This document shows, in pieces, positions 1 through 64,000 of a stretch of DNA of 64,000 nucleotides. Under the pieces are notes generated by a model, which did not search any database, was not told where the DNA came from, and worked only from the letters and a program-made list of their open reading frames with translations. Source of the DNA: a virus (Duplodnaviria > Caudoviricetes). Each line of letters starts with the position of its first letter. Positions within the stretch are counted from its first letter, which is position 1. Where the stretch lies: positions 4,825-68,824 of IMG/VR virus record IMGVR_UViG_3300033121_001345; one strand, 5' to 3'. The position numbers were made by a program, and so were the translations under genes.

Positions 1-3000
1 ATCATGTTCATCATCTTGCTTAATAGCTTATCGTCCTTTATAGCCATTTTTCCAGCTGTAATACCTCTTCTGTAGTAAACAGATATGTTATTCTTTATAT
101 AGTCAAGAGATATATTGTCTATTGTTCCATCGTCAACTTTTTTATCATAGTCAGTCTTGTTAAATATCTCCTTTTTAAACAATCCATTAAGAAATACTCT
201 GTGTGGTTCATTTAACATATAGAATAACTCTTGGTCGAACCTTTTCTCAATCATCTCAAACGCATTAGTATTCAATGATGTTATTGAACGTTTTCTTGAT
301 TTTAAGAATTGAGTTGATGTAGAAAGATTATTCCTTGTTCTGAATTGATAGTCAGGTCTAACTTTTCCAGCTTCATCTTCAAAAGCTTCAGAACCTTCTA
401 TTTTAGATTCATTAAACCTAAGCATTGGTGCATAATTCCTTACAGATTCATAAGGACTGTCCTGATTGTTTGTATATGCATCTGATGTTTCCTTCATTGT
501 TCTTCCGTCTGTAAACTCTCCAGATTGAAGCCTATCAAAAAGCGAAACTCCTATACCATAAAATTCTTTTTCTCTGTCATTTAATTCTATTTTGGATTCA
601 ACAAGCTCTGCTACGCTATTGTGACCTGTCGCACTTAAAAGTTGTAGCCTTTTATCTCTTACATGAGAACGAACTACATCTGCCCATCCGTCAGTTCCAA
701 GTTTTTCAACTTGATGTCCAGACACAGCCATCATTATATCTGTACTATTAGTCATTATCTTTATATGACGATTATAGTCAACATCTGACATTCCCTCTGG
801 TCTTTCTCCGTGAGATATTATAATACTGTCTTTTATATGTTTTAATCTTAAGTCTAAAAGTTTAGTATATATTTCAAAGAGTTTTGCATCACTTTCTTTC
901 ATATCGGTTCTTTGTTCATATACACCGTTTTTATCTTTAACATAAAACATATCTGCACTTAAAACATCTCCTGGCATTAATAGTTTTTTTGCGTCAACTA
1001 TATCTATTCCAGCATCTTCAAATACATTGGTATTAATGTTTTCAATTTCATCTCTAAAGTACTCAAAGTCATCTTTTGATATTTTAATATCTGGCTTCTG
1101 AGAAAGTAACCAATATACTCCAATCTTATTAAACTGACCAAGAGTAAGATTCATATTTGAATCTTTGTTTCCTTTGAACTGATTTATATTTGTAAACACA
1201 TTATTCAGGGTTGTCCTCATCCTATCACTATTAGCTTCAAGTGGTGCGAATATTGTCTGAACCATTACTCCTCCATAATCCTCTCTTATTCCATCAAGGA
1301 AGTTTAATGCATCTTTAAGATTGTAATTAGACAATGCTCCGAATCCATAAGGATTAAGAAATCTGTTTGATAAGCTTCTTAATGCAGTTCCATGACTTCT
1401 TTGCCAACTATTATTAATCTCTCTAAGTTTCTTTCTCCAAAAGTCTGAAATGTCTTGTTGTATAAGTTCTTCTGCTTTTCTTGAGTTAATATCAACAATA
1501 AGATTAACAACTTCTGGACCAACAGTATATCCTTCTGGGCTTCTTGATATTGTTGAAAGTATTTCTCCGTATCTCTTAAGTTCAGCATCTGTCATATCTG
1601 ATATGTCAAGACTAAAAAACTCTGATTCTGTTGGTTTTGTAATATCTACTTTTCCTTGCTGAATAGCATAATCTCTTGCTTTTGATGTTACTTCCTCTCG
1701 TCCTTTTCTAAGTTGCATAACTTCATAATCAGAAGGTGTATATGGCTCATAAGTATCATTTATATCAATACCATTAAGTTCTGCTTCTGCTGAATTATTT
1801 AATCTTTCTTGTGCAACCTCTGCTTCATATTGCTTAGATTTTTCTTCATAATATTCTACTCTTTTTGTAAAATCTAATATACCCATATCACTTGGAGTAG
1901 TCTGAAGTAATCTGTTGTATGATTCAAGTTCTCCTATTTTTGTTCTTACACCATCCTCTGATATACCGATAAACTCTGGATTAACTCTTGCAAGTCTCAT
2001 TAAAAGATTATAGAACTCTACGTTTGTTCTTCTTTTTGCATAAACATTTTTTACAGCAGACTCTCTGAACCTGTTCATCTGTTGCCAAGCAAACTTAAAC
2101 CTTGAGTTTGATATTATTGCCTCAAATAGCTTCATGTGCTTTTCGTATCCTTCTGGAGTAGAAAACTTTGGAGTCTTTATAAGCTTCATGAGGTCTGGGT
2201 TTATTAACCTTGAGTTACCCTTGTATCTTTGACCTATATACTGTTTTTTATACGCTTCGAATATTTTATGAAGATAATCAAGAGAAGCCTTTCTTGTATC
2301 TGGGTCAAGAATATTATTCTTCATTTGCTCTATAATATCAACAACTACTTTTTTGTCAATATTCTCTCTTATTGACAGTCTCCCATACGCTGTTTCTATG
2401 TAAGTTTCAAGGTCAAAAAGTTTATTTTTGTTTCCTATTAAACTTTCAAATACATCTCTTACTTCTTTTGTAAGCTTTATTTTAATAGCACCACTCTTAA
2501 CAGCACCATATATTTCTTTCATCCATTCTTTAAAATGAGATAAAAGTCTTCTTACGTTCATATCTGTTATCTTTAATCCATCTCCGCCTTTTCCACCATC
2601 ATGAAGATATGACTCAAAGCTTCTTGCAAAAAACTCGTTTATAAACTGAAAGTTATCTAAATTGTGTTCTCCTTTAAACTCCTGTGAATCAAAGAATTTC
2701 TTACCCTCTTCTGACATTGCAAAATCATCAAAAGCATCCATGTATTCTTTTGCTTTTGCGTTGCCTTTCTCTGCGTATTCTTTAAGTATAAATCTGAATG
2801 AGTGTCCTAACTCATGCATTAATGTATCTATTTTTCCATTTTTAAGTATAGTTATAACATTGTTAGCATGGTCGTACATTCCTCTTATATAGTCATCTTC
2901 TACTTGTAGTAACTTGTTTTCATTTTCATTCTGATGATTAAATACATCTATATTATTCTCTACTTGGAATAACTTTTCCTTCTCAAGTTTGTATGTTTCT

Positions 3001-6000
3001 TGATTAGCAAGATTTTTTACTATTGCTGTATTTATTATTTTTATCTTTTCTGAATCAGGAATACCTGTATGTTGTGTAAACAAAGAGATTGCCCTTTCCT
3101 CTGGTGTCATTTGGAGTCTTTCTGCAGATGAGCGTGCCTGTATCTCTCCAAATGTTCTTAAGTATAAATTATATGCTATAGATTCTATTTCAGTATCATA
3201 CATTCCACTTTCTATATCATCAATACTTATTCCATCTTTTTTATTAAGATACTCTTCAACTAAAGGCTTTATAGCCTCAACGCTTGTTCCGTTTGGAAAC
3301 GCTTCTTCTGTTTGTATAAAATGCTGTATTTCGTGAAGAAGAGTACTTTTCCATTGTGCGTGCGAATCAGAATCAGTAGAAGTATTTTTTAATACTATGT
3401 CTTCTATTGTATTTTTATCTAATTTTACATCAGCACCAATATTACCAATTCTTAATGCTATTCCTAAGCTTTTACCAGACAGAGTAGTTGTGTACGTTCC
3501 TCTTGTATTCTCTGGTAGTTTTGTAGTAAATGTAACATTAAGGTCTCTTAACTTGGGATAATACTTAAAAATCTCATAATCAATCCCAAGTAAGTCTCCC
3601 ATCTTTATTGTAAATCCATCTCCGCTATCTAATACATTTACTTTGTTTTCTGGGAAATTAAGTTTAATATCTGAATCGTTAGTTTCAAATATCCATTCTC
3701 CTAAAAATGCATCATACTCCCAACCAGTAAGTTGTTTTATGCCAAGCTCGGTGTATCCTTTTTGTTTTAGTTTTTCTGCCAAAAGTCTTTTATCATAAAT
3801 TTCCTTTACTCTTTTTGCACCTTTTTCTCCTATTGCTTGAAATAATATATCTGGATTCTTGGCAATATTAGCAAGTGTAAATCTTCTCGTTACATTCCAA
3901 AGCTTCATTTCTGGAAGTATTCCATTCTTGAAGATATCAGCCGTATTCTTTATTATTCCCATTCTCACAAGATTATAAGAATAATACTTTATAACATTGA
4001 CAAGTGCATTTACTTGTTCTTTTGTAAAATTAGGATTATCTTTTACTACTGGCTCTAAGTACTTTCTTATATCTCTTTCAGATATTATCTTTTTATCTCT
4101 TATTGGATTGAGTGTGCTTATTTCATCATCAAGTATTCTTTCTTTTGGAGTATAATCTCCAATTATTATTCTGTTCTTTAGGTTTTCTATTTTTCTTGAG
4201 CTTATGATGTTTGAAAACTTCGCTACTCCATTTATTATATCAAAGATACTTATATAGTCAACTCTGTCAAGTATATATGTTCTTGACTCTGGGTCTATAT
4301 TATATCTTGATTTTAACATATCAAGAATTACCTTTCCATCAAGAGGATTTGCTCCGCCTTCGTCTGATTTTCCTGCAAACGTTTTATTAATAAGCTTTAA
4401 AGCCTTGTCAATTACAGCAAGTTGTTTTACGATTGAATATGCAGTAGTATCTGTTCCTTTTGCTCTTTCTGCAAGACCATTATAAACCCTTTGAAGTAAT
4501 TCGTATTTCTGTGGTTCTGTTAAAGAATCGTTTTTATGAAGAGTAAGAAATATTGCGAGCCTTACTTTGTTTGTAAGGTTGTTCATATTGGTAGCTACAA
4601 AGTTCATAAAATCTACAGCGTCTGTATTTTTATCAGAGAACATTACAGTTCCATCTGTAGTAGCTTCTATATCAAATACATTTCCATCTTTATCCTTTAA
4701 GCCTGTCGTTTTAAATCCAGAAGGAACAAGGTTTCCGTCTGGGTCTTTAGTTGGCTCAAGGTCAATATCTGGTTTATCAGTATGTCCAAGTTTAACTTCG
4801 TCGTTTACAAACACTATACCTTCAACAAGTATATTATCTCTTGTCTTATATACTCTTTTTGCTTCATCAAGTATATTATTTAAGTATTCTTTCTTTTGGT
4901 CTGATGCTATACAATCTTGTATAAGTTTTGCCGTTATCTCAAAATTTGGTGCTGGATTATCACCAGGAGATGCTATGTATCTTTCTATACTATCTTCAAG
5001 TCTTTTTAATTTAAGTATCTCTATTTGAGAAAACTCAAGAAATGTTTTCGTTGACGGTATTAATCCCTGTTCTACCTGCAAATTATACTCATCGTAAACT
5101 TTTTTGATATGCTCAAGGTTATCTATGTTTCTTTCAAATTTAAGTTTAGACATTACATCATTATAGTAATCTATATCAAGTTTACCAGATGCCATTACCT
5201 GTGCCTCTACTGATTTTACGCTTTTATACTCTGATTCAAATGATTGCATGTATTCTTTAAACGACATGTTTTCAATTCCAGAATCTTCAAACTTATTTCT
5301 TAATTCAACAAGGTTTCCGAGTATTACACTTAGTTTATGTTCACCTTTTTGCTGAAGTTTTTCTATGTTTGATATAATATTATCGTACTTTGACTTTTCA
5401 AGATATGAGTCGCTTGTTGCATTTATTATATCTTTTAATATTGATTTGAATATTTTAAAATCAGACCTTAAGTAGTCTGGAAATATAAACATAGCATTCT
5501 TTGCTGATACATTAGTTATATCAGTATTTGTTGCTGATATATCAAAGAAGTCAGGTCTGTATTCTTGATATGCTATTCCTTTTATTCCTCTATTTAATGT
5601 TCCAAGAGTAAACGAAGTTCCAGCGTGTAGGAACGCTAATGGTGCTAATGTGTATATACTGTTTAAAAACTCTTCTTTTATATCAAAGTCAAAGTCGTTG
5701 TCTGATATATTAAGTTCACGTTCTAATGTATCAACAAGTATTCTGTTATATAAGCTTATAGATGTTAAACCTACAGCACCGTTAAGTTGTCCAAAAAATA
5801 CTTGTTTATTATCTTTTGCAACCCATCTTAAATAAGGAGAAAGTGCGTTAAACACTTTATATGCAATAGCTTCAGAATATGCCTTTTTTGTCTGTGGTTC
5901 TGTTATTAAACTTATGAAACTTTGTGTTGCAGCTTTTGTTTCTGGGTTTGATTTTAATATTGATAAATCCTTAGTAAATGCATTAACTATTCCTTTTGTT

Positions 6001-8786
6001 GCTTTTGAAACTCCTCTTTCTGCAAAATGTCCCATATACATAGTAGAGTTCTGTATTATATGAGTTCCAAGTGCATCAAGGAATACCATAGCATTTGACT
6101 CTGTATTTTTAAGATGCTCTTCTTTGTTTTCCCATTTACAGTCTTCATAGTTAAACATAGCCTCAACATGCTGATTTGAAAGTTCATAGAACGTTCCAGC
6201 ACCACCTAATGCAAATGTTACTGGTGTTATCATTCCTCCTTTTAAAAATGCAGTTGCTACTTCTTTTCCTACTGTAGTTAATGCTCTTACTCCTTTACCT
6301 TCCATTCCAGAAAGTATAAGTCCATAGGTTATTATGTTATCAAATACAGTAGCTACATTACCTTCTCCAACAGCAACTCCAGCTACACCCATAGAATTAA
6401 ATGCAGCAAACTCAGCTACAAGTTTTATTAAGTTTGGAACTGCAACGTTTCCTAATGTATATGGAGTGAGTTTTACTTGATTTAAAGAATGTGCTATTGC
6501 TGATAGAGCTCCTATAGCATCTACTACCCTTATCTCCTCTTTTGTTCTTGAAAAATTTGGTTTTTTAAGAATCCTGTTAAGTTCTATTTGCTCTACGGAA
6601 CCTATTAAACTTCCTAAGAATGGAATTGTATCTTTTGCCTCTGTTTTTGATAATCCGTAAAAGAAATCTGAAACAACACCAGCTGGCTGTTGTGGTAAAG
6701 ACATTATTCTGTCATAAATAACATCAAATAGTTGCCTTGCTGTTTTTTCGTCAGATGGTATATCGTAATTATGAGTTCTTATATCTGGCATCGCCATAGC
6801 CGCTAATCCTGCTCCTTTTAGGAACTTTGGAAGTTCTGGACTTGAAAGACCACTTGTTTTTTGCTCTAATTCCCTTTCTTTATCTATCTCTTTCTTATAC
6901 TGAATCATAGTTCCAATAAGTGCCTGAATATGTATAGGCATTCTTATTGTCCCTTTCATGCTTTGTATAAAATCAGTTTCAGATTTTCCTGTAGCATTAT
7001 GATGCCAATAATAAGATAACGCAACTATTTTTTGCTGAACAGTTGAGTATAAATAATCTTGTGACTGTAAAACCTGTTTTAACTTCGGATTCATTTTTTC
7101 TGGAAGTACAGGTGCTAATTTTGCTTTTACAAACTCTTCATAATTAAAAGCGTTTACAGCATTAGTATATTCATTAAAGATTATCCCTTCGTCTATATTG
7201 CCTTTATACTTATCGTATATCATAGCAATCCAACTGTTTGCCTTTATTTCATCTATCTTTATTTGTTGTTTTCTATACTTCTCTAATAAATTCTTAAGTG
7301 CTATTTCGTTTTTATCTGTTGTTGTGTATTCGTCTTCTTGTTTTTTAGCTTTTACAAAAAGTTCTTTTACAGCTTCTTTTTTCTTTGATAATTCTGCTAA
7401 CTGTTGTTTTACATCTAATACACTTTTACTATCCTTTACTTTTCCTAATTTTAACTCTAAAGATTTTATCTTTTCATTTATAGGCTTTATTGATAAAGAT
7501 TCTATTATATCATTCTTTATCTTTGCATTATCATTGTACTCCTGTATTTTATCATCTGGAATTATTGCGTTTCCATTCTCATCTTTTGGAGATTCGTTTT
7601 CTAACTTCAAGATAGCCTCATCTGCTTTCTTTATTTTTTCTTTTGTTTCTGCTGGTATCTCCTGAATTATAGTTGAAAGCTTGCCGTACTCTTCTTCAAG
7701 TGCAGCAGATGTTTCTATATACTCTTTTGCTTGGGCATCATTTTTATATACTTCAGCTATTGCTTTACTTGCATCCTCTATTTCTTTTGATGTTTTAAAG
7801 AAAACACCCATATCTCCTGTCGCTGCAAGTTCCTTTCTTTGTTTCTGTACTGTTGCATTAAGCTCTTGTATTTCCTTTGATGTTTTTACTGCATCTGATA
7901 CAGATTTTTTATATGACTGGTCATTTAGAAATTCTTGATATTTACTTGACTTTTCAGATACCTTTCCGAGAATACTTTTATAATCAACATTACCAGATGC
8001 TACTGCATCATTTAGTATTTTAAAGTTATCTACTGCTTTAATATCACTAAGGTTGTTATCTTTTATATACTCAGTTGCATCGTCATTTGATACTATTGAT
8101 GTTGGTATTGATGTAGCACCTGTATTCCACATTTTTGCAAGAGGAAACTGATTTGCCTCTATTCCGCCTAATTCCTTAAATACATCGTTGCTTTTTGAAA
8201 CAGCTTGCTGAGCCTTTACATAAGACTCTTGTTGTATTCTTTTTGCTATTTCTTCTTGTGATTGAGTCTGTTGTCTAAAAGCATCATCTACAGATACAGG
8301 TGCATTTATTGCAGAAATAAAATAATCTCCTGCAAGATTATCAACATTCTTTTTTACTGTAGGATTATTTATATCCTTTTGTACATCTCTTACTCTTTTA
8401 TTTACTTCTTTTACAGACTCTTCTATTTTTCTTTTTACAGAATCTGGACTGTCTGATGATGTAGATGTTATTTTTACAATAGGTATTCCATTAGATTGCA
8501 AAGTTGCATCTATATCTTCTGCTTTTTTAGTATTTACTGTTGCTGGCTTTACCTGCTCTTGTGTCTTTTTTGCAGGTGGTACGTTTGGTACAAACGGTAT
8601 GCTAAATGGAATTGGCATGGAGATTCCGTCATTATCTCCAGGTTGTGTTTTACTTACTCCATCTCCAGAAAAGAATTTTTGTCTCTCTGTTCCTGTGTCG
8701 TAGTACTTGTCTCCAGTTATTACTACGTTTCCTTTTGGAAATGATGTTCCAGATGGTTCTTGTGCTTTTTGGTTTTGTTTTGCCAT
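1..8786 (-). CDS. Giant (>2,928 aa, 3'-truncated) polyvalent virion/ejection protein with an LPD23-like region and two HExxH zincin (MPTase-like) domains
   Basis: ATG at 8786 (MAKQNQKAQEPSG...). The frame matches at both ends, and I met no stop when translating by eye to the window edge. Motifs: TGWEYDAFLGEWIFETNDS, LLHEIQHFIQ (3321-3335), GEIQARSSAERLQMTPEER, LMHELGHSF (2802-2816) with downstream EFFARSFESY. Absent from the ORF track because its stop lies outside the window. Confidence 0.85.
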   Translation of the reverse strand, partial: MAKQNQKAQEPSGTSFPKGNVVITGDKYYDTGTERQKFFSGDGVSKTQPGDNDGISMPIPFSIPFVPNVPPAKKTQEQVKPATVNTKKAEDIDATLQSNGIPIVKITSTSSDSPDSVKRKIEESVKEVNKRVRDVQKDINNPTVKKNVDNLAGDYFISAINAPVSVDDAFRQQTQSQEEIAKRIQQESYVKAQQAVSKSNDVFKELGGIEANQFPLAKMWNTGATSIPTSIVSNDDATEYIKDNNLSDIKAVDNFKILNDAVASGNVDYKSILGKVSEKSSKYQEFLNDQSYKKSVSDAVKTSKEIQELNATVQKQRKELAATGDMGVFFKTSKEIEDASKAIAEVYKNDAQAKEYIETSAALEEEYGKLSTIIQEIPAETKEKIKKADEAILKLENESPKDENGNAIIPDDKIQEYNDNAKIKNDIIESLSIKPINEKIKSLELKLGKVKDSKSVLDVKQQLAELSKKKEAVKELFVKAKKQEDEYTTTDKNEIALKNLLEKYRKQQIKIDEIKANSWIAMIYDKYKGNIDEGIIFNEYTNAVNAFNYEEFVKAKLAPVLPEKMNPKLKQVLQSQDYLYSTVQQKIVALSYYWHHNATGKSETDFIQSMKGTIRMPIHIQALIGTMIQYKKEIDKERELEQKTSGLSSPELPKFLKGAGLAAMAMPDIRTHNYDIPSDEKTARQLFDVIYDRIMSLPQQPAGVVSDFFYGLSKTEAKDTIPFLGSLIGSVEQIELNRILKKPNFSRTKEEIRVVDAIGALSAIAHSLNQVKLTPYTLGNVAVPNLIKLVAEFAAFNSMGVAGVAVGEGNVATVFDNIITYGLILSGMEGKGVRALTTVGKEVATAFLKGGMITPVTFALGGAGTFYELSNQHVEAMFNYEDCKWENKEEHLKNTESNAMVFLDALGTHIIQNSTMYMGHFAERGVSKATKGIVNAFTKDLSILKSNPETKAATQSFISLITEPQTKKAYSEAIAYKVFNALSPYLRWVAKDNKQVFFGQLNGAVGLTSISLYNRILVDTLERELNISDNDFDFDIKEEFLNSIYTLAPLAFLHAGTSFTLGTLNRGIKGIAYQEYRPDFFDISATNTDITNVSAKNAMFIFPDYLRSDFKIFKSILKDIINATSDSYLEKSKYDNIISNIEKLQQKGEHKLSVILGNLVELRNKFEDSGIENMSFKEYMQSFESEYKSVKSVEAQVMASGKLDIDYYNDVMSKLKFERNIDNLEHIKKVYDEYNLQVEQGLIPSTKTFLEFSQIEILKLKRLEDSIERYIASPGDNPAPNFEITAKLIQDCIASDQKKEYLNNILDEAKRVYKTRDNILVEGIVFVNDEVKLGHTDKPDIDLEPTKDPDGNLVPSGFKTTGLKDKDGNVFDIEATTDGTVMFSDKNTDAVDFMNFVATNMNNLTNKVRLAIFLTLHKNDSLTEPQKYELLQRVYNGLAERAKGTDTTAYSIVKQLAVIDKALKLINKTFAGKSDEGGANPLDGKVILDMLKSRYNIDPESRTYILDRVDYISIFDIINGVAKFSNIISSRKIENLKNRIIIGDYTPKERILDDEISTLNPIRDKKIISERDIRKYLEPVVKDNPNFTKEQVNALVNVIKYYSYNLVRMGIIKNTADIFKNGILPEMKLWNVTRRFTLANIAKNPDILFQAIGEKGAKRVKEIYDKRLLAEKLKQKGYTELGIKQLTGWEYDAFLGEWIFETNDSDIKLNFPENKVNVLDSGDGFTIKMGDLLGIDYEIFKYYPKLRDLNVTFTTKLPENTRGTYTTTLSGKSLGIALRIGNIGADVKLDKNTIEDIVLKNTSTDSDSHAQWKSTLLHEIQHFIQTEEAFPNGTSVEAIKPLVEEYLNKKDGISIDDIESGMYDTEIESIAYNLYLRTFGEIQARSSAERLQMTPEERAISLFTQHTGIPDSEKIKIINTAIVKNLANQETYKLEKEKLFQVENNIDVFNHQNENENKLLQVEDDYIRGMYDHANNVITILKNGKIDTLMHELGHSFRFILKEYAEKGNAKAKEYMDAFDDFAMSEEGKKFFDSQEFKGEHNLDNFQFINEFFARSFESYLHDGGKGGDGLKITDMNVRRLLSHFKEWMKEIYGAVKSGAIKIKLTKEVRDVFESLIGNKNKLFDLETYIETAYGRLSIRENIDKKVVVDIIEQMKNNILDPDTRKASLDYLHKIFEAYKKQYIGQRYKGNSRLINPDLMKLIKTPKFSTPEGYEKHMKLFEAIISNSRFKFAWQQMNRFRESAVKNVYAKRRTNVEFYNLLMRLARVNPEFIGISEDGVRTKIGELESYNRLLQTTPSDMGILDFTKRVEYYEEKSKQYEAEVAQERLNNSAEAELNGIDINDTYEPYTPSDYEVMQLRKGREEVTSKARDYAIQQGKVDITKPTESEFFSLDISDMTDAELKRYGEILSTISRSPEGYTVGPEVVNLIVDINSRKAEELIQQDISDFWRKKLREINNSWQRSHGTALRSLSNRFLNPYGFGALSNYNLKDALNFLDGIREDYGGVMVQTIFAPLEANSDRMRTTLNNVFTNINQFKGNKDSNMNLTLGQFNKIGVYWLLSQKPDIKISKDDFEYFRDEIENINTNVFEDAGIDIVDAKKLLMPGDVLSADMFYVKDKNGVYEQRTDMKESDAKLFEIYTKLLDLRLKHIKDSIIISHGERPEGMSDVDYNRHIKIMTNSTDIMMAVSGHQVEKLGTDGWADVVRSHVRDKRLQLLSATGHNSVAELVESKIELNDREKEFYGIGVSLFDRLQSGEFTDGRTMKETSDAYTNNQDSPYESVRNYAPMLRFNESKIEGSEAFEDEAGKVRPDYQFRTRNNLSTSTQFLKSRKRSITSLNTNAFEMIEKRFDQELFYMLNEPHRVFLNGLFKKEIFNKTDYDKKVDDGTIDNISLDYIKNNISVYYRRGITAGKMAIKDDKLLSKMMNM

Positions 8787-8931
8787 GTTAAATTGTGTTT
8801 TTTAGCCATGTAATACCGCCAAATTTCGTGCTTGTGTGTGGATTAATGCTAACGCATATACCAAAATTTAACGGCTAAAAAAACGTGTTTTAAACGAATA
8901 TATTATCTTGTTTAATTGTTATTAGATTTAT

Positions 8932-11163
8932 TTAGTATTTTTTTGCAACTGTAGCATTGTTAGCAGTTCCCTTGTTTTTTCCGCTTTGTGATATGTCTTG
9001 AGCATGTTCTGTACTAACATCCACTGGTTTTGATTTATATACTGGACTTATGAAGTCAGACTTTAATGCTTCTTTATATACACTTATTCTTGAACTTGAT
9101 ATAGGAACAGTTCCATCTGCTTCATATACACTTATTTCTCCTGTTCCTTCATTAACTACTGCAAACGCACCGTTTTTATTTTGCTTAGGAAATTCAGAAA
9201 CCCACACTCCCTTTGTATTTGTTCCTTTTATCTTTGTGGCTTTCTTTTCTATAGCTTCTTGTTGTGAATACGCTGGTAGCACTGTTCTTCCATCGTTTGT
9301 TATAAACTGAAGAACATACTCACCTTTATTTACTATAACTCCATTTATCTTATCACCATTACCTCTTTTTATATCTATACCTTTAATAATATCATTATTC
9401 ATTATTAAAGATGCTTTTTTATTAGATTCTAAATATTTACTAAAATCCATCATATCTGCTGATGCAAGTGCTTTTTTTACTTTTCCTGGTTGGGATTCAT
9501 TCCACCAATCTGGAAAAGACTTAAATCCAATTTTTATTTTTCCTACAGAAACAGTAAGATTTTCCCTAAGTTCTGGTTTTTGGAAAAATGAGTTTTTAAC
9601 TTCACTTAAGTTTTTACCTCCTTCTGCAGTTAGCATTGATGTTGTTAAAGACATAGCATCATCTGCGTTGCTTACTCTTGTTCTTCCATCTGCACTTGAG
9701 CTTTTTATATCTCCATTTGGAAGAAGAACGTGAACAGTGTTATTAGCACCAAGACCATATCCATTTGTCTGTATATCAAGTATTGTCTGTTGCTGAGCAC
9801 CAATTTCTGGTATTTCTATTGACTCTTTAGGATATACTTTTGCATTTGCAGATGCGTTAACATTAATAGGAGTTGCTCCTACAGCTTTCATGTCTATATC
9901 TTTTCTGATATTTTTCATTTGCTGATAAACCATTTCAGTAGCATACTTAAGTGCCTTTTCTCCATCCTTGTCAACGTTTCCATCAAGGTCTCCATACTCA
10001 GCAAGTATTCTTGGTCTTACAAGATTTTCAGCGTTATACCTTAATGCCGCATCATACTCTTCTTTTGTAGCTTTAGACTTATCTATTTTCTTTTGGTAAA
10101 AATAATCATCTGGATTAAGAAATCCTTCTGTTTTCTTTGTTTCAAGCAAATCGTGATACTTTTTAAATTCTTTACTTAACGCATATTCCTCTGTTGCATT
10201 ACGAATTTCTGTTTCAAGAGATGCTATTGTTTGGTCTTTTATATCTTTGGCAACTTGAACAGCAGACATTCCTAATGTAGCATTTCTAAGTTTTTCTTGT
10301 ATGCTGTAATTAGGGTTTCCTCCATTTACAATATCCACAAGTCCATTCCTTGTTAAATCTACATCTCTTTTTATTTCTCTTGGTAGAGATAATCCATATT
10401 CGTCTGCTTGTTTTGCAAGTTCATCAGCTTTCTTTACAACAGATGTAAGGTTATTAGCAACATAAGTCATATTACCATTCCATGTATTGAACCCTTCATT
10501 AAGAGGGTTTCCTTTTGTATGGAGTAACTTATATCCATCTTTGTGTCTACCAGCGATGTCAAGAAACTTTTTAGCACCTTCTTTGTATAGGTTTCTAAAT
10601 TGTTCACTATAAACTCCAGCTTCTGGTTGTGTAAATGAGTCCATAGCAGAGGACGTAGCTGTTGGAGTTTTTGATTTATCAGAAGGTTTAATTGCATTAA
10701 GAATAGTATTCATTAATCTTTCTCTCTCGTACTGATAAGGAGCCATAGGCATTCTTGTAGCATCAGCACCACCTGTTATAAGCTGAGTTCCGATTATCCT
10801 TCCACTTATACTACCTGCAACAAGTGGACTTGTTTGAACATAGAAATCATCATTCTTAAGCATGGCTGGGTGCTGATAATCAATCATTCCCTGTATTTTT
10901 TGTCTTTTTTCCTCTGATTGATTTATTTGCATCTCTTGTGACTGCAAACTGTTAAGGTAATCTACAAGCTGTGCTTCGGTGTCTGCAGTAGGGTCTGTAT
11001 CTATTGGTTTATTTGTTATATAACCTCCTGAAGCTGGTAAAGCCCGCTGTGATGCGGGTTCTCTTTGTGCAGTTGAATTTTGTGCAGTTGCGTTATAGTT
11101 TCCTGATAAAAGAATATTATCTTCTACTGGGTCTACTGACTTAAATGATATACCTATAATCAT
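8932..11163 (-). CDS. Putative internal virion/ejection protein (743 aa)
   Basis: Long ORF between the nozzle-like gene and the giant protein; helical, Q/K/E-rich. Function inferred from position only. Confidence 0.55.
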   Translation of the reverse strand: MIIGISFKSVDPVEDNILLSGNYNATAQNSTAQREPASQRALPASGGYITNKPIDTDPTADTEAQLVDYLNSLQSQEMQINQSEEKRQKIQGMIDYQHPAMLKNDDFYVQTSPLVAGSISGRIIGTQLITGGADATRMPMAPYQYERERLMNTILNAIKPSDKSKTPTATSSAMDSFTQPEAGVYSEQFRNLYKEGAKKFLDIAGRHKDGYKLLHTKGNPLNEGFNTWNGNMTYVANNLTSVVKKADELAKQADEYGLSLPREIKRDVDLTRNGLVDIVNGGNPNYSIQEKLRNATLGMSAVQVAKDIKDQTIASLETEIRNATEEYALSKEFKKYHDLLETKKTEGFLNPDDYFYQKKIDKSKATKEEYDAALRYNAENLVRPRILAEYGDLDGNVDKDGEKALKYATEMVYQQMKNIRKDIDMKAVGATPINVNASANAKVYPKESIEIPEIGAQQQTILDIQTNGYGLGANNTVHVLLPNGDIKSSSADGRTRVSNADDAMSLTTSMLTAEGGKNLSEVKNSFFQKPELRENLTVSVGKIKIGFKSFPDWWNESQPGKVKKALASADMMDFSKYLESNKKASLIMNNDIIKGIDIKRGNGDKINGVIVNKGEYVLQFITNDGRTVLPAYSQQEAIEKKATKIKGTNTKGVWVSEFPKQNKNGAFAVVNEGTGEISVYEADGTVPISSSRISVYKEALKSDFISPVYKSKPVDVSTEHAQDISQSGKNKGTANNATVAKKY

Positions 11164-11176
11164 TGTATATTAAATT

Positions 11177-11788
11177 TTACTGGTTTTTATTCCTATAAAG
11201 TCCAGCTGTCATTCCACCTATAACAGTGTTTATTGCTCCATCTACACCACCAGCTATAGATGCTGTTCCAGCTGCAAGATTTGCTCTTCCAGCTGCAACT
11301 TCAGATACACCATCATATCTTTTTTCTTGATGCCTCAACAAAGATAACTCAAGTTTTCTTTGTGCTATATCATCAAGTTGCTTTTGGGACATTGTTTCAT
11401 ACTGAAAAGCTCTATTTTCTATATTTCCAAGAATATCATTATAAGCCTGAGATACAGTTCCACCAGCCTTAAGCAATGCGTTAACGTCTGCACCACCTCC
11501 ACTTGCGAGGGTTAATGCTCCATCTTTTATGTTTGCAAAAGTTTGGTCTAAGTTATCCTTCATTGATGAAGCATAAGAACCAGAATACATTGAATCTCTT
11601 TTTCTTTGTATTCTGCTTAAATTATATCGCAATTCAGGGTCTTCCTGACCAGGAATCATTCCTTCTGCTTGTGATATCTTTTTTTCTCCTTCTTCGACTT
11701 GTCTTGCTCCTTCTTTTCTTGCAAGTATTCCACCTATAAGTTCACCAAGAAACTTATATGAAATATTTAAGACTATTATCTTCTTCAT
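11177..11788 (-). CDS. Putative DNA pilot/ejection protein (203 aa)
   Basis: Gly/Ala-rich amphipathic segments (GGGADVNALLKAGG; AAGTASIAGGVDGAINTVIGGM) typical of podovirus ejection proteins; TAATG coupling to the upstream gene. Confidence 0.55.
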   Translation of the reverse strand: MKKIIVLNISYKFLGELIGGILARKEGARQVEEGEKKISQAEGMIPGQEDPELRYNLSRIQRKRDSMYSGSYASSMKDNLDQTFANIKDGALTLASGGGADVNALLKAGGTVSQAYNDILGNIENRAFQYETMSQKQLDDIAQRKLELSLLRHQEKRYDGVSEVAAGRANLAAGTASIAGGVDGAINTVIGGMTAGLYRNKNQ

Positions 11789-14700
11789 TACTTTAGAATT
11801 TTATATTGAATATCAACAGATGTTATAGATATATTGTCCTTACCGTTATACATTATTCTGAATAGAATTTTGTTATCTTGGTATCTTTTCGATGTATATG
11901 GATTTCTTGGTATATAATTAGTATAACCTCCGTACTTATTCATATTATCTCCGCTTATAGAAGAGTGTATTGTATCTTGGTTATCCTTTAAGAAATCTAT
12001 TGATAACTTATCTTTTTCCTCAAGTTCCTTTTGTGTATTTACTTGTATTCTTACAAATTCTTTTTCTTGCTCAAGGTCTTCTTTATCTGGGTTTATAACA
12101 TCTATTATTTCTGCTTTTATGTATTCGCCATTAAGTATGTTTCCAGATTCAAGTTCATAACACTTCATATTTCTAAATCCGTACTTTTTGCCATTAGAAG
12201 TCTGAATTTTATCGAAGATATACTCATTTTCAGAAACCCAAGCTTTTACGTTTTCACGAGTACAATATACAAACACATTACGCACATTTTCAAGTGTTTC
12301 TTTGTTTATTACTTGGACACTCCATTCTGCATCATTTTCAAACTCATTTACTGAAACTACTGTTCTTGTTATTTTAAAGTACTCATCGCCTGCATCTAAT
12401 ATATGTTCTGTAAGTGTACTTGTAGCATCCTCGTATATTCTTACTGTAACATCTTGTGCAACAACTTTTCTTATGTAAAATGATTTATTTAATGTTATAT
12501 CAAGTGGAGAGTTTTCTATTAACTTTAAAAATACTTCGTCTGAAAACTCATCGTTGTACAGAATCTCAAAAAGAATATTATTACAATCAGTTATGTCATA
12601 GTAGTTATTGTTTGTTTCTTCTGGAGTATCAAAGCACATATCATTTGCAACTACTACAGGAAGCTTTGTTATGAATCCATACTCATTAAATTTGTTATCA
12701 TAGAATCCATGTCCTAAGCATTCTAATTCAACTATGTTTCTTCCTGCTTCTGCTGTTCTTTTAAAGAGATTTCCAAATGATTCTTGAACTTCATTTATGA
12801 TACTTTCTCTGTTTCCATCTGTAATATCTTTTACTTTATCTTGTCCTTCTTCAAACATAAATACACCGTTCTTATTTGCATAAAATGCCCTGTTTCCATC
12901 TTCAGCCCAAGTCCATTTATGCAATTTTTGCAATCCCTTTTTAGCACCTATGTTTTGCCATTCTTCCTGATTTATAAACTGAGAATCCGAGTTTCCTGTT
13001 GTTCCTATAATATTTCCAGATGCATCCGAAAGAGTCCTTTTACTGACAAGCAATAATGCTATATCATTTTCGCAGAATGCATACAGATTATCTCCATATC
13101 TATCTGATGATATAAACAGCTTTCTTCCATCTCCAAACTTATCAGATATATCTTTATAATTAAATGGTCTAAATGTTTTAAGATTAGGAGCATTAAAACT
13201 TTGTATTGGTCTTGTCTGTGACCATATTACTCTTGTGCAATATTTTACATTTTTTTCTTGTAAAAAGAATTTTTGGGAAAATACTTTATAGTGCTCTGGA
13301 AGCGTACTGTAATTTGGATTTTTACCTGTTATTTGATTTGTTCTAAATCCACCCATATTCCATTTTTCTTTTTCAGACTCTGTATAATCTGTTAAATAAC
13401 CAGAATGTATATGATTTTCTTGTGTAGTATTAGATACACTCCATACAAGAGGTCTTTCAACGTAAGATATGTTTGGATAAAAGTCACCATACATATATGA
13501 AAGATTAATTCTGGATTGGCATATATAAGACCAAAGCCATTGTCTTATAAAATTAAGACCATGAATCTTTCCAGTTACAAAACCATAGTGAGTTATTCCA
13601 TCCTTTATCCAGCACTTTTTTACATTTTGATTTAACTTATACTGCATAAAAGGCATACCTACTCCAAGCATAAACTGATTTTTGTATTCACTTAGTGATA
13701 CCTGAAATGAGTTATCACCATTATCATCTCTATATTCAGATATATTTCCTCCATTGTTGCACTCTCTGTCTTTATATGTAAATATTGCTCTGTTATGCAT
13801 TATATCTCCTCCAAATACTGAGATAGGGTAATTTTTATTATACATAACAATTACCTTATCTCCAAATCTTATCTTTGTACTGTTCTGTGTATATACAGTA
13901 TATGAATAATCTGTACTTATGTATATAAAGTTTCCTATTGTTTTATATTTTCCATGTATCTTTTTTCCACAATAACTATCTGAATTATTATCAATATCAT
14001 AATCAATAGCGGAAATATCACCTGGAAAATATGTTTCTATTTCTGTGATATTTATGAAATTAAGCATAACATTGTTTCTTTCTATAAAAATAAAATTTAT
14101 ATCCTTTTTAGTTTTTCTTACTTTATAATCCTCTACTCTCTCGTCTACACATTCAAATACCTGTGTATCATCATTGTTGCAAAGCCCAACTGTAGATTTT
14201 ATTTTTATATAGTTTATAGGTGCTTGATATTTTACTAATGACTCATCTTTTATTTCTGCAGAATCATTTATTATATTTACTATATATACATGCTCATGAA
14301 ATTTTTTTACTTCTTGTTGTGACCAATGCCTTGCTGTAAAGTCAACTATGTCTTTATTCATCCAAACATCATCCTCCACTTCAATTTCAAGATAAAAAGA
14401 ATTATTTTCTATTATTTTTGAAACAGATACTATATTTGTTTTAAATCCATCAGAACTTGGTAGTTGGTTTAAAAACATAGAAAGTGATGTTATTATACTT
14501 CCTTTCATAGCCCTATTTCCCCCAAAATATGCATACTTGTCAGTCCATACTGTTCCATCATCAAGTCCAACCATTGAGCCTGTCATTAAATCTTCATTTT
14601 GGCAAACAGCGTGTGTAACCATGTCTATCTGATGTGATAAATTAACTGCCGTAGTGTCAAAAGATGTTCCTGTATTTAATGATGATTTTGATGCATGCAT

Positions 14701-16824
14701 AACGTCAGAAAAAAATGCTAATGGCTCTATAAACTGAAGTTTATATGCAGATGGGTCTGAGATTAAAGATTCTATAAAAGATTCACTAATAAATCCGCTT
14801 TCTATATCTGGACAGTGTACATGTACAATTTTCTTTGATTTTTTTACTGCCTGTCTTAATGTATGTATATCATCAAAGACTAAAACATCTTTTGTTATAT
14901 CTGTCTTTGTATCTGATGGTAAATTACCTGTCTTAATATCAAAAGTCCATCCATCAATACCAGATGTTATATTTTCAAGCATTGCTTGCCCTTTTTCTTC
15001 GAGAGGATAAACTGCTATTCCTTGTGCTATTACTCTTTTTGCGGAATTTGTTTTAAGTATTGAAAACGCTTTACACCAATCTGGAAAATTATCTATTCCG
15101 TATATTGATAATCCAAGTGATTGAAATACTGGGCTAAATCCATCTGGAGAATAATCTACCTGAAGGTATCCTTCTGTTGATACATTTGTAGAGCCAAGAA
15201 CATTTCTTCCTTTGTATCTTTTATCATAATCAGAAACAGGTGTTCTTGGTTTATAGTTAGGTGTATATTCTCCGTCAAGTATGTTTATTTCGTCCGTGTT
15301 ATCTATTGGGTTTCCTATATCTATATTTGTATTAAGTACTACTTCAAATACCTTTTCAACTATATTAGTGTCTTGACTTGGTAATTCAAAGAAACTATTT
15401 GGAGATATATTATTAACAGTTTCTTCTATTTCATTAAGATATAATGTATTATTTTCAGACATCGTATATCCATCAAGATTTTTTCTTTTGTCTGGGAATT
15501 TATAATTTTTTAGCCTTTCTATAGGTATTGATAATATTTTTTGCATATTTTCATCCCATAATACTATAGAATAAGTTTCTATCTCTCCATTTAAATTAGA
15601 CCTGTAATAACAAGAGTTTTTTGCATCTTTATGACCACTGCTTCCAAGAAATTTAAGTACTGGATTTGCTATTTCATTATCTATTTCTGTAAATTCAAGA
15701 TTAATATTACTCTCTGTTGTATCTTCATATTCTATATTTAACAGTACTATTTTATTTTTAAAATATCTTATTGACTCGGCTCTTTTTATTATTGACGATA
15801 CGTTTAATACGTCGTCATCTGTTGATAATTTTATTTCGTCTGTCTCGTTATCTTTTGAGTCTATTATCTCTATTACATTGAATTGGTTATTACTTATGTT
15901 TATTTTTTGAACTATAGATGACAAAGGACTATATCCATAACCTTCTCCATTGTTATATGATATTCTTTTTAACTCTATATAATCATAGCACTGTTCATTA
16001 TCTACTCTTAATTTTAATATCGGTGAATATTTTGTTCTTATACTATTATCTCCATCTTTACCTTTTGTTCCTGTAAAATTAAAAATAGTATTTTGCTGTG
16101 TTTCTACATTAAATGGTACTATTATTAGTGGTGTTGGTATGCTCCAATTTGTTCGTTCTCCGTTTTCTGTAACAGCCCTATATTGATAGCTATACTGACC
16201 ACCTGGAAGACCATTTAGACCTTGTGTATCTTTTAGTCCAATAAAAACTAAAGAGTTCATTGGACTAAGTGTATTTATTGTGTAGTTCTTGTAATCAAAA
16301 TCTTCAAAGTATTTATCAGTACCAGCATTAAAGTTATCTATAATATCCTGTATGTTAAAATACATAGGAGGAAGATTATTGTCAGTTATATATAACTCTC
16401 CACCTAAGCAATTCTCATTTTTATCATGGTCAAAAGGATGTATGTGACGAACAGGGAATTTATCGCTTGATAGCATAACTGTATCATCTATAGCCATTAC
16501 TCCATTTGTAGGACTTGTCTCAGACCAATCTATAGACGCCCATATAGTTACCTTATGAGAGTTTATGTTTGTTTCAAGTATGCAGATATATCTTTCATTA
16601 TCTTCAGCATAAGTATGTATTAATCTTTCTCCTCCTATTCTTTCTGCAGCCGAAGAGTTCTTTTTTGATGAAACTCTTATATTTTTACCTCTTAAGTATT
16701 TGTCCTGATTTACAACACCTGCAATTTCGTTAGTATTGTCAGCACTTATACCTCCACCATAGAACTTTGTATATTCCTTGTGGTTTTCTGGTCTTTTATT
16801 ACCTATGTTTCTATCTTTTGCCAT
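11788..16824 (-). CDS. Tail nozzle/stabilisation-type protein (1,678 aa)
   Basis: Large beta-rich ORF after the ring genes; N-terminal GGISAD...YLRGKNIRV resembles P22 gp10/crAss-like stabilisation proteins. Confidence 0.6.
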   Translation of the reverse strand: MAKDRNIGNKRPENHKEYTKFYGGGISADNTNEIAGVVNQDKYLRGKNIRVSSKKNSSAAERIGGERLIHTYAEDNERYICILETNINSHKVTIWASIDWSETSPTNGVMAIDDTVMLSSDKFPVRHIHPFDHDKNENCLGGELYITDNNLPPMYFNIQDIIDNFNAGTDKYFEDFDYKNYTINTLSPMNSLVFIGLKDTQGLNGLPGGQYSYQYRAVTENGERTNWSIPTPLIIVPFNVETQQNTIFNFTGTKGKDGDNSIRTKYSPILKLRVDNEQCYDYIELKRISYNNGEGYGYSPLSSIVQKINISNNQFNVIEIIDSKDNETDEIKLSTDDDVLNVSSIIKRAESIRYFKNKIVLLNIEYEDTTESNINLEFTEIDNEIANPVLKFLGSSGHKDAKNSCYYRSNLNGEIETYSIVLWDENMQKILSIPIERLKNYKFPDKRKNLDGYTMSENNTLYLNEIEETVNNISPNSFFELPSQDTNIVEKVFEVVLNTNIDIGNPIDNTDEINILDGEYTPNYKPRTPVSDYDKRYKGRNVLGSTNVSTEGYLQVDYSPDGFSPVFQSLGLSIYGIDNFPDWCKAFSILKTNSAKRVIAQGIAVYPLEEKGQAMLENITSGIDGWTFDIKTGNLPSDTKTDITKDVLVFDDIHTLRQAVKKSKKIVHVHCPDIESGFISESFIESLISDPSAYKLQFIEPLAFFSDVMHASKSSLNTGTSFDTTAVNLSHQIDMVTHAVCQNEDLMTGSMVGLDDGTVWTDKYAYFGGNRAMKGSIITSLSMFLNQLPSSDGFKTNIVSVSKIIENNSFYLEIEVEDDVWMNKDIVDFTARHWSQQEVKKFHEHVYIVNIINDSAEIKDESLVKYQAPINYIKIKSTVGLCNNDDTQVFECVDERVEDYKVRKTKKDINFIFIERNNVMLNFINITEIETYFPGDISAIDYDIDNNSDSYCGKKIHGKYKTIGNFIYISTDYSYTVYTQNSTKIRFGDKVIVMYNKNYPISVFGGDIMHNRAIFTYKDRECNNGGNISEYRDDNGDNSFQVSLSEYKNQFMLGVGMPFMQYKLNQNVKKCWIKDGITHYGFVTGKIHGLNFIRQWLWSYICQSRINLSYMYGDFYPNISYVERPLVWSVSNTTQENHIHSGYLTDYTESEKEKWNMGGFRTNQITGKNPNYSTLPEHYKVFSQKFFLQEKNVKYCTRVIWSQTRPIQSFNAPNLKTFRPFNYKDISDKFGDGRKLFISSDRYGDNLYAFCENDIALLLVSKRTLSDASGNIIGTTGNSDSQFINQEEWQNIGAKKGLQKLHKWTWAEDGNRAFYANKNGVFMFEEGQDKVKDITDGNRESIINEVQESFGNLFKRTAEAGRNIVELECLGHGFYDNKFNEYGFITKLPVVVANDMCFDTPEETNNNYYDITDCNNILFEILYNDEFSDEVFLKLIENSPLDITLNKSFYIRKVVAQDVTVRIYEDATSTLTEHILDAGDEYFKITRTVVSVNEFENDAEWSVQVINKETLENVRNVFVYCTRENVKAWVSENEYIFDKIQTSNGKKYGFRNMKCYELESGNILNGEYIKAEIIDVINPDKEDLEQEKEFVRIQVNTQKELEEKDKLSIDFLKDNQDTIHSSISGDNMNKYGGYTNYIPRNPYTSKRYQDNKILFRIMYNGKDNISITSVDIQYKILK

Positions 16825-17597
16825 TATATATTATAGTCAGCGTTTGAGAAATATTCCATCATTGAATCTCTTTGGAACTTATCCATTGATGATATTCTTC
16901 TTTTGCATTCAAGTAGTGTTCCCTTTGCCCTTCCGTATCCAAAGAATTTTGAATAAGAATCTTGATAATCTACTCTGAATGATTTGTCTCTTACTTTTAA
17001 ATACTCAAATGTGTCAAGCTTTGCTTTATCGAGTATTCCATCATAGATAATTCTTGGAATACATGGTATATCTCCATTCTTTGAACCCATACCATTATAG
17101 ATTATTCTTATGCCAGAATAGCTATCATACTCTCCATCAAGTATTATTCTTCCCGATTGTATATTTGCAGTTATAAGTCCTGGTGTTGTAGCAGTTATTC
17201 TGTTTTTATAATCAAAATAACCACCTCCATCTACAGGGTCATTTGTGTTTTTTCTTATTCGAGATGTCCTTGCTTTTGATGTTCCGTAAGCAAGATTTCT
17301 TTTCCAGTGAACAGTTACTATATCAGTAACTTCTTCGTTCGACATATTATACAGATATATTTCCCTTATATTAAAAGCATTTACTGGTATACTTATTACT
17401 CCACTTCTATCGAAGTTGTTTATGTCCTTTACAACTGTTTGATAAAATGTCTCTAATCCAAAGTATGTTACAGCACCATGTATTCTTGATATATAGAAAC
17501 CCTTATCAAGACCACTTCTTGTGTACCCTTCATCATTACAAGCTGTAACTAAATCTGATAAAGCCTGTTCTACCGATATAAATTCAGATGATTCCAT
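16824..17597 (-). CDS. Tail ring/adaptor protein (257 aa)
   Basis: Position in the head-tail module; size and N-terminal helical pattern similar to neighbouring ring-type genes. Confidence 0.5.
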   Translation of the reverse strand: MESSEFISVEQALSDLVTACNDEGYTRSGLDKGFYISRIHGAVTYFGLETFYQTVVKDINNFDRSGVISIPVNAFNIREIYLYNMSNEEVTDIVTVHWKRNLAYGTSKARTSRIRKNTNDPVDGGGYFDYKNRITATTPGLITANIQSGRIILDGEYDSYSGIRIIYNGMGSKNGDIPCIPRIIYDGILDKAKLDTFEYLKVRDKSFRVDYQDSYSKFFGYGRAKGTLLECKRRISSMDKFQRDSMMEYFSNADYNI

Positions 17598-17721
17598 CGT
17601 TTAAAATGCGTTTTAATCGGTTTAAAATATTGTTTGATATATAATGTACCAATAACGTATAAAACAACCAATTTTATGGCTTTTTGTACGCTATAATGGT
17701 GATTTGAAAGCATATTTTATA

Positions 17722-18456
17722 TTATTGTTGAGCCTGTTGTGGCGTATCTGAATCTTGTTGTATAGGTGCAACTCCAACAGGTTTACTTCCTTGATTAGAT
17801 GTATCGCTTCCATCATTTTTCTTGTCTGACTGAATCATAAATCCAAACCTTGCAAGATTTAAAACCTCAAAATAAAGTATTTTTTCTTGTTCTGGATTAA
17901 TATCAACTTCTGTATCAAGGTCGCAAACAGTATCTGAACTTTCTGTTGAATATATATACATATCAACTTTATCAACATTAACACACTCTATCCCAGCATA
18001 TACTATTGCTTCCTTTAGTTCTCCATCTATATTTATTCTGTTTCTGTAAAAGTATGGATTTGAAGGACTTGGCTTTCTGTATGGATTTCCATAAAGAGTT
18101 ACCACCTGCCTTGTGGTCGTTCTGTTAAATGGATTCTGTAAAGGGTCTTCGCATCCACAGAGATTTGAATCTGATGCAGTATAGCATACTGTATCAATTC
18201 CTATATCATTATCAAGGTCAACTATTGGTGCTGGTAAAAGTGTGTACTTTCTTCCTGTTTGCGTGTGCGTTAAAACAAGTACATCAGGGAAATATGTAAG
18301 ATAAGCATCTGACTTTGATTTCTTAATCCTTTCATACTTAAGTCTTTTTGCTATTATATTTACCCAATAAACTATCTGAGGTATAGTAATATCTGCATCA
18401 TCAAACGTTTGCTTGATTTGTTTTTGTATTGAGTAACATATGTATCTGTATGTCAT
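17722..18456 (-). CDS. Tail ring/adaptor protein (244 aa)
   Basis: Resembles crAss-like ring proteins (ITIPQIVYWVNIIAKRL...KYTLLPAPIVDL...EVDI); position in module. Confidence 0.5.
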   Translation of the reverse strand: MTYRYICYSIQKQIKQTFDDADITIPQIVYWVNIIAKRLKYERIKKSKSDAYLTYFPDVLVLTHTQTGRKYTLLPAPIVDLDNDIGIDTVCYTASDSNLCGCEDPLQNPFNRTTTRQVVTLYGNPYRKPSPSNPYFYRNRINIDGELKEAIVYAGIECVNVDKVDMYIYSTESSDTVCDLDTEVDINPEQEKILYFEVLNLARFGFMIQSDKKNDGSDTSNQGSKPVGVAPIQQDSDTPQQAQQ

Positions 18457-19610
18457 TATCTAAATATTTCTATTATACTCTTTATTTCTACTTGTGTTAA
18501 CTCAAATATATTAGTTCCGTCTCCTTGTTGATAAGATATGTAGTTAAGACACTTATCAACAAAAAAGTTAAATAGTTTAGGATGCAACTGTATCTCGTCT
18601 CCTTGGTCTGATATCTCAGCAGGAGTTTCTACTACAAATAATGTACAGTATTTTTGATTAAGATAAGGTCGTATCGTTATCTCATAATCTCTTGATGATG
18701 TTTTTATTCCTCCATCTATAAAAAACTTCTCGTATGTTCCATGATTAGATTTAAACCCTGAAAGCATATAAACAAATCCAGAGTTTACTCCACTTAAAGG
18801 ATTTGTTATAAAGAATTTTGTTCTATTATAAAGATTCGTGTATTGGTCAGTTTGAAACCTAAGCATGTTTCCTTCTCTTGTAACAGTTATTCCACTTCCA
18901 GCCAATACAGTATTTGCATAGACTTTCATATTTTCAGCAGTAAGAGATAAATTTGCACCTATAGCTGTATTGTCTTCAAATATCCAAGAATACGTTGTAT
19001 TGTTAAGTGTAAATGATATTGACTCTTGTCCTTCAGGAGTTGGTTGCTTTAGAAGTAAAACTTCTAATACACCATAAGCACCATTAATTTTAGGATAATA
19101 GTTGTATGGATTTAGATATGCGAACTGAACATTATCATTACTTCCATACTCCATAGAAGCACACTGTGTTACTGTATTACCTGCCTCAAATGGATTTCCT
19201 TTATTTGATTCCCACTCTTCTTTTGTAAGTCTTTTTGCAAAATAATATGTATCTATATGTCTTCTGTCTGGTCTGTAGTATGAACGTTTACTATCTGTAA
19301 GTTCTACTTCATCTACTCCATCTATCGCTTCTGTTAGTGGTAATGGATTTACAGATACTATAGACCATATATTATCGTCAATAAGTATTCTTGATAACTC
19401 TGATGTTGTATATACTCTTGCTGTAGATAAATCCGCAAGCACCTCTTCACTCATTTTATTTTGAGCAAAAGCATAATTAACAAGATTAACTATGTACTTT
19501 ATAGATTCATTAATAGCTTGCTTATAATTTTTGTCAAAGCTATAATAATCAGAGCCCTTGGCATCAAGTCTGACATCAAGGGCTTCAATTACTGATTGTA
19601 CTGTAAACAT
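18456..19610 (-). CDS. Tail ring/neck protein (384 aa)
   Basis: Coupled to the next gene; ring-protein-like N- and C-terminal segments with a central insertion. Confidence 0.5.
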   Translation of the reverse strand: MFTVQSVIEALDVRLDAKGSDYYSFDKNYKQAINESIKYIVNLVNYAFAQNKMSEEVLADLSTARVYTTSELSRILIDDNIWSIVSVNPLPLTEAIDGVDEVELTDSKRSYYRPDRRHIDTYYFAKRLTKEEWESNKGNPFEAGNTVTQCASMEYGSNDNVQFAYLNPYNYYPKINGAYGVLEVLLLKQPTPEGQESISFTLNNTTYSWIFEDNTAIGANLSLTAENMKVYANTVLAGSGITVTREGNMLRFQTDQYTNLYNRTKFFITNPLSGVNSGFVYMLSGFKSNHGTYEKFFIDGGIKTSSRDYEITIRPYLNQKYCTLFVVETPAEISDQGDEIQLHPKLFNFFVDKCLNYISYQQGDGTNIFELTQVEIKSIIEIFR

Positions 19611-19625
19611 CTATTCTTTTTGACT

Positions 19626-20519
19626 TTAAGAGTAAACTTTGCTTGCTACTCCAGATTCCTTATTGCGTATTTGTTGTGATATTTCAGTATCCTGTACGTC
19701 ACTTAATCTCAGCTGTGATTCGTGTTTCTGAAGTTCTTCAGCCATTTTATGTGCGATTCTTTTTCTTAATGTGTTAAAGTCGTTTGTGTCAACCTTAATG
19801 TTAAGTTCCATACATTTCTGCTTAACCTGAAACTCGTTGTACTGAGATACCTTTGTATAAGACGAAACAACTTTGTCTATTAAGTCATTAGAGTATGTTG
19901 TTGATGAGTCAAGTCTCTCAAAGTATTGAATACCAAAAAGACTGTGATTTCTTACAAACTCAGCTTGTGATTTAGACCAAACATAAGCCATACACTGTGT
20001 TACGACTTTTCCTTTTGTTCCAGGCTGTACATACCTTAAGAATGGTGTAAACTTTATTGGATTGTGAGGTGCATTAACAGTTAGTCCTTTTACAACATCG
20101 TCATAAATAACTGTAGCTGCACAAAAAGCAAAAAACATTACTGGTTTTTCAAGGATATCCTCAAGTGGTAATGTTTCTTTCGTATATGCCATAGAACTTA
20201 CGAGTCCTCTTCTTTCGTTTTTTGATGATAGTGCTTTTGATATAGCTTCAGCAAGCAAAGTAGAATCTACTGTTTTTGCGTTGTTATCATTAGCGAGTCT
20301 TTCAGCGATTTGCATGAATGACTTCAAAACAGACATAGGAACTCCTACTATTTCTGCTTCTTGTTTGTTTTCTTCTTTTACTACTTTATCTTCTGTTGAT
20401 TCAACTGGAGTCTGTGTTACAGTGCTTTGATTAGCCTGTATTGACGGTGTTTCCTTTTTAGCATCACCTAAAAATGGATTTGTTTCTTTAAATGAAACCG
20501 ATAGTGTAATTTTCTTCAT
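19626..20519 (-). CDS. Virion/head-associated protein (297 aa)
   Basis: Directly downstream of the MCP terminator; carries the shared N-terminal leader (LSVSFKE). Confidence 0.5.
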   Translation of the reverse strand: MKKITLSVSFKETNPFLGDAKKETPSIQANQSTVTQTPVESTEDKVVKEENKQEAEIVGVPMSVLKSFMQIAERLANDNNAKTVDSTLLAEAISKALSSKNERRGLVSSMAYTKETLPLEDILEKPVMFFAFCAATVIYDDVVKGLTVNAPHNPIKFTPFLRYVQPGTKGKVVTQCMAYVWSKSQAEFVRNHSLFGIQYFERLDSSTTYSNDLIDKVVSSYTKVSQYNEFQVKQKCMELNIKVDTNDFNTLRKRIAHKMAEELQKHESQLRLSDVQDTEISQQIRNKESGVASKVYS

Positions 20520-20538
20520 TTTGTATTTTTAAGTTGTT

Positions 20539-20574
20539 AAAAAATGCTCCCTGTATTTTTATTATACAGGGAGC
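20539..20574 (-). terminator. Rho-independent terminator after the major capsid gene
   Basis: 10-bp stem GCTCCCTGTA/TACAGGGAGC (20546-20574) followed by a T-run on the minus strand. Confidence 0.85.
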
Positions 20575-20586
20575 TGTTGTTACCTA

Positions 20587-21915
20587 CTATGGAAGGTTCG
20601 TAATGTCAATCCATCCTGACGCAAGAGGATTGTTAAACTCGATAGAGGTTGTTGCTGAAATCCAAGAATCAACATAATTCTGAAGGTTTCCACCATTTAC
20701 CCTTTTCAAAGTATCTCCCATTTCCTCTGGGAATACATATTTTGGAGTAATGCTTTCCATATCAACAAGTAAGCCTTTAGACCTCCATGAAGATGGGAAG
20801 CAAGATGGTTCTTCAAAGCGTTTTACTGGAACAAACACAATGTTTGAAGAGCCCATATCAATACCACTCAGACCTAATCTTGCGATTGAATCATTTGGTG
20901 TGTATCGAGTAAGGTCTCTTTTGTATTGGTCTGACAAGTAGTGAATCACTCTTGGTGTTGCGAAGAAGAATCTTGTTGCACCATGCTCTCCGTACTCTGT
21001 ACTTAATGCCAATTCCTCTAATGCTCCTGGTGCGTTGGCAAGCGTTACGCTTGTGTGTGCAGAACCAGCTTGTTGCATGATAGGGAAAACACCACCAGCA
21101 GTTTTTGCTTTCAGACCATTTGCAAGAGTAACCTCTGCTTGATGTCCGTTCCAGAAAATGTTACCAAGTGATGTTCTGAACTGACGGTACATTACTTTCT
21201 TTTGGAACTCGATGTATCCAGAAAGATTTGATGTTCCTTGATATTTCGCAAGTTCCATCTTTCCAAAACGCATAGCTTTTACAAGCATCTGAACGTAATT
21301 GCTTCTTTCGATAGTGTCGTATCTAACGTAGTTAGAGATGTCTGACATACCATCTGCTTCAACAGGAGATAAGTACGCAAATACATTAGCACCTGCTGCA
21401 CCTGCTGGAATTGCAGGTAATACCTCTCCTGTTTCTGCAGTTACTACGATTGTAGCACCAGCACCAGATGGTGTTACACTTGTAATTGTTCCTCTCTCAT
21501 TTCCGCTGTAAATGATAATCATATCCTTAGATACGTTATTTTTGTTCAGAATCGGAATTGACTGTGTTGCACCAGCGGCAATACCACCGCCACCGATTGT
21601 ATCACAAAGGATAGGGTCTCTTCCAAAAGATGCTTCGTTGTAGAAGAATTCATCACTTGGTGTACGTTCAGGCGTTTTAAGTGACAAAATTTTCAGGTCA
21701 AGGTACTGCTTAGGTGCTGCATCGTAAATGATGCTTCTAACAACCTTATTTAAGACAGTTGAAACATCGTGTCCAAAAGCAGCGGCGTACTGAGAGCCAA
21801 CAGGGTTCATGTTGGCATTTTGAAACCTTCCAGATGGAGTTGCACCTGGTGTGTAGTTTGTAGCCATATCTTGAAATGCGATAGGCAATAATAATAATCT
21901 GTTAATCTTTTTCAT
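20587..21915 (-). CDS. Major capsid protein (HK97 fold, SU10/DUF5309-like)
   Basis: 442 aa, downstream of portal and scaffold, followed by a strong terminator; RSNYVQML and TxGGV-type motifs. Confidence 0.8.
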   Translation of the reverse strand: MKKINRLLLLPIAFQDMATNYTPGATPSGRFQNANMNPVGSQYAAAFGHDVSTVLNKVVRSIIYDAAPKQYLDLKILSLKTPERTPSDEFFYNEASFGRDPILCDTIGGGGIAAGATQSIPILNKNNVSKDMIIIYSGNERGTITSVTPSGAGATIVVTAETGEVLPAIPAGAAGANVFAYLSPVEADGMSDISNYVRYDTIERSNYVQMLVKAMRFGKMELAKYQGTSNLSGYIEFQKKVMYRQFRTSLGNIFWNGHQAEVTLANGLKAKTAGGVFPIMQQAGSAHTSVTLANAPGALEELALSTEYGEHGATRFFFATPRVIHYLSDQYKRDLTRYTPNDSIARLGLSGIDMGSSNIVFVPVKRFEEPSCFPSSWRSKGLLVDMESITPKYVFPEEMGDTLKRVNGGNLQNYVDSWISATTSIEFNNPLASGWIDITNLP

Positions 21916-21916
21916 T

Positions 21917-23137
21917 TTAATATGTTTGTTTGTATGAGTTAAACATGGATAATCCTGTACTCACTTGTTCGTTTTCTGTTTGTGTAACATTGTTGGAATT
22001 TCCTCCGCCACCTCTTGTTTGCTGTGAGCCTACAAATTTAGCAGCTTCTTCGTTAGCTACCTTTCTGTTGCTGGAGGACTTTGCCAGATTATAAACCCTT
22101 TCTCCATACTTCGCAAAAGCATAAGCTTTAGCTGCTCCTTTCTTTAATGTTCCATCTTGCTCATAAAAAAGATTAAAAATCTTTTTATTTGTAAGAGCAT
22201 CTTTGATGTCACTTAAAGAATCATCTGTAGGGTATTCCTCTGGAAGTGATGCCTTAAGTTCAGCTAATTCTCTTTCAACAGATACCTGATACTTTTGACG
22301 TGCCTGATTGGCTTTGTCAAGTTGAAGCTGTGCTTCTCTCCTAATGGATTCCTGTTGTGTTTGATACTTAACCTTTCCTAAGTTTAATACCTGTTTGAAC
22401 ATCGCATCGTCTTTGTTTTCAATCGTAACAGGAACATCTGGTATAAGTCTATTGGTTATTCTTACCTGTTCTGTTATCGGAAGTTCATCAAATGACTTTG
22501 TGAAGTCAACATCTATATTATTAAGTTCTTCTCTCCAGTCTCCAGCCTTTAATGCAACTTGCATAGCTGAAAATAATGGAGTTGGTAACATACTTAATTC
22601 TGTTTCAAGGCTGTTTAATTTAGCCTCAATTTCTTTTGCCTTTTCGGATTTTGTCTTTTGCTCGAAAGCTGATGAAAGAAAATCTTTAACCCATCCTTCT
22701 TTTGTAGTATCAACGCCAAATACCGCTTTTACTGCAACTGGAAGTGTCTCCAAGCTTGCCTTTTCAAAATTTGGAACCACAGTATCTGTTGTTCCAAAAA
22801 GACTTTGGTTTCCACTAATAAAATCTTCCTCAGATATTTGAGAATGATGTACTTGCTGGTTTTGTTGTTGTTGCTGATTTTGTGGATGAGGTTGAGGCTC
22901 TGGATTTTGTTGTTGCTGCTGAAACTGCTGATTTTGTTGTCCTGTACCAGCATTATAGTTGTCATATATTGCTTTAATTTCAGGGTCAGCAAGCATATCA
23001 GGATTTGCTTCTATTGTAGACATTAATGCAGATACCTGCTCGTCTCCTATTCCCATAATATCATTAGATATCTGGTCGATTGTTTGCGTTTCTTTAAACG
23101 CAATCTTTAAAACTTTTAGTTGTGTACTTTTTGTCAT
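21917..23137 (-). CDS. Capsid scaffolding protein (406 aa)
   Basis: Between portal and MCP; poly-Q stretch, coiled-coil character, low-complexity C-terminus. Confidence 0.7.
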   Translation of the reverse strand: MTKSTQLKVLKIAFKETQTIDQISNDIMGIGDEQVSALMSTIEANPDMLADPEIKAIYDNYNAGTGQQNQQFQQQQQNPEPQPHPQNQQQQQNQQVHHSQISEEDFISGNQSLFGTTDTVVPNFEKASLETLPVAVKAVFGVDTTKEGWVKDFLSSAFEQKTKSEKAKEIEAKLNSLETELSMLPTPLFSAMQVALKAGDWREELNNIDVDFTKSFDELPITEQVRITNRLIPDVPVTIENKDDAMFKQVLNLGKVKYQTQQESIRREAQLQLDKANQARQKYQVSVERELAELKASLPEEYPTDDSLSDIKDALTNKKIFNLFYEQDGTLKKGAAKAYAFAKYGERVYNLAKSSSNRKVANEEAAKFVGSQQTRGGGGNSNNVTQTENEQVSTGLSMFNSYKQTY

Positions 23138-23213
23138 TTTGTATAGATTTATCTCGCAAAGATTAAAATTATTTAATATAAAAACAAGTATTATCTTTAC
23201 ATAAAACTTAATA

Positions 23214-25430
23214 TTACTGTAATCCTTTAGGTATAGCTGTTTTATCCAAAAGATTCTCTACTACACCACCATCTCCTTGCTGTGCTACGTTTCCACTGCC
23301 AGATTTTATCATAGCAAGTTGCTGTGCATCTGCTGCTTCTTTGTCTTTCTCTAAAGCCGCTAACTTCATAGCCGCACCTTGTGCCTCTGCTTGTTTTTGC
23401 TGTTGTTCCTGTAATTGTTTTTGTTTTTCTCTTTCTGCTTGTATTTTTAAGTTTGTATATTCTCTTATAGCAGTTCCTATTGTATTCATAGTTGCCTTGC
23501 CAAAATACTTAGTATAAGTTGTTGAGTCTATCAGTTGTTTTTCTAATAATAACATGAGCATCTCGTTTGCAGTTTGACTTTCCTGTTTAGGGTCTGTTGC
23601 ACGTTTAATATCAACTCTAAAGTCTTCTATGTCAAAATCTCTTGTTAATGCTATAATCTTCATTCCTTCCTCTCCAGCATCAACAACAAGCTGATTCTGA
23701 TTTGCACAAAGTATTCTTCTTCCTCTGTTTGCAAATGATTCATATACGTCTAATAGTATTCTATGTACACAATAAAATACAGGTTCTTGCATTATTGTTC
23801 CTTGATTAAGGTTCTGGTCTGCTACCGATGCAGATGCTCTATACGAACCACCAGCACCCTGTAATTCAGCACCACCACCGATAACGCTGTCAGCCATCTT
23901 TTTCATCTTATCAGCAAGGTCAAACAGTTGAATTGTTCCACTTCCTATTTGATTAGTATAATGACCAACTGAGTTATTTACTGGTCCATCTATAATGACA
24001 GCTTTTCCAAGATTTACATTTCTTTGTAATTCTTCTTCTCCTCCATTTGGGTCTATAGTGTCTCTTGAAAATATAGGACCAGAGCCTCTGACATTATTTA
24101 TTTGTGATTCTCCAGTTGATAATAGTCTGTTTATAAATCTTTGAGGAGATATTAAATCATCTATTGGTGAAAGTATCTCTCCATTATCATAAGACCAACA
24201 GTAACATTTATAAGACCAATCTGGATATTGATAATTATAAGAGTATCTTGGTACAAATGGTTTTAATCCATACTCAAGTACAAAGTCTTCACTATCGTCA
24301 CTTAAGAACTCTGATGGAACAAACCTACAATATCTTAATGCATCAAGCGTAACAAGTTTAGTGTTTTTAAAGTTAAGAACCTTCTCTATCCAAAAGTTAT
24401 CCTTAGCAAGATTTTTCAGTTCAGATTCTGGTATTAAATCTTTCGATGTGTATGGTGAATCTTCACTATCAATCTTAACAAGTGCAGCGAATCCATTCTC
24501 ATCATAACATGCTCCAAATAAATCAGTCTCAAGGTCTCTCCACTCTACATTATAAACAGGTATCTTTCCATTACTTTGACCGTACTCAAAAGAAACCATA
24601 CTATGAAGTCCATTAATAGACCTTGACATAGAAGATGCATTTTCAAGCATCTGTATTTTTGTTCGTGAAATTCCAGGACACTGTTCAACAATATCAGCTA
24701 TTGACTGTAAAGACCAATCTCCCATATACTCGGAGTCTTTAAGTGATGGTAGCTTTGCTGATGTATCAAAGAAGAATCTTCTTCCATCTATAATATCAGT
24801 TACATGTCCACCAAATCTTTCAGACTCTTTTATAATACCTATACCATCTAAAACTATATGTTTTATAAGTAGTACTTTTTTGTCTTCAATGTTATTCCTT
24901 TTTACGAGTGCGTTTAGTATATCATTTACTTTTTCTACATACTCGTCTTTGTATAATGACTCAAAGGCAGCTTTATTTTCTTCCTTATCCTCTGACATTA
25001 CAAACTCTTCCATCATGGCTGGCTTGAATATCTCTGGTGCTTTTCTGTATATCTCATAAGCAGCATCAACCTTAGCAAGTGCCTTCTCTTTTCTGTCTAT
25101 AGCTTGTGTTGTTCTTGAAAATGCTTGAGCACTTATATCCATTCTTATGGCAGAACCTGTATAGTATTCTACGAATGGTCTTATTATATTTTGTATGAAC
25201 TTTATTCTGTTTCTTGATTCTCCCGATTCATCCATTAAGAACAAATCAAGGTCTTCAGCAAAAAGCCATTGGTTTCCTTTATAGAAAGCCCAGTTTATTA
25301 ATGATTTATAGACAAAGCCATACTTTTGTGTTCTGTTTACATTTCCTATGCAGTATTTTGCATAGTCAATATGGTACTTCTTGTTTTTATTTGCCTGAAG
25401 CCTGTTTGGTCTAATGTTTTCTCCGTACAT
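23214..25430 (-). CDS. Portal protein (738 aa)
   Basis: Position after the terminase region; podovirus portal features (WAFYKGNQW, DLISPQRFINRLLS, C-terminal coiled coil). Confidence 0.8.
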   Translation of the reverse strand: MYGENIRPNRLQANKNKKYHIDYAKYCIGNVNRTQKYGFVYKSLINWAFYKGNQWLFAEDLDLFLMDESGESRNRIKFIQNIIRPFVEYYTGSAIRMDISAQAFSRTTQAIDRKEKALAKVDAAYEIYRKAPEIFKPAMMEEFVMSEDKEENKAAFESLYKDEYVEKVNDILNALVKRNNIEDKKVLLIKHIVLDGIGIIKESERFGGHVTDIIDGRRFFFDTSAKLPSLKDSEYMGDWSLQSIADIVEQCPGISRTKIQMLENASSMSRSINGLHSMVSFEYGQSNGKIPVYNVEWRDLETDLFGACYDENGFAALVKIDSEDSPYTSKDLIPESELKNLAKDNFWIEKVLNFKNTKLVTLDALRYCRFVPSEFLSDDSEDFVLEYGLKPFVPRYSYNYQYPDWSYKCYCWSYDNGEILSPIDDLISPQRFINRLLSTGESQINNVRGSGPIFSRDTIDPNGGEEELQRNVNLGKAVIIDGPVNNSVGHYTNQIGSGTIQLFDLADKMKKMADSVIGGGAELQGAGGSYRASASVADQNLNQGTIMQEPVFYCVHRILLDVYESFANRGRRILCANQNQLVVDAGEEGMKIIALTRDFDIEDFRVDIKRATDPKQESQTANEMLMLLLEKQLIDSTTYTKYFGKATMNTIGTAIREYTNLKIQAEREKQKQLQEQQQKQAEAQGAAMKLAALEKDKEAADAQQLAMIKSGSGNVAQQGDGGVVENLLDKTAIPKGLQ

Positions 25431-25448
25431 CTTGTTTTATATTGTTTA

Positions 25449-26114
25449 TTAATAATCTGATTCACCAATTACTCTATCCATTAATCCAGAGTAGTCTTCT
25501 TGTGTTTCTTTTTCTCCATCGGCTTTCTTTGAACTAACAGCAAAACCACGTTCAAGTTGCTGTATAACTTTAGGAAGTGCATCTGACATCTCCACGCCTA
25601 ATTGAACGAATGATTTTCTTTCTGAAGGAGACCATGTTTCAAATAACTCAGGGTCTACGTCAACTATTCTTTCATAGTTATCAAATAGTCTTTCAATCAT
25701 AGCCTTTCCTCTTCCTCTTGCTTCAGGTGAAAACTTAGCCATTCTGTTTATAGCTATTGTTATATACTCTGGAAACTCCCATGCAGCTATCTTCTGTGCA
25801 GTATTAAACTTAAACCAATCATCACCATAGGCAGACTTTAAAGCCATTTTCATTCTTGATTGTTTGTCTGGTATTTTTGATATATCAGATGACTGACAAG
25901 CGTAATACCAAACAAAGCGTATATCTTTATCTGTCATTGATGCGAACTCTTCCATCTCAGAAAGTTCTGGATATTGAACTTTCATCTCCTTCTTGGTAGG
26001 TTCAAATATCTTGTACTCAAAGGTTTTCTTTGTAGTCTTATTACTTATACCACTAATACTAAGAAGTTCGTTTAACTCTTCTGTGTTATCTTCTATGTTA
26101 TCTAATTCTTCCAT
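25449..26114 (-). CDS. Hypothetical protein between TerL and portal (possible terminase small subunit)
   Basis: 221-aa helical ORF tightly linked to TerL; function inferred from position only. Confidence 0.35.
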   Translation of the reverse strand: MEELDNIEDNTEELNELLSISGISNKTTKKTFEYKIFEPTKKEMKVQYPELSEMEEFASMTDKDIRFVWYYACQSSDISKIPDKQSRMKMALKSAYGDDWFKFNTAQKIAAWEFPEYITIAINRMAKFSPEARGRGKAMIERLFDNYERIVDVDPELFETWSPSERKSFVQLGVEMSDALPKVIQQLERGFAVSSKKADGEKETQEDYSGLMDRVIGESDY

Positions 26115-26115
26115 A

Positions 26116-28437
26116 TTAAACAGGTACTTTTTTAATTATCAGATTGTGGTTAGCATCGTAAGAGTATTTCTTACGGAATCTCTGTGTTTTAGATTCTCCT
26201 ATTTTTTCTGGTATATATCTCTCGTGAGCTTTATAATTAATATAAGAATACAAGCCAGCATCAAGCACATCATCTTTATGGTGTCTTTTATTTTGCGGCT
26301 CATAAGTTTCATTACCAGCCTTAGTTACCTTTCGTACATATGTCTTGACTTGTTCAAAAAATCTATCACAGTTAATAGTATCACAACAAACAACGAGCAT
26401 TTCCTCAAGTTTAGTTATTAAGGCTTTTCCTGACCTACCAGGCATTTTTCGTATTCCTATCTCATTACCGCCTCCATGAAGCGTAACGTCAATCTTCTCT
26501 TGCTTTGTTAATGACTTATGAAACCCTTTATCTTTGTTATAGTTTATATACTCACCACCGACGTTAGACTCAACGAGGTCTTTTATTGGAACTTGTACGC
26601 CACCCTCGGTTCTTCCATAAAACAACTTCATAAGTATAGCCTGTAAATAACAGAATCTGTAATCCTCATATCTCATATCAATATAAGCTGATATTTCCTT
26701 CAGTAAACCATCAAATACAGCAGCACCCATATTTGAAATACCAGAAGCTGTATAAATAGGGTCTGTTCCTTGCCAATACCGATTCTTCCATGTTCTATCT
26801 GGAGGTCGTATTATAGTAACGCACGCATTAGGTGAATTCTTTATTATATCCTCATCTCCACATGCTTGAAATTTAGCACCAATTATCTTATATGGAACAT
26901 CAGACTCATCTCCATATTTAACTGACATATCATAAACAGGTACAAAATGTCCTTTTATGTATTGTAACTCTTTGCTTCTACGTTTTATCTTTATTCTCTC
27001 AATTAAAGTATTTATAGTAGCTGTGGGAATTATCGTATCACTACTTGTGAGGAACATATCGTCCTCAGTAACAGGCATAGCCTGATGAAAGTATATTTTA
27101 TGGTCTTTTTCACCAGTTTTTTGTTCCTTGCTGTAATAGTATCTCTTTTCAGATTCGTAGAACTCAAAGTCAACGCCTTTTCTGGCAAAGCAATTTAAAA
27201 ATATAGGTATTAATCCTCCAGTAAAATCTCTATCAAGCCACTTCGCCTTAGCAGCACGATACTCTTGTTCCATAGCAGCTCCTCCCTTATCCATGTTACC
27301 ACCTGTTCCCCATGCAATAACCTGACGAAGCATCTCTTGTCTTCCTGTTTCTGGATTAAACCCAAACAACGCTGGTCTACCTTCTGACATTATATCACCA
27401 AATATATCATACAGACCAATCTCATCAAGCAATACTATAGCTGGAGAACCACCATTAATACATGTAATAGTAGGAGGTTCTACCTGAAAAATACTATTAG
27501 AACCAGTAGTCTTACCTTTACCAATCTTCTTAACGAAACGTAATACTGTTTTACTGTCGCTATCAATAGAAGGAGTTAAATAACTTGGAAACTTGTCAAC
27601 TACATATTTTACCTTATCTCTGAATAACTCTTCCGATTTAACTCCCTTCTCCGCAACCATCTTTGTGTTGAAGTTTTTCCGCAACATGGTCTTTATTGCA
27701 GTAGCAGCACCAATAGTAGAGGTCATACCTATCTGTCTTGCCTTACCCATAATATAACTAAGTCCTAAATCAAACAGATATAACGCAACTTCCTGAGCAG
27801 GCCAGGCTTCATACTTCATTCCCTTTTCGTTAGTAACATTCTCATTCTTAAGAAACCCGAATTTATTTAGAGCATACAGACTGTTATCTAAGCATCGTTG
27901 CCTTTCCAACCTCAAATAATCAGCCTTTCTTTCATCTGGAGCAGACGAAATCCACACATTATCCTCAGCAATCCAGTTATACGCCTGCTGTCTATACTTT
28001 TCAAACTTATGGTATGGCTTATAATACTGCCAGCCCTCATTAAACGTATTTATCCATGTCCAGAACTCAACCTCATAGTCATGTTTTAATCCGTCTGGAA
28101 TCCAGTCCTGTTTGCTTATATTAAGTTCGCCATTATACACATACTTCTTTGACAAACCTTTTAGTCCTTCCTGTATATTAAGTATATCGTTTATTCCGAG
28201 TGATTCGCTAAAGTATGCTTCTATTGGAGAAGCTATCTCTGTGTCAAACTTTCTAAGGTTATTAGAGAAACCTAAACCCTTGTCCTTGTTTTTTAACATG
28301 GAGTCGTCCACATATCCCTGTGCCTTTAACCACAGTAACTTATCTGGAGATATCGGTATATCATACAAGTACATTCCAAGATAAAACTTGGCAACGTTTT
28401 GCTGAATGTTTACTTTATTTTGTTCGAGTATGTCCAA
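26116..28437 (-). CDS. terL: Terminase large subunit (773 aa, N-terminal extension)
   Basis: Walker A-type GKARQIGMTS, Walker B VLLDEIG, GT coupling motif, nuclease GTDP...DDVLDA. Confidence 0.92.
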   Translation of the reverse strand: MDILEQNKVNIQQNVAKFYLGMYLYDIPISPDKLLWLKAQGYVDDSMLKNKDKGLGFSNNLRKFDTEIASPIEAYFSESLGINDILNIQEGLKGLSKKYVYNGELNISKQDWIPDGLKHDYEVEFWTWINTFNEGWQYYKPYHKFEKYRQQAYNWIAEDNVWISSAPDERKADYLRLERQRCLDNSLYALNKFGFLKNENVTNEKGMKYEAWPAQEVALYLFDLGLSYIMGKARQIGMTSTIGAATAIKTMLRKNFNTKMVAEKGVKSEELFRDKVKYVVDKFPSYLTPSIDSDSKTVLRFVKKIGKGKTTGSNSIFQVEPPTITCINGGSPAIVLLDEIGLYDIFGDIMSEGRPALFGFNPETGRQEMLRQVIAWGTGGNMDKGGAAMEQEYRAAKAKWLDRDFTGGLIPIFLNCFARKGVDFEFYESEKRYYYSKEQKTGEKDHKIYFHQAMPVTEDDMFLTSSDTIIPTATINTLIERIKIKRRSKELQYIKGHFVPVYDMSVKYGDESDVPYKIIGAKFQACGDEDIIKNSPNACVTIIRPPDRTWKNRYWQGTDPIYTASGISNMGAAVFDGLLKEISAYIDMRYEDYRFCYLQAILMKLFYGRTEGGVQVPIKDLVESNVGGEYINYNKDKGFHKSLTKQEKIDVTLHGGGNEIGIRKMPGRSGKALITKLEEMLVVCCDTINCDRFFEQVKTYVRKVTKAGNETYEPQNKRHHKDDVLDAGLYSYINYKAHERYIPEKIGESKTQRFRKKYSYDANHNLIIKKVPV

Positions 28438-28456
28438 CTTGGTCTTGAGATATTCG

Positions 28457-28487
28457 CAAATGTATTTATTTTAATCGTCTTTGTCAA
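28457..28487 (-). promoter_or_regulatory. Bacteroidetes sigma70-type promoter for the packaging/structural operon
   Basis: Minus strand TTG-N20-TACATTTG, about 20 nt upstream of the terL ATG. Confidence 0.7.
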
Positions 28488-28588
28488 GCGTTTTCTTTAA
28501 GTATTAATATGATTCGTATGTTTCAGGTTTCTTTTAAAATTTATATATTTCAGAGTTGAGTATGTCAAAAAACGTACGTCAGGAGTAT

Positions 28589-28642
28589 TACCCCCTGAAT
28601 CATGCCCCACGCCTCCCGCAAAGGGGGAAACCGATTTTTCAC
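28589..28642. other. G/C-tract motif; candidate packaging/terminus site
   Basis: TTACCCCC...CCCCAC...CCCGCAAAGGGGGAAACCGATTTTTC, the only GC-rich island in an AT-rich intergenic region, next to terL where the strands diverge. Confidence 0.35.
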
Positions 28643-28654
28643 ATGTGGGAAAAG

Positions 28655-28935
28655 ATAATATTATGAATCATTATTAGTTTATTACAAATGATTTATACTG
28701 ATTATTAGTTTATATGTATATTATTAAACGTATTATATTGTGTTATTATTATAATTATGTGTTATTATTTATTATTGTTATATTGTTATTATCATTATCA
28801 ATTATTATGTGTATTATAAAATATCTGATATGTAATGTTTGTAATTGTTTATAATATATATAATGTTGGTAATGGTTTATAATGGTAGGTAATACTGATA
28901 AAGTTATTAACATTTTAATTTTATTTTGTTGATAA
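28655..28935. repeat. Extremely AT-rich low-complexity tract (ATT/TTA-rich)
   Basis: Almost no C over about 280 bp; repeated TTATTA/TTGTTA. Confidence 0.7.
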
Positions 28936-28950
28936 AATATGTTTGACAAT

Positions 28951-28982
28951 TTTGACAATATGGAACATTATTTGTATTTTTA
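28951..28982 (+). promoter_or_regulatory. Promoter variant TTTG-N20-TATTTTTA(CG)
   Basis: Bacteroidetes spacing with G>A in the -7 box; the same variant occurs at 55969-55999. Implies the true start of the next gene is the ATG at 29002. Confidence 0.5.
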
Positions 28983-29001
28983 CGTTATCAAATATTACAA
29001 C

Positions 29002-29778
29002 ATGATAAACAACATCACACTGAGTGACGAGTTGGTACAGGATACCTCTCTGTCAAACGTCGACAGCGTTAACGTGTCAAACGAACAAACTGAACAACCC
29101 GACCTGGTCGAAACGGAACTCCCTGAAACGGACGAAGTACGGTTTGAACGTTTAAAGATTGATTATGAACGTATGCGGGAAAAATCAATTTCACTTGGTT
29201 TAAAATTCCATGAAACTGAATGTGTTGAACACAACTTACTTTTTGGAACGTTCACTCCCGTTACCACCAAATGCTCCATATTGGAAGGGATGCTGACAAC
29301 TTACGGTAAAAAAATTGAAGACCACATCCAAAATTTAGGTGCGCTTGGTATTGAAGCACTCCGTGTAATGTGCGAGCATATAGTCGGTTTTACGTCGTTT
29401 GACATCGCTGATATTATGAATCAATTCGCATTAACTGACGTTAACCTTCATATTTCATTCATAGACGGTAACTGCATCTTTTCACCAAAAAATGATTTCA
29501 TCACCCCCGCCGCAAAACGTAGCAAGGAGCATGGCACTCGCACATTATCGGATGTTTCATACAAATTGAACGGTACAAAATTATCGGGAACGTCCGGTGC
29601 ATCTATTGCCGCAGAGCTCGGGTATGTTAATAAATCGGGTGCAAGTGTTAACGCATGGTTAGAAGTTGCGAAAATTTTGAAACCCGAAGACAAATTAATC
29701 CGTACGACAAGCGACGGAAGGACGGCACTGTTTAACATTTCCGAAACAAAAAAACAATCCAAACAATCTTGGGGATAA
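29002..29778 (+). CDS. First early gene, hypothetical; C-terminal small putative DNA-binding domain
   Basis: Track ORF 28939-29778; CG-rich codon usage unlike the structural arm; C-terminal SGASIAAELG...SVNAWL. Confidence 0.6.
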   Translation: MINNITLSDELVQDTSLSNVDSVNVSNEQTEQPDLVETELPETDEVRFERLKIDYERMREKSISLGLKFHETECVEHNLLFGTFTPVTTKCSILEGMLTTYGKKIEDHIQNLGALGIEALRVMCEHIVGFTSFDIADIMNQFALTDVNLHISFIDGNCIFSPKNDFITPAAKRSKEHGTRTLSDVSYKLNGTKLSGTSGASIAAELGYVNKSGASVNAWLEVAKILKPEDKLIRTTSDGRTALFNISETKKQSKQSWG

Positions 29779-29787
29779 AATCTCACT

Positions 29788-29894
29788 AAATGCAAATTGT
29801 TTCAGCGGGTATCAAATGATACCCGCATTTTTATAAGTGTTGCAAAGGTAAACCTCATACAAATGCGGTTAACTGAAGCGGTTAATATTACTAA
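29788..29894 (+). repeat. 107-bp direct repeat, copy 1 (structured gene leader)
   Basis: 105/107 identical to 30218-30324; contains the perfect hairpin GCGGGTATCA-AA-TGATACCCGC. Confidence 0.95.
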
Positions 29895-29911
29895 TCTCTA
29901 AAATCAAAACA

Positions 29912-30202
29912 ATGAATTTAACTACTATTTTACACATTGCAAAATACATATTAGATAATGATAAATCTATTATATGTATCAAAAGTTATGAAACAAATTT
30001 CTATCACATTGAAGAAAATCCTGTTCAATTAGGAAATACATTAGTTGCAAAATATTTTCCTATTATGGAAAAACAAGATTTAAAATATCCAATAAGTCAT
30101 ATTCGATTAGATTTAATTGGAATTTTACAAGGTGCTGTAGGATATCTGAGTTGGGATGAAATAAAACCTAGTTTAGAACATATTTATCGCAATTACAAAT
30201 AA
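29912..30202 (+). CDS. Hypothetical early protein (96 aa) flanked by the 107-bp repeats
   Basis: ORF track; AT-rich initiation context. Confidence 0.65.
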   Translation: MNLTTILHIAKYILDNDKSIICIKSYETNFYHIEENPVQLGNTLVAKYFPIMEKQDLKYPISHIRLDLIGILQGAVGYLSWDEIKPSLEHIYRNYK

Positions 30203-30217
30203 CTTTAGAGAGTCTGC

Positions 30218-30324
30218 AAATGCAAATTGTTTCAGCGGGTATCAAATGATACCCGCATTTTTATAAGTGTTGCAAAGGTAAACCTTATACAAATGCGGTT
30301 AACTGAAGCGGTTAACATTACTAA
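30218..30324 (+). repeat. 107-bp direct repeat, copy 2
   Basis: See copy 1; two substitutions. Confidence 0.95.
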
Positions 30325-30340
30325 CATTAAAACTAACATC

Positions 30341-30775
30341 ATGGAAAGTACATTTATAGATTATAAGTTTGTAATCGGAGAAAAAATAACAGTTGGTTTA
30401 TCTATGGAGTCTGCAAGGTTTTGGAATCTTGAATACAGAGAAGAACTAACTGTTACTGGAAATCCATTCTTTTTAAATGGAGAAGATTACGTTGGAACAA
30501 ACAAGGGAATCTTCCCAACTATATTCTTTTATATTAGAGAAGAGGCTGATGTACGAAAGGATGTCCGAAAGACTGACGTCAAAGGATTCTCATTTTGGGC
30601 AAAGCGGTTAGATACATATGCTCATATCGTAAAGATTGACTCAAATAATGTAGGCGGTGAGGTTTACTGTGGGCGGTTCGGAGCATTACTTGGAAACAAC
30701 TATGCAAGCGATTTAACATATGTTTGTCCTGAGTGTTTAGAGAAGATTCAATCCGAGGGAACAACTGTAATCTGA
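30341..30775 (+). CDS. Hypothetical early protein (probable start 30341, MESTFIDYK); C-terminal Cys motif
   Basis: In frame with track ORF 30227-30775, whose 5' part is only the translated repeat; YC...CPEC. Confidence 0.6.
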   Translation: MESTFIDYKFVIGEKITVGLSMESARFWNLEYREELTVTGNPFFLNGEDYVGTNKGIFPTIFFYIREEADVRKDVRKTDVKGFSFWAKRLDTYAHIVKIDSNNVGGEVYCGRFGALLGNNYASDLTYVCPECLEKIQSEGTTVI

Positions 30776-30784
30776 GATTTTGAT

Positions 30785-30875
30785 GTGTTGTCGTGAGGGA
30801 GCATCGGATAAAGTTGACACAAGGATTCTCTGTAATCTTAGGGATACTTCCTCCTCCGATGTTCCTACGACACAC
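30785..30875 (+). other. Long imperfect RNA stem-loop after an early gene
   Basis: GGAGCATCGGA (30798-30808)/TCCGATGTTCC (30855-30865) and TGTCGT/ACGACA pair, with an inner AGGATT/AATCTT hairpin. Confidence 0.7.
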
Positions 30876-31011
30876 TAATTTACTCACTGTTACACAGTGT
30901 TATCTTAATTCTAAAGATTCCTCCGTTATCAACGTTTAAAACGATACCTATGTTACTAACATTTCTAATGATTCTATATAGTGAAATTCTTGTATTCATT
31001 GTATTCCTTAA

Positions 31012-31143
31012 GTTTCAAACCTTTGCTTGGTTTCTTACGTTTCTAAGGTTACTTTGGTTTCAAATGTTTCTATGTTTCCTATGTTTCCTATGTTTCTTTG
31101 TTTCATAGTTTCAATGTTTCCTATGTTTCCTATGTTTCATAGT
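31012..31143. repeat. Degenerate 8-9-bp tandem array with a GTTTC core (TGTTTCCTA-like)
   Basis: About 14 GTTTC cores at 8-9-nt period. Confidence 0.85.
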
Positions 31144-31305
31144 AATTTTAACATAGTTAACATTTGATTCTAAGTGTTACAAGTAGAATACTTATGGTTA
31201 ACGTTTAATGATACTATGTTACTATTATAAGTAACGTTAAGTAATAATATAACATAACTTTTGGTACGACCAAGTGAAACCTTATAAAAATTAAAAATTA
31301 TACTC

Positions 31306-31647
31306 ATGCCTACTAAACGTATAAACCACATAGCTCAGACGTTTGAATACGTCTCCTTGTTATGTTACTCCTTGATTACCGACGGCTCGGTGAGGTCAGA
31401 CGTTGACCCTAATGCCGTGTGTTTTGAGTTGTTTCTCCTACGTTCTGAGGTTCTCGTCACGCTTCGTGAGTGTACGGTTGCCGAATTAGTTTATGCCGCT
31501 GAGATGATTCACGTCGAGTCTGACGTTCCATTGAGTGAGATATACCTTCGTCGTGTTCTCATTTCTCTCGTGATGACTCGTTTGTTTGCCAAGTCACTCG
31601 TGTTGTTTGAGTGTCCTTGCGATGATGAGACTATTGCCACCTTTTGA
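31306..31647 (+). CDS. Possible 113-aa hypothetical protein with atypical composition
   Basis: ATG with good A-rich context, but A-poor and CG-rich sequence; sits between two tandem arrays. Confidence 0.4.
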   Translation: MPTKRINHIAQTFEYVSLLCYSLITDGSVRSDVDPNAVCFELFLLRSEVLVTLRECTVAELVYAAEMIHVESDVPLSEIYLRRVLISLVMTRLFAKSLVLFECPCDDETIATF

Positions 31648-31717
31648 CTTTGACCTTTGACCTTTGACCTTTGACCTTTGACCTTTGACCTTTGACCTTT
31701 GACCTTTGACCTTTGAC
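31643..31717. repeat. Heptamer tandem array (TTTGACC)n
   Basis: 11 TTTGAC cores, 9 of them perfect TTTGACC units. Confidence 0.95.
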
Positions 31718-31774
31718 ACAATTTTTATCTTATCTTTATAAACACTATTACATAACTTTAAAACACAATCAATT

Positions 31775-34144
31775 ATGAGAACATCTAAAAAATGGGAGGT
31801 GACGCTATTATCTGGCGAAACCTTCGTCTCCGAATCTGCCGCTGCGGCTTTGAGAGAACTTAAAATCAGGGATATTATTCCTGTTAATTACGCAGAGGCA
31901 GACTCTGCGGTTAGGGCTTTGGGAAAACTTGTCCGTAATCGTGTTATCAGTTCTGCTGATACTATTGATTCCGATTTTCCTACCAAGATTACTCCTCTTG
32001 ATGATGCCGATGATGCTCCAGATATTGCAACGATTCTTGATTTTGATGTGGAATCCAAACCAAGCCTTCAAGTGTTGCTGCCTTATCTTGACTACAACAA
32101 GTCGAAATTATCGGAATTCAAGTACAATGAGCTACTGGAATCATTCTTTGATGGTGACAGGGATAATATTTTTCTTCCTGTTAAATTTAATTCTTTTGAT
32201 AAAGATGGCAACCTAAAAGAATTTAATATCGAGCCTACTATCTTTGATATCATAGTTGCTCATACAAGATTTCAAAAGTATCCTGCTATGACTGCCTTAA
32301 AGTTCATGCACTATATTATTAACAGACGAGACTACAAAGATTTATATGGAGTTGATACACATACATACATAAAAGAAGAAGATATGAACGGTAGCCCAAT
32401 GAGGCTTAATTTTATGACTTCTAATTATAATATCTTACGTCAGCTTTTTGACATAAAACTTATTGACGAAGTTGATGGTAGGGTTCTTGATTCTGATTAC
32501 TTTGGTGTTTATGACAAGTTATACACCTTAAAACATGAGACGTCTCCATTAGACGTTCTTTTTGGGTATCCTAAGATAAACCGTGTATATCCAGTTGATG
32601 TATATGGTAACAGAATTGATAACCAGATTATTGAGTTTTCGTTTAAAAAAGAGTTACTTTCTAAATGGTCTTCAGCTGAAAATCTAACGTATGAAATATA
32701 CAATAGTACACTTACTTGGAATACAGCTATGGAAGAATCTCAGTATGATGATTTTTGGAGAGAAATTGCGCATAACAGAAATTACGATGATACTAAAGCA
32801 TCAGAGGTTATACATGAATCTCTTTCAAAATTTGTGTCGTCACAAGAAAAAAGTGGATACGAGAATATTAAAAATCTGTTTGATATGTACCTTAAGTACA
32901 CAAACCTAAACCTATTAGACTTTACCACGATAGACGAGTTTAAAGATTATGCTGACTTCTTATACAAAGATAACATTGAAGGTTATATTGAGAATCCTTC
33001 GGTATATAAAAAGTCTAATACAAAGGCAATAAAAACTGATGCTCCGAAGAAACTTACAGACAAGGATACTGATAACTTTATTGATATACATCTTAATACT
33101 TGGAAGTTCGGGTGCGAGCCTACGTTTATGATTAAACGAGAATTTATCCCTCCACTTATTGATATGTATGCAGAGAATAATATCCTTATAGGATACGATG
33201 CAGATGGTAATACACAGGTTGACTCATTTATTAGTACCATGACTACTACTACTGTTAATTTTCTTGATTGTGTTCAATCCTACGGAGAAAGAAGGTTTAA
33301 CCAATCACTTCCTGATGATTCTTCCGATGAAAATATTAAACATGCTGAGGAAATTAGACCACATCTTCTTGATGCGTATTCTTCGGTCAAACTCGCAAAA
33401 AGGTTTTATAACGACGGAGGTTCACTTGAAGTTCCGACAAAACAGTATGTCAACCATGACGAGTACATGACTGACTATGTAAATTTCTGTAATCTTATGG
33501 ATAAATTAAATTTTAATCCTTCAAGTGTTACATGTCAGGTGTCTGAGGGTGGTTGTCATATTAACTTCAGTACAAGTTTTATCAATGATTTTTACACAAT
33601 GTTTTTTGAGAATAACAAACAGATACTCAGTGATTCATTAGTCAAAAAGATTGAAGAAGCAATGATGAAAAACGCCAAAAGTACTAAAACTGCTGTTAGC
33701 AGGTTTTACGATAATCTCAGAGACTTTATATTAAAGTATCCTTCTGTTGTATGGGCATTTACTACGCCTTATGATACAGAGTCATGTAATATCGTTAAAA
33801 AACCAACAGGAAAAGGACACTTTATTGTCGAACACACAGAGAGAATTGAACTTAGATTTTTTCAAATGCCTGAGTCTCCAGAGGAAATGGATTTGTTTCT
33901 AAAATATGCCAGAGCAATCATGAGTCATATCTTTAAAATAACGTTGATTGACCATGAAGACATTGAACTTTATCAACACTATATTCTTGAAAAGATACCG
34001 CAGAACAATGCTATCAAATTATTTAGAAAAGCCTCAAATGTAATAGGATTCGACCACTCACTTGTTAAATACAGAGAGGACTCAATAAAAGGAAGATACG
34101 CAAACTCATATGCACAACCAGATGGTGAAAAATTCCTTGTGTAG
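31775..34144 (+). CDS. Multidomain protein: N-terminal small domain shared with 37126-37761 plus C-terminal COOH-NH2 ligase (amidoligase, glutamine-synthetase fold)
   Basis: Ordered amidoligase motifs: FGCEPTF, DGGSLEVPT, EGGCHINF, IELRFF. Confidence 0.7.
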   Translation: MRTSKKWEVTLLSGETFVSESAAAALRELKIRDIIPVNYAEADSAVRALGKLVRNRVISSADTIDSDFPTKITPLDDADDAPDIATILDFDVESKPSLQVLLPYLDYNKSKLSEFKYNELLESFFDGDRDNIFLPVKFNSFDKDGNLKEFNIEPTIFDIIVAHTRFQKYPAMTALKFMHYIINRRDYKDLYGVDTHTYIKEEDMNGSPMRLNFMTSNYNILRQLFDIKLIDEVDGRVLDSDYFGVYDKLYTLKHETSPLDVLFGYPKINRVYPVDVYGNRIDNQIIEFSFKKELLSKWSSAENLTYEIYNSTLTWNTAMEESQYDDFWREIAHNRNYDDTKASEVIHESLSKFVSSQEKSGYENIKNLFDMYLKYTNLNLLDFTTIDEFKDYADFLYKDNIEGYIENPSVYKKSNTKAIKTDAPKKLTDKDTDNFIDIHLNTWKFGCEPTFMIKREFIPPLIDMYAENNILIGYDADGNTQVDSFISTMTTTTVNFLDCVQSYGERRFNQSLPDDSSDENIKHAEEIRPHLLDAYSSVKLAKRFYNDGGSLEVPTKQYVNHDEYMTDYVNFCNLMDKLNFNPSSVTCQVSEGGCHINFSTSFINDFYTMFFENNKQILSDSLVKKIEEAMMKNAKSTKTAVSRFYDNLRDFILKYPSVVWAFTTPYDTESCNIVKKPTGKGHFIVEHTERIELRFFQMPESPEEMDLFLKYARAIMSHIFKITLIDHEDIELYQHYILEKIPQNNAIKLFRKASNVIGFDHSLVKYREDSIKGRYANSYAQPDGEKFLV

Positions 34145-34177
34145 TATAACTTAATTGATGTGTGTTAGTTGTGTTTT

Positions 34178-34238
34178 GACACGAAGGCAACAAGTGTTGC
34201 TGGGCTTATAATCTTGTGATGCAAGTTGCCTTTGTGTT
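34178..34238 (+). other. 14-bp stem-loop after the amidoligase gene
   Basis: GACACGAAGGCAAC/GTTGCCTTTGTGTT pair fully with G-U wobbles; inner TTGC/GCAA. Confidence 0.75.
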
Positions 34239-34265
34239 ATTTAATGATTTGTTAACATTGTACAC

Positions 34266-34296
34266 TTGTTTTATTAACATATATTTTATATTTTTG
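34266..34296 (+). promoter_or_regulatory. Bacteroidetes-type promoter
   Basis: TTG-N20-TATTTTTG upstream of the acidic protein. Confidence 0.7.
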
Positions 34297-34330
34297 TATT
34301 GATTATTTCTAACGCTTAAAACTATTCAAA

Positions 34331-34594
34331 ATGACTTACGAAGAAAAAAAGAAAATCGCTGACAAAATCATTGGTGAACAAGTTCCAGGTATGGATTGGG
34401 ATTCACTAAGTGACACGAACTCACTTCATGACGCTGAAACAAAAGAGGACATAGAAGACCTATGTCGTGACCGCCTTAAGGGAGATGGATTCGTCTTTGA
34501 CGAAGATGATGACGATGAGGATGAGGACTTTGACGATGAGGAATTTGACGAAGATGATGACGATGAGGATGACGATGAGGATAATGAAGGTTAA
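34331..34594 (+). CDS. Hyperacidic small protein (87 aa)
   Basis: C-terminal ~30 residues almost entirely D/E. Confidence 0.8.
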   Translation: MTYEEKKKIADKIIGEQVPGMDWDSLSDTNSLHDAETKEDIEDLCRDRLKGDGFVFDEDDDDEDEDFDDEEFDEDDDDEDDDEDNEG

Positions 34595-34606
34595 TTCTTA
34601 ACTTAA

Positions 34607-34732
34607 GCCTGCGGTCTGAATGTATGCTACATCACCTAATAGCGTTTTATTCCAAATTGCAATAGTCTGTTCCCACTACTACACTGCAACGATTAGCATA
34701 TTATTACAGTATTCTTTAATGAAACCGCAGGC
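34607..34732 (+). ncRNA. Candidate rod-shaped structured RNA (~126 nt)
   Basis: Nested stems GCCTGCGGT/ACCGCAGGC, CTG-AAT/ATT-CAG, TATGCTA/TAGCATA, TTGCA/TGCAA, TAGT/ACTA. Confidence 0.5.
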
Positions 34733-34746
34733 ACTAATTTATTAAT

Positions 34747-34911
34747 ATGAAAGCAATAAGTAAATTACTATCAGTTATACTGTGTGTTATGATAATTTAC
34801 ATTCTCTGGTTTTCAGGGATTGATAACAATTTTATAGAATCACTTCCAAAAAGTATAAAGATATATATGTTACTATCAAGTATTCTTTTAAGCATAAATC
34901 TATTTGAATGA
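34747..34911 (+). CDS. Small two-TM membrane protein (54 aa, not in ORF track)
   Basis: MKAISKLLSVILCVMIIYILWFSG...MLLSSILLSINLFE; stop overlaps the next ATG. Confidence 0.5.
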   Translation: MKAISKLLSVILCVMIIYILWFSGIDNNFIESLPKSIKIYMLLSSILLSINLFE

Positions 34912-35351
34912 TAAGAGATTCATATACAACTTCGGTAAGAGGGAAATATACTCAAGTTAAGTCTCATTCCTATGTTTCATCTAAGGATAAAGCATCAAGG
35001 TATAAGTATAAACATAAGTATCCCTTTGAGTTTACGCATTTCTTGGGGATGAACTGCTATAAGTCATATATCTTAAATAACATATCTGTTTCAGATGATG
35101 TTGTTGATGAGTTACAGCAATCCAAGAATAAAAATGTGTATTCAGTGTTACATCTTGAAAATGGATATACTATATCAGTTGGAAGGTCTGTGAGCAACTA
35201 CAAAGCGAGGGTTTTCTGTAACGGAACTATGGTTTACGAATCTATATCTGGTATGTCTGGTAGACAAAAGGTTTGGAAAAGATATTCGTATGGAGAGATG
35301 GTCGTACACTTAAGAAAACTTGTTATCATGTCGTGTTCAGGTGAACTCTGA
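34908..35351 (+). CDS. Hypothetical protein (147 aa)
   Basis: ORF track; coupled start. Confidence 0.55.
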   Translation: MIRDSYTTSVRGKYTQVKSHSYVSSKDKASRYKYKHKYPFEFTHFLGMNCYKSYILNNISVSDDVVDELQQSKNKNVYSVLHLENGYTISVGRSVSNYKARVFCNGTMVYESISGMSGRQKVWKRYSYGEMVVHLRKLVIMSCSGEL

Positions 35352-35496
35352 TTCCTTGTGTTTTATCGTTTAAAACACGTTAAATTTTAACCGTTTTTTT
35401 TACCCATATATTGACTCATTTTTACATATAAACGTTAAAAAACAGCCTCGCATGTGGCTAAATTTTGATTTTTAAACACAAACCAAACAGCACAAA

Positions 35497-35637
35497 ATGA
35501 AAAATAATAACCTGAACGAAAAAGAGGTTTCTGAAGGAAACTATATCGAATCAAATAACACTGGATATGTCGCAGTATGCCTCATTATTATACTAATCCT
35601 GTGTTTAATTTCTAAACAAATAACAACTAATCCATGA
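35497..35637 (+). CDS. Small single-TM protein (46 aa, not in ORF track)
   Basis: MKNNNLNEKE...YVAVCLIILILCLISKQ; ATGA overlap with the next gene. Confidence 0.45.
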   Translation: MKNNNLNEKEVSEGNYIESNNTGYVAVCLIIILILCLISKQITTNP

Positions 35638-36050
35638 CAGAAAAACGTACACTCAAGAAAGGAAAAAACCTTTTTACTACTCTTGATAAATACATCAAGT
35701 TGTATAATAAAAACTATATCGACAAAGAAGATTTCGTTCCCATTGTGAGAGCAATGAGAGATTACTGTGTCAAACTTAATAAATACTTTAAGTCATCTGA
35801 TTTTGACATGGACACACTTGTTGACTTTAAAGCTACTGCAGAAGCGGTTGAATCTTTTATGTTTGAGCAACATGAGTTAAACAGATTTTACTCAAATAAA
35901 GAAATCTGGAAACTGTGTATCATGTATCTTACTATGTATCATGAGATGACAATTATACCTCCAGATGAACTGGATGCTGATGAACTTGCTAATAACATTC
36001 ACTTGTATCTCAATGAAGCATATTCAAGAGAAAATATTTCTAATCTTTAA
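35634..36050 (+). CDS. Hypothetical protein (138 aa)
   Basis: ORF track. Confidence 0.65.
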   Translation: MTEKRTLKKGKNLFTTLDKYIKLYNKNYIDKEDFVPIVRAMRDYCVKLNKYFKSSDFDMDTLVDFKATAEAVESFMFEQHELNRFYSNKEIWKLCIMYLTMYHEMTIIPPDELDADELANNIHLYLNEAYSRENISNL

Positions 36051-36074
36051 TAAACAAACTAAATATCTTTTAAA

Positions 36075-36347
36075 ATGGAATCTGAAAAACTAATAAAAAA
36101 CATTAGTAACGCAAGAAGTGTTACTATTGTTGACATCGTAATCTCTAAAGGAACAGTTGACAAGGTTTTCTTAGCGTTACTTAATAACGGTAATACTCCA
36201 AGATTTATTCCTAAGTTTAACTATACAACAGAGGAACTTGAGAAGTTACCGTATGATTCTGAGTTAACATATACTCTTGAGTTTCCTGAAACTGTTAATG
36301 TTCAAGTAGCGTTAGCTAAGTTACAGAAGATTCTTATAGTAGAGTAA
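36075..36347 (+). CDS. Hypothetical protein (90 aa)
   Basis: ORF track. Confidence 0.65.
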   Translation: MESEKLIKNISNARSVTIVDIVISKGTVDKVFLALLNNGNTPRFIPKFNYTTEELEKLPYDSELTYTLEFPETVNVQVALAKLQKILIVE

Positions 36348-36398
36348 CATATTAACATTAAGTATCACTATAATCTTGTTAACATATAATATACTATT

Positions 36399-36995
36399 AT
36401 GATAAATAAGGAGACCTTTAAGCTTAGTAAGCCTAATAACATTAGTATATATTGTTTCACTGGAGAAGAAACGTTTGAAACTGTTTTTAGTAGAATAGTT
36501 ATATGCGGTAACAGAAGCTTCTGTGATTATAAACTATTAAACGAAATGTTAAATAAGTTAATTAACTTTTATCTTCAAGAAAGCAACTATAATAACAAGG
36601 AAACCTTAAGCAACCTTTATGATAATGTTTCTTTAAAAGAGTATCTTCTTAATGATAACGTAGATTATTATGTTAAACGTTTATACGCATACGCATACGC
36701 ACGAACTCTCAGTTTTCAGGAAAAAGAATGTATATTCATAAATGGAGGAGCTCAAGGAGCTGACTATCTTTCAAGTATATTCTGTGCTGAAAATGGTTTG
36801 TACGAGTCTGTGTTTAGTCCAGATTATTCTAAATATCCAGGAAGATATGCTCCAATACACAGGAACAAAGAGATGTTAGATGTTGCCACTACTGTTGTTG
36901 CGTTTTTAAGTACATCGTATCCTTCAAAAGGAACAAGATACATGATTAACGCTTCTTCTGAAAAAAAGATTCCTCTTATAGTTATCGAAACATAG
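36399..36995 (+). CDS. SLOG-superfamily protein (YspA/DUF2493-like) with an internal insertion
   Basis: RIVICGNRSFCDY, INGGAQGAD, APIHRNKEM, VVAF...SKGTRYMI. Confidence 0.8.
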   Translation: MINKETFKLSKPNNISIYCFTGEETFETVFSRIVICGNRSFCDYKLLNEMLNKLINFYLQESNYNNKETLSNLYDNVSLKEYLLNDNVDYYVKRLYAYAYARTLSFQEKECIFINGGAQGADYLSSIFCAENGLYESVFSPDYSKYPGRYAPIHRNKEMLDVATTVVAFLSTSYPSKGTRYMINASSEKKIPLIVIET

Positions 36996-37003
36996 TAAAT
37001 TGT

Positions 37004-37080
37004 TAACATTAAATTAACATAAATCTAACATAAAATTAACGTGATTTACTTTGTATTATCAAACATTATGAATATCTTTG
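37004..37080 (+). promoter_or_regulatory. Consensus Bacteroidetes promoter with phased TAACAT upstream repeats
   Basis: TTTG(37050)-N19-TATCTTTG(37073); TAACAT/TAACGT at 37004, 37015, 37026, 37037. Confidence 0.85.
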
Positions 37081-37125
37081 TGGTACAAAATTAATCATTA
37101 TTTTTTTCACTTTTAAACACTTATT

Positions 37126-37761
37126 ATGGCTAAAGAAATTAAGTCGCTGACTATCGAACAGTTGGTGCAAAAAATCCAAGAGAACAAAGCAGGTCTTGAA
37201 TCTCTGAAAGCGTCTGGCATTAACCTACCTGAAGTAGTTGCTCAGATGGAAGGAATCGTTGAAGCTTGCGAAAAAGAACTGAACGGACGTCAGGGCGAAG
37301 TATTCGCACGCTCAGTGTCCGAGCCTGTAAAAAGGGTAATCGAGTCTGAATTTGCTGGAAAAACAATCCCAGCAGAGATTCGCCTTGAATTGCGAATCTT
37401 CACAGCAGAAGATGGAACAATTACAGCTGAAACAGCACCGTTGCGTAAAGCAAGAGTTGCATCTGCTGGAACATCGTCCGCTTCTTCTGGTGGAAGTCGT
37501 GGTGGTTCAAGAAAAGGTGCTAAGGTAGTTACTGCTGATGGTCAAGAGATTATCGCAGAATCTGCAAGTGCGGCTTTGAAAGAACTGAAAGCACGAAAGG
37601 TTATCCCCCAGGAAATGGGCGAATCTGATTCTGCTGTTAGGGTTTTAAATTCCTTAAAAGGAAAACAAATCATCTCTTCTTGGGAGCAGGTTGAACTTCC
37701 TAAAAAGGAAAAGGCTACAGACGAAGTAGCAGAAGCTGTTTCTGACGAACTTCCTATGTAA
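37126..37761 (+). CDS. Coiled coil + S/G linker + small C-terminal domain (putative DNA-binding protein)
   Basis: C-terminal domain aligns by eye with the N-terminus of 31775-34144. Confidence 0.6.
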   Translation: MAKEIKSLTIEQLVQKIQENKAGLESLKASGINLPEVVAQMEGIVEACEKELNGRQGEVFARSVSEPVKRVIESEFAGKTIPAEIRLELRIFTAEDGTITAETAPLRKARVASAGTSSASSGGSRGGSRKGAKVVTADGQEIIAESASAALKELKARKVIPQEMGESDSAVRVLNSLKGKQIISSWEQVELPKKEKATDEVAEAVSDELPM

Positions 37762-37766
37762 GATTA

Positions 37767-37876
37767 ACTTCGGTGTCGTTGCCGATTATCGGCAAATGGA
37801 GTCCACATCGAAGTCTGTGTGAATGCAGTGCATCTCAAGTAGTGTATGGGCATATCAGTGAGTCGAGTTCACTGCA
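37767..37876 (+). ncRNA. Candidate multi-stem structured RNA
   Basis: ACTTCGGTG/CATCGAAGT encloses TTGCCGA-TTA-TCGGCAA; second domain TGCAGTG/CACTGCA. Confidence 0.5.
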
Positions 37877-37911
37877 CACGCAAATGTTGTTAGTTATTCA
37901 TGTATGACTGT

Positions 37912-37950
37912 GAGGCGTTAGGCAAAAGCAAGACCTAACGCCTCCTTTTT
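37912..37950 (+). terminator. Rho-independent terminator
   Basis: 11-bp perfect stem GAGGCGTTAGG/CCTAACGCCTC followed by CTTTTT. Confidence 0.85.
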
Positions 37951-37978
37951 CTTTAATCGAAACGTTTAATTTTTTAGC

Positions 37979-38377
37979 ATGAACTTTAAAGAAACTAACG
38001 ACAAAACAGTTACTTGTTTTAACTGTAATTCAAAACACCTTATTAAATTTCACGACGAAACAGAGTTTAAATACTTCTGTACAGTATGCGGAAGTGAGTA
38101 TATGATATTTGTCAATGATGTAAAAGGTGGTTCTATAACTGAAGAAAAAACCATAAACATAGGAACAAAGAAATGGAAACCAAAGAGGTCAAAGACAATC
38201 TATACATCATTCATATCAAATGAAGAAAGTAAAAACTCCTTTATAAAGTTCTGTGAATCTGGGATAAAAAAGTTTGAACTCGAAGCTGCAGAATATACGT
38301 TTAAAATAGAGGATAATCTATACGAGAAATATAATCTTATTACAAATACTAAATCTTACATAAAACCTGTATTATAA
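37979..38377 (+). CDS. Zinc-ribbon protein (132 aa)
   Basis: CFNC...CTVC. Confidence 0.6.
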   Translation: MNFKETNDKTVTCFNCNSKHLIKFHDETEFKYFCTVCGSEYMIFVNDVKGGSITEEKTINIGTKKWKPKRSKTIYTSFISNEESKNSFIKFCESGIKKFELEAAEYTFKIEDNLYEKYNLITNTKSYIKPVL

Positions 38378-38637
38378 TGTACCTTATTGTTTCGCATCAA
38401 AGAAAAGATAAATTTATACTTGGTTGCTGTGATTTTCCTATGGAGGTATTTTCCTTCCTAAAAAAGGTAAATGTTCAGGTTGACAAGAAAATAACCATAA
38501 GTGAACTATCGTCAATAAGTGTAGGTGAATCAGTTTCATTTATAGATAGAAAAAGTAACTATGGAATAGTGCGAGTAACTAAGATTCCTTCATATAAAGA
38601 CTTTGATATACCAAAGATAAACATAACAGATATATGA
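38377..38637 (+). CDS. Hypothetical protein (86 aa)
   Basis: ORF track; coupled. Confidence 0.6.
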   Translation: MYLIVSHQRKDKFILGCCDFPMEVFSFLKKVNVQVDKKITISELSSISVGESVSFIDRKSNYGIVRVTKIPSYKDFDIPKINITDI

Positions 38638-39257
38638 TACATACAGCAAACACATCTCCATTGCCAGTACTATGTAATTCTTTAAGAGAGTCTGCAAGGC
38701 AAATACCAGATTCTTATTTAATATCTTGTCCGTTTGAAATAACAAAGATACTCTCTGAAGTAATGAGTAATAATTACGGTATAAGAAATCCTTATGTGTT
38801 AAAAACAGAAGATGACTTGCATATAAAGTATAAAGAAAACATTGTGTACAAGTATGCGGAAAGTTGTATAGAGAACTTTAACTATATATTTGACATGGCA
38901 AACAATATGCTGTTTGAATATAAAGAAAGATTTGGATATGAACATCAGTGTATATCTGCAACTGAGTTTGTTGAATATAATGTCCCTAATATTCCTGAAT
39001 CTGGAATAGAGGCAATACCTCTTATGTGTAAAAAGACTCCAAGATGTTACATCGTTGACTATTCAACAGATAAAACAGTTTCATTTGCATCTTGGATGGT
39101 GTGGCTAAGAGATGTGCAGAAACACACCCTTGTATTTACAAACAGGGAGATACCTTATTACGCAAAGAAAAACAAATTGACTGCTGAGCAAAAGGAACAA
39201 CAAGCTGGAATAGTTTCTTTTTGGGAATCATTTATATCTAAAAGAGTACGACAATGA
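38634..39257 (+). CDS. Divergent pyrimidine-dimer DNA glycosylase (T4 endonuclease V-related phage family)
   Basis: Segments ESARQIPDSYL..PFEITKIL, ENFNYIF...LFEYKERFGYEHQC, PNIP, TNREIPYY match the family layout. Confidence 0.5.
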   Translation: MIHTANTSPLPVLCNSLRESARQIPDSYLISCPFEITKILSEVMSNNYGIRNPYVLKTEDDLHIKYKENIVYKYAESCIENFNYIFDMANNMLFEYKERFGYEHQCISATEFVEYNVPNIPESGIEAIPLMCKKTPRCYIVDYSTDKTVSFASWMVWLRDVQKHTLVFTNREIPYYAKKNKLTAEQKEQQAGIVSFWESFISKRVRQ

Positions 39258-39514
39258 GAACGGAAAAAATGGATAGAATACTTCTTGATTTATTATATGA
39301 ATACAGAAAAATAACTAATGAAACACTTTGTTTTCAAATAGTAAAAATATGCCAGGATATAGACGAAGTGACATCTGCACAATACAATGTTATGAGGCTT
39401 GGTAGTGCATCGTCTGGAATATTAACAGAGTTAAACATAAGAGTTGCAAAACTTTTGTATAAACTTACAATATATCAGTTGATAATAAAAGAAAGAAAGA
39501 ATATTTTAAATTAA
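39254..39514 (+). CDS. Hypothetical protein (86 aa)
   Basis: ORF track; coupled. Confidence 0.55.
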   Translation: MRTEKMDRILLDLLYEYRKITNETLCFQIVKICQDIDEVTSAQYNVMRLGSASSGILTELNIRVAKLLYKLTIYQLIIKERKNILN

Positions 39515-39524
39515 AACAAGAAAA

Positions 39525-39797
39525 ATGGAAAACGTAAAAAAAGAACAGGTATTACCTCCTCACATTGTAGCTATTACAGCTGCTTATCAGAGCAGAGCAG
39601 AAAAGGTAAACTTTAAAAACAAGATGCCTGTTTATCCATCTGGAAAAGATGGTAATGAGCCAAGCGAGGAATCTATAAGAGGATGGAACTCAAGATTCAA
39701 AAACTGGAGTCATGAACTTCATCACATTGAACGTATGTACAAGCTTAATATAGAGGCATCAATGTTTTCAGACAAAGCACTGTTTAATCTTAAATAA
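39525..39797 (+). CDS. Hypothetical protein (90 aa)
   Basis: ORF track. Confidence 0.6.
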   Translation: MENVKKEQVLPPHIVAITAAYQSRAEKVNFKNKMPVYPSGKDGNEPSEESIRGWNSRFKNWSHELHHIERMYKLNIEASMFSDKALFNLK

Positions 39798-39803
39798 AAA
39801 TAA

Positions 39804-41060
39804 ATGCGTTACACTACCTCAATGGCTGTAAACTTTATAAATGAAGTTTCAGACGTATCATCTACACTTATTAAAAAGGATATAATAAAAAAGTATTATG
39901 ATTCTTTTAAAGATGAGTTTATATCATTTCTTAATGATATATTATCTCAAAACATAAAGTTCGGTATAGACAAAAAGACTCTCTCTGATGAAAGAGTCTT
40001 TTCTTATTCTGGAAAAGAAAATGAATCGGAATTATCAGAGTTAATATCTTATCTCAAGAATAATAACACATCATCTTCGTTTGCAAAGGAAATAGCAATA
40101 TCATTTCTTGCATCGTACAGGGATGATGAGTCTTACTATGGAACTATAAAAAACATTTTATTAAGAACACCACGAGCAGGAATAGATTCAAAGATAGTTA
40201 ATACTGCTCTGGGGTTTATTGCTGTAAAACAGTATCAAGTACAACTCGCATCTCCATTTAGAGGATTTCAAGGAGTTTCAATAATAGAACCAAAGATTGA
40301 CGGAGTAAGATGTACGATACACATGTTTTCACCAGAGAATGTTGTCTTAACGACAAGAAACGGAAAGCAAATATCTGGATATGACGAGCTTGAATTAGAA
40401 ATCAGAAAGTTGCTTATAGATAATCCATCAAGAATAGGATATGTTCTTGATGGTGAGATTATATCTAATAACTTTGATGAAACAATGGAGGGGTTATTCA
40501 GGAAGTCAAGCAACAAAAAGTGTAAATACTGTGCTTGGGATATAATTCCAATCGAAGAATTCGATGGACTTGAGTGCAAAAGAAAACTCTCATCAAGAAA
40601 AGAAACACTTGAACTTCTCTTCTCCGAAGAGCATACGCAATCACAAGTAATATCAGTAATAAAACATACTTTTGTTGACGAGAGCAATATAACAGAAGAG
40701 CACATAAAGAATGTTAATCTTGGATATGAGGGTTCAATTATAAAGGACATTAACTCTTTTTATGAGTACAAGCGTTCTTTTGCTTGGCAAAAGATGAAGG
40801 ATTTTCATACTGATGATTTCATTGTAACAGAGATTCAAGAAGGAGATGGAAAGTATGTAGGTATGCTTGGTGCTTTGTTTATAGATGTCAATGGAGTGTC
40901 TGTTAAGGTTGGCTCTGGATTTACAGACCAACAAAGAGAAACGATTTGGAATAATCCAAGATACTATATAGGAAAGTACATAGAGGTTGAATACCAAGAA
41001 GTAACAAGGGATAAGTCACTAAGATTCCCTGTCTTTAAAAGATTTAGATTTGATAAATAA
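39804..41060 (+). CDS. lig: ATP-dependent DNA ligase
   Basis: Motif I EPKIDGVR, III VLDGEI, IV EGSIIK, V WQKMK, OB-fold KVGSGFTD...RFPVF. Confidence 0.95.
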   Translation: MRYTTSMAVNFINEVSDVSSTLIKKDIIKKYYDSFKDEFISFLNDILSQNIKFGIDKKTLSDERVFSYSGKENESELSELISYLKNNNTSSSFAKEIAISFLASYRDDESYYGTIKNILLRTPRAGIDSKIVNTALGFIAVKQYQVQLASPFRGFQGVSIIEPKIDGVRCTIHMFSPENVVLTTRNGKQISGYDELELEIRKLLIDNPSRIGYVLDGEIISNNFDETMEGLFRKSSNKKCKYCAWDIIPIEEFDGLECKRKLSSRKETLELLFSEEHTQSQVISVIKHTFVDESNITEEHIKNVNLGYEGSIIKDINSFYEYKRSFAWQKMKDFHTDDFIVTEIQEGDGKYVGMLGALFIDVNGVSVKVGSGFTDQQRETIWNNPRYYIGKYIEVEYQEVTRDKSLRFPVFKRFRFDK

Positions 41061-41065
41061 AGTAT

Positions 41066-41284
41066 ATGGCAAGACTAAGAACTTTAATAGATTTTAAGGA
41101 AGGAGATGAATTAATCTATGATGATGGAAATAGAACAGCCAATATAAAGGTTGTTACAATACTTATTCCTCAAAAAGGAAAGGAGATATCTTGTATATTT
41201 AAAAACATATCTACTGGAAAGGAGTACAAGGTTTTTGGATATGAGATTTCTTCAGTATACAAGAAAAAACTAAATCAGTTATAA
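41066..41284 (+). CDS. Hypothetical protein (72 aa)
   Basis: ORF track. Confidence 0.55.
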   Translation: MARLRTLIDFKEGDELIYDDGNRTANIKVVTILIPQKGKEISCIFKNISTGKEYKVFGYEISSVYKKKLNQL

Positions 41285-41285
41285 C

Positions 41286-41627
41286 ATGGAAAAGATTATC
41301 TTGCAAAAAACTTACTATGCACAAAGATGCATAGTAAGACACAACAACCTTGAACTCGTACCTATAGTTTCAGTGTACGAAAACGAACAAATAAAATTAT
41401 CTTTGGTTGACGCAGAAACAGGAGAGGTTGCTATTGTGGCATCAATGCAAACAAAAGATAAACTTGACAAGGATGAAGTAATAATAAAAACATTTGGAGA
41501 GTTGCAAGATGGTATTCTTGAAAGTCTTATAATATATGGTGTGGTATCAAACCCAGAAAGATACCTTATTGTTGGACTTAAAAAACACAGAGTTCCAATT
41601 TGCAAACTTATAAAAACAAAGATATGA
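41286..41627 (+). CDS. DUF4313-like hypothetical protein
   Basis: YENEQIKLSLVDAETGEV...DEVIIK...GILESL...VPICKL pattern. Confidence 0.4.
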   Translation: MEKIILQKTYYAQRCIVRHNNLELVPIVSVYENEQIKLSLVDAETGEVAIVASMQTKDKLDKDEVIIKTFGELQDGILESLIIYGVVSNPERYLIVGLKKHRVPICKLIKTKI

Positions 41628-41950
41628 AAATGAATTACTCATATAATGAAATGGAAAGAGCATTTGAGTGTGGTAGAAACTTTCAATTAACAGGAGAGAA
41701 CAACTTCAAAGAGTTAATCGAAGAACTGAATAAAGACCATGAAGGCAGAGTTCAAAAGACATACGTTCTTATTCCTAAAGACAATTCTGAAATCACGCAT
41801 TCGCTAACAATGGGTAAAAAATATTACCCCTTTGATATAACTTCTTCTTCTTTTAGAATAATTTCCGACAACAAAGTTGAGTTGTACTGCTTGTTTAAAA
41901 GCTGTGCTCATATTGGAGGAAAAGATTGGGTTGTAGGAACAGATATTTAA
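41600..41950 (+). CDS. Hypothetical protein (true start probably 41624 or 41630)
   Basis: ORF track. Confidence 0.55.
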   Translation: MQTYKNKDMKMNYSYNEMERAFECGRNFQLTGENNFKELIEELNKDHEGRVQKTYVLIPKDNSEITHSLTMGKKYYPFDITSSSFRIISDNKVELYCLFKSCAHIGGKDWVVGTDI

Positions 41951-41973
41951 TTTTTAATCTTAAATTTAATACT

Positions 41974-42138
41974 ATGTATATCTTTATTTTTGAAGGCGAC
42001 GAGCCAAAAATCAGTGACAAAGTAACTCAAGAAGATATGAATTCATCTGATGATGGTGTTCTTGAAATCATAAGAACATCTGATAATAAACGTTACTTTG
42101 AAGGAGAATGGATAGATATGAAAACTTGGGATAACTAA
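41974..42138 (+). CDS. Small acidic hypothetical protein (54 aa)
   Basis: In-frame ATG within track ORF 41926-42138 with good context. Confidence 0.5.
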   Translation: MYIFIFEGDEPKISDKVTQEDMNSSDDGVLEIIRTSDNKRYFEGEWIDMKTWDN

Positions 42139-42148
42139 TAAAAATAAT

Positions 42149-42544
42149 ATGATAACAAAATATGTATTCAGGAGAAATATTCCAGAGAATTACTGGAAGG
42201 CATTTCTTATATGTGAATGTGAGAATCCATCTGTATCAAAAAAGATAAAAAACTTTGGAGATATATGCGATACATGCAAAAGAGCAATTTTATCTGATAA
42301 GGATTCAATTCAAGAGTATTCGACAACAGATTCTGTACTTGGAAACATTAAAAAGATTAATAAAAAAGTTGCAGAGTTATCCACGTCACTGGAAGATTCA
42401 TCATTAAAAGATGAAACAAATGAAACAAGTAACAGTGAATGGAAACCAGAAGAATGCTCTTGTCTTCATCCGATGCTATCAGAAGATATGTTTTCTGGTA
42501 AATATATTTGCCTTAAGTGTAATTTACATAAATCGTCTAATTAA
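42149..42544 (+). CDS. Cys-rich hypothetical protein (131 aa)
   Basis: CECE, CDTC, CSC, CLKC motifs. Confidence 0.55.
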   Translation: MITKYVFRRNIPENYWKAFLICECENPSVSKKIKNFGDICDTCKRAILSDKDSIQEYSTTDSVLGNIKKINKKVAELSTSLEDSSLKDETNETSNSEWKPEECSCLHPMLSEDMFSGKYICLKCNLHKSSN

Positions 42545-42554
42545 AAACTGAATA

Positions 42555-42971
42555 ATGAAACAGAAAATAGAGTCCGCCATTAGAGAAACACTTGTTATAA
42601 CAAATAAACAAAGTATTTCAAGGGCAGTAGAAAAAATACTAATTACAACAGAACAGGAGCAAGAAATCACCGATGTTTCTGTTTGTAAATGTAAAGATAA
42701 AATAGGAGAAACGAAACTTTTGTGTTGCAATGCAGTATTAGTGGATAAATGGATTTCAGTAAACGACAGATTGCCTGAAAATGAAAATCCATTCTCTAAT
42801 GATGTCGTTCTTTTTTGGAGCAAGAAACATGGCTTTTGGATGATAGGATGTTATGATTATGAATTTTCAGACTGGACAAGACTTCCGTGGGAGAAAGGAT
42901 ATAAGTCATTGTCATTTGATGATGTTACACATTGGATGCCTTTGCCGGAACGTCCGACAGATTGCGACTAA
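42555..42971 (+). CDS. DUF551-domain protein
   Basis: WISVNDRLPE...VTHWMPLPERP; its stop TAA is part of the first attC-like inverse core. Confidence 0.85.
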   Translation: MKQKIESAIRETLVITNKQSISRAVEKILITTEQEQEITDVSVCKCKDKIGETKLLCCNAVLVDKWISVNDRLPENENPFSNDVVLFWSKKHGFWMIGCYDYEFSDWTRLPWEKGYKSLSFDDVTHWMPLPERPTDCD

Positions 42972-43096
42972 CAGTATTCCGCTATGAGTAGTGGCGGATT
43001 TAGAACTACTCACTTTAAATTTAGCACAAATGTTAATAGAAAGCACAAATGTTAAATTACCACTTCAACCGCCTTTACTTATAGCGGATATTAGCG
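42966..43096 (+). repeat. attC-like site 1 (131 bp; core variant A|TTAGCG)
   Basis: GACTAAC + 5 nt + TCCGCTATGAGTA..GGCGG / CCGCC..TACTTATAGCGGA + T + ATTAGCG. Confidence 0.75.
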
Positions 43097-43434
43097 GTAG
43101 TACTTCTTGGGACGAATGGTTATCTGAAACGGAAACCAAACTCAAAGAATTAGGATACAGAAGATACGTTCAAAATCATAAAAACGAAGATTTCTGTTAT
43201 TGGAAAACTTTTAAGAATGGTGAAGATAAAACCTATCAGATAGGTATATTATTTTATGATTTTAGAAAGTATGCAGACAGTGACCCAGACGCAAATAGAA
43301 TAGGAATAATGTATGAATGTAGGATTTTAGATGAGGGTAGAATTGATATGTCTGTTAGTAAAAACATTGATTTGGTAGAGTTTGAAAATATGGCACAAAC
43401 TTTTTACGTAGCAATGTCGCAGTATTGCCACTAA
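43030..43434 (+). CDS. Cassette A hypothetical protein; start codon lies inside site 1
   Basis: Track ORF 42991-43434; in-frame ATG at 43030; no Met for about 75 codons after the crossover. Confidence 0.7.
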   Translation: MLIESTNVKLPLQPPLLIADISGSTSWDEWLSETETKLKELGYRRYVQNHKNEDFCYWKTFKNGEDKTYQIGILFYDFRKYADSDPDANRIGIMYECRILDEGRIDMSVSKNIDLVEFENMAQTFYVAMSQYCH

Positions 43435-43514
43435 CGGTTTGCGTATAAGAGATGTGGCACTTATATGAAGGTTAAAATCAAGGCACAAAGCCCAATGTGC
43501 CATATCTTTTATAC
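43429..43514 (+). repeat. attC-like site 2 (collapsed right end)
   Basis: CACTAAC + GGTTT + GCGTATAAGAGATGTGGCAC / GTGCCATATCTTTTATACGC; no separate G|TT core. Confidence 0.7.
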
Positions 43515-43583
43515 GCTGGCACGGATAGTTTAAGATAAAGTTCAATCGGCGCAGAAAAGAAAACAATAAATAATTTTTTAGCG

Positions 43584-44072
43584 ATGGCAAAATATATAGC
43601 ATTAACACAGGGGAAACAAGCATTAATTGATGATGATGTTTTTGAGAAATACGGAACAGTTCCTTTTCACGCCTCAAAGGTGAAGGATAAGTTTTATGCA
43701 AGAACATCAAGAACGCTTTTGCCTCATTCAATTAGAACCTACTTGCACCATTTGGTTATTGGTTTGCCATCAAATAAACAATGGATGATTTGCTTTAAAG
43801 ATGGAAATACCTTGAACTGCCAAAAAGAAAATTTGCAATACATACGAAAATCAGATAACACACAGAAGCATTCAAAATTGCAAACCGAAAGAAAGAAAAG
43901 TTCAAAGTATTTAGGAGTAACATTTAGACCAGCACACTTTAAAGCACGAATAAAATTTGATGGCAAAACAATAAACATTGGAGAATACAAAACAGAAGGA
44001 GAAGCTGCAAAAGCATACAACGATTACGCTAAAAAACTATTTGGAGAAAAAGCAAAACTTAATTCTTTATGA
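43584..44072 (+). CDS. Cassette B: HNH-AP2 family protein with degenerate HNH
   Basis: LTQGKQALIDDD, LHHLVIG, CFKDGNTLNCQKENL (His of the usual DH missing), SSKYLGV...AAKAYNDYAKKLFGEKAKLN. Confidence 0.85.
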   Translation: MAKYIALTQGKQALIDDDVFEKYGTVPFHASKVKDKFYARTSRTLLPHSIRTYLHHLVIGLPSNKQWMICFKDGNTLNCQKENLQYIRKSDNTQKHSKLQTERKKSSKYLGVTFRPAHFKARIKFDGKTINIGEYKTEGEAAKAYNDYAKKLFGEKAKLNSL

Positions 44073-44138
44073 GGGCAGAAAAAATTATTTATTGTTTTCT
44101 AACGAAAAGTTAAATCGGAGAACGAATGCAGTGCTTGC

Positions 44139-44236
44139 GTATAACGTTTTGCAGCTAACAGAAGTGTATGCTTGTAAGAACTTCTGAATTAAAAACAAAT
44201 GCTTGTAGCAGCCATTTTTGTTAGGTGCTGTTATAG
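44139..44236 (+). repeat. attC-like site 3 (98 bp)
   Basis: GTATAAC + GTTTT + GCAGCTAACAGAA / TTTTGTTAGGTGC + T + G|TTATAG. Confidence 0.8.
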
Positions 44237-44255
44237 GTAGTAAAATTTACGGAAT

Positions 44256-44483
44256 ATGAAAATAGAAACTAAAGAAAATCAGATTATTTTGAAAGAAGTG
44301 TATAACTCAATTACACTTGAAACACGAGAAGGAAAGCAATTACATATCTGTATGAGAGATATGGGATTTGAAATGAAGATTGATGATGGTGATTGGCACT
44401 TGCTAACTAACGAATCTGATTTTCTGATTAAACCAAAAGGATTTCAATACAGAGAGCCAGACTTTCCAGTAGCACAAGGGTAG
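44256..44483 (+). CDS. Cassette C hypothetical protein (75 aa, own ATG)
   Basis: ORF track; lies wholly inside cassette 44231-44622. Confidence 0.75.
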   Translation: MKIETKENQIILKEVYNSITLETREGKQLHICMRDMGFEMKIDDGDWHLLTNESDFLIKPKGFQYREPDFPVAQG

Positions 44484-44496
44484 TAAATTTTATTCC

Positions 44497-44628
44497 CTAT
44501 AACGTTTTGCGGCTATGCTTAGTGCCGTATTTAAAAGACTAAGCCAATCTTAAACAACAAAATTAATATGGAAAATACAGGATTATTTAACACAGAAGGT
44601 AAGGCATTGAGCATAGCCGATGTTATGG
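44497..44628 (+). repeat. attC-like site 4 (132 bp)
   Basis: CTATAAC + CGGCTATGCTTAGTGCC / GGCATTGAGCATAGCCG + AT + G|TTATGG. Confidence 0.85.
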
Positions 44629-44777
44629 CTATGTTGCCTACTACAATGATTAACAGAGTTGAAGTGATTGACGAAAACGGGAGAAGCTACGTTAATTGGA
44701 AGCCAACTAACAGAACTGAATTGCAAGTGCAAGACAACGGTAGAACGCTAAAAGTATTTGTGTCGCAAGGCAATTAG
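44568..44777 (+). CDS. Cassette D hypothetical protein (69 aa; first 18 aa encoded by site 4)
   Basis: ORF track; KALSIADV is the translated right arm of site 4. Confidence 0.7.
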   Translation: MENTGLFNTEGKALSIADVMAMLPTTMINRVEVIDENGRSYVNWKPTNRTELQVQDNGRTLKVFVSQGN

Positions 44778-44831
44778 CCATAACGGACGAGTATTTGCGC
44801 TCGTTTTAATGGCGCAAATACTTTGTTGCCA
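44778..44831 (+). repeat. attC-like site 5 (compact, 54 bp)
   Basis: CCATAAC + GGACG + AGTATTTGCGC / GCGCAAATACT + TT + G|TTGCCA. Confidence 0.85.
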
Positions 44832-44888
44832 GTAGTAGCGGTTGATTAGGATAAAACTAAATTAGAAACGAAAATAAAAATAGCAATT

Positions 44889-45212
44889 ATGGCACAGATA
44901 CACGATGATTTTGAAAAGGCAATACTGCAATGCGGATTTAAAAAAGATTATAACAAGCAGTATGATTACCAAATGTATGATGGAACTTGGTTTTATAAAC
45001 TAAATTTTGAGGGATACGCTTATGTGCTTTACAAAGAGATAAATATTTATGTAAAACCACTTATGAGCCTTTTTAAAATCTACAACAAATTTGCAAAAGG
45101 AACGGCACAAATAGGATTGCATTACGCTGTGCCTATTGCACACTTTAGAGAACCGCAAAAGCTAATTGACATAATTACTATTTTAACCGATAAACTTGAT
45201 GAAAAGGACTAA
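44889..45212 (+). CDS. Cassette E hypothetical protein (107 aa, own ATG)
   Basis: ORF track; inside cassette 44826-45349. Confidence 0.75.
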   Translation: MAQIHDDFEKAILQCGFKKDYNKQYDYQMYDGTWFYKLNFEGYAYVLYKEINIYVKPLMSLFKIYNKFAKGTAQIGLHYAVPIAHFREPQKLIDIITILTDKLDEKD

Positions 45213-45224
45213 CGTAGCTATTAC

Positions 45225-45355
45225 TGGTAACGGCTACGGCTTTGCGTTAGTGCCGTAATAGAATTACTAACGCTCAATTTAAAACAAAAGTAAAATGGAA
45301 GAACAAAACTTGATTAAACAACCGAACTCGGCATTGCACAAAACCGCTGTTAGTG
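45225..45355 (+). repeat. attC-like site 6 (131 bp)
   Basis: TGGTAAC + GGCTA + CGGCTTTGCGTTAGTGCCG / CGGCATTGCACAAAACCG + CT + G|TTAGTG; one extrahelical base. Confidence 0.85.
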
Positions 45356-45837
45356 GCAGTGCTTTGAGATACAACGGTGGTAAATTACGTTGGTCGCTTG
45401 TTGACTTTGATGCCTTAGAAGATATGGTTAAAGTCTTGGAATTTGGGGCGAAGAAATACGCTGATAATAACTGGAAGAAAGGTCTTAAAACGCCTGAGAT
45501 TTTTGAAAGTATGATGAGGCACATGACTGCATATATGCGTGGTGAAGATATTGACACTGAAAGTGGGTTACCACACACAGGTCATATATTATGTAATGCG
45601 ATGTTTTTGTCATATATGCAGCGTTTTAAGCCCGACTTTGATACAAGGCACAAAGACAAAAACAAGCGGTTAGGTGCTGTTATAAGCCGTTATTCTGATG
45701 CCGATATATTTAGGTTTTCAGATGGATGGTGGATTACAACGTATAGTAAGGAGCAAAAGAGATTTATAAAGTTAATAGGTAGCTTCAAAACTAAAGATGA
45801 AGCAAGGGCTGAAATTCGTTCACTTAATGGCTTATAA
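45295..45837 (+). CDS. dATP/dGTP diphosphohydrolase (DUF5664-like) fused in frame to cassette G ORF
   Basis: RYNGGKLRWSLV, VLEFGAKKY..NNWKKG, RH..AY..GEDIDTESGLPH..H..CNAMFL; extra 53-aa tail after an internal half site. Confidence 0.85.
   Translation: MEEQNLIKQPNSALHKTAVSGSALRYNGGKLRWSLVDFDALEDMVKVLEFGAKKYADNNWKKGLKTPEIFESMMRHMTAYMRGEDIDTESGLPHTGHILCNAMFLSYMQRFKPDFDTRHKDKNKRLGAVISRYSDADIFRFSDGWWITTYSKEQKRFIKLIGSFKTKDEARAEIRSLNGL
45669..45685 (+). repeat. attC-like half site (right arm and core only)
   Basis: GTTAGGTGCTGTTATA is identical (16 nt) to the right arm of site 3 at 44220-44235. Confidence 0.75.
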
Positions 45838-45962
45838 CGGACGGGGCTTTGCGTTCGGGCGGATTTTGAAAAACTAAAGTTGAATAACAGATGGAGTTAA
45901 ATAGAAATACAAATGTTGAAAGTTTGCACGTCAGCCAGCCTGACGCAAAACCCATGTTATAC
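45832..45962 (+). repeat. attC-like site 7 (131 bp)
   Basis: TTATAAC + GGACG + GGGCTTTGCGT / ACGCAAAACCC + AT + G|TTATAC. Confidence 0.8.
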
Positions 45963-46646
45963 GCTGGGGCGGTTGAAAAGGCACAGATTTCCATTTATAA
46001 CGAAGATTGTTTGCAAGCATTAAAGGCAATGGCAGACAAACAATTTGATTTGGCGATAGTTGACCCGCCTTATGGGATTGGTGCAAGTAGTAAAAATTTT
46101 ATTAGGCAAGGTAAGCAAACTGGCAAAAGTATGGCTGTAAGTGGAATAAAATATACTGCTAAGGATTGGGATAATTGTGTGCCTGATAAAATTTACTTTG
46201 ATGAATTAAGGCGGGTTTCAAAAAATCAAATTGTATGGGGTGGCAATTATTTTGCTTCTTCATTACCAAATAGCAGTTGCTGGCTTATATGGGATAAGGT
46301 AACAGGCGATAATTTGTATGCTGATGCTGAACTTGCTTGGACTTCATTTGAGAAAGCTGTAAGGAAATTTACTTGGATGTGGAAAGGGATGTTTCAGCAA
46401 AATATGGCTAATAAGGAGGATAGAATACACCCAACTCAAAAGCCTGTTGCATTATACAAATGGATACTTGAAAACTATGCAGAAAAAGGAAGCAAAATAC
46501 TTGACACCCATTTAGGAAGTGGAAGCATTGCCATTGCCTGCTGGGATATGGGATACGATTTAACAGCGTATGAGGTTGATAAGGAGTATTACGATAATGC
46601 TTGCAAACGATTAGAAACGCATAAGTCTCAATTAACGCTGTGGTAG
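45891..46646 (+). CDS. Cassette H: DNA amino-methyltransferase (beta class, m6A/m4C)
   Basis: Catalytic IVDPPY precedes SAM-binding ILDTHLGSGS; HPTQKP motif. Confidence 0.92.
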   Translation: MELNRNTNVESLHVSQPDAKPMLYAGAVEKAQISIYNEDCLQALKAMADKQFDLAIVDPPYGIGASSKNFIRQGKQTGKSMAVSGIKYTAKDWDNCVPDKIYFDELRRVSKNQIVWGGNYFASSLPNSSCWLIWDKVTGDNLYADAELAWTSFEKAVRKFTWMWKGMFQQNMANKEDRIHPTQKPVALYKWILENYAEKGSKILDTHLGSGSIAIACWDMGYDLTAYEVDKEYYDNACKRLETHKSQLTLW

Positions 46647-46653
46647 CCCTTGC

Positions 46654-46741
46654 GTATAACAGTCGTATAGATGCAGTCCGTGAGGTCGGAAAACCTAACA
46701 ACTACCTGTGTGCCGAGGATTGCATCTATACTTTGTTATAA
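46654..46741 (+). repeat. attC-like site 8 (88 bp, last in array)
   Basis: GTATAAC + GTATAGATGCAGTCC / GGATTGCATCTATAC + TTT + G|TTATAA. Confidence 0.85.
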
Positions 46742-46899
46742 ATATAACTATATCTATTGTGATTATCGTTTAAAATTCGTTATTTTTGATGATAATTTAA
46801 TCAGCAATATTTTATCATAACAATAATAAAACAAAAAATTACGCTGTATTACATGGCAAATTTTGCGTATTTTTGCAACGTTACAAACAATTACAAAGC

Positions 46900-47274
46900 A
46901 TGTATAAACCACTCGTAATAATAGAGTCACCTTATGCTGGTGACATAGAAAGAAATATAAAATATGCAAGAGCTTGCATAAAAGATTCTTTAAAAAGAGG
47001 CGAGGCGCCTATAGCATCTCATTTGCTTTATACACAAGAAGGAATACTTAATGATAATATTTTCGAGGAAAGGGAACTTGGAATTAAAGCTGGATTAGCA
47101 TGGCTAAGTGTTGCACATAAACAGGTATTCTATATTGATTATGGATTCTCAAATGGAATGAGAAAAGCACTCGATTACTCAAATAAGAACAATCTTAATG
47201 TTATCATAGAGACAAGGACGCTGTATTCAGACAGTCAAAATAATTCATTATTAGAAACAATTAAAGAAGAATAA
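46900..47274 (+). CDS. Nucleoside 2-deoxyribosyltransferase-like phage protein
   Basis: VIIESPYAGDIERNIKYAR, GEAPIASHLLYTQ, ERELGI.AG, YIDYGFSNGM; TATTTTTG -7 box at 46868. Confidence 0.7.
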   Translation: MYKPLVIIESPYAGDIERNIKYARACIKDSLKRGEAPIASHLLYTQEGILNDNIFEERELGIKAGLAWLSVAHKQVFYIDYGFSNGMRKALDYSNKNNLNVIIETRTLYSDSQNNSLLETIKEE

Positions 47275-47711
47275 TGGCAGTTTCAGCAACAGCATTAGTA
47301 ACAGGTGGAAAGGTTAAATATCGAGTAGACCTTATAGAACATATTGATAGATTTGTCAAATTACGAGAAGGAAAGACAATAATCGTAACTTATGAAGACA
47401 ACCTTCTTGATGAATCTGAAAGAAACAGGATGGTCTCTTACTATAAAAGAGATGTTCTTCCAGCAGTATTTGATATGCTAACAAAGAATGGTGCTTCAGT
47501 AGAAACACTTGATGATGTTGACTGGTTTCTTGTTAACAAGTTTATGCCAAAGAAAAAAGTAACTTCACCATTTACAGGTGATATTCTTATACCAAAAAGA
47601 TTTAAAGACCTTGACGAAGTATCTATGGTTGACTTTTTATCAACTATATCTATGTGGACAACTACAACATACAGACAATCATTACCGAAAATTATAAGAA
47701 ATGAACGATAA
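47274..47711 (+). CDS. NinB/Orf-like recombination protein
   Basis: YY..V.PAV...FL..KF...FKDLD...M.DFL..I..W layout. Confidence 0.5.
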   Translation: MAVSATALVTGGKVKYRVDLIEHIDRFVKLREGKTIIVTYEDNLLDESERNRMVSYYKRDVLPAVFDMLTKNGASVETLDDVDWFLVNKFMPKKKVTSPFTGDILIPKRFKDLDEVSMVDFLSTISMWTTTTYRQSLPKIIRNER

Positions 47712-48189
47712 TAAAGAAAAAACAGAAGCAACAGTTATAAACCTAATGAAAGGAACTCTTTCATTTATAGCTAAAAATGGAGACTACATAACAATACCAT
47801 CTTCTGGTGAAGCAAAGGTTGACATAATAAGAGTAGATGGAGATACCACTGCAAACACACAAGGTCTCGAGATTAAGACAAATAAGACTATTGTTGGAAA
47901 GATTACTGGATTGCCTTCTTATAACAAAGATTACATTTACATTGTTCCAACTCTTGTTTATCAAAGTATTCACCACGAAAGACCAGATGTTTACATAGTT
48001 GATGAATTAATAAGAGACCACGGCACAGTTAAAGTCGCAAAGGCTATATCAAGACCAGAGTTTAAGTCTGTACTTTCCGACTTTGAAAGGATAAATAATA
48101 TACTTGTTTCTATAGATTTTGACAATAGTTCATCTATAATAAATTCTGTTTTTGAGGCTAAAACAATTACAGATAAATACATTAAGTAA
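47701..48189 (+). CDS. Conserved phage hypothetical protein (IPSSG...GLP...IYIV...RPDV...RD)
   Basis: Recognisable phage family pattern; function unknown. Confidence 0.6.
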   Translation: MNDNKEKTEATVINLMKGTLSFIAKNGDYITIPSSGEAKVDIIRVDGDTTANTQGLEIKTNKTIVGKITGLPSYNKDYIYIVPTLVYQSIHHERPDVYIVDELIRDHGTVKVAKAISRPEFKSVLSDFERINNILVSIDFDNSSSIINSVFEAKTITDKYIK

Positions 48190-48212
48190 TAACTATAAAT
48201 ACAAATTTACAC

Positions 48213-49229
48213 ATGCCACGAATACTTACAAATAAGTACGGCTTCCCTGAGCCATTACTAAGGGCATTATCCTTTGATGGATATGAAAAAAGAGGTTACA
48301 TAAGCGTAACGAGTCTTATCGACTCTCCAAAGGTAAGGCTTATAAGAAATAACTTTGAGTATTACGAAGATGTATCAGACCTTGTCTGGTCTGTACAGGG
48401 TTCTGCCATGCATACAGTTCTTGAAAGGGCTTGCGAAATGATTTCTAAGTACGACAGAGACAATGGAATACTTGAACCAAGATATATCGCAGAGCATAAG
48501 ATGGATTACAAGTTTCTTGGGCATCATTTAACAGATAACGGAGAGGGTGTACATATTACTGGAACACTTGACCTACTTCATGTGCTAAAGCCAAGAATAC
48601 TTTTTGACTACAAAAATACTACAGTCTGGAAAATAATAAAATGCAAAAAGACTGTAGACGAAAGAGGCTCTGTTATATATAAAGCAGGAAAAGACGACGT
48701 GGTTGACTGGCAAAAACAGTTAAATATGTATGCACACATGTACTACAAGTTACATGGTATCAAAATAGAAAAAATACGAGTAATTGTCTTTGTAAAAGAT
48801 TGGACCGCAAGGGAAGCATACAAAGAAGACTATCCAGAAAAGCCAGTAGTTATGGTGGATATTCCTGTTTATTCTGATGAATCAATAGAAAAGTTTATAG
48901 TTAAACGAATAGAGACACATTATGCAGCAGAAAGAATATTTAACACAGAAGGGATTGATGCTGTCCCAGAATGTACTCCAGAGGAACGATGGTCGTCTCC
49001 TCCAACATACAAAATAATGCCTTATGAAGGTGCTAAAAGGGCAATATCTGGAGGTGTATATGAAATAACATCAAAAGAGGAAGAAAACAAAGCGATAGCA
49101 CACTATAATGCACTTAAACTTAATGATTCAAAAATATTCCTAAAGAAAGTATTAGGAGAAGACAGAAGGTGCGAGAACTACTGTCCATTAAAAATACACT
49201 GTCATTACTTCAAATCTAAAAATACATAA
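48213..49229 (+). CDS. PD-(D/E)XK RecB/Cas4-like exonuclease
   Basis: GSAMH..LE, GTLDL, DYK, QLNMY, C-terminal Cys cluster CENYC....C. Confidence 0.85.
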   Translation: MPRILTNKYGFPEPLLRALSFDGYEKRGYISVTSLIDSPKVRLIRNNFEYYEDVSDLVWSVQGSAMHTVLERACEMISKYDRDNGILEPRYIAEHKMDYKFLGHHLTDNGEGVHITGTLDLLHVLKPRILFDYKNTTVWKIIKCKKTVDERGSVIYKAGKDDVVDWQKQLNMYAHMYYKLHGIKIEKIRVIVFVKDWTAREAYKEDYPEKPVVMVDIPVYSDESIEKFIVKRIETHYAAERIFNTEGIDAVPECTPEERWSSPPTYKIMPYEGAKRAISGGVYEITSKEEENKAIAHYNALKLNDSKIFLKKVLGEDRRCENYCPLKIHCHYFKSKNT

Positions 49230-49230
49230 T

Positions 49231-50175
49231 ATGCACTTTTTATCATTAGACCAATCATTAGAACTTTTTAACAGCGGTAAACTTAAAAAGTTTAATCATG
49301 GAAAAGAACAAGATATAGACTTTGAGTTCTCGTACTTTAAGAATGGTTTTTCAGGAAGCATACGTATAGCACGAACAGATAAAAAAGACTTTATTACAAA
49401 GTTTGACCAAAAGGCATACGACATTATATGTCCAGCAGTTCCGAGTGATTTTATAGTAAAAGATGGAAACGTAAAACCAAATACTACAGTAACAGTAACA
49501 CATGTTGATAAAGAAACAGCGTTACTTGATGCTTTTGATTACATATCAGAAGAGGCTATATTGTTTGGTGCTGAAGCATATAATGCATCTGATTTTTTAA
49601 ATCCGTTGCTATCAAAAGAAATGTGGAAGCTGGCTATAAAGCCAAAGACTTTAACTGGTTGGGCTTGGTATTCAGAGATACTAAAAAATCCATCACAATC
49701 AAAGAATAAGATTATACCTATAAAAGTTAGACCTTTTATATCAGAAGATTACAACAAGAACAAAACAATCTCAAATCTTATATTGTTTTCAGAAGCATAC
49801 TTAAAGGTTGATTTTCCAGAGCTTTGTCATATATCTGATTTTTCAATAAAGAAAATGACTGAAGGTAAAATAAAGAATACAATAAAAGAGTTACTCGAAG
49901 GTCAAACAGAACATCTTGAATCTTTAATGATACAAAAACTCAGTGGTAATGTTATAGAAAAAATACTTATATACTATAATACAAGCCACGAAAAGTCAAA
50001 AGAAATAAAAGATTTCTTCACAATGATTTCTGGAAGAAAGCCAATAGACTTCAATTATAAATCATATCTTATAGATGATAACACAAGGCTTATCCTTGAT
50101 ATTGAAAAATTTGAGCAAATGAAACTTAATTTAATAACACTTATAAAACAATTAGAATATGGAACACAGCAGTAA
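49231..50175 (+). CDS. Hypothetical protein (314 aa)
   Basis: ORF track. Confidence 0.65.
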   Translation: MHFLSLDQSLELFNSGKLKKFNHGKEQDIDFEFSYFKNGFSGSIRIARTDKKDFITKFDQKAYDIICPAVPSDFIVKDGNVKPNTTVTVTHVDKETALLDAFDYISEEAILFGAEAYNASDFLNPLLSKEMWKLAIKPKTLTGWAWYSEILKNPSQSKNKIIPIKVRPFISEDYNKNKTISNLILFSEAYLKVDFPELCHISDFSIKKMTEGKIKNTIKELLEGQTEHLESLMIQKLSGNVIEKILIYYNTSHEKSKEIKDFFTMISGRKPIDFNYKSYLIDDNTRLILDIEKFEQMKLNLITLIKQLEYGTQQ

Positions 50176-50689
50176 AGACTTACTTGGTATGATGAAACCT
50201 GTATCATCAATACACCACACAAGCCAATCAGCAGACAGTAGTTACAATATAACACTACAGGGTATAAATGGAAGTATGTACTTCAGTGCTGCGTTTATAT
50301 CAGCGTTAAATATTATAAGTGGTTCTGACAGGATAGGTTTATACTATCATCCAGAGATACCTACACTTGTTATGATGTACGTTACTACCAATCACATAGG
50401 AACGCAACCTATCAAGAAATCAAAAGGAAACCCATACAAGATTTATACATCTGAATGGTGTAATCTTTTAAAGAAAAGATTTAGAATAGGAATAAAAAGT
50501 ACATTCAAGTTATACATTCATCCAGATTTAACTTACACTACAGTTATAAATGGAATGAAAGAAAAATGCTATCTGATATACGACAAGACTTCTGAACGTA
50601 CAGATATTGATGAGTTTGTTAAAGCTGAAATAATTGCAGAAACAAAGGCAACAATGAAGCTTATAGAAGACGCAAGTAAAAATAACTAA
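50159..50689 (+). CDS. Hypothetical protein (176 aa)
   Basis: ORF track. Confidence 0.6.
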   Translation: MEHSSKDLLGMMKPVSSIHHTSQSADSSYNITLQGINGSMYFSAAFISALNIISGSDRIGLYYHPEIPTLVMMYVTTNHIGTQPIKKSKGNPYKIYTSEWCNLLKKRFRIGIKSTFKLYIHPDLTYTTVINGMKEKCYLIYDKTSERTDIDEFVKAEIIAETKATMKLIEDASKNN

Positions 50690-50691
50690 TT

Positions 50692-50994
50692 ATGAATCAT
50701 ACAACCACAATTACAGATGATTTACTTCATCCGTATTTCCTCGTGTGCAGAAAAGGAACTATAGAGGTTTATAAAAAGAAAAATAGAAAGAAGTCTGACG
50801 GAACAACAGAGATTTATAATAGTAAAATTGCTACTAAAAGTGGAATACGTGAAGCACTTAAAGCAATGGTAACTGATGCACTCGGAAAAAACAAAAAGAA
50901 AAAACCAGTTAACATAAAAAGTTATGTGAATGAGTACACTAAGCTTTATTTAGAACTTAAGAAAATACTATCAGTAGATGAACTACCTATCTGA
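50692..50994 (+). CDS. Hypothetical protein, probable paralog of the next gene
   Basis: I.DD.L..Y...VYK.K pattern shared with 50978-51292. Confidence 0.55.
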   Translation: MNHTTTITDDLLHPYFLVCRKGTIEVYKKKNRKKSDGTTEIYNSKIATKSGIREALKAMVTDALGKNKKKKPVNIKSYVNEYTKLYLELKKILSVDELPI

Positions 50995-51292
50995 AATACA
51001 CGACGACATACTCGGAAGTTACTCAATAAGGATAACCTCAGATACTGTTTATAAGGTATATAAAAGAAAAGACTGCGTAAAACTTGATGTGTATAAAAAA
51101 CTAAGAAGTGAGGATATAAATGTATCTGAAGAAGATATCAATAAGTATTTTATACTTGTATCAACACATAACAGTTTATTTCTTGCACTTGTTGCTATAG
51201 CAGAAAATAATATGCTTTTTGACAAGACACGAGTAATAGGATTTTTTACGATAATATCAGAATTTAAAAGATATGTTGAATCAATTAAGTAA
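50978..51292 (+). CDS. Hypothetical protein, probable paralog of the previous gene
   Basis: See previous. Confidence 0.55.
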   Translation: MNYLSEIHDDILGSYSIRITSDTVYKVYKRKDCVKLDVYKKLRSEDINVSEEDINKYFILVSTHNSLFLALVAIAENNMLFDKTRVIGFFTIISEFKRYVESIK

Positions 51293-53105
51293 ATACGACG
51301 ACATAGATAAAGGAATACACTTTTTCACAGACGGAGATACTGATATTGTCGTAATGAAAAAAGACATGTTCACTGTTGACGAACTTGACATGGCAGAGTG
51401 CCTAAGAATGTATATTGACAATCAGTCTACTGTATGGATACCTACAATAGAAATAAGTAATTATTCTTTGTATAAATTTATACTTTTTTCCTTTAGGGAG
51501 TTTGTAAGGACTGATTCAAATGAAAGAGATAAAGTGTTTGAGCAACTTAAACAATCTTATATTCGTCATAATGAAATGTTCGCAAAAATTGCGAGAGAAA
51601 GATTTGACAGATATGACGATATGCTTGTACATCAAAAAGATTGTGCGTATCTTGGCTACACAAGAAGAGAAAACATTTTTGCACTCGAACAAGGATTAGG
51701 TAAAACTATACTTGGTATATCACTATCATATATAGTAAAATCAAGGTTAACACTTATAATAACTCCTGGTGTTGTTAAATGGCAGTGGCCTACTGAGATG
51801 ATGGATTGGGGTGTCTGCATGAACGAAATAACAGTTGTTGATGCAGATAAAAAGTCAAACATAGTTGCACCTTATGAAAGGTTTATAATTATAAACTATG
51901 ATTTACTTGAGAAAAACTTGGTAAAACTTAAAATAAAAAATCCTGACCTTATAATACTTGATGAGTGCCATAAAGTTAAAAACATGGACTCAAATAGAAC
52001 AAAGGTATTACATGAACTTCAAGAGGTTACAAAGGCAAGATTATGCCTATTATCTGGAACACCTGTTACAAACAAAACAGAAGATATTTTTTCATATCTA
52101 AAACTTACAACACATAAATACGGAAATAAAAAGAAGTTTGAAGATAAATTTATAGAATCATTTTCAAGCAGAGATGGAAAGTTAAAAACGAGAGGTAAGA
52201 ATCTTGTTTTTCTAAATGACTGCATATCAAACCTTATGATTCGTAGAAGAAAAAGCATATTGAATCTTCCAGAGAAAAAGTACCATAAACTTATATTTGA
52301 TATTACAGGTTCAATGAAAGAAGAGTACGACATGTACTATAATGAACTTGTAGATAAAATATCTAAACACGCAAGGAAAAAAGAACTCGACCTTTCACTT
52401 CAAAGGTTAAATATAATATCGGCAAAGTCAAAAGTAAAACATATAATATCACTTGCAGAAACTGTAATAAAAACCAAACATAAGGTTTATGTAGATGAAA
52501 AATTTATAGATGGAAATACCACAACTGTAATAACAAACAAAGAAATAGAGGTAGATGGAAAGGTTGTAATATTCTGTATGAACACAGAGCCTTTAATGAT
52601 GCTTCAAGAACATTTTAAATCCAGATGTGTTCTTATAGATGGTAGTGTTCCTATGAAAAAGAGAGTTGCAATAGCAAAACTATTCAGAAAAAGTAGGACT
52701 GTAAATGTTCTTATATCACAGTTAGATGCTGGAGGTATAGGATTAAATCTTGTTAATAAAAAAGAGGATGTTAGTCTTCCTCCTATATACACGGTAATAC
52801 ACCTGAATTTTCCATTTACAAATGCTCAGCTTGAACAGGGAAACGACAGAGTACATCGTATAGGTCAGTGGCATCCTGTTGATATTTACTATACACTAAG
52901 TAAGGGTACTATAGATGAAAAGCTATTAGATATAATACAAAGAAAATACCAAGATGTATCTACACTTATCGAAGGTCAAAAAGAAGACATAGACCTCAAC
53001 GATGTTGACTTTGATGAACTTGATATACTTTATAATACAATTCAAAAAGAACATGAGGATTTTTCTGAAAACGAATCAACAGTAAACGACATAATAAATG
53101 GCTAA
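51273..53105 (+). CDS. SNF2-family (SF2) helicase/ATPase
   Basis: EQGLGKT, LDECH, LSGTP, GGIGLNL, QGNDRVHRIGQ. Confidence 0.92.
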   Translation: MLNQLSKYDDIDKGIHFFTDGDTDIVVMKKDMFTVDELDMAECLRMYIDNQSTVWIPTIEISNYSLYKFILFSFREFVRTDSNERDKVFEQLKQSYIRHNEMFAKIARERFDRYDDMLVHQKDCAYLGYTRRENIFALEQGLGKTILGISLSYIVKSRLTLIITPGVVKWQWPTEMMDWGVCMNEITVVDADKKSNIVAPYERFIIINYDLLEKNLVKLKIKNPDLIILDECHKVKNMDSNRTKVLHELQEVTKARLCLLSGTPVTNKTEDIFSYLKLTTHKYGNKKKFEDKFIESFSSRDGKLKTRGKNLVFLNDCISNLMIRRRKSILNLPEKKYHKLIFDITGSMKEEYDMYYNELVDKISKHARKKELDLSLQRLNIISAKSKVKHIISLAETVIKTKHKVYVDEKFIDGNTTTVITNKEIEVDGKVVIFCMNTEPLMMLQEHFKSRCVLIDGSVPMKKRVAIAKLFRKSRTVNVLISQLDAGGIGLNLVNKKEDVSLPPIYTVIHLNFPFTNAQLEQGNDRVHRIGQWHPVDIYYTLSKGTIDEKLLDIIQRKYQDVSTLIEGQKEDIDLNDVDFDELDILYNTIQKEHEDFSENESTVNDIING

Positions 53106-53673
53106 GAATAAAAAACAAGACTCAGCAGAAAAGGTTATATACCAGAAAAAGCTCGCAGAACTAAACGAGGCTGTTCAAAGATTAAAGACAGCAAATTTAC
53201 CAATACCAGATGTTATACTTAAAAAGATTGACATTTACGAAAGTAAACTTAATAAAAATAAGTACGGTGCTAAAAAAGACACAACATCTGTTGAAGGTCA
53301 AACATTTGACTCACAGTTTGAAGCAAAAGTAGCATTGTTCTTAACAAAATCTGGAGTAGACTACAAAACACAGGTTAAGTTTAAGCTAATGGAAGATTTT
53401 AAACTTGTGTATCCAGAAGATTCTGGTAGTATTCCAGAAATAATTCAAGATATTGAGTATCATGCTGACTTTGTTATAAGTGACAAAATAATAATAGATG
53501 TAAAAGGAAACAAGGCTACTCAAACAGCTGCCTTTAACATTAAATGGAAATTACTTAAGAACAAGTTAAGAGATAAGTATTACTATATATTAATAGGTAA
53601 TAACACTGAACTTGCTATGGCGATAGGAAAAATAAAAGTAATACTGTCTAAAATAAAAACCAACAATGGCTGA
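53098..53673 (+). CDS. DUF1064-like endonuclease with N-terminal extension
   Basis: GQTFDSQFEA, QVKFKL, YHADFV, DVKG...F.IKWKL. Confidence 0.75.
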   Translation: MAKNKKQDSAEKVIYQKKLAELNEAVQRLKTANLPIPDVILKKIDIYESKLNKNKYGAKKDTTSVEGQTFDSQFEAKVALFLTKSGVDYKTQVKFKLMEDFKLVYPEDSGSIPEIIQDIEYHADFVISDKIIIDVKGNKATQTAAFNIKWKLLKNKLRDKYYYILIGNNTELAMAIGKIKVILSKIKTNNG

Positions 53674-55579
53674 GAAATATTTTGAGTTTATAGAGCATGA
53701 CATCTCTAACAGAGGTAATATTATTTCACTTGATGATGGGAAAAGAATTCTTCCTGTAAGAAGAAACTATCCGTCATATACAAGCATGTTCTTATTTGAT
53801 GAGGACATAGTTAATCACGTTAAAGATTTGGTTGCATCTGGGAAAAAACCATCTGTTACTGGATTTGTAGGAAGATGCTATATGAATTATCTTTGGCTTG
53901 ATATAGATACTCCAGACGAAACAAAGGATGTTGAAAAGAATATAAGGTCTACTATTGAAGAAACGAAAAAGATAATAGATAATATGATTGTTAAGTATAA
54001 CATGAAAGAGAATAACTTCAAAATATACTTTTCAGGAAATAAAGGGTTTCACATAGGAATACCAGCACACTTATTTGGTGCAGAGAATTATTCTTCTGAA
54101 GCATTACCTGCAATATGTAAGGTTCTTGCAAAAGAAATATCTGATGGTAGTAGAATGGTTGACAGTGTTATTTATAATACAGTAAGAATATTCAGAACAC
54201 CTAATTCACAACATGAAAAGAGTGGTTACTATAAGGTCCAGGTTTCATACCAAACAATAGCGAATCTATCATCAGACACTATACTACAAAATAGTGAGTT
54301 CTGTGTCAACGAGCAATATACACTCGACCTGTTGCCAAATCAAGCACTTACGATGATGTTCCAAGAGTGTTGCAAAAAGGCAAGTAAACACTTTGATATT
54401 TTAAGTACAGTATCTGGAGAGGATAACACTGTACTTAAAAATAAAACATTATTTAGGCTTCCTGAAAAAGGAACAAGGAACGATTCTATTTTCAGGATGG
54501 GTGTTAAGCTGTTTTCTATACCTAAAAATTATTTATCAAACGAGCAGTGCATTGATTTACTCAGAATGATTAGCGATGCTGTTAATACAGCATCTGTCAT
54601 ACGAGGTCAAGACCCACTAACAGAACACGAGGTAAGAACATACATAAATCAATCATTTAAGTACACAAGACTAAATCAGACAATCAATGCTATTGAAGCA
54701 AGAAATATTACTGACCTTGCATTAAAGGTTTATAACTATGCTACAAATGCAAGGTTCATATCTACAGGAATACAAGAGTTTGATGAGGACTTGGGAGGTG
54801 GTGGAATACTTGGAAACCTTTATTCTGTAATAGGAAGAGGTGGTACTATGAAATCTATATTTTTACAGAATCTACTTATAAATGACTGTAAGGCTGGAAA
54901 TCAGAATATATATCTAAATATGGAGATGTCTGAAAATGAGTTCTTTGATAGAACATGCAAAATAATTCTTCAAAAGAACTTTATAGAAATGGTCAGAAGT
55001 GGAGATATAAAAAGAGAAGATATTCAGAAGATACAACATGAAATACACGACGTGATAGGAACAAGACTAATAGTTGTAAACGAGAATGATTTGTCGCCTA
55101 CAGACATAGAGGATATTGTTAAAAGAAAACAAGATGAATCTGGTTCTCCAATACGAGCAATAGTTGCTGATAGTTCTTCTGCTATGGCTATGGTTGGCAG
55201 TAACGATGAAGTAAAAACAGCTGTATATAATTCAAAAGAATTAAAACAGGTTGCAAAAAGACAGAATGTATGTATATTCTTAATAAATCACTGTAACAAC
55301 CAAGCACCTGTAACAATGCGAGATGTCTCTACGTTTGTTCGTGGTGGTTCAAAGACAATAGATAACGGAGATGCTTATTTCTGTTTATCGAAAATAATAG
55401 ACAGAGATAGGTCTGATTTCTTTAGTGTTCCGAAAGATATAGTATATTTACAAGGATATACATACGTTAGATTTGTTAACAAAAGAGAATCTGGAAACAC
55501 ACTTGATAAGGTTATAACAATAGCAGATGATTTAGTAATGGATGTCTGCGAAGAGGATGCTAAATCTTTTAACTTTTAA
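53666..55579 (+). CDS. Primase-polymerase (AEP) fused to a DnaB/SF4-like helicase
   Basis: LWLDID, YFSGNKGFHI, RIFRTPNS, GTRNDSIF, Walker A variant GRGGTMKS, YLNMEMS, Walker B VADS. Confidence 0.85.
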   Translation: MAEKYFEFIEHDISNRGNIISLDDGKRILPVRRNYPSYTSMFLFDEDIVNHVKDLVASGKKPSVTGFVGRCYMNYLWLDIDTPDETKDVEKNIRSTIEETKKIIDNMIVKYNMKENNFKIYFSGNKGFHIGIPAHLFGAENYSSEALPAICKVLAKEISDGSRMVDSVIYNTVRIFRTPNSQHEKSGYYKVQVSYQTIANLSSDTILQNSEFCVNEQYTLDLLPNQALTMMFQECCKKASKHFDILSTVSGEDNTVLKNKTLFRLPEKGTRNDSIFRMGVKLFSIPKNYLSNEQCIDLLRMISDAVNTASVIRGQDPLTEHEVRTYINQSFKYTRLNQTINAIEARNITDLALKVYNYATNARFISTGIQEFDEDLGGGGILGNLYSVIGRGGTMKSIFLQNLLINDCKAGNQNIYLNMEMSENEFFDRTCKIILQKNFIEMVRSGDIKREDIQKIQHEIHDVIGTRLIVVNENDLSPTDIEDIVKRKQDESGSPIRAIVADSSSAMAMVGSNDEVKTAVYNSKELKQVAKRQNVCIFLINHCNNQAPVTMRDVSTFVRGGSKTIDNGDAYFCLSKIIDRDRSDFFSVPKDIVYLQGYTYVRFVNKRESGNTLDKVITIADDLVMDVCEEDAKSFNF

Positions 55580-55589
55580 AATAATAATT

Positions 55590-55961
55590 ATGTCAATTAC
55601 AGAATTTCAAGAAAAAGCCTCAAGAACACTATCTGAGCTAAACGGAAAACAAGAGGACAACTTACACATGGTTCTCGGTATGGTAACTGAATCAGCTGAA
55701 TTAGCTGACGTTTACAAAAAGAACCTTGCATATAAAAAGGATATAGATATTGTAAATGTAAAAGAAGAAATAGGTGACTTACTTTGGTATGTAGTAAACT
55801 TTTGCACAATCAATAAACTTGATATTGGAGAAATACTTGCCACAAATATAGCAAAACTTCAGCTTCGTTATCCAGAGAGATTTGAAGAGCACATGGCGAT
55901 AAACAGAGATATTACTAAAGAACGTGAGTTACTGGAAAATAAGTCAAACAACATTTTGTAA
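55590..55961 (+). CDS. mazG: MazG-like nucleotide pyrophosphohydrolase
   Basis: LGMVTESAEL.D..KK, EEIGDLLWYV, NIAKL..RYP. Confidence 0.85.
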   Translation: MSITEFQEKASRTLSELNGKQEDNLHMVLGMVTESAELADVYKKNLAYKKDIDIVNVKEEIGDLLWYVVNFCTINKLDIGEILATNIAKLQLRYPERFEEHMAINRDITKERELLENKSNNIL

Positions 55962-55968
55962 ATTTTGC

Positions 55969-55999
55969 TTGATTAAAAAACATTATTTAATTATATTTA
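55969..55999 (+). promoter_or_regulatory. Promoter variant TTG-N20-TATATTTA(CG)
   Basis: Same layout as 28951-28982. Confidence 0.5.
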
Positions 56000-56008
56000 C
56001 GCAATTAT

Positions 56009-56311
56009 ATGAAATTATATCCAGACTCAACTATGATGGAAAAGGTTCCAGTCGTGTTTAATGACGAGACCTATTACATAAAGGCATTTGTAACATACGC
56101 TTATTCATTTAATGAACCTTATAAAAATTACGATATACCAGAGAATCCAAAAAGAACAGTCGAGGACGTAATAGAGGTTGCAATACTTAATCTTTATCAT
56201 GTGGACAAAGACGGTCTCTTTATAAAAGACTCAATAGACTCGAGCACTGATATTCATGAGTATATACATGATAATAAAAAGGAAATTTTCTTAAAATTCA
56301 TAAATTGTTAA
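56009..56311 (+). CDS. Hypothetical protein (100 aa)
   Basis: ORF track. Confidence 0.6.
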   Translation: MKLYPDSTMMEKVPVVFNDETYYIKAFVTYAYSFNEPYKNYDIPENPKRTVEDVIEVAILNLYHVDKDGLFIKDSIDSSTDIHEYIHDNKKEIFLKFINC

Positions 56312-56314
56312 ATT

Positions 56315-56554
56315 ATGCCTACTTTTGCAACAGCATTCGCAAACGGAGATACAGCATACACTGTACTTTCAAGCGTTATTAAATCATTCGAGGTTACCAA
56401 AACAGATATATCTGTTACAGGAACAGGCGAAGGAGAAGTACTTGTAATAAAGTACACAGGAACTATTGATGGTGTAACAAGGCAGATAGCCGAAGATAGA
56501 TGCGGTGCTACTGCACAGGCTGCAGCTGACATCCTTGTTTCTGATTTTGACTAA
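56315..56554 (+). CDS. Small Thr/Ala-rich hypothetical protein (79 aa)
   Basis: ORF track. Confidence 0.6.
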   Translation: MPTFATAFANGDTAYTVLSSVIKSFEVTKTDISVTGTGEGEVLVIKYTGTIDGVTRQIAEDRCGATAQAAADILVSDFD

Positions 56555-56575
56555 TTAAATTCTTAATTTTTATTT

Positions 56576-57376
56576 ATGGCAAGAAACTCAGACTTGATAG
56601 CATCCTTTTTCTCTTATATGGGAAATAAACATAATCTTGTTGACTGGATAGTTCCCTTTTTTCCACAGCATAAAACGTATGTAGAGGTTTTCGGAGGAAC
56701 TTTTGCAGTAGGACTAAATAAGCCAAAGTCAGACGTTGAGATATACAATGACCTTAATTCTAATCTGGCTAATTTATTTCATGTTGTACGAACAGACTTA
56801 GATTCTTTTTTAAGTGAACTTGATAAATGTGTTGTTAGTGAAGATTGGCACAAGATGTTTTATAACAACCACTCAAAATACACAGAACTTGAAAACGCTG
56901 TAAGGTATTTTTATGTTATGTGTTTTACATTCAGAGGAAAGTATGACGGAGGGTTTTCTTATGCTGCTGAAGCATCTTATGGAAAAATGTTACAGTCAAA
57001 GGTTCAGATAATAAAGGAGATACACAACAGAATAAAGAATGTAATTATACTTAACAAACCTTGTTTTGATGTTATAAAACAGAATAACGAAAAAGATACA
57101 TTACTTTATCTTGACCCTCCATATGTAAATACAGAACAATATTATAAGAATCTTGCTGGTGCATTTACAGAAACAGAACACATACGTCTTCGTGATATGC
57201 TTGAGCAACATAAAGGCTACTTCTTCTTGTCATATGAAGATGATGAACTTGTTTCTGATTTATATAGAAAGTTTCATATACACAGAAAGCAACTATTAAG
57301 AGAGTCATCAGGCTCAAAAAGATATGAAGTTTTAGTAACTAATTATATGCCACAGAATACATTGTTTTCAATATGA
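56576..57376 (+). CDS. Dam/D12-class DNA adenine methyltransferase (alpha class)
   Basis: YMGNKHNL, YVEVFGG, YNDLN, LYLDPPY, FFLSY. Confidence 0.9.
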   Translation: MARNSDLIASFFSYMGNKHNLVDWIVPFFPQHKTYVEVFGGTFAVGLNKPKSDVEIYNDLNSNLANLFHVVRTDLDSFLSELDKCVVSEDWHKMFYNNHSKYTELENAVRYFYVMCFTFRGKYDGGFSYAAEASYGKMLQSKVQIIKEIHNRIKNVIILNKPCFDVIKQNNEKDTLLYLDPPYVNTEQYYKNLAGAFTETEHIRLRDMLEQHKGYFFLSYEDDELVSDLYRKFHIHRKQLLRESSGSKRYEVLVTNYMPQNTLFSI

Positions 57377-57600
57377 GTAAGTATATAATAGACGGAGAAT
57401 GGAAATATAAAGCTACTGTTGACAAAAACAAAAGAGCTGATTACATGAGAGCTTTATCTGACTTATCAATAAGTACTCACTCTATGGCGGAAGACCTTGC
57501 ATACCTTGAATACGGAAATGACGACGTTAGAAAGAAAAGGATTATAGCAAGAATAACTGATATTAGGGTTGGTCTTGATTTACTTGAAAAAAACTTATAA
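57373..57600 (+). CDS. Hypothetical protein (75 aa)
   Basis: ORF track; coupled. Confidence 0.55.
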   Translation: MSKYIIDGEWKYKATVDKNKRADYMRALSDLSISTHSMAEDLAYLEYGNDDVRKKRIIARITDIRVGLDLLEKNL

Positions 57601-57631
57601 ACAAATTTTCTTAACAAATAAAACTAATTTT

Positions 57632-58267
57632 ATGAACAATTACACTGCAAATGCAAACCAAAGTAAACCTTACGTTCCAGAAGGATTTACTCAGATTCAG
57701 GGAGAAAATCCTTCAACAGGTGAAAGGTCGCCAAGATTAAAAATTGAACCAGGTCAGTCATTTCTTGGTGTTATCTTGCGAAGACAGCTTAACAAACAGT
57801 CAAAGTTCGGTGTGTCTGACCTGTATTGGTTAAAACCTGTTGTTGACTACAAGCCAGAAGCTGGAATCTGTGTCTACGGAGAAACTGACGTATTCTTCGG
57901 AATTGACTCCCAAATGTTACGAGAAAGATTATCAGGTATTCCAGATAATTCACTTGTTTGTATCGTTAACAGCGGTAAGCCAAATGGAAAGAATTATTTT
58001 AAGTGGGAAGTGTTTGTTGACACAAGATACAAACCAGTAGCGGCTACAACATCTGCGATTCCACAGGCTCATCATTTTGCACAACCACAGTACAACCAGC
58101 CTGCACAGTACAGCCAACCTGTTGTTCAGCAAACAGGACAGGTTATGCAGAATCCAAATATAATGAGTGGTATGCAACAAGCTGTCAATCCAGTGCAAAA
58201 TGCTACTCAGTACGGAGCAAATGAATATTCAATTCCATCTTCTCAGGAGGATGATTTACCATTCTAA
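57632..58267 (+). CDS. Single-stranded DNA-binding protein-like
   Basis: OB-like N-terminal part, Q-rich linker, acidic tip DDLPF. Confidence 0.7.
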   Translation: MNNYTANANQSKPYVPEGFTQIQGENPSTGERSPRLKIEPGQSFLGVILRRQLNKQSKFGVSDLYWLKPVVDYKPEAGICVYGETDVFFGIDSQMLRERLSGIPDNSLVCIVNSGKPNGKNYFKWEVFVDTRYKPVAATTSAIPQAHHFAQPQYNQPAQYSQPVVQQTGQVMQNPNIMSGMQQAVNPVQNATQYGANEYSIPSSQEDDLPF

Positions 58268-58278
58268 AAACCAATCAG

Positions 58279-59055
58279 ATGATACTAACAGATGTAAAAA
58301 GTTTGCTTGGTGACTTTGATAGTAAGTATAAGGGAGCTCAGCCAACTATGCTGAGACTCCCTTTATTTTATTCAGAGGTTGAAAGCAAAGAGTACTTTAA
58401 AAGAGTAACTAATATATTTGACTTTTTCATTAGTAATGGAAAAGCAAATGCAAGTGATAAACCTGATTTTATTAATCACTTTTGTGATTTTACAGAAATA
58501 GAAGAATTCTGCGAAAAGAATCCTAACCTTGAGTTTGATGATATTCTTATTAACTCAAGAAAAGAATTCGGAACAGGAGAAACATTAGGAACATCTTGGA
58601 TAAACCATGAGTTTCTTGGGAATCAAATAGGAAATCTTATAAACGGTATTATACTTGGTATAAACAGTTTCCATATGATTTACGAGGGATACTTTGGAGA
58701 TTCAATCTGTGTTAATGTTGATAAGAATAAAACTACTCAGGTGTGCGACTATACTTTTGTTTATATAGATGACAAGTATATAAACATGAATCTTTCGCTA
58801 CACAATCCTGATGTTGAAGATATTATATTTCAGCATACACTTCGTCATCTACTTGCTAAGTTTATCCAATCATCTCCAAAGATGAGAAACCTTCAGATAG
58901 GACACATAAATATCTTTATTAATAATTTAGACACTAATACTCCTTATAATCCTTTGTCTATGGAAAGAATAGAACTATTTGTTCCATATAATATAGATTA
59001 TCCTGGAGAGTATTATTTTGGTGAAAAAGTAAATCTCTCAGAATGCCTAAAATAG
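58279..59055 (+). CDS. Hypothetical protein (258 aa)
   Basis: ORF track. Confidence 0.65.
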   Translation: MILTDVKSLLGDFDSKYKGAQPTMLRLPLFYSEVESKEYFKRVTNIFDFFISNGKANASDKPDFINHFCDFTEIEEFCEKNPNLEFDDILINSRKEFGTGETLGTSWINHEFLGNQIGNLINGIILGINSFHMIYEGYFGDSICVNVDKNKTTQVCDYTFVYIDDKYINMNLSLHNPDVEDIIFQHTLRHLLAKFIQSSPKMRNLQIGHINIFINNLDTNTPYNPLSMERIELFVPYNIDYPGEYYFGEKVNLSECLK

Positions 59056-59666
59056 TTCCATACTCAATATATAATGTAGTTGACAAAAGAGAAAACACTT
59101 GCATCTTGTTTGCAATTTCTAATCTTTTTAATTACAATATTACTAAAGCTATGATAGATGAGGAAGCATTTCTTAATGCTGGAAACTTCATAGAGAATAC
59201 TGTTCTAAGAGAGATAGGAATCGGTGTTTATACAGAGTCAATATGTAGAGACACATCTGTTTCTGTAGAAAACGGAGACATTGTACAAGACGATAGCTTT
59301 ATTAATAAAGAAAAAGTTGTTGCAATACTGTATAATGAAGATATTAGAGAATACGACGGTGCTTACTTTTTAGGTGTAATAATAAGAAAAGATAACGAAT
59401 CTAAAGAGATAACACAGGATACATTCGTAATGCACAGAATACTTGTGGTTATTTATAATGGAACATGCTATCTTGTTGATTCTAATATGATGTATATTGT
59501 TGAGTGTAATAAAGAAACATTGTCTGATACAATAAGGGCTAATTATTTCGGAGTATGCGACATATCTGTTATTTGTCATTCAGGCTCATATAAAAGAATA
59601 AATGCATCACCTAAAGAATTTGGACATATTATAAATGGAAAAGATTTAGATGTTATACTTAATTAG
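59043..59666 (+). CDS. Putative papain-fold (C39-like) cysteine peptidase
   Basis: Cys at helix start (ENTCILFAISNL), His-strand-Asp (MHRILVVIYNGTCYLVDSN). Confidence 0.45.
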   Translation: MPKIVPYSIYNVVDKRENTCILFAISNLFNYNITKAMIDEEAFLNAGNFIENTVLREIGIGVYTESICRDTSVSVENGDIVQDDSFINKEKVVAILYNEDIREYDGAYFLGVIIRKDNESKEITQDTFVMHRILVVIYNGTCYLVDSNMMYIVECNKETLSDTIRANYFGVCDISVICHSGSYKRINASPKEFGHIINGKDLDVILN

Positions 59667-59821
59667 CATCGTTTAAAATGCGTTTTAAACGGTTATTTTT
59701 TCAATCCAATACAAACATACAATAACAATATAAACGTTAAAATTTAACATATTTACACACGTTTTACGGCATATTTTTACAAACAATACTACCATTTAAT
59801 TATAATAATATCAGTATAGCA

Positions 59822-60127
59822 ATGAGAGTGGGAAGCATAGTTGAAACAGTTGGAAGTTTTGAACATGTAAGAAAGATATGGAGTTTTCCTTATCCAAAGA
59901 GTGGAGATGTACTAACAGTGTTATCAATAACAGAGCATCCTTCTAAAGAAATAAGGGAGAAAGGGATTATGTTACTTTACTTTGAGGAGTTGCCTCCAAG
60001 TATGCCTGGACTTTGCGATAAGCAAATAAGTGGAAAGCCTAACTTCATAGAGTTATTGTTACCAGATGATATAAATGAATTACTAAAAGAGCCTATTCTA
60101 AATAAAACAGATATTCTTAATGGTTAA
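59822..60127 (+). CDS. Hypothetical protein (101 aa)
   Basis: ORF track. Confidence 0.6.
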   Translation: MRVGSIVETVGSFEHVRKIWSFPYPKSGDVLTVLSITEHPSKEIREKGIMLLYFEELPPSMPGLCDKQISGKPNFIELLLPDDINELLKEPILNKTDILNG

Positions 60128-60205
60128 AGAATCGCTAATGTGTTTATAATAAATACTTGGATAATTTATACTATTTTAGTATATTTGTTTTTAAACTTTT
60201 ACAAG

Positions 60206-60538
60206 ATGGCTTTAGAAATAACAAACAATGACTATACAATAGTAATTACAGATTCAGAAACAGATTTATCTGATTATATTGTTAAAGCTCAAATAGTTAA
60301 GATTTCACCTACAATGATGAACAGTCTCCATCTTGGTGGAAGAGTTGGTAGTCAAGCATATAACAGAGCAAAGATTACACTTACTCTTTCAACAGGTGAA
60401 AAGATTGATATTTATCTTGGTAACGAAGGTTCTGAAAATAATGTTTCAAACCAAAGCAACTGGACAAACGACTTAGATGGTCTTGCAACTGCGGCATCTG
60501 ATATTGAAGGTTGGCTTGCACCTCCTACTCCAGCATAA
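60206..60538 (+). CDS. Small structural-type protein
   Basis: In-frame ATG in track ORF 60140-60538 (MALEITNN...). Confidence 0.55.
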   Translation: MALEITNNDYTIVITDSETDLSDYIVKAQIVKISPTMMNSLHLGGRVGSQAYNRAKITLTLSTGEKIDIYLGNEGSENNVSNQSNWTNDLDGLATAASDIEGWLAPPTPA

Positions 60539-60563
60539 TTAACTAATACTAAATAATAACAAC

Positions 60564-60872
60564 ATGGCACTTACAGTAACAAAATCAGCTGATGTCGTAA
60601 GCCAAGCTTATACATCACCAACAGAAACTCTGCTTGTTGCAGAAAAAAATATTAAAACAGCATGTAATACTTTTAGGTTAGCTGGAAGGTTCACAGGAAC
60701 AACTTCGGCTGGAATAAAAAATGTTGTTTCAGTATCATATGTAAATAAACAAGGAAGACTTGTTTGTCCAGCAGAAAGCTTTGCAGCACCAACATTTAAA
60801 GATACTGGAGTTGTTACAGTTGCGAGTTTAGCATCAGGTGCATCTGCATTAAACGTAATCTTAACATCTTAA
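60564..60872 (+). CDS. Small structural-type protein (102 aa)
   Basis: Ala/Thr/Ser-rich beta-type sequence. Confidence 0.55.
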   Translation: MALTVTKSADVVSQAYTSPTETLLVAEKNIKTACNTFRLAGRFTGTTSAGIKNVVSVSYVNKQGRLVCPAESFAAPTFKDTGVVTVASLASGASALNVILTS

Positions 60873-60881
60873 AATATTACA

Positions 60882-61139
60882 ATGGCTGAAGTTTATAAAT
60901 GCAATCCAAGAATCAATCCAGCAGTTAATGGAATCATACTTAACTGGGATGAATACGCAGTAAGTAAAAATACCTATGATAACAGGGTTTATATAGGTAA
61001 CAACAGCAAGGTTTTTACAACAGCACAAGCTGTTGATGCTGTAACAGAAATGCTTCAAATAGAAGCTGAAGGCTCTACATACGCAGTAAAAGCGGCTACA
61101 ATGCCTAAAGGTGAACTGGGTGATAGTCCTATGAATTAG
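60882..61139 (+). CDS. Small structural-type protein (85 aa)
   Basis: ORF track. Confidence 0.55.
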   Translation: MAEVYKCNPRINPAVNGIILNWDEYAVSKNTYDNRVYIGNNSKVFTTAQAVDAVTEMLQIEAEGSTYAVKAATMPKGELGDSPMN

Positions 61140-61163
61140 TTTTACAGAAGTTTGTTTTAAAAG

Positions 61164-61192
61164 AAAAGGCTACCAAATGGTAGCCTTTTTTA
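61164..61192. terminator. Bidirectional terminator at the convergence of the two arms
   Basis: AAAAGGCTACC-AAAT-GGTAGCCTTTTTT. Confidence 0.9.
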
Positions 61193-61209
61193 ATGAAGTT
61201 AGTTACTGC

Positions 61210-61557
61210 TTATTCATAAGCAACACTGTTTGCACCTGCAACATACGCATCGTAAGCCTCATCAGCTGATTTGTAGTTCGCTGGAATTGTAGAAGGAATC
61301 GTAGGTGTCGCAGTTCCATCTACATAGTTAGGATTAGCTTTTTTACTGCATGCAGCAACTGTTGTCCAGTTCCATCCAGCCTGGTCATCAACACCCTGAC
61401 TTGCGTTTTGGTTAAGGATAACAAATGCAACAGGAACAAGAGGGTGTCCGTTTGCAGTGTCAACGATTTTGAATACTCCTGGAAACACAGCTGGTTTCTT
61501 CAGGACGTAAACAGGTGTAGCTTGAAATGCTACGCTAAGAATAAATGTTTTTTTCAT
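61210..61557 (-). CDS. Hypothetical late protein carrying the shared N-terminal leader
   Basis: MKKTFILSVAFQAT... Confidence 0.6.
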   Translation of the reverse strand: MKKTFILSVAFQATPVYVLKKPAVFPGVFKIVDTANGHPLVPVAFVILNQNASQGVDDQAGWNWTTVAACSKKANPNYVDGTATPTIPSTIPANYKSADEAYDAYVAGANSVAYE

Positions 61558-61587
61558 TTTGAATCAGTTTTTATTTGTTAAGAAAGA

Positions 61588-62049
61588 TTATTTATACTTT
61601 AATGCTATGAATGTTATAGCTAATATCCCAAGTGATACGGTTATAGTTGAAGTAACTATTATAAATGTATTCTTTTTAGACATTATTATTCCTTTGAGTT
61701 TTTCGTTTGATGTTTTTAACGCATCAATCTGTTCGTTTTTAAGAGACAATGACTTGTTATTTTTCCTGTCAATATCAGAAACAACTTTTAATAACGAGTT
61801 TGATATTGAAAAGATAGAATCTTCAAGTGACTTTGAATACGCTTTGTAGATACTTAATTCGTTTTCTATTTGATTACACCTTACAAGTCGAATATTTTGT
61901 TTAATAACTTGTTCGTTAGAGAACATTATTCCAATCCTACCTTTAAATATAGCTTTGCAAGGAAACAAAGAATCAGTAGTTGTTGAGTCGTTTGCTGATA
62001 GCGATTGTGCTATCATAAACAGTATTACTAACGTAAATAATTTCTTCAT
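61588..62049 (-). CDS. Spanin-like membrane protein (signal peptide + coiled coil + C-terminal TM)
   Basis: MKKLFTLVILFMIAQSLSA; C-terminal hydrophobic stretch; overlaps the upstream gene. Confidence 0.45.
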   Translation of the reverse strand: MKKLFTLVILFMIAQSLSANDSTTTDSLFPCKAIFKGRIGIMFSNEQVIKQNIRLVRCNQIENELSIYKAYSKSLEDSIFSISNSLLKVVSDIDRKNNKSLSLKNEQIDALKTSNEKLKGIIMSKKNTFIIVTSTITVSLGILAITFIALKYK

Positions 62050-62353
62050 TGTATTTTTTATTTGAAACAGATATACTAATGTCTCTTTTTCTTTTTTCAA
62101 TGCGAATTTTAGTGACTAAAGATGCTATAATAGAATCTCTTGTATTAATAAGATTTTTTGTAGAATCCTGAATAAGATTAAATTCTTTTATTATTGAATC
62201 CTCTTTTCTTTTATACTCTCTTTGTATTTTTCTTATCAATATTTTATCTTTTATTCCTGTTGATAAATCAATCGCAGAAGATACAATAAAGAGTAGTATT
62301 GTTGCAAACACTAATATTGCAAGCCCTGTTAATATTTTTTCGTGCTTTCCCAT
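61973..62353 (-). CDS. i-spanin-like protein (N-terminal TM + coiled coil)
   Basis: Directly after the endolysin; TM LAILVFATILLFIVSSAI. Confidence 0.5.
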   Translation of the reverse strand: MGKHEKILTGLAILVFATILLFIVSSAIDLSTGIKDKILIRKIQREYKRKEDSIIKEFNLIQDSTKNLINTRDSIIASLVTKIRIEKRKRDISISVSNKKYNEEIIYVSNTVYDSTIAISKRLNNY

Positions 62354-62362
62354 AAGTAAGTT

Positions 62363-62734
62363 TTACCATCTTGCTTTAACACCCCTAACATCATAGTGAA
62401 CAAATCCAGGATATAGTCCAAGACCACCCTGTTTCATTTTCTTTTCTGCAATAAGTTTTTCAATAATTGCATGAAGTTGCTTTGGTGTTTTACTTTTACA
62501 TGTTATATCAGAAGCCATAGCTTTTTGATGGTAGGAGTTCTTTTTTCCTCCTACTTTCTTATTATATGCCTCTGTTCTGTATCCAGAGTTAACATGTATG
62601 GATTCTCCGAGAAAATCCCTTAAAACCTGAAGGTTGGTTGCAAGAACCTTCAGGTTTGGGATGAGTTCGTCTGGTACGCTTGTACCATCGTGACAGTTAA
62701 ACTCATTGCTATTAAAGTTCTTTGTAAGTTCCAT
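62363..62734 (-). CDS. Endolysin, peptidase M15A family
   Basis: NSGYRT, SYHQKAMASDI, GLGLYPGFVHYDVRG..ARW. Confidence 0.9.
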   Translation of the reverse strand: MELTKNFNSNEFNCHDGTSVPDELIPNLKVLATNLQVLRDFLGESIHVNSGYRTEAYNKKVGGKKNSYHQKAMASDITCKSKTPKQLHAIIEKLIAEKKMKQGGLGLYPGFVHYDVRGVKARW

Positions 62735-63282
62735 TATTCTGCTTTTTGTTTCTCTGTATTAAATATATCATCAAGACTTGCATTGTTCTCAAATGAATCA
62801 AGCTTTCTCATTATACCTATAGGTGGAAACTTTCCATTTGTTATAAAGAACATGTTTCTTCCTATTGATGCCGCTGGATACATAAAGATTATTATTTTTC
62901 CAAGTAACTTTACATATGAGTTTATATTAGGATGCTCTTCTGGACTTATACTTAATATCGCCATATTAGCAATCATAATAGCAGCTATACTTATAATTGA
63001 TTTTTCTATTATTCCTATGATAAACTTTTTCTCACTTAGTTTTGAAAGTTTTACCCATTTAAGAATACCAAAGAAAGAATCTAAAAATATAAGCATAAAA
63101 GAAAACGCAAGAAGCTGATGGTCATAAGCAACAACAAGGTTTATATATCCTAATGCGTTTGTTATAAGCCAGACTATTGGACTAATTATAACAGAGAATA
63201 TTGATGTTTCTCCAAAAAAAACAAGTTGTCCTTTTAGACTAACGAGTACGTTAAATGTTTTTTCAGCTATGTATTTCTTCAT
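62734..63282 (-). CDS. Holin-like membrane protein
   Basis: Several TM segments; coupled to the endolysin gene. Confidence 0.7.
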   Translation of the reverse strand: MKKYIAEKTFNVLVSLKGQLVFFGETSIFSVIISPIVWLITNALGYINLVVAYDHQLLAFSFMLIFLDSFFGILKWVKLSKLSEKKFIIGIIEKSIISIAAIMIANMAILSISPEEHPNINSYVKLLGKIIIFMYPAASIGRNMFFITNGKFPPIGIMRKLDSFENNASLDDIFNTEKQKAE

Positions 63283-63288
63283 TTAAGA

Positions 63289-63609
63289 TTAGTTTTTTGT
63301 GTTTCCAAAAAAGATTCTATCGTAAACCTCGAGAAGTTGCTGTTCGCTCATCTTATTCATAAAGAAATTCATGAACTCAATTTTTTTCTCGTTTGTCCAA
63401 GAGTTTACTATTCCCCAGTTTGTTTCGTTACTTTCATCTGTTCCAGAAAGGTCAAAACCCTCTGTTTGAAGTCTCTGTATAAATTCTTCATCGTTAACAA
63501 ACATAGCACTTAAATCTGTGCCTTGTTGTACTTGCAATAATTCACCCATAACAAGTACTGTGTTTCCTGTTTGTGAGATTACTGTTCCGTTTAATGCTAA
63601 TAATTCCAT
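63289..63609 (-). CDS. Hypothetical protein (106 aa)
   Basis: ORF track. Confidence 0.55.
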   Translation of the reverse strand: MELLALNGTVISQTGNTVLVMGELLQVQQGTDLSAMFVNDEEFIQRLQTEGFDLSGTDESNETNWGIVNSWTNEKKIEFMNFFMNKMSEQQLLEVYDRIFFGNTKN

Positions 63610-63626
63610 GTTAGTTATTTTAATTG

Positions 63627-63836
63627 TTAAGAAAATGATTCTATTTTAGGCTCAAACACTATAACATCAAGTGTATTAACCCAAGAAAACTCTACATTTG
63701 TACACTGGTCAACCTCGTTTTCGCTTATAACCCAGTTATCGTTTGCATCTTGTATTGGATTAAAATACATAGAATCTGAAAACTGATGCCCTACAAGCAT
63801 ATTTTTCTGCTCTTCTGTTAGTATTCTTACGTTCAT
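63627..63836 (-). CDS. Small tail-fibre-associated hypothetical protein (69 aa)
   Basis: FNPIQDANDNWVIS..E...C...W pattern; follows a fibre-type gene. Confidence 0.55.
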   Translation of the reverse strand: MNVRILTEEQKNMLVGHQFSDSMYFNPIQDANDNWVISENEVDQCTNVEFSWVNTLDVIVFEPKIESFS

Positions 63837-63847
63837 GCTTTTATCTT

Positions 63848-64000
63848 TTATACTTGTCTTCCAAGCATTGTTTGGTACTCAAGGACTATTTCATTAAGAT
63901 ATAAGCCATCTTGTTGACTTAATCCATCTCCTAAAAAAGCTAATGCTAACTCCCGACTTGAGTAATATCCGGGCGTCCCTGTGGAGTTTCTTGCACCTAT
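63848..64000 (-). CDS. C-terminus of a 5'-truncated tail-fibre/LamG-type protein
   Basis: Open frame IGARNSTGTPGYYSSRELALAFLGDGLSQQDGLYLNEIVLEYQTMLGRQV*. Confidence 0.55.
   Translation of the reverse strand: MGARNSTGTPGYYSSRELALAFLGDGLSQQDGLYLNEIVLEYQTMLGRQV

Follow-up and report, generated by a model that had tools for sequence, protein, structure and literature searches.

Gene cassettes with folded hairpin sites in a 69-kb phage form an integron-like array, probably a recombinase-less copy of a system with a linked Xer-like recombinase

INTRODUCTION

The closest described systems are integrons and CALINs. With them, the phage locus reported here shares small accessory genes that lie in a co-oriented row and mostly look promoterless, folded imperfect palindromes with ..AAC and GTT.. 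cores and a 5-nt spacer, and cassettes whose first bases pair with their own last bases. As in integrons, related arrays have a fixed insertion site beside a tyrosine recombinase gene of the Xer/IntI group, and as in a CALIN, the present copy is without the enzyme. In contrast to integrons, the enzyme linked to the arrays is an Xer-like protein of 267 to 281 aa that falls under the IntI cut-off, and its gene is located downstream of the array and co-oriented with it, whereas that of an integron is upstream and divergent. Furthermore, crossover most likely takes place 5' of the hairpin (sense strand) and the site precedes its own gene, the outer stem is 14 bp long and cassette-specific with a fixed G.T wobble, and the carriers are phages.

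The PeSL (promoter-early stem-loop) cassettes of T4-type phages, for which homologous recombination has reportedly been proposed, likewise consist of stem-loop modules that recur between genes, on either side of small accessory ORFs, in a plastic phage region and are thought to mediate shuffling. We know of no gene-specific terminal inverted repeats and no linked recombinase in PeSL cassettes, whereas the arrays described here have such repeats and, in relatives, a linked recombinase. In the CTX phage, host XerCD acts on attP(+), a hairpin folded from one DNA strand in which mismatches mark the site. An Xer-type recombinase on a folded single strand is also what we propose for the present arrays, but CTX integrates its whole genome at dif via host XerCD and is not a gene-cassette array.

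In the literature, we found only one "CALIN," that of the Polaribacter phage P12002L, reported as two isolated attC sites of the classical integron type (Qi et al. 2023, Front Microbiol, PMC9892861). IntI1 recombined all of six phage "attC" sites except one of these two, P12002L_attC1 (PMC9892861). Array-wide architecture, end repeats, and an Xer-like recombinase are not part of that description.

RESULTS

Nine co-oriented hairpin sites in 3.8 kb

The window (the whole stretch of phage DNA that was analyzed; 64,000 nt) belongs to a complete phage genome of 68.8 kb. A 3.8-kb stretch of this 69-kb phage (42968-46760) contains nine small gene cassettes in a row, each with a hairpin site. The nine co-oriented junction sites have the form ..TAA|C, about 5 nt, long hairpin, 1 to 3 nt, G|TTA, with a left spacer of 5 nt and a right spacer of 0 to 3 nt. 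The ends of the sites fit RYYYAAC ... GTTRRRY with a 5-nt spacer and a hairpin, and in the fold of all nine junctions, a bulge separates an outer TATAAC/GTTATA stem from a long inner stem. Every cassette has a single hairpin, the orientation of which always matches that of the genes, and the inverted-repeat ends differ from cassette to cassette. The features are as follows.

42968-43090, plus strand: junction S1; TAAC at 42968-42971, which doubles as the stop of the DUF551 backbone gene; spacer AGTAT; arms 42978-42997 and 43069-43088; no G before TT
42971-43434, plus strand: cassette 1 (A); hairpin S1 and a 134-aa ORF (43030-43434), function not assigned, start codon (43030) in the S1 loop; end repeat TTAGCGGTAGTACT / AGTATTGCCACTAA
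43435-44144, plus strand: cassette 2 (B); hairpin S2 (arms 43441-43460 and 43497-43516) and an HNH-AP2 endonuclease ORF (43584-44072)
44145-44502, plus strand: cassette 3 (C); hairpin S3 (site 44142-44230) and a 75-aa ORF (44256-44483); 22-nt end repeat 44229-44250 / 44483-44504
44503-44783, plus strand: cassette 4 (D); hairpin S4 (site 44500-44622; 23-bp stem including 4 G.T) and a 69-aa ORF (44568-44777), start in the loop
44784-45230, plus strand: cassette 5 (E); S5-type hairpin (site 44781-44825, loop CTCGTTTTAATGG) and a 107-aa ORF (44889-45212)
45231-45668, plus strand: cassette 6 (F), 3'-truncated; hairpin S6 (site 45228-45349) and a dATP/dGTP diphosphohydrolase N-terminal domain (PF18909, phrog_801), ORF start 45295 in the loop
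45666-45837, plus strand: cassette 7 (G), 5'-truncated; hairpin 3' remnant GGTTAGGTGCTG (S7) and about 52 codons in frame with F; end repeat TTATAAGCCGTTAT / TTAATGGCTTATAA
45838-46659, plus strand: cassette 8 (H); hairpin S8 (site 45835-45956) and an N6/N4 DNA methyltransferase ORF (45891-46646), start in the loop; 16-nt end repeat 45955-45970 / 46646-46661
46660-46747, plus strand: cassette 9, without an ORF; hairpin S9 (arms 46665-46679 and 46717-46731), then G|TTATAAATATAA
46745-46760, plus strand: array end, TAA|C TATATCTATTG, with no recombinase gene after it

We conclude that mobile cassettes with folded hairpin sites make up an integron-like array in the region from 42971 to 46747. The initial annotation had reported eight sites with G|TT. 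The hairpins and the complementarity of segment starts and ends are present where it placed them, but the junctions number nine, followed by a terminal TAAC (46745-46748); S1 and S2 lack G|TT, and S7 (about 45666-45679) is a hairpin 3' remnant only, located within a fused ORF. The right end repeat of cassette B, TTATACGCTGGCAC, overlaps the S2 3' arm, which suggests a deletion fusion. A CALIN is called from at least two same-orientation sites without a nearby integrase; with nine such junctions in 3.8 kb, the locus is CALIN-like, but only by analogy, its sites being putative rather than established IntI-type attC sites.

Each cassette has its own covarying end repeat

Every gene segment has a 14-bp inverted repeat of its own at its ends, and the consensus of this gene-enclosing repeat is TTA-N5-(A/T)G-N4 ... 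N4-TT-N5-TAA. Over 14 positions, the cognate ends form 11 Watson-Crick (WC) and 2 G.T pairs in A, 12 and 2 in E, and 12 and 1 in each of B, C, G, and H, while the ends of D form 15 WC pairs and 1 G.T pair around a 1-nt bulge. In the region 43177-47176, we counted 30 exact inverted repeats (≥10 nt, within 1.2 kb), compared to 7.4 ± 3.5 in shuffles, and the genome outside this region was at background. The pairing of a segment with its own ends, which had been put forward as diagnostic, holds overall, but not as a strict rule: the start of F pairs 14/14 with the end of A, and the termini of H and B are nearly alike.

The same diagnostic extends to other phage contigs. In 76 segments, the ends of the same segment had 8.0 WC and 1.3 G.T pairs of 13 positions, whereas ends facing each other across a hairpin had 4.25 WC pairs and random pairs of ends 3.8. 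Among 58 unique cassettes, the outer stem was exactly 14 bp long; positions 4 to 8 and 11 to 14 covary, position 10 is a G.T pair in 44/58, and positions from 15 on are random.

The hairpins fold on the sense strand

In 46 unique S5-type hairpins, all 11 stem positions covary around the fixed loop TCGTTTTAATG. The folding strand is the sense strand, as 116 G.T but only 31 A.C oppositions were counted in 105 stems (symmetric scoring, p about 1e-12). The same site types were detected in 37 viral contigs and a 635-kb phage, and homologues of S1, S2, S3, S5, and S6 occur inside recombinase-linked arrays, among them an S1 homologue (83%; locus L111) and S3 (91% identical, upstream of recombinases in L105 and L107-L109). 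P12002L_attC1 is itself an S5-type hairpin (TAAC, arm, TCGTTTTAATG, arm, G|TTAGG), and two methyltransferase genes of the sister phage P12002S are surrounded by an entire row of such junctions.

Sense-strand folding, co-orientation with the genes throughout, and the location of the start codons of A, D, F, and H in hairpin loops fit a role at the RNA level equally well. The hairpins could be elements of a polycistronic early transcript, either processing or stability sites or structures that present a start codon in an open loop, and the modules could be swapped by ordinary homologous recombination at the hairpins with no site-specific enzyme, as for PeSL. The conserved loop sequence of the S5-type hairpins is what a binding site would show. 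However, the sites had no match to any Rfam family, ribozymes included, and homologous exchange leaves unexplained why each gene has its own covarying 14-bp terminal inverted repeat.

Cassettes are reassorted with breaks mainly at TAA|C

Other genomes carry cassettes of the window in a different order, and the breaks are at TAAC. When homology blocks between phages were compared, 46/74 left ends were at TAA|C, and homology usually continued 35 to 60 nt beyond G|TT; G|TT was also a frequent boundary, with 18 right ends there. Shared whole cassettes were delimited from TAAC to TAAC, as in L032/L034 and for cassette E in L024. In the latter locus, E is 95.7% identical (447 versus 446 nt), no other cassette lies between it and the recombinase gene, and the flanks of E diverge at TAAC on both sides. 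Recombinase-adjacent arrays finish in ..TAA|C with no hairpin after it. These block ends, TAAC-bounded cassettes, and array ends point to AA|C as the most likely crossover position, which on the sense strand lies 5' of the hairpin and would assign the hairpin to the downstream gene. Cassettes are reassorted between phages, but the initial assignment of recombination to G|TT does not hold for the main break.

S2 is 95% identical in LR745206.1, the huge 635-kb phage, and 93% in L010/L168, with different neighbors there; the termini of G were found with different cargo in L003, L031, and L033; and a homologue of H (66%) is located within an array upstream of a recombinase gene (L133). In 117 locus pairs, the same hairpin has both flanks different, as an exchange of RNA modules would predict. 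Homologous exchange at conserved hairpins would likewise yield G|TT boundaries and identical hairpins with new flanks. It does not account for the breaks at TAAC next to hairpins that are not alike.

In four metagenomes, cassettes were present at a depth of 20 to 1150 (A at 20 to 90), compared to 0 to 7 for the backbone of the present phage; B itself was at backbone depth only. Contig pieces of E ended at 45230-45232, and in three runs, pieces of F stopped at 45670 and pieces of G started at 45666. One contig (run X11) has D directly 3' of F, with the junction at TAAC 44500. No circular junctions or excision products were seen in these runs, which are assembled contigs and not reads.

Related arrays are linked to an Xer-like recombinase gene

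The annotated lack of an integrase in the window applies to the complete 68.8-kb genome, which has no PF00589 (tyrosine recombinase) match at an E value of ≤1; therefore, movement in the present phage cannot be shown. The recombinase is also absent from the 635-kb phage and five further complete records with arrays, and arrays persist widely without the enzyme. That most complete array phages are without any tyrosine recombinase would suit an RNA-level role.

In related arrays, a gene for a 267- to 281-aa Xer-like tyrosine recombinase is located directly downstream, in the same orientation. Homologues of this recombinase are encoded in 78 viral loci, 44 of which have at least 2 kb on both sides. 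In these 44 loci, co-oriented sites occur at 1.24/kb upstream versus 0.063/kb downstream of the recombinase gene, a 20-fold enrichment, and 39/44 have at least two co-oriented sites. The arrays stop at an AAC|NNNTATATGTA junction 55 to 75 nt before the recombinase gene, an arrangement found in L013, L024, L042, and 39/44 informative loci and absent in the present phage. Furthermore, in loci with recombinases that are ≥92% identical, an identical AAC|TATTATATGTA is abutted by five different last cassettes. The fixed stop before the recombinase gene and the same-strand upstream enrichment are not explained by homologous exchange, and we regard the alternative of RNA elements swapped in that way as rather unlikely, though the strongest of those considered. 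The hairpins may have an RNA role on top of recombination.

The end of the present array (46745-46760) may be what remains of an attI-like junction, AAC|NNNTATATGTA; the likeness, AAC|TATAT at 46746-46752, is suggestive only, since it is short (AACTATAT; 8 AT-rich bases).

Judged by sequence, the linked recombinase is Xer-like, not IntI. Its best families are XerA, XerD, and XerC, and against the IntI model TIGR02249, the recombinases score 154 to 166 bits, in two stretches, versus a cut-off of 265. A tyrosine recombinase acting in trans, as initially suggested, is likely the enzyme that serves the array; its assignment to the integron type was not borne out. These scores also bear on the view that the locus is a fragment of a classical integron, with true attC sites, a host IntI, and crossover at G|TT. 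The RYYYAAC ... GTTRRRY ends, the 5-nt spacer, and the hairpin fit this view, and HattCI called a site of the same family attC in P12002L. However, the breakpoints favor TAA|C and the downstream gene takes the hairpin along, the linked recombinases lie under the IntI cut-off and match IntI4 (2a3v) best in a stretch comprising the N-terminal half only, and the sole site of six not recombined by IntI1, P12002L_attC1, has the loop TCGTTTTAATG. To our knowledge, attC sites have no cassette-specific outer stem of 14 bp. A classical integron origin is thus very unlikely.

DISCUSSION

We interpret the locus as a recombinase-less (CALIN-like) copy of an integron-like cassette-array system whose Xer-like enzyme is encoded downstream of the array in relatives (probability about 0.78). 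Slightest of all is the chance that the cassettes are transposon-like elements with terminal inverted repeats, or of the palindrome-associated IS200/IS605 kind, with the transposase elsewhere and the hairpins as subterminal structures: inverted repeats starting with TTA and ending with TAA do flank the genes, and TAAC precedes the hairpin much as a tetranucleotide does in IS608-type left ends, but the repeats differ between cassettes and covary and are not readable by sequence for a single end-binding transposase, the gene found beside the arrays is a tyrosine recombinase gene, Y1 HUH transposase (PF01797) is absent from the genome, and the 78 recombinase-linked loci have no HUH or DDE transposase gene.

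In the proposed cassette-array system, a cassette would begin with the C of a ..TAA|C, end with the TAA of the following one, and consist of the 5-nt spacer, the long hairpin (often with the start codon in its loop), G, and the gene. In a circular cassette, or in a single-stranded and folded one, the two ends would pair and stack below the cassette's own hairpin. The resulting fold would resemble the bottom strand of an integron attC, in which an unpaired spacer lies between the inner stem and an R-box-like outer stem that ends in AA|C. The small Xer-like tyrosine recombinase would act on this fold, presumably on single-stranded DNA, exchange strands at AA|C, the probable position of the phosphodiester cut, and put cassettes, possibly via circular intermediates, into the fixed AAC|NNNTATATGTA site. 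The present phage would have lost, or never had, the recombinase gene, and its cassettes could move only with a co-infecting phage or the host as the source of the enzyme in trans, or through homologous exchange where hairpins are shared.

Sequenced relatives indicate that the hosts of array-bearing phages are probably Bacteroidota. At somewhat less than even odds, phages as different as the present one of 69 kb and that of 635 kb may share a communal cassette pool, in which an Xer-like recombinase would act on the folded sense strand, the hairpin would serve both as recombination site and as 5' leader, and arrays without an enzyme would be restocked in trans during co-infection.

Layout of the cassette array

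The source is a single virus record of 68.8 kb (33% G+C; CheckV completeness, 100%), and the window corresponds to its bases 4825 to 68824. Upstream of position 42971, the genes are tightly packed; from 42971 to 46900, a spacer of 50 to 250 nt follows every gene. Each of these spacers contains TAA|C, approximately 5 nt, a long imperfect hairpin, 1 to 3 nt, and (G)|TT; in the RNAfold structure of each site, a bulge separates the outer TATAAC/GTTATA stem from a long inner stem. With a cassette running from the C of TAA|C to the TAA of the next site, the array comprises the following (window coordinates):

42971-46747, plus strand: cassettes A to H and a ninth cassette without an ORF
45295-45837: single ORF reading from the dATP/dGTP diphosphohydrolase domain of cassette F into cassette G
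46745-46748: terminal TAAC

The initial annotation had described eight hairpin sites with a G|TT core. Such sites are indeed present in the spacers, but there are nine junctions (S1 to S9) in addition to the terminal TAAC. S1 and S2 have no G before TT, and of the S7 hairpin only the 3' part is present, located inside the ORF in which the diphosphohydrolase domain is fused to a short unrelated tail. The seven pairings described between the start and the end of the same segment were all recovered, with 11 to 12 Watson-Crick pairs and 1 to 2 G·T pairs of 14; cassette D pairs around a 1-nt bulge. In the region 43177-47176, we counted 30 exact inverted repeats (≥10 nt; maximum distance, 1.2 kb) versus 7.4 ± 3.5 in shuffles, and this excess was absent in all other parts of the genome. 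The array ends with TAA|C TATATCTATTG, and no recombinase gene follows.

Cassettes B and H contain additional repeats:

43558-43579 / 44079-44100: perfect 22-bp inverted repeat bracketing the HNH-AP2 endonuclease ORF of cassette B
43756-43775 / 43955-43974: second repeat of cassette B, 20 nt, within the HNH-AP2 gene
45955/46661, 46005/46612, 46024/46539, 46040/46234, 46094/46194, 46238/46509: six long inverted repeats of cassette H (methyltransferase, 45957-46659), nested without crossing

Cassette B may be an older cassette into which the HNH-AP2 endonuclease gene was inserted separately. Both cassettes are strongly structured (z about -5); for H, the fold z-score was -5.25 for the sense strand versus +0.45 for the opposite strand. 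This is not general for cassettes: 52 interiors from other loci averaged z = -0.97, and we rejected internal structure as a common means of bringing cassette ends together.

The site family beyond the window

LR745206.1, an uncultured phage of 635 kb, contains the S2 hairpin (43432-43518) with 95% identity; there, the genes differ on both sides, and the surrounding sequence likewise forms a row of such junctions. For the S5-type hairpin, which has a fixed loop and is represented in cassette E, the search pattern was TAACGGNCG, 8 to 14 nt, CGTTTTAATG. It matched 37 IMG/VR contigs, in which a simple site finder detected co-oriented arrays of up to 13 sites. The 46 unique S5-type hairpins showed covariation at all 11 stem positions around the fixed loop. 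A scan of bacterial genomes with this pattern gave 55 matches, a number expected by chance; most were without a hairpin, and the true sites were mostly on short Bacteroidota MAG contigs. We conclude that the site family is widespread and not peculiar to the phage of the window.

In 76 segments between two detected sites, the two ends of the same segment formed 8.0 Watson-Crick and 1.3 G·T pairs of 13 positions beyond the core, compared to 4.25 Watson-Crick pairs for ends across a hairpin and 3.8 for random pairs. A position profile of 58 unique cassettes revealed an outer stem of exactly 14 bp, random from position 15 on. Positions 1 to 3 are TTA/TAA, positions 4 to 8 and 11 to 14 covary, position 9 is A·T or T·T, and position 10 is a conserved G·T (44 of the 58 cassettes). 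The inner stems contained 116 G·T versus 31 A·C under a scoring equal for both. Because of this excess, the folding strand is the sense strand of the genes; therefore, the hairpin precedes its gene.

A Xer-like recombinase is linked to related arrays

The absence of an integrase, noted initially for the window, extends to a lack of any tyrosine recombinase in the whole genome. Neither a Y1 HUH transposase (PF01797) nor, by tblastn, a homologue of the array-linked recombinase described below was detected in the genome. In three related loci (L013, L024, and L042), a recombinase gene of 267 to 277 aa follows immediately downstream of the array and is co-oriented with it. The array-linked recombinases carry PF00589 and PF13495; their best models are archaeal XerA, XerD, and XerC, they score below the IntI cutoff, and their nearest solved structures are XerA. 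A further locus (L033, 8753-9004) has a truncated array recombinase between two arrays, comprising the first 84 residues and 84.5% identical to the L013 enzyme.

In the reverse test, the recombinase alignment was used as a query and yielded 78 further viral loci, of which 44 had at least 2 kb on both sides and were used for counting. Co-oriented sites occurred at 1.24 per kb upstream versus 0.063 per kb downstream of the recombinase, and sites on the other strand at 0.22 and 0.075 per kb, respectively. At least two upstream sites were present in 39 of the 44 loci. Two bacterial genomes, Flavobacterium bernardetii (L185) and a Sphingobacteriales MAG (L186), have recombinase homologues (240 to 255 bits; open frames of 341 to 363 aa) without upstream hairpin arrays.

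A conserved junction lies 55 to 75 nt before the recombinase start codon and consists of a variable cassette end, AAC, and then NNNTATATGTA. This attI-like junction reads AAC|TATTATATGTA; the short match of the array end in the window to it is only suggestive. Among loci with recombinases that share at least 92% identity, five different last cassettes adjoin the identical right half of the junction, a pattern expected from repeated insertion at one site. Furthermore, homologues of the window hairpins S1, S2, S3, S5, and S6 and of its methyltransferase occur inside recombinase-linked arrays. In summary, the window array is a real, well-delimited, recombinase-less member of a phage integron-like cassette system.

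Break points and movement of cassettes

Crossover had been placed at G|TT by the initial annotation. Instead, the main break is TAA|C: when nonduplicate loci were compared, 46 of the 74 left boundaries of homology blocks fell at this position, and right ends were mostly 35 to 60 nt past G|TT, in a conserved leader. L024 carries cassette E together with its S5 hairpin at 95.7% identity (447 versus 446 nt), and the sequences diverge immediately outside TAAC on both sides. L032 and L034 provide a second such case; a supposed tRNA T-arm at the end of their shared cassette was discarded, as ARAGORN finds no tRNA. Apparent joints inside the methyltransferase gene were also rejected as excision events: they are divergent methyltransferase homologues at 85% likeness.

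We compared 41000-48500 with contigs from four DNA metagenomes, which include wastewater and river samples. Depth was 0 to 7 for the phage backbone and 20 to 1150 for cassettes A and C to H, cassette B (HNH-AP2) being the only one at backbone depth. Pieces of E end at 45230-45232, and one contig contains F, 53 other bases, and then TAAC 44500 with S4 and D, which is a different cassette order. F (end, 45670) and G (start, 45666) occur as separate units, and therefore the F/G junction in the window is a deletion fusion. The window adds a clean recombinase-less example and direct metagenome evidence of its cassettes circulating apart from the phage backbone. Searches for backbone relatives retrieved only two unrelated GC-richer contigs via DUF7768 and one weak match via DUF551, and a 24-kb megablast query produced only short matches to phage records, with no same-backbone relative.

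The hairpin and its two flanks assort largely independently of one another, the hairpin staying with the downstream flank in 6 of 14 cases versus 1 of 6 for the upstream flank. Identical hairpins with both neighbors different could also reflect homologous exchange at shared hairpins together with a role at the RNA level, a reading in line with the sense strand being the one that folds, the position of start codons within hairpin loops, and the many arrays without a recombinase. However, it does not account for end repeats that covary and are specific to each cassette, for breaks at TAAC between dissimilar hairpins, or for the fixed junction before the recombinase gene, and we consider it unlikely; an RNA role in addition to recombination is possible. 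An Rfam scan of 42800-46900 (E ≤ 10) gave two chance snoRNA matches and no ribozyme or known structured RNA. Transposon and classical IntI/attC readings each fail on some of the tested features.

Other features of the genome

Outside the array, the following was observed:

genome 3228-13610 (window up to 8786), minus strand: single ORF of 3460 aa, structural half of the genome
11788-16824: ORF of 1678 aa, structural half of the genome
14067-14212, plus strand: site-like TAAC, 19-bp AT-rich stem, and GTT inside minus-strand structural genes; probably picked up by chance by the loose finder
29779-29911 and 30203-30292: two copies of an approximately 90-nt element (G+C-rich hairpin, then a T run; GCGGGTATCAAATGATACCCGCATTTTT), each after one of two successive small genes; probably terminators within a duplicated module
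30776-31305: 530-nt noncoding stretch with dense short direct repeats (TTTCCTATGTTTC and variants)
31648-31774: approximately ten tandem copies of CTTTGACCT before a 789-aa gene at 31775; together with 30776-31305, this looks like an origin or iteron region

Proposed mechanism and relation to integrons

Integrons are considered to be bacterial systems operated by IntI, which cuts the recombinogenic bottom strand of attC between A and C. The folding strand of the phage sites (AA|C, 5-nt spacer, stem, loop, stem, GTT) has the form of that bottom strand but, in contrast to integrons, is the sense strand of the genes. When a cassette is circular or folded, pairing of its 14-bp end repeat would complete the stem beneath the hairpin. 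We propose, from sequence comparison, that the Xer-like enzyme recombines folded single strands and that cassettes are inserted at the junction beside its gene; the phage of the window would depend on an enzyme supplied in trans.

attC clusters lacking an integrase ("CALINs") were reported in virulent phages, and P12002L_attC1 was the one of six sites that IntI1 did not recombine (Qi et al. 2023, PMC9892861). We found that P12002L_attC1 is an S5-type hairpin. The sister phage P12002S (L099, KR136260.1, 32404-42583) has a row of approximately 13 small genes, among them those for an HNH endonuclease and two methyltransferases, with CAAC...GTTG junction cores and cassette-specific end repeats (e.g., TTGTGCATAGTA / TACTATGCACAA). 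This array is the same system in a cultured phage. Literature searches found no account of a Xer-like phage cassette system, and the system is essentially undescribed in print.

The system could supply a compact, structure-specific recombination tool, and TAAC to TAAC would be a precise rule to delimit such genes in metagenomes. If our reading is true, virulent and giant phages have a system that is parallel to integrons but uses another recombinase, inverts the arrangement of site and gene, and has a site grammar of its own. This would explain how these phages acquire and exchange methyltransferases, enzymes of the nucleotide pool, and many small genes of unknown function, which likely serve in counter-defense.

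Follow-up and report, generated by a model that had tools for sequence, protein, structure and literature searches.

Organisation of the array

The 68.8-kb phage record IMGVR_UViG_3300033121_001345 carries an array of attC-like hairpins at positions 42966–46748 of the window, the 64,000 nt stretch of the record that was analysed and to which all coordinates refer. It probably derives from a phage of Bacteroidota. The eight hairpins and seven small genes of the array are listed here together with the gene that precedes them.

42555–42971, + strand: DUF551 gene (Pfam PF04448, E 1.8e-10)
42966–43096, + strand: long hairpin S1; AAC 42970–72, arms 42978–97 and 43069–88, ATT box 43090, loop ATG 43030
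43030–43434, + strand: gene A; 134 aa, no family; first 21 codons from the S1 loop, right arm and box
43428–43516, + strand: short hairpin S2; arms 43441–60 and 43497–516, GTT box degenerate or replaced
43584–44072, + strand: gene B; HNH/AP2-like (weak matches), own leader and ATG
44139–44236, + strand: short hairpin S3; AAC 44143–45, GTT 44230–32
44256–44483, + strand: gene C; 75 aa, own ATG
44497–44628, + strand: long hairpin S4; AAC 44501–03, arms 44510–29 and 44600–19, GTT 44622, loop ATG 44568
44568–44777, + strand: gene D; 69 aa counted from the loop ATG
44778–44831, + strand: short hairpin S5; AAC 44782–84, GTT 44825–27
44889–45212, + strand: gene E; 107 aa, own ATG
45225–45355, + strand: long hairpin S6; AAC 45229–31, GTT 45349–51, loop ATG 45295
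45295–45837, + strand: fused gene F-G; F, dATP/dGTP diphosphohydrolase N-terminal domain (PF18909, E 3e-30); G, 52-aa module
45832–45962, + strand: long hairpin S7; AAC 45836–38, GTT 45956–58, loop ATG 45891, second ATG 45954 straddling the box
45891–46646, + strand: gene H; N6/N4 DNA methyltransferase (Pfam PF01555)
46654–46748, + strand: short hairpin S8; AAC 46658–60, arms 46665–79 and 46717–31, GTT 46735–37

The hairpins share the plan …TAAC–stem–loop–stem–GTTA…, with stems of 15–20 bp and AAC and GTT boxes (one ATT, one degenerate). All eight sites are imperfect palindromes with RYYYAAC ... GTTRRRY-like boxes and predicted single-strand folding, and are called attC-like from these boxes and predicted folds rather than from the attC covariance models of IntegronFinder or HattCI. 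The long-range stem of S6 is weak and differs from the minimum-energy fold. At the left edge, the last codons and stop of the DUF551 gene (..GACTAAC) form the first AAC box; at the right edge, S8 is followed immediately by ..TATAAC, and the 14-nt palindrome at 46735–46748 may be a gene-less cassette.

No tyrosine, serine or Y1 recombinase was recognisable in the whole 68.8-kb record, nor was there a match to TIGR02249 or PF00589 that would indicate an IntI integrase with its extra domain. With eight sites in 3.8 kb and no integrase, the array corresponds to a CALIN, judged independently of the IntegronFinder calls that underlie the formal definition.

Start codons within the long hairpins

A first-pass annotation had placed an ATG behind an A-rich leader in the loops of S1, S4, S6 and S7, and all four coordinates (43030, 44568, 45295 and 45891) were confirmed. 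The frames opened by these ATGs cross the right arm and box into the gene, producing the arm-derived peptides PPLLIADI, KALSIADV, ALHKTAV and QPDAKPM. The GTT/ATT triplet is an in-frame codon in S1, S4 and S6, and also at the F-G joint, an isolated right arm and box (45669–45684, GTT 45679); in S7 the frame at the box reads ATG|TTA (45954).

Several genes have no usable ATG of their own, as had also been proposed. Gene A lacks an in-frame ATG, GTG or TTG for 72 codons past the box, F has only TTG 45364 ahead of ATG 45424, and G contains no Met at all. Genes B, C and E use their own ATGs (43584, 44256 and 44889), 25–70 nt behind short hairpins. Gene D has two ATGs of its own that the annotation did not mention (44625 and 44631), located within the box or immediately after it. 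The conserved core of H starts near residue 32, and hairpin and box encode what precedes it; in phage homologues the alignment begins only at ..QISIYNEDC, and homologues lacking a hairpin begin 3–8 residues ahead of this motif.

A loop ATG followed by at least 30 codons past the box was present in 13 of 15 long bodies (113–127 nt) and in none of 11 short ones, taken from this array and related contigs, against a shuffle expectation, matched for composition, of about 0.2 for each hairpin. Loop starts in long hairpins are therefore non-random. An independent set of 75 sites gave a similar picture, with a loop start in 24/46 long and 1/29 short sites; on the opposite (−) strand, only 2 of the 46 long sites had one. 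Diverged copies preserve the frame: S4 variants differ by exactly one codon, a stop is absent from every copy, and variable columns fall 12/6/18 by codon position, a bias that is weak in the loop frames of S1 and S7. In predicted mRNA folds the loop ATGs are more accessible (unpaired probability 0.37–0.85) than starts at or after the box (0.05–0.36), and for gene D the loop ATG is open (0.85) while ATG 44625 is buried (0.05). These features point to the loop ATG as the probable start in vivo.

It could instead be supposed that the loop frames merely open the hairpin by translational coupling, in the manner of ORF-11, and that the proteins themselves start at 44625 (D), 45954 (H) and TTG 45364 (F). 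ORF-11, ORF-18 and short attC ORFs are known to act in this way (PMC8876359), D and H do have an in-frame ATG at the box (GTG in other copies of H), the hairpin-encoded residues fall outside conserved domains, and at one related locus (L050) gene D begins at its own ATG with the hairpin absent. Shorter products are thus possible for D, H and F. Genes A and G, however, have no alternative start, the predicted stem hides the starts close to the box, and frame is kept in nearly all long sites (GTT phase 0 or 2 in 22/24). The leaders also differ from an ORF-11-type leader: although they start inside the site, they run on into the gene as a fusion with no intervening stop, so that translation from the loop ATG must give an extended protein. 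We regard coupling as the sole role of these frames as unlikely.

Hairpins are mostly inherited with the downstream gene

The first-pass annotation had read each hairpin as the 3′ attC site of the upstream cassette, with crossover at G|TT, so that cassette order would act as a translational switch; a start-less cassette would then be expressed only with a neighbour's long site ahead of it in the right frame. Across 279 sites in related viral contigs, 34 pairs of similar hairpins had the downstream flank alone in common and no pair the upstream flank alone; these pairs are not independent events, and they include loci found by probes containing hairpin-encoded peptides. For A, C, D, E and H, identity between copies stops precisely at the gene's own 3′ …TAAC (for A, at ..CCGCTAAC), and the hairpin behind is different or absent in every context. 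The same TAAC boxes are where contigs from four further metagenomes break or re-join. The cassettes move singly: two of the window's genes never occur together at any of the 74 related loci.

Individual hairpins behave consistently with this. S1 is co-inherited with A in 5/6 contexts, and heads it in L002–L005 with four different genes upstream; S4 accompanies D in 8/11 contexts, S3 accompanies gene C in L080–L085, and S5 accompanies gene E in L076/L077. Contigs from other metagenomes carry S6 and F behind other upstream ends. The end boxes of gene C (GTTATAGG..CCCTATAAC) covary with GTTATAAGC..GCTTATAAC in L080. The hairpin folds more stably on the coding strand in 35 of 39 sites, and a second count gave 63 sites in favour of that strand vs 11 against (p ~1e-9).

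The association is not absolute. Hairpins differ in 27/61 same-gene pairs, and 48 pairs share the hairpin only. S2 matches a hairpin of the 634-kb phage LR745206.1 at 95% identity over 87 nt, with both flanks different. Such frequent swaps mean that a second exchange point must exist on the GTT side, and that a simple unit model is incomplete. The survey of homologues proposed in the annotation did reveal N-termini that vary with the hairpin in front: at least five versions for H, each from a different long hairpin and every one in frame, and two each for F (behind a different long hairpin in L009) and A. One leader can also serve different genes, as when S4 heads a gene other than D (L060) and in the pair L028/L004. 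Hairpins are thus re-paired with other genes fairly often, and N-termini do get swapped.

Loss of the left arm and loop fuses neighbouring genes, as in F-G here and in L043 and L049 elsewhere. F occurs alone in L009/L010, G occurs alone with its own long hairpin in L011, and contigs of four other metagenome runs break at the F-G joint (45670).

Canonical attC geometry would assign the opposite polarity to hairpins whose extra unpaired bases lie in the left (5′) arm, where those of the array sit. The polarity of the first-pass reading is favoured by this feature, by the RYYYAAC and GTTRRRY-like boxes, by stop codons within the AAC box, a placement shared with many classical cassettes, and by the finding of F, H and A behind different hairpins with DNA identity beginning at or near GTT. 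In addition, IntI1 acted at G|TT when recombining attC sites from phage TJE1 (PMC9892861). That polarity is nevertheless contradicted by the linkage. It fits neither the pattern around A, C, D, E and H, whose following hairpins differ in every context whereas the preceding ones are largely constant, nor the better folding on the coding strand, nor the hairpin-less ends of related arrays beside a recombinase gene (see below), and is quite improbable. Judged from sequence, the order is not the classical one of gene then attC with bottom-strand crossover at G|TT of R′, and the polarity appears reversed. A translational switch is likewise not supported, since a start codon that normally travels in the same mobile unit as its gene should not respond to cassette order. 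What stands of the proposed N-terminal fusion is that the gene begins with the ATG and further codons of the loop, followed by the right arm; these are not donated by the upstream neighbour.

Recombinase genes beside related arrays

A docking-like sequence was not found at the array end of the window. Related arrays end at a TAAC without a hairpin, followed by a conserved docking-like sequence adjoining an Xer-like tyrosine recombinase gene; sequence between the last TAAC and the recombinase ATG is conserved at 14 of 15 related loci. In L076/L077 and L004 this gene directly follows the last cassette. Relatives of the recombinase are encoded on 54 viral contigs, and around 23 recombinase loci there were 79 hairpins in the 4 kb upstream vs 4 downstream. 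The proteins beside related arrays are 267–277 aa long and score 160 bits against the IntI model (cut-off 265), in two pieces. The Xer-like recombinase is the likely catalyst of these arrays.

In another view, which we hold to be very improbable, the hairpins would be RNA structures between genes, terminator-like elements or palindromic repeats rather than site-specific recombination sites, and the mosaicism would stem from homologous or illegitimate exchange at short conserved stretches. In favour of it, a recombinase is absent from the 68.8-kb genome, hairpin families share 10–20 nt of stem that could support homology-driven exchange, and the strand bias in stability could reflect selection on mRNA just as it could selection on single-stranded DNA. 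Against it, the breakpoints are sharp, at a 3–4 nt box amid unrelated sequence, the end boxes of one gene covary, arrays are tightly tied to a tyrosine recombinase gene and a conserved flanking site, and an integron integrase acts on similar phage sites (PMC9892861).

A proposed mirror-image cassette array

We propose, with a probability of about 0.75, that the locus is an integron-like array of singly mobile cassettes, a mirror image of the bacterial integron, in which the long hairpin is the gene's own start module. The anatomy, reading frames, co-inheritance, strand bias and association with recombinase genes were observed directly, whereas the use of the loop ATG in vivo, the acting enzyme and the exact cut point are inferred. 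Each cassette would consist of a 5′ hairpin on the coding strand, a gene and a 3′ ...RYYYAAC box, joined at or just past the AAC box. Behind short hairpins (~45–105 nt) the gene would bring its own leader and ATG. Long hairpins (~118–133 nt) would hold an A-rich leader and ATG in the loop, and their loop, right arm and GTT box would spell the first 14–22 codons, making them the gene's own translation-start module. Less frequent hairpin exchange at or near the GTT box would give one gene different N-termini and place one leader on different genes, while loss of the left arm and loop would fuse two genes. The Xer-like tyrosine recombinase of relatives would catalyse joining; the present phage encodes none that is recognisable.

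The balance tips slightly towards a broader proposal, that Bacteroidota phages harbour a widespread mirrored integron run by the Xer-like recombinase, with coding-strand hairpins as portable start modules, entire genes travelling together with their hairpins, and a second, rarer exchange at the GTT box that re-pairs leaders with gene bodies and allows start-less fragments to be expressed. If true, integron-type gene capture would extend beyond IntI-bearing bacterial chromosomes and plasmids, and lytic-type phages would use a mirrored system to exchange methylases that counter restriction, enzymes of the nucleotide pool and numerous very small proteins of unknown function. A start signal within the site would explain cassette expression in hosts that do not use Shine-Dalgarno sequences, and any coding fragment joined behind such a hairpin would become an expressed, mobile gene. 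Gene callers and attC finders that assume classical polarity would mis-set gene starts and cassette borders in such phages.

Comparison with known systems

As in bacterial integrons, single-gene cassettes move individually and are bounded by imperfect hairpin sites with RYYYAAC and GTTRRRY-like boxes, a cassette's two end boxes are complementary, and the arrays of relatives finish, with no hairpin, at a docking-like sequence next to a gene for a tyrosine recombinase. Unlike in bacterial integrons, the phage hairpin is found on the coding strand, at the gene's 5′ end, with the junction at the AAC box, and polarity is thereby mirrored. Further differences are that the cassette genes of relatives face the recombinase gene, that this recombinase is Xer-like (and missing from the present genome), that spacer geometry is asymmetric and that many sites contain a start codon.

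CALINs have been described in the virulent phages Tetrasphaera phage TJE1 and Polaribacter phage P12002L (Qi et al. 2023, PMC9892861), and attC sites of the TJE1 array were recombined by IntI1 mainly on the bottom strand (PMC9892861). The present array resembles these in being an integrase-less, attC-type array that includes DNA methyltransferase cassettes; gene H and the TJE1 methylase share 60% identity, and a DUF551 gene lies ahead of the array in both phages. TJE1 differs in its short sites (~50–65 nt) and in a methylase with its own ribosome-binding site and ATG. That study takes the phage sites as having classical polarity, and does not report loop start codons, mirrored cassettes or a phage Xer-like recombinase (PMC9892861). 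We found no published description in the literature of gene starts inside the cassette hairpins of mirrored arrays.

The closest functional parallel is with ORF-11 and ORF-18 of attI1 and short attC ORFs, which are separate peptides acting by translational coupling (PMC8876359). As there, an initiation region inside a recombination site reads across the crossover and serves cassettes without start signals of their own. Those ORFs belong to attI or to an attC carried by the cassette upstream, whereas the phage leader is fused in frame within the gene's own hairpin, and roughly one long site in two has such a leader. Fused integron cassettes arise by attC loss (PMC4670013; PMC8876359), and F-G, L043 and L049 similarly arose by partial loss of a site; in contrast to the integron fusions, the loss here is confined to the left arm and loop, with the right arm and box kept as a translated, in-frame linker.

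Hairpins and Reading Frames of the Array

Between positions 42966 and 46748, eight imperfect palindromes (S1 to S8) of the form ...YTAAC, spacer, stem, loop, stem, GTTA... alternate with seven small plus-strand genes. The AAC triplet before the left arm and the GTT/ATT triplet after the right arm are referred to as boxes, and four of the hairpins (S1, S4, S6 and S7) measure 131–132 bp with boxes counted. Each of these has an ATG and an A-rich stretch in its loop, and from this ATG the frame continues without a stop across the right arm and box into the following gene.

ATGs in the loops of the long hairpins
S1 loop ATG: 43030, plus strand, open into gene A
S4 loop ATG: 44568, plus strand, open into gene D
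S6 loop ATG: 45295, plus strand, open into the fused gene F-G
S7 loop ATG: 45891, plus strand, open into gene H (an N6/N4 DNA methyltransferase)

The N-termini predicted from these ATGs are MLIESTNVK.., MENTGLFNTEGK.., MEEQNLIK.. and MELNRNTNVESLH.., and the box triplet is an in-frame codon in S1, S4, S6 and a half site at 45679, while S7 reads ATG|TTA. Gene A has 72 codons after the box without any further in-frame start, gene G (a 52-aa module) has no Met at all, and a TTG (45364) is the sole own start of gene F after its box. Gene D has ATGs directly behind the box, and genes B, C and E, which follow short hairpins, use their own ATGs as starts. The loop ATGs, open frames and box codons described in the first-pass annotation proved accurate when coordinates, frames and own starts were re-examined.

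The S1 loop carries an exact 14-nt direct repeat (AGCACAAATGTTAA) at 43023–43036 and 43042–43055, giving two ATGs, of which the first alone is in frame with gene A. Directly behind S8 lies a 14-nt perfect palindrome (GTTATAAATATAAC, 46735–46748), in which a GTT box runs straight into an AAC box, possibly as a cassette that lacks a gene. A count of one hairpin per cassette fits the array: S1+A, S2+B, S3+C, S4+D, S5+E, S6+F(-G), S7+H and S8 with the 14-nt palindrome.

Loop ATGs as Probable Start Codons

A strict detector (TAAC/CAAC ... GTTA/GTTG, stem score at least 24) was used for all counts, a looser threshold giving matches throughout the window. In the window and related contigs, 13 of 15 long hairpins (shuffled bodies, about 0.2) and 0 of 11 short ones had a loop ATG whose frame runs on for 30 codons or more beyond the box. 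In a separate, independent 75-site set, loop starts occurred in 24/46 long and 1/29 short hairpins, and in only 2/46 on the opposite strand. Loop starts in long hairpins are non-random. Site lengths in this set were bimodal (49–106 versus 118–144 nt). In the 4 kb upstream of a recombinase gene in related loci (L224–L262), hairpin lengths were sharply bimodal, with the long class packed at 124–129 nt, suggesting a length constraint on start-bearing hairpins.

We infer that the loop ATG is the real start of its gene, because many unrelated hairpins conserve both its frame and its openness, S4 variants differ by indels of whole codons, and genes A and G lack an alternative start. Third codon positions also take most of the changes within the S4 family, the only one with clear coding support in the codon-position test, and predicted mRNA folds leave the loop ATGs more accessible (0.37–0.85 unpaired) than starts at or after the box (0.05–0.36). 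Shorter products starting at 44625, 45954 or the TTG at 45364 may nevertheless be made. The residues encoded by the hairpins resemble leaders that the DNA site imposes and the protein tolerates, as they lie outside conserved domains, and homologues of H that have no hairpin start just upstream of the catalytic motif.

Hairpins Mostly Accompany the Downstream Gene

In a comparison of viral contigs encoding relatives of A, C, D, E, F-G and H, no contig carried more than one gene of the window; the genes therefore move one at a time. DNA identity among copies of a gene stops exactly at its own 3′ box, and the sequence behind these boxes is different in every context.

3′ boxes at which identity among gene copies ends
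Gene A: ..CCGCTAAC
Gene D: ..AGCCATAAC
Gene H: ..GCGTATAAC
Gene C: ..TATAAC
Gene E: ..GGTAAC

S1 stands in front of A in 5/6 contexts, where the upstream genes differ and the break falls directly after TAAC; S4 precedes D in 8/11, S3 accompanies C, and S5 accompanies E. These TAAC boxes are also break points in contigs from four other metagenomes, which in addition join the TAAC of C to S1+A, and the end of B to the S7 hairpin; as contigs, these public-run data inform on presence and joins, and occurrence of cassettes in RNA libraries does not indicate transcription. Among pairs of similar hairpins across contigs (279 strict sites; pairs non-independent), 34 had only the downstream flank in common and 0 only the upstream flank, with both flanks common in 46 and neither in 48.

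The first-pass annotation had assigned each site to the upstream neighbour, with cassette order acting as a translational switch. The 34 to 0 pair count and the end of identity at each gene's own TAAC contradict that assignment, and the switch falls with it, since a hairpin that does not belong to the upstream gene should not let cassette order decide whether a gene is translated.

In agreement with a hairpin that belongs to the downstream gene, it is more stable on the coding strand in 35 of 39 sites, and in a second set in 63 versus 11 (p ~1e-9), because G·T pairs are confined to that strand. The extra unpaired bases in the 5′ arm, as seen here, fit the classical polarity of canonical attC geometry. 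The end boxes of gene C covary (GTTATAGG..CCCTATAAC at 44230–44238 and 44495–44503, versus GTTATAAGC..GCTTATAAC at about 1470–1480 and 1735–1745 of the related contig L080), which also agrees with the downstream assignment and suggests that the two boxes pair with each other in an intermediate, either circular or folded.

Exchanged N-Termini and Fusions

Gene H was found behind at least 5 different long hairpins, in frame every time, and identity among its copies begins at ..AAACCC(G/A)TG|TTATACGC. F and A each occur with two different hairpins, the S4 leader precedes another gene in L060, and a nearly identical leader stands before H in L028 and before a different gene in L004. Different hairpins in 27 of 61 same-gene pairs (279-site count, pairs non-independent) mean that a further exchange takes place, less often, at the GTT box or close to it, and that it creates N-terminal fusions. 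The swapping of N-termini proposed earlier thus holds for H, F, A and the S4 leader, though not through a site owned by the upstream neighbour.

F (a dGTP diphosphohydrolase domain) is fused in frame to G within 45295–45837, and the junction is a lone right arm with its GTT box (45669–45684). Either part can be found by itself in other contigs, and 45670 is a break point in contigs of four further metagenomes.

In L043 (~2345–2674) and L049 (~2399–2764), where the right arm and box alone are retained, the core of gene D continues from N-terminal parts that are longer and unrelated, and its small domain (..NRVEVID.NGRSY..QD.G.TLKVF) has many different N-termini in front across phages. S2 (43432–43518) is 95% identical to a hairpin of the 634-kb uncultured phage LR745206.1 (6001–6087 of L001), which carries an array of these sites itself; both flanks differ, and the GTT box is replaced in the window (..TATACGCT then GGCACGG; GTTATGT in LR745206.1).

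Recombinase Genes of Related Arrays

In L076/L077 and L004, the last TAAC is followed by about 70 nt without a hairpin and then, in the same orientation, by a tyrosine recombinase gene.

Xer-like tyrosine recombinase genes (267–277 aa), directly downstream of arrays
L076: 1896–2729
L004: 4092–4895
also in L217–L262

The enzyme is Xer-like, with 192 bits against a XerA-type model and 160 against the integron-integrase model (cut-off 265), and relatives are encoded in 54 viral contigs. Across the 23 loci whose flanks were long enough, 79 hairpins were counted in the 4 kb upstream of the gene and 4 in the 4 kb downstream, and the sequence from the last TAAC to the recombinase ATG is conserved in 14/15 loci. 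Judged by this layout, the related arrays resemble an integron in mirror, in which the genes point to a putative docking site and recombinase, and a hairpin heads each cassette. The product of the gene after the recombinase in L076 looks, by eye, like a large terminase subunit.

The window's array is an orphan cluster: no tyrosine, serine or Y1 recombinase was found in its own phage record, and no docking-like sequence above background at the right array end. Another 20 proteins of the window, scanned against Pfam, likewise included no recombinase; the matches were to ligase, SNF2 helicase, primase-helicase, Dam and MazG. IS200/IS605-type hairpin ends were dropped as there is no Y1 transposase, and Xer/dif-like double-stranded sites because the required second arm spacing is absent. 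A conserved small gene right of some arrays (L025, L029, L045) encodes a 75–83 aa protein, which was ruled out as an enzyme candidate.

Phage Genome and Likely Host

The IMG/VR record of 68.8 kb is rated complete, and the window covers 64 kb of it (GC ~32%). Structural genes occupy the minus strand to ~28 kb, followed by plus-strand replication genes (ATP-dependent ligase, SNF2 helicase, primase-helicase, Dam, MazG).

The host is likely a member of the Bacteroidota, given the relatives of the methylase, the A-rich leaders, hairpin look-alikes in MAGs and recurrence of the cassettes in wastewater and river metagenomes. The top isolated-phage relative of methylase H is from Tetrasphaera phage TJE1 (actinobacterial host), and the next-best are from phages of Flavobacterium, Nonlabens, Tenacibaculum and Cellulophaga. 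Gene starts have A-rich leaders without a Shine-Dalgarno sequence. A scan of bacterial genomes with a 14-mer from a right arm gave mostly chance matches, with extended matches in five Bacteroidota-type MAG contigs; such contigs contain look-alikes of the hairpins, and the five genomes carry only Xer-type recombinases, below the IntI cut-off.

Comparison with Known Systems

A literature search found no paper describing cassettes in a mirrored layout or attC-type loops that contain start codons. Sites and cassette logic are common to the array, integrons and phage CALINs, and as an orphan the array is like the CALINs reported in virulent phages, where the TJE1 sites underwent recombination by IntI1 at G|TT (PMC9892861). 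On its left the array is flanked by a DUF551 gene (42555–42971) whose end is an AAC box, and the array of TJE1 has the same left flank (77–280 of L075). The methylase cassette of TJE1 and gene H share 60% identity, although the likely hosts are of different phyla. Fused integron cassettes arise through attC loss (PMC4670013). ORF-11 and ORF-18 of attI1, and short ORFs in attC, also start inside recombination sites and read across the crossover; these act by coupling (PMC8876359), whereas the leaders of the window continue in frame into the gene.

Follow-up and report, generated by a model that had tools for sequence, protein, structure and literature searches.

Within the window, a 64-kb stretch of phage DNA, lie eight palindromes that are probably attC-like recombination sites working as folded single strands, belonging to a class distinct from classical attC sites and delimiting seven gene cassettes, with a host tyrosine recombinase, here called X, as the inferred catalyst. 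The sites share the layout 5'-YAAC(G), 4-5 nt, an uninterrupted stem of 11-20 bp, a loop of 11-73 nt, the return stem, 1-3 nt, and (T)GTTR-3'. The initial annotation had read them as a distinct class served by a different recombinase, and this reading is supported by the analysis. A description of such a non-classical integron-like site class was not found in the literature.

The sites were located with a covariance model, R1, built mostly from bacterial sites; its training set consisted of 34 bacterial sites together with S4 and S7. R1 recognises eight sites in the window and no more; they span 42963 to 46744, all lie on the + strand (Table 1), and score 29-95 bits with E values of 1e-5 to 2e-22. 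The next-best + strand match in the 64 kb reaches 7.5 bits, and the opposite strands of S1-S8 score at most 14.6 bits. With speed filters on, a search of the whole 68.8-kb phage genome recovered seven of the eight and detected no R1 site outside the array.

Table 1. Sites, cassettes and border genes of the array (training set refers to that of R1)
Feature	Position	Strand	Description	Basis
DUF551 gene, left backbone border	42555..42971	+	Stop within the S1 inverse core	Pfam PF04448, E = 1.8e-10
S1	42963..43099	+	CTAAC ends 42972; spacer AGTAT; 20-bp arms 42978-42997 and 43069-43088; core degenerate, ATTAG at 43090; TAA stop of DUF551 gene within CTAAC; ATG of next ORF (43030) in loop	R1 85.4 bits, outside training set; inverted repeat I3; fold
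S2, atypical	43426..43527	+	CTAAC ends 43435; spacer GGTTT; 18-20-bp arms opening with GCGTATAAG; GGCA instead of GTT core, no proper GTT box	R1 36 bits; inverted repeat I2; fold z-score -4.7
S3	44136..44239	+	GCGTATAAC ends 44145; spacer GTTTT; core GTTATA at 44230	R1 56.7 bits
S4	44494..44631	+	CTATAAC ends 44503; spacer GTTTT(G); 17-20-bp arms; core GTTATG at 44622; ATG 44568 in loop	R1 72.8 bits, but in training set; inverted repeat I4
S5, shortest	44775..44834	+	CATAAC ends 44784; spacer GGACG; 11-bp arms; 11-nt loop; core GTTGCC at 44825	R1 30.4 bits; inverted repeat I19
S6	45222..45358	+	GGTAAC ends 45231; spacer GGCTA; CGGCTTTGCG-type arms; core GTTAGT at 45349; ATG 45295 in loop	R1 78.1 bits, outside training set
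S7	45829..45965	+	TATAAC ends 45838; spacer GGACG; GGGCTTTGCGTTCGGGCGG-type arms; core GTTATA at 45956; TAA of TATAAC is the upstream gene's stop; methyltransferase ATG 45891 in loop	R1 94.9 bits, but in training set
S8, resident site at array end	46651..46744	+	GCGTATAAC ends 46660; spacer AGTC; 15-bp arms; core GTTATA at 46735	R1 29.1 bits
Orphan right half-site	45669..45692	+	Arm GTTAGGTGC, T, core GTTATAAGCC; in frame within ORF 45295-45837	
Seven cassette units	42973..46660	+	Hairpin and downstream gene each	End complementarity, Pfam, contig ends
Cassette 1	42973-43435	+	134 aa	
Cassette 2	43436-44145	+	HNH-AP2	Pfam annotation
Cassette 3	44146-44503	+	75 aa	
Cassette 4	44504-44784	+	69 aa	
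Cassette 5	44785-45231	+	107 aa	
Cassette 6	45232-45838	+	dGTP_diPhyd_N protein, two fused units	
Cassette 7	45839-46660	+	N6/N4 DNA methyltransferase	
DUF7768 gene, first backbone gene past the array	46873..47274	+		Pfam PF24963, E = 4.7e-31

AAC and GTT are invariant across the 36-site alignment; within the window YAAC is present in all eight sites and GTTR in six, S1 having ATTAG and S2 no such box. Read directly and aligned to R1, the spacer after TAAC measures 5 nt in all but two of the eight sites, S8 and S4 (4-6 nt), and the spacer before GTT is 1 nt in S3, 2 nt in S1, S4, S5, S6 and S7, and 3 nt in S8, as the initial annotation had described. Its range of 11-20 bp for the arms also holds, from 11 bp in S5 up to 20 bp in S1, S2 and S4. 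It had, however, placed the box of S6 at the CTAAC by the stop codon (45214), where the real inverse core is the GGTAAC ending at 45231. Spacer asymmetry is a trait of the family: of 76 hairpin sites at loci of phages and bacteria, 66 have two spacers that differ by 2-6 nt. The consensus stem is 17-18 bp long, contiguous on both sides and free of extrahelical bases, with one single extra base only in the S7 subtype; asymmetric spacers and a stem of this kind, unlike that of classical attC, bear out the proposal of a distinct site class.

Selection on the structure is visible as covariation. Paired cells amount to 92.6% across the 36 sites, compared with 38-48% when the partners are slid, and there are 221 double-change cells as opposed to 74 in shuffles. 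A G.T wobble is kept at two positions (33 and 30 of the 36 sequences), with the consequence that only the strand on which the long spacer comes first folds well. In the dominant size class the AAC and GTT boxes are about 124 nt apart. Among the window sites, S1, S4, S6 and S7 are long (123-126 nt from AAC to GTT, 137-138 nt with model flanks), and in each of them lies the start codon annotated for the following ORF; sites of similar length that share the arm sequences of S7 occur in about 20 Bacteroidota genomes.

The two ends of each gene pair with each other and not within one site, and this is evidence of cassettes. The 14 nt after the GTT core pair at 11-13 positions with the next site's inverse core, compared with 7-9 for their own site's core; beyond the core, cassette ends are complementary at 7-9 of 10 positions, whereas the two ends of one and the same site reach only 3-5. 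The cassette-end score was equalled in only 4 of 5040 permutations. At the orphan half-site, the 14 nt from 45679 are complementary at 13 positions to the end of the surrounding ORF (45825-45838; inverted repeat I11), and separate metagenome contigs exist for 45266-45670 and 45666-45838, around the half-site. Many ORFs of the phage are without a recognisable family.

Movement of such units can be observed among relatives. The cultured Polaribacter phages P12002L and P12002S are 99% identical apart from cassettes that have been inserted or replaced; the six breakpoints between them all fall at YAAC|G, on the long-spacer side, and the hairpin changes along with the downstream gene. The same behaviour is seen when the window is compared at S8 with a relative (L002:203-294), in which this site is conserved with compensatory arm changes and has a different gene in front. 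One site of P12002S is self-complementary and not complementary across the gene, which a simple cassette model does not predict. R1 sites number 11 in P12002L, 10 of them co-oriented, at least nine in P12002S and seven in Flavobacterium phage hemulen6-1. In four wastewater metagenome runs, cassette contigs end at YAAC boxes (43436, 44504-44509, 44785-44786, 45230-45236 and 45838-45839) and backbone contigs begin at 46657, in S8; the left-hand contig ends have no single fixed position. The depth of cassettes rises to 10-100 times that of the phage backbone, and joints connect them in different orders.

The initial annotation had recognised no tyrosine recombinase, and indeed neither a tyrosine recombinase (PF00589) nor a serine recombinase (PF00239) or Y1 transposase (PF01797) could be detected when the complete phage genome was read in all six frames. 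A phage without a recombinase, the degenerate cores of S1 and S2, one half-site fused into an ORF and the many ORFs of no recognisable family would fit real sites in a fossil array, or in one moved by an agent other than X, for example a phage enzyme that escaped recognition or slippage at the hairpins during replication. We consider this unlikely, because six of the eight sites retain intact boxes and stems, the ends are still complementary in six of the seven cassettes, the same cassettes are found in other contexts in the four metagenomes, and clean cassette events set the cultured sister phages apart.

The R1 site family is widespread in Bacteroidota. At 13 of 25 loci its sites lie within 1.5 kb of the Xer/IntI-like recombinase X, with a polarity that never varies, versus only one of 20 loci with a true IntI (Fisher p = 9e-4). 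The former count is partly circular because part of the training set came from X loci; seven of the X-locus matches are outside that set. Bacterial arrays have X at their head and read away from its gene. Sites are present in 34 of 40 genomes with X, compared with 18 of 40 without a detected X. The roughly 40-residue IntI (I2) insertion is absent from X in 30 of 30 members, the distance from KGxKxR to HxxRH being 58-63 residues versus 100 in IntI; X scores 224 bits against TIGR02249, for which the cut-off is 265, and in a quick tree it groups with IntI, not with housekeeping Xer. The suggestion of a different tyrosine-recombinase clade is thus supported, and the proposed checks, a search of Bacteroidota with a new covariance model and a look for the IntI-specific insertion, gave a co-occurring recombinase that lacks this insertion. 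The link between enzyme and sites is nevertheless inferred from co-location only, with no assay.

It is very unlikely that the sites are ordinary attC, substrates of IntI with spacing within normal variability, in a plain CALIN derived from a classical integron. YAAC and GTTR do fit the RYYYAAC / GTTRRRY consensus, true IntI genes are common (90 of 301 sampled Bacteroidota genomes), and a weak R1 match (22.9 bits) lies 1.6 kb from one IntI gene of an Ignavibacteria genome. Against this, R1 sites are enriched neither at IntI loci nor in IntI-positive genomes (15 of 23, versus 37 of 57 others; 65% in both), hairpins near Bacteroidota IntI genes have near-symmetric spacers, and the R1 family lacks extrahelical bases. 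Published work bears on both sides. In 10,705 phage genomes searched by means of IntegronFinder 2 and HattCI+Infernal, Qi et al. 2023 reported two sites in P12002L but none in P12002S or hemulen6-1, which are not among their 21 positive phages (PMC9892861). Of six phage sites, P12002L attC2 among them, IntI1 recombined all but P12002L_attC1, a site called by HattCI only and missed at the Infernal step (PMC9892861). This site (L112:30002-30062; R1 25.3 bits) has the present geometry and is the sole tested site of that shape. That standard attC models miss R1-family sites therefore has indirect support only, from these published proxies and not from IntegronFinder scores for S1-S8.

In bacteria, G.T pairs fall on the long-spacer-first strand in 90 instances versus 24 on the other (p = 4e-10), and in 39 of 46 cases this long-spacer-first strand runs antisense to the genes of the cassettes; strand bias and antisense folding strand together reflect selection at the DNA level, not the RNA level. 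In the window phage, P12002L/S and hemulen6-1 the folding strand is the coding strand, the opposite of the classical attC rule. This strand choice, the G.U-compatible arm mismatches, the start codons in loops and the place of every site after a stop codon would suit RNA elements on the phage messenger (terminators, processing or start-codon control hairpins) with an incidental cassette look, but we give this reading hardly any credence, because bacterial members fold on the antisense strand, cassette ends are complementary across each gene, the 99%-identical phages differ by whole cassettes with breaks exactly at the YAAC box, which contradicts an RNA role as sole function, and an Rfam scan of 42000-47500 gave no family match at E up to 1; a secondary RNA role is not excluded.

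We therefore favor the reading as attC-like sites of a separate class. The window array matches the bacterial system of R1 sites and X in site model, polarity and size class, but the X head and the antisense genes are missing; it is a recombinase-less array of phage type. New here is the gene-to-site polarity of phage arrays, which is opposite to that of bacterial arrays, so that each hairpin goes with the downstream gene; the phage YAAC box directly follows the upstream stop codon, which leads to the same conclusion. We propose that the seven cassettes were inserted between the DUF551 gene and the resident S8, in the arm of an N4-like Bacteroidota phage that holds the replication genes. Exchange would occur at the YAAC|G box beside the long spacer, and the hairpin would move with the downstream gene, often holding that gene's start codon. 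The putative catalyst is X, a host tyrosine recombinase related to Xer and IntI, which may act on the phage genome while infection is under way; the bond and the strand that would be cut are likewise a matter of inference. Since no recombinase is encoded in the phage and the host has not been identified, activity of the sites on the window genome is itself inferred.

A broader reading is conceivable, although we hold it with somewhat less than even confidence. Bacteroidota phages would keep their own opposite-polarity cassette pool, in which the hairpin lies upstream, supplies the start region and is exchanged at YAAC by an insertion-less host recombinase. Such a pool would contain methyltransferases, HNH nucleases and nucleotide hydrolases. 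If this is true, unrelated virulent phages (N4-like, Polaribacter, Flavobacterium and Cellulophaga) trade counter-defence genes by means of a host enzyme, and the X family may be the stock from which IntI arose.

Among known systems, the CALIN in virulent phages of Qi et al. 2023 is similar in being an integrase-less phage cluster with many DNA methyltransferase cassettes (PMC9892861). It differs in that two P12002L sites, in 'divergent directions', were reported there as opposed to the eleven found by R1; they were taken as classical attC, yet the authors' own assay failed for the site of present geometry (PMC9892861). Classical attC sites carry T-N6-G extrahelical bases on the folded bottom strand, and the I2 insertion of IntI contacts an extrahelical base (PMC3053210). 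The present sites resemble integron attC in being imperfect palindromes whose ends carry ..AAC / GTT.. boxes in inverted orientation and whose loop varies in length (11-73 nt), in having structure under selection more than sequence, and in folding better on one strand. As in integrons, each cassette has a single promoterless-looking gene and mutually complementary ends, exchange falls within the end box, and bacterial arrays read away from a tyrosine recombinase gene. They depart from attC in the spacers of the window sites, 4-6 and 1-3 nt instead of 5 and 6 (the values in the aadA7 reference attC), in the long unbroken stem without T-N6-G bases, in the two conserved G.T pairs and in the dominant class of ~124 nt; unlike in integrons, the partner recombinase lacks the I2 insertion and the phage genes lie on the folding strand.

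At the attP of CTX phage, Xer recombination takes place on a folded single strand, and the whole phage integrates at dif. The likeness lies in an Xer-type recombinase without the IntI insertion and in a hairpin of one DNA strand; unlike CTX, many small cassettes are arrayed here, and X groups with IntI rather than with housekeeping Xer. PeSLs, which are promoter-plus-terminator repeats, are thought to recombine by homology. They are the mobile regulatory cassettes of T4-type phages reportedly described by Arbiol et al. in 2010. As with PeSLs, small accessory phage genes lie between repeated stem-loops and are shuffled among related phages, but in the present family the arms differ from site to site, only the structure and the boxes of 4-5 nt are common, and the breakpoints are site-specific.

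The phage record (68,824 bp, of which the window covers 64 kb) is complete according to CheckV, has a G+C content of 33%, and follows an N4-like layout. Its minus-strand arm contains an open reading frame of more than 2,900 aa, which continues past the window end and is in keeping with the giant virion proteins that N4-like phages have, while its plus-strand arm encodes a ligase, an exonuclease, a helicase, and a primase. The plus arm also carries the array of attC-like sites, S1-S8, with a DUF551 gene on one side and a DUF7768 gene on the other. Among the small genes of the array are those for an HNH-AP2 nuclease, for a dGTP_diPhyd_N protein, and for an N6/N4 DNA methyltransferase. The HNH-AP2 gene is surrounded by a perfect inverted repeat of ~21 bp, with an imperfect direct repeat, AAAGTT[C/A]AATCGG, outside each arm, and together with these repeats it looks like a nested mobile insertion within cassette unit 2. 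The initial annotation had recognized no tyrosine recombinase, and indeed tyrosine recombinases, serine recombinases, and Y1 transposases are all absent from every frame of the phage genome. No close relatives of the phage were found in IMG/VR, either via the ligase or via an exonuclease alignment, and INPHARED, searched by DNA or protein, held nothing nearer than distant phages.

Coordinates of the features discussed (window positions unless another sequence is named)
Feature	Position	Strand or source
Open frame of the minus-strand arm	3-8786	minus
Site array S1-S8	42963-46744	plus
134-aa cassette	42983-43465	runs X1-X4
Site S2	43426-43527	plus
Inverted repeat around HNH-AP2 gene	43556-43579 and 44077-44100	
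HNH-AP2 gene	43584-44072	
dGTP_diPhyd_N gene	45295-45837	
Orphan half-site	45669-45692	
Contig split within dGTP_diPhyd_N gene	45666-45670	metagenome contigs
Cassette contig ends	43436, 44504-44509, 44785-44786, 45230-45236, 45838-45839	four wastewater runs
Methyltransferase	45881-46363	runs X1-X4
Start of backbone contigs	46657	four wastewater runs
Self-complementary site of P12002S	L133, B 12304-12370	coding strand
N-terminal extension of R. danxiaensis recombinase	L078:6673-7437	

Direct reading, repeat search, and folding all identify eight imperfect palindromes in the array. Every site opens at its 5' end with YAAC, a box that often takes in the preceding gene's stop codon, and GTTR closes most of them. 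Six sites have a 5-nt spacer behind AAC, S8 has one of 4 nt, and S4 one of 5-6 nt. The spacer preceding GTT measures 1-3 nt and the arms 11-20 bp, so the unequal spacers and arm lengths originally read from the sequence hold. Long sites span 137-138 nt including model flanks (123-126 nt from the AAC box to the GTT box), and the start codon annotated for the following ORF falls inside them. The cores of S1 and S2 are degenerate, and these two sites and S6 were missed by an initial gapless scan. In S2, the arms open with GCGTATAAG, which is almost the same as GCGTATAAC, the inverse core at the end of units 2 and 7, and the usual GTT box is absent; S2 may be a duplicated or rearranged site.

A search of Rfam gave no match for the phage sites. 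A pattern derived from S6 and S7 matched 73 genome contigs, ~20 of which carry S7-type arm sequences at similar site length; these come from Sphingobacteriales, Chitinophagales, Cytophagales, Flavobacteriales, and one Ignavibacteria genome, and several such sites are spaced a few kb apart within single genomes. A generic hairpin scan over all fetched loci gave 76 sites with a modal length of 123-127 nt, 66 of them with a spacer difference of 2-6 nt. When 36 sites were aligned, AAC and GTT proved invariant, the G after AAC and the T before GTT nearly so, and the stem of 17-18 bp showed covariation at nearly all pairs: 92.6% of cells pair, versus 38-48% with slid partners, and 221 cells carry double changes, versus 74 in shuffles. 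Two stem positions have G.T in 33 and 30 of the 36 sequences, respectively, and no sequence has them "repaired" to Watson-Crick pairing. The covariance model built from this alignment, R1, was trained on a set drawn partly from loci of the recombinase X described below. It recovers exactly the eight phage sites (29-95 bits, all on the plus strand), scores the opposite strand of each far lower, and, run on the whole phage genome with speed filters on, finds seven of the eight and none outside the array. The Flavobacterium phage hemulen6-1 has seven sites of phage-type polarity in 3.5 kb, three of which precede methyltransferase genes.

The ends of the units match across the genes that they enclose. 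The first 14 nt past each GTT core pair at 11-13 positions with the inverse core of the site that comes next, as compared to 7-9 of 14 for the site's own core, and once the four shared bases are set aside, the values are 7-9 of 10 across the gene versus 3-5 of 10 within the site. A permutation test reached such a score in only 4 of 5040 cases; in this test, the register for the S1 and S2 cores was off by 1-2 bases, and pairing from S1 to S2 by hand gives 7 of 10. Judged from sequence, such complementary ends mark units that would formerly have existed as circles, each closed by a single site. An orphan half-site lies in frame within the dGTP_diPhyd_N gene and pairs at 13 of 14 positions with the end of that ORF, and the gene thus seems to have arisen by fusing two cassettes in frame. 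The Pfam match of its product is limited to residues 22-118, and the C-terminal ~52 residues are encoded past the half-site; metagenome contigs split inside the gene.

The point of exchange could be located by comparing related phages. P12002L and P12002S, two cultured phages of Polaribacter, share 99% identity and differ by inserted or replaced segments; their coding strands carry ten and at least nine R1 sites, respectively, with one more on the other strand of P12002L. All six breakpoints that set them apart fall on the long-spacer side, between YAAC and the following G; where the downstream gene switches, the hairpin behind the box switches with it. The only close relative of the window phage that reaches the array, L002 (exonuclease 64% identical), retains the S8 hairpin with compensatory changes, while the preceding gene and inverse core differ. 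Both comparisons place the crossover at the box beside the long spacer. They contradict the classical crossover between G and TT, which was our first assumption, because the hairpin remains with the downstream sequence. Seen from the gene, this box lies on the downstream side of the hairpin in bacteria, as in the classical layout. In phages it lies on the upstream side, making the unit a hairpin plus its downstream gene, and this explains the start codons in the hairpin loops. One site in P12002S has end boxes that are fully complementary within the site (CAGGTAAC / GTTACCTG) and not across the neighboring gene, which the simple cassette model does not predict.

In bacterial sites, G.T pairs on the long-spacer-first strand number 90 versus 24, and genes ending at a site run opposite to the folding strand in 39 of 46 cases, indicating that the strand selected to fold is the template strand and not the messenger. 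Sense-strand RNA hairpins, favored early on account of coding-strand G.T mismatches in the arms, were dropped given the antisense orientation of the bacterial sites and the breakpoints at the box, and the template-strand bias rules out an RNA hairpin as the primary function.

In natural populations, too, cassette sequences break at the boxes. At least one-fifth of the sampled words of the stretch are present in 20 public runs from 12 studies, which, where the habitat is recorded, are wastewater, sludge, bioreactor, or river metagenomes. In four wastewater runs, cassette contigs end at YAAC boxes, backbone contigs start close to the end of the array, cassette depth is 10-100 times that of the phage backbone, and some contigs connect cassettes in a different order. 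For variants of the 134-aa cassette, which are ~93% identical, the depth climbs to as much as 100 times that of the backbone, and methyltransferase sequences occur at similar depths, which implies that these genes reside in many other, more abundant genomes. The contigs derive from mixed communities and show cassettes shared in other contexts, not events in the window phage; window stretches without cover were left out of the interpretation.

A candidate enzyme emerges from the bacterial loci. Rubrolithibacter danxiaensis has a tyrosine recombinase of 530 aa, encoded at L078:6673-8265, and behind its gene come five R1 sites along with small accessory genes. The enzyme scores best with the integron-integrase model, but in two pieces and at 224 bits against a cut-off of 265, the archaeal XerA score is almost equal, and the segment bearing the IntI motif is missing. 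Its N-terminal extension of 255 aa has three W-rich repeats (e.g., KWSKTQQAWHIP), and the N-terminus gives only a sub-threshold Pfam HARP match of 14.8 bits. In many homologues, the open frame spans 280-400 aa and leaves no room for such an extension. Among 301 genomes sampled from the GTDB phylum Bacteroidota, 111 have homologues of this Xer/IntI-like recombinase, X, and 90 have true IntI (full-length and above the curated TIGR02249 cut-off), the latter far above what published complete-genome surveys suggest. R1 sites lie within 1.5 kb of X in 13 of 25 loci, versus a single weak match at 20 IntI loci (Fisher p = 9e-4); one Ignavibacteria IntI has a weak match nearby, and hairpins close to IntI genes have near-symmetric spacers. 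Among genomes with X, 34 of 40 have sites, versus 18 of 40 without X, and there is no association with IntI. Genome-wide, the folding strand of the matches nearly always reads towards the X gene, whatever that gene's orientation.

The distance from KGxKxR to HxxRH separates the groups cleanly, being 58-63 residues in X (30/30 members), 61-66 in housekeeping Xer (5/5), and 100 in IntI (19/19). The initial inference of a different tyrosine-recombinase clade is thus supported in bacteria, both by co-location and by the missing IntI insertion. A quick tree (L085-L111 and L113-L132) separates X plus IntI from housekeeping Xer with an SH-aLRT of 100; IntI forms a clade, and the monophyly of X is unsupported. 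This tree alone hints that IntI may nest among X and derive from X stock by gain of the insertion. That X would catalyze recombination at the sites is inferred from co-location only, and the phage host is unknown.

Integron surveys rest their definition on the IntI insertion and a single attC model. A second widespread site geometry, tied by co-location to an insertion-less recombinase, would mean that cassettes can be captured without the IntI-specific domain, and such systems are likely under-counted by current tools, although IntegronFinder was not applied to S1-S8. It also offers virulent phages a concrete site-specific route to gain or swap methyltransferases and other accessory genes, and P12002L and P12002S with their host, Polaribacter IMCC12002, open the mechanism to direct testing. 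Our literature search found no paper describing this site class or X; one classification paper says of the insertion only that it "is not fully conserved" within its integron-like subgroup.

IntegronFinder 2.0 found Bacteroidetes almost devoid of integrons. Qi et al. 2023 (PMC9892861) applied standard tools to 10,705 phage genomes and found integron components in 21; P12002L is among them, with two sites of "divergent direction", but P12002S and hemulen6-1 are not. P12002L_attC1 reads TAAC, GGCTA, stem, 2 nt, TGTTAG, which is the present geometry, and is matched by R1; in that study it was called by HattCI only and was the sole failure with IntI1 among six sites. As in integrons, the bacterial sites of the family fold from the template strand. 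Classical attC (the aadA7 control of Qi et al. 2023), however, has spacers of 5 and 6 nt, and one of its arms carries an additional base. The I2 helix of IntI touches such an extrahelical base (PMC3053210). By analogy, a site class without extrahelical bases would fit an enzyme without I2, and its conserved G.T wobbles and 4-5 nt bulge are simple, mutable features that bear on how the strand may be chosen in their place.
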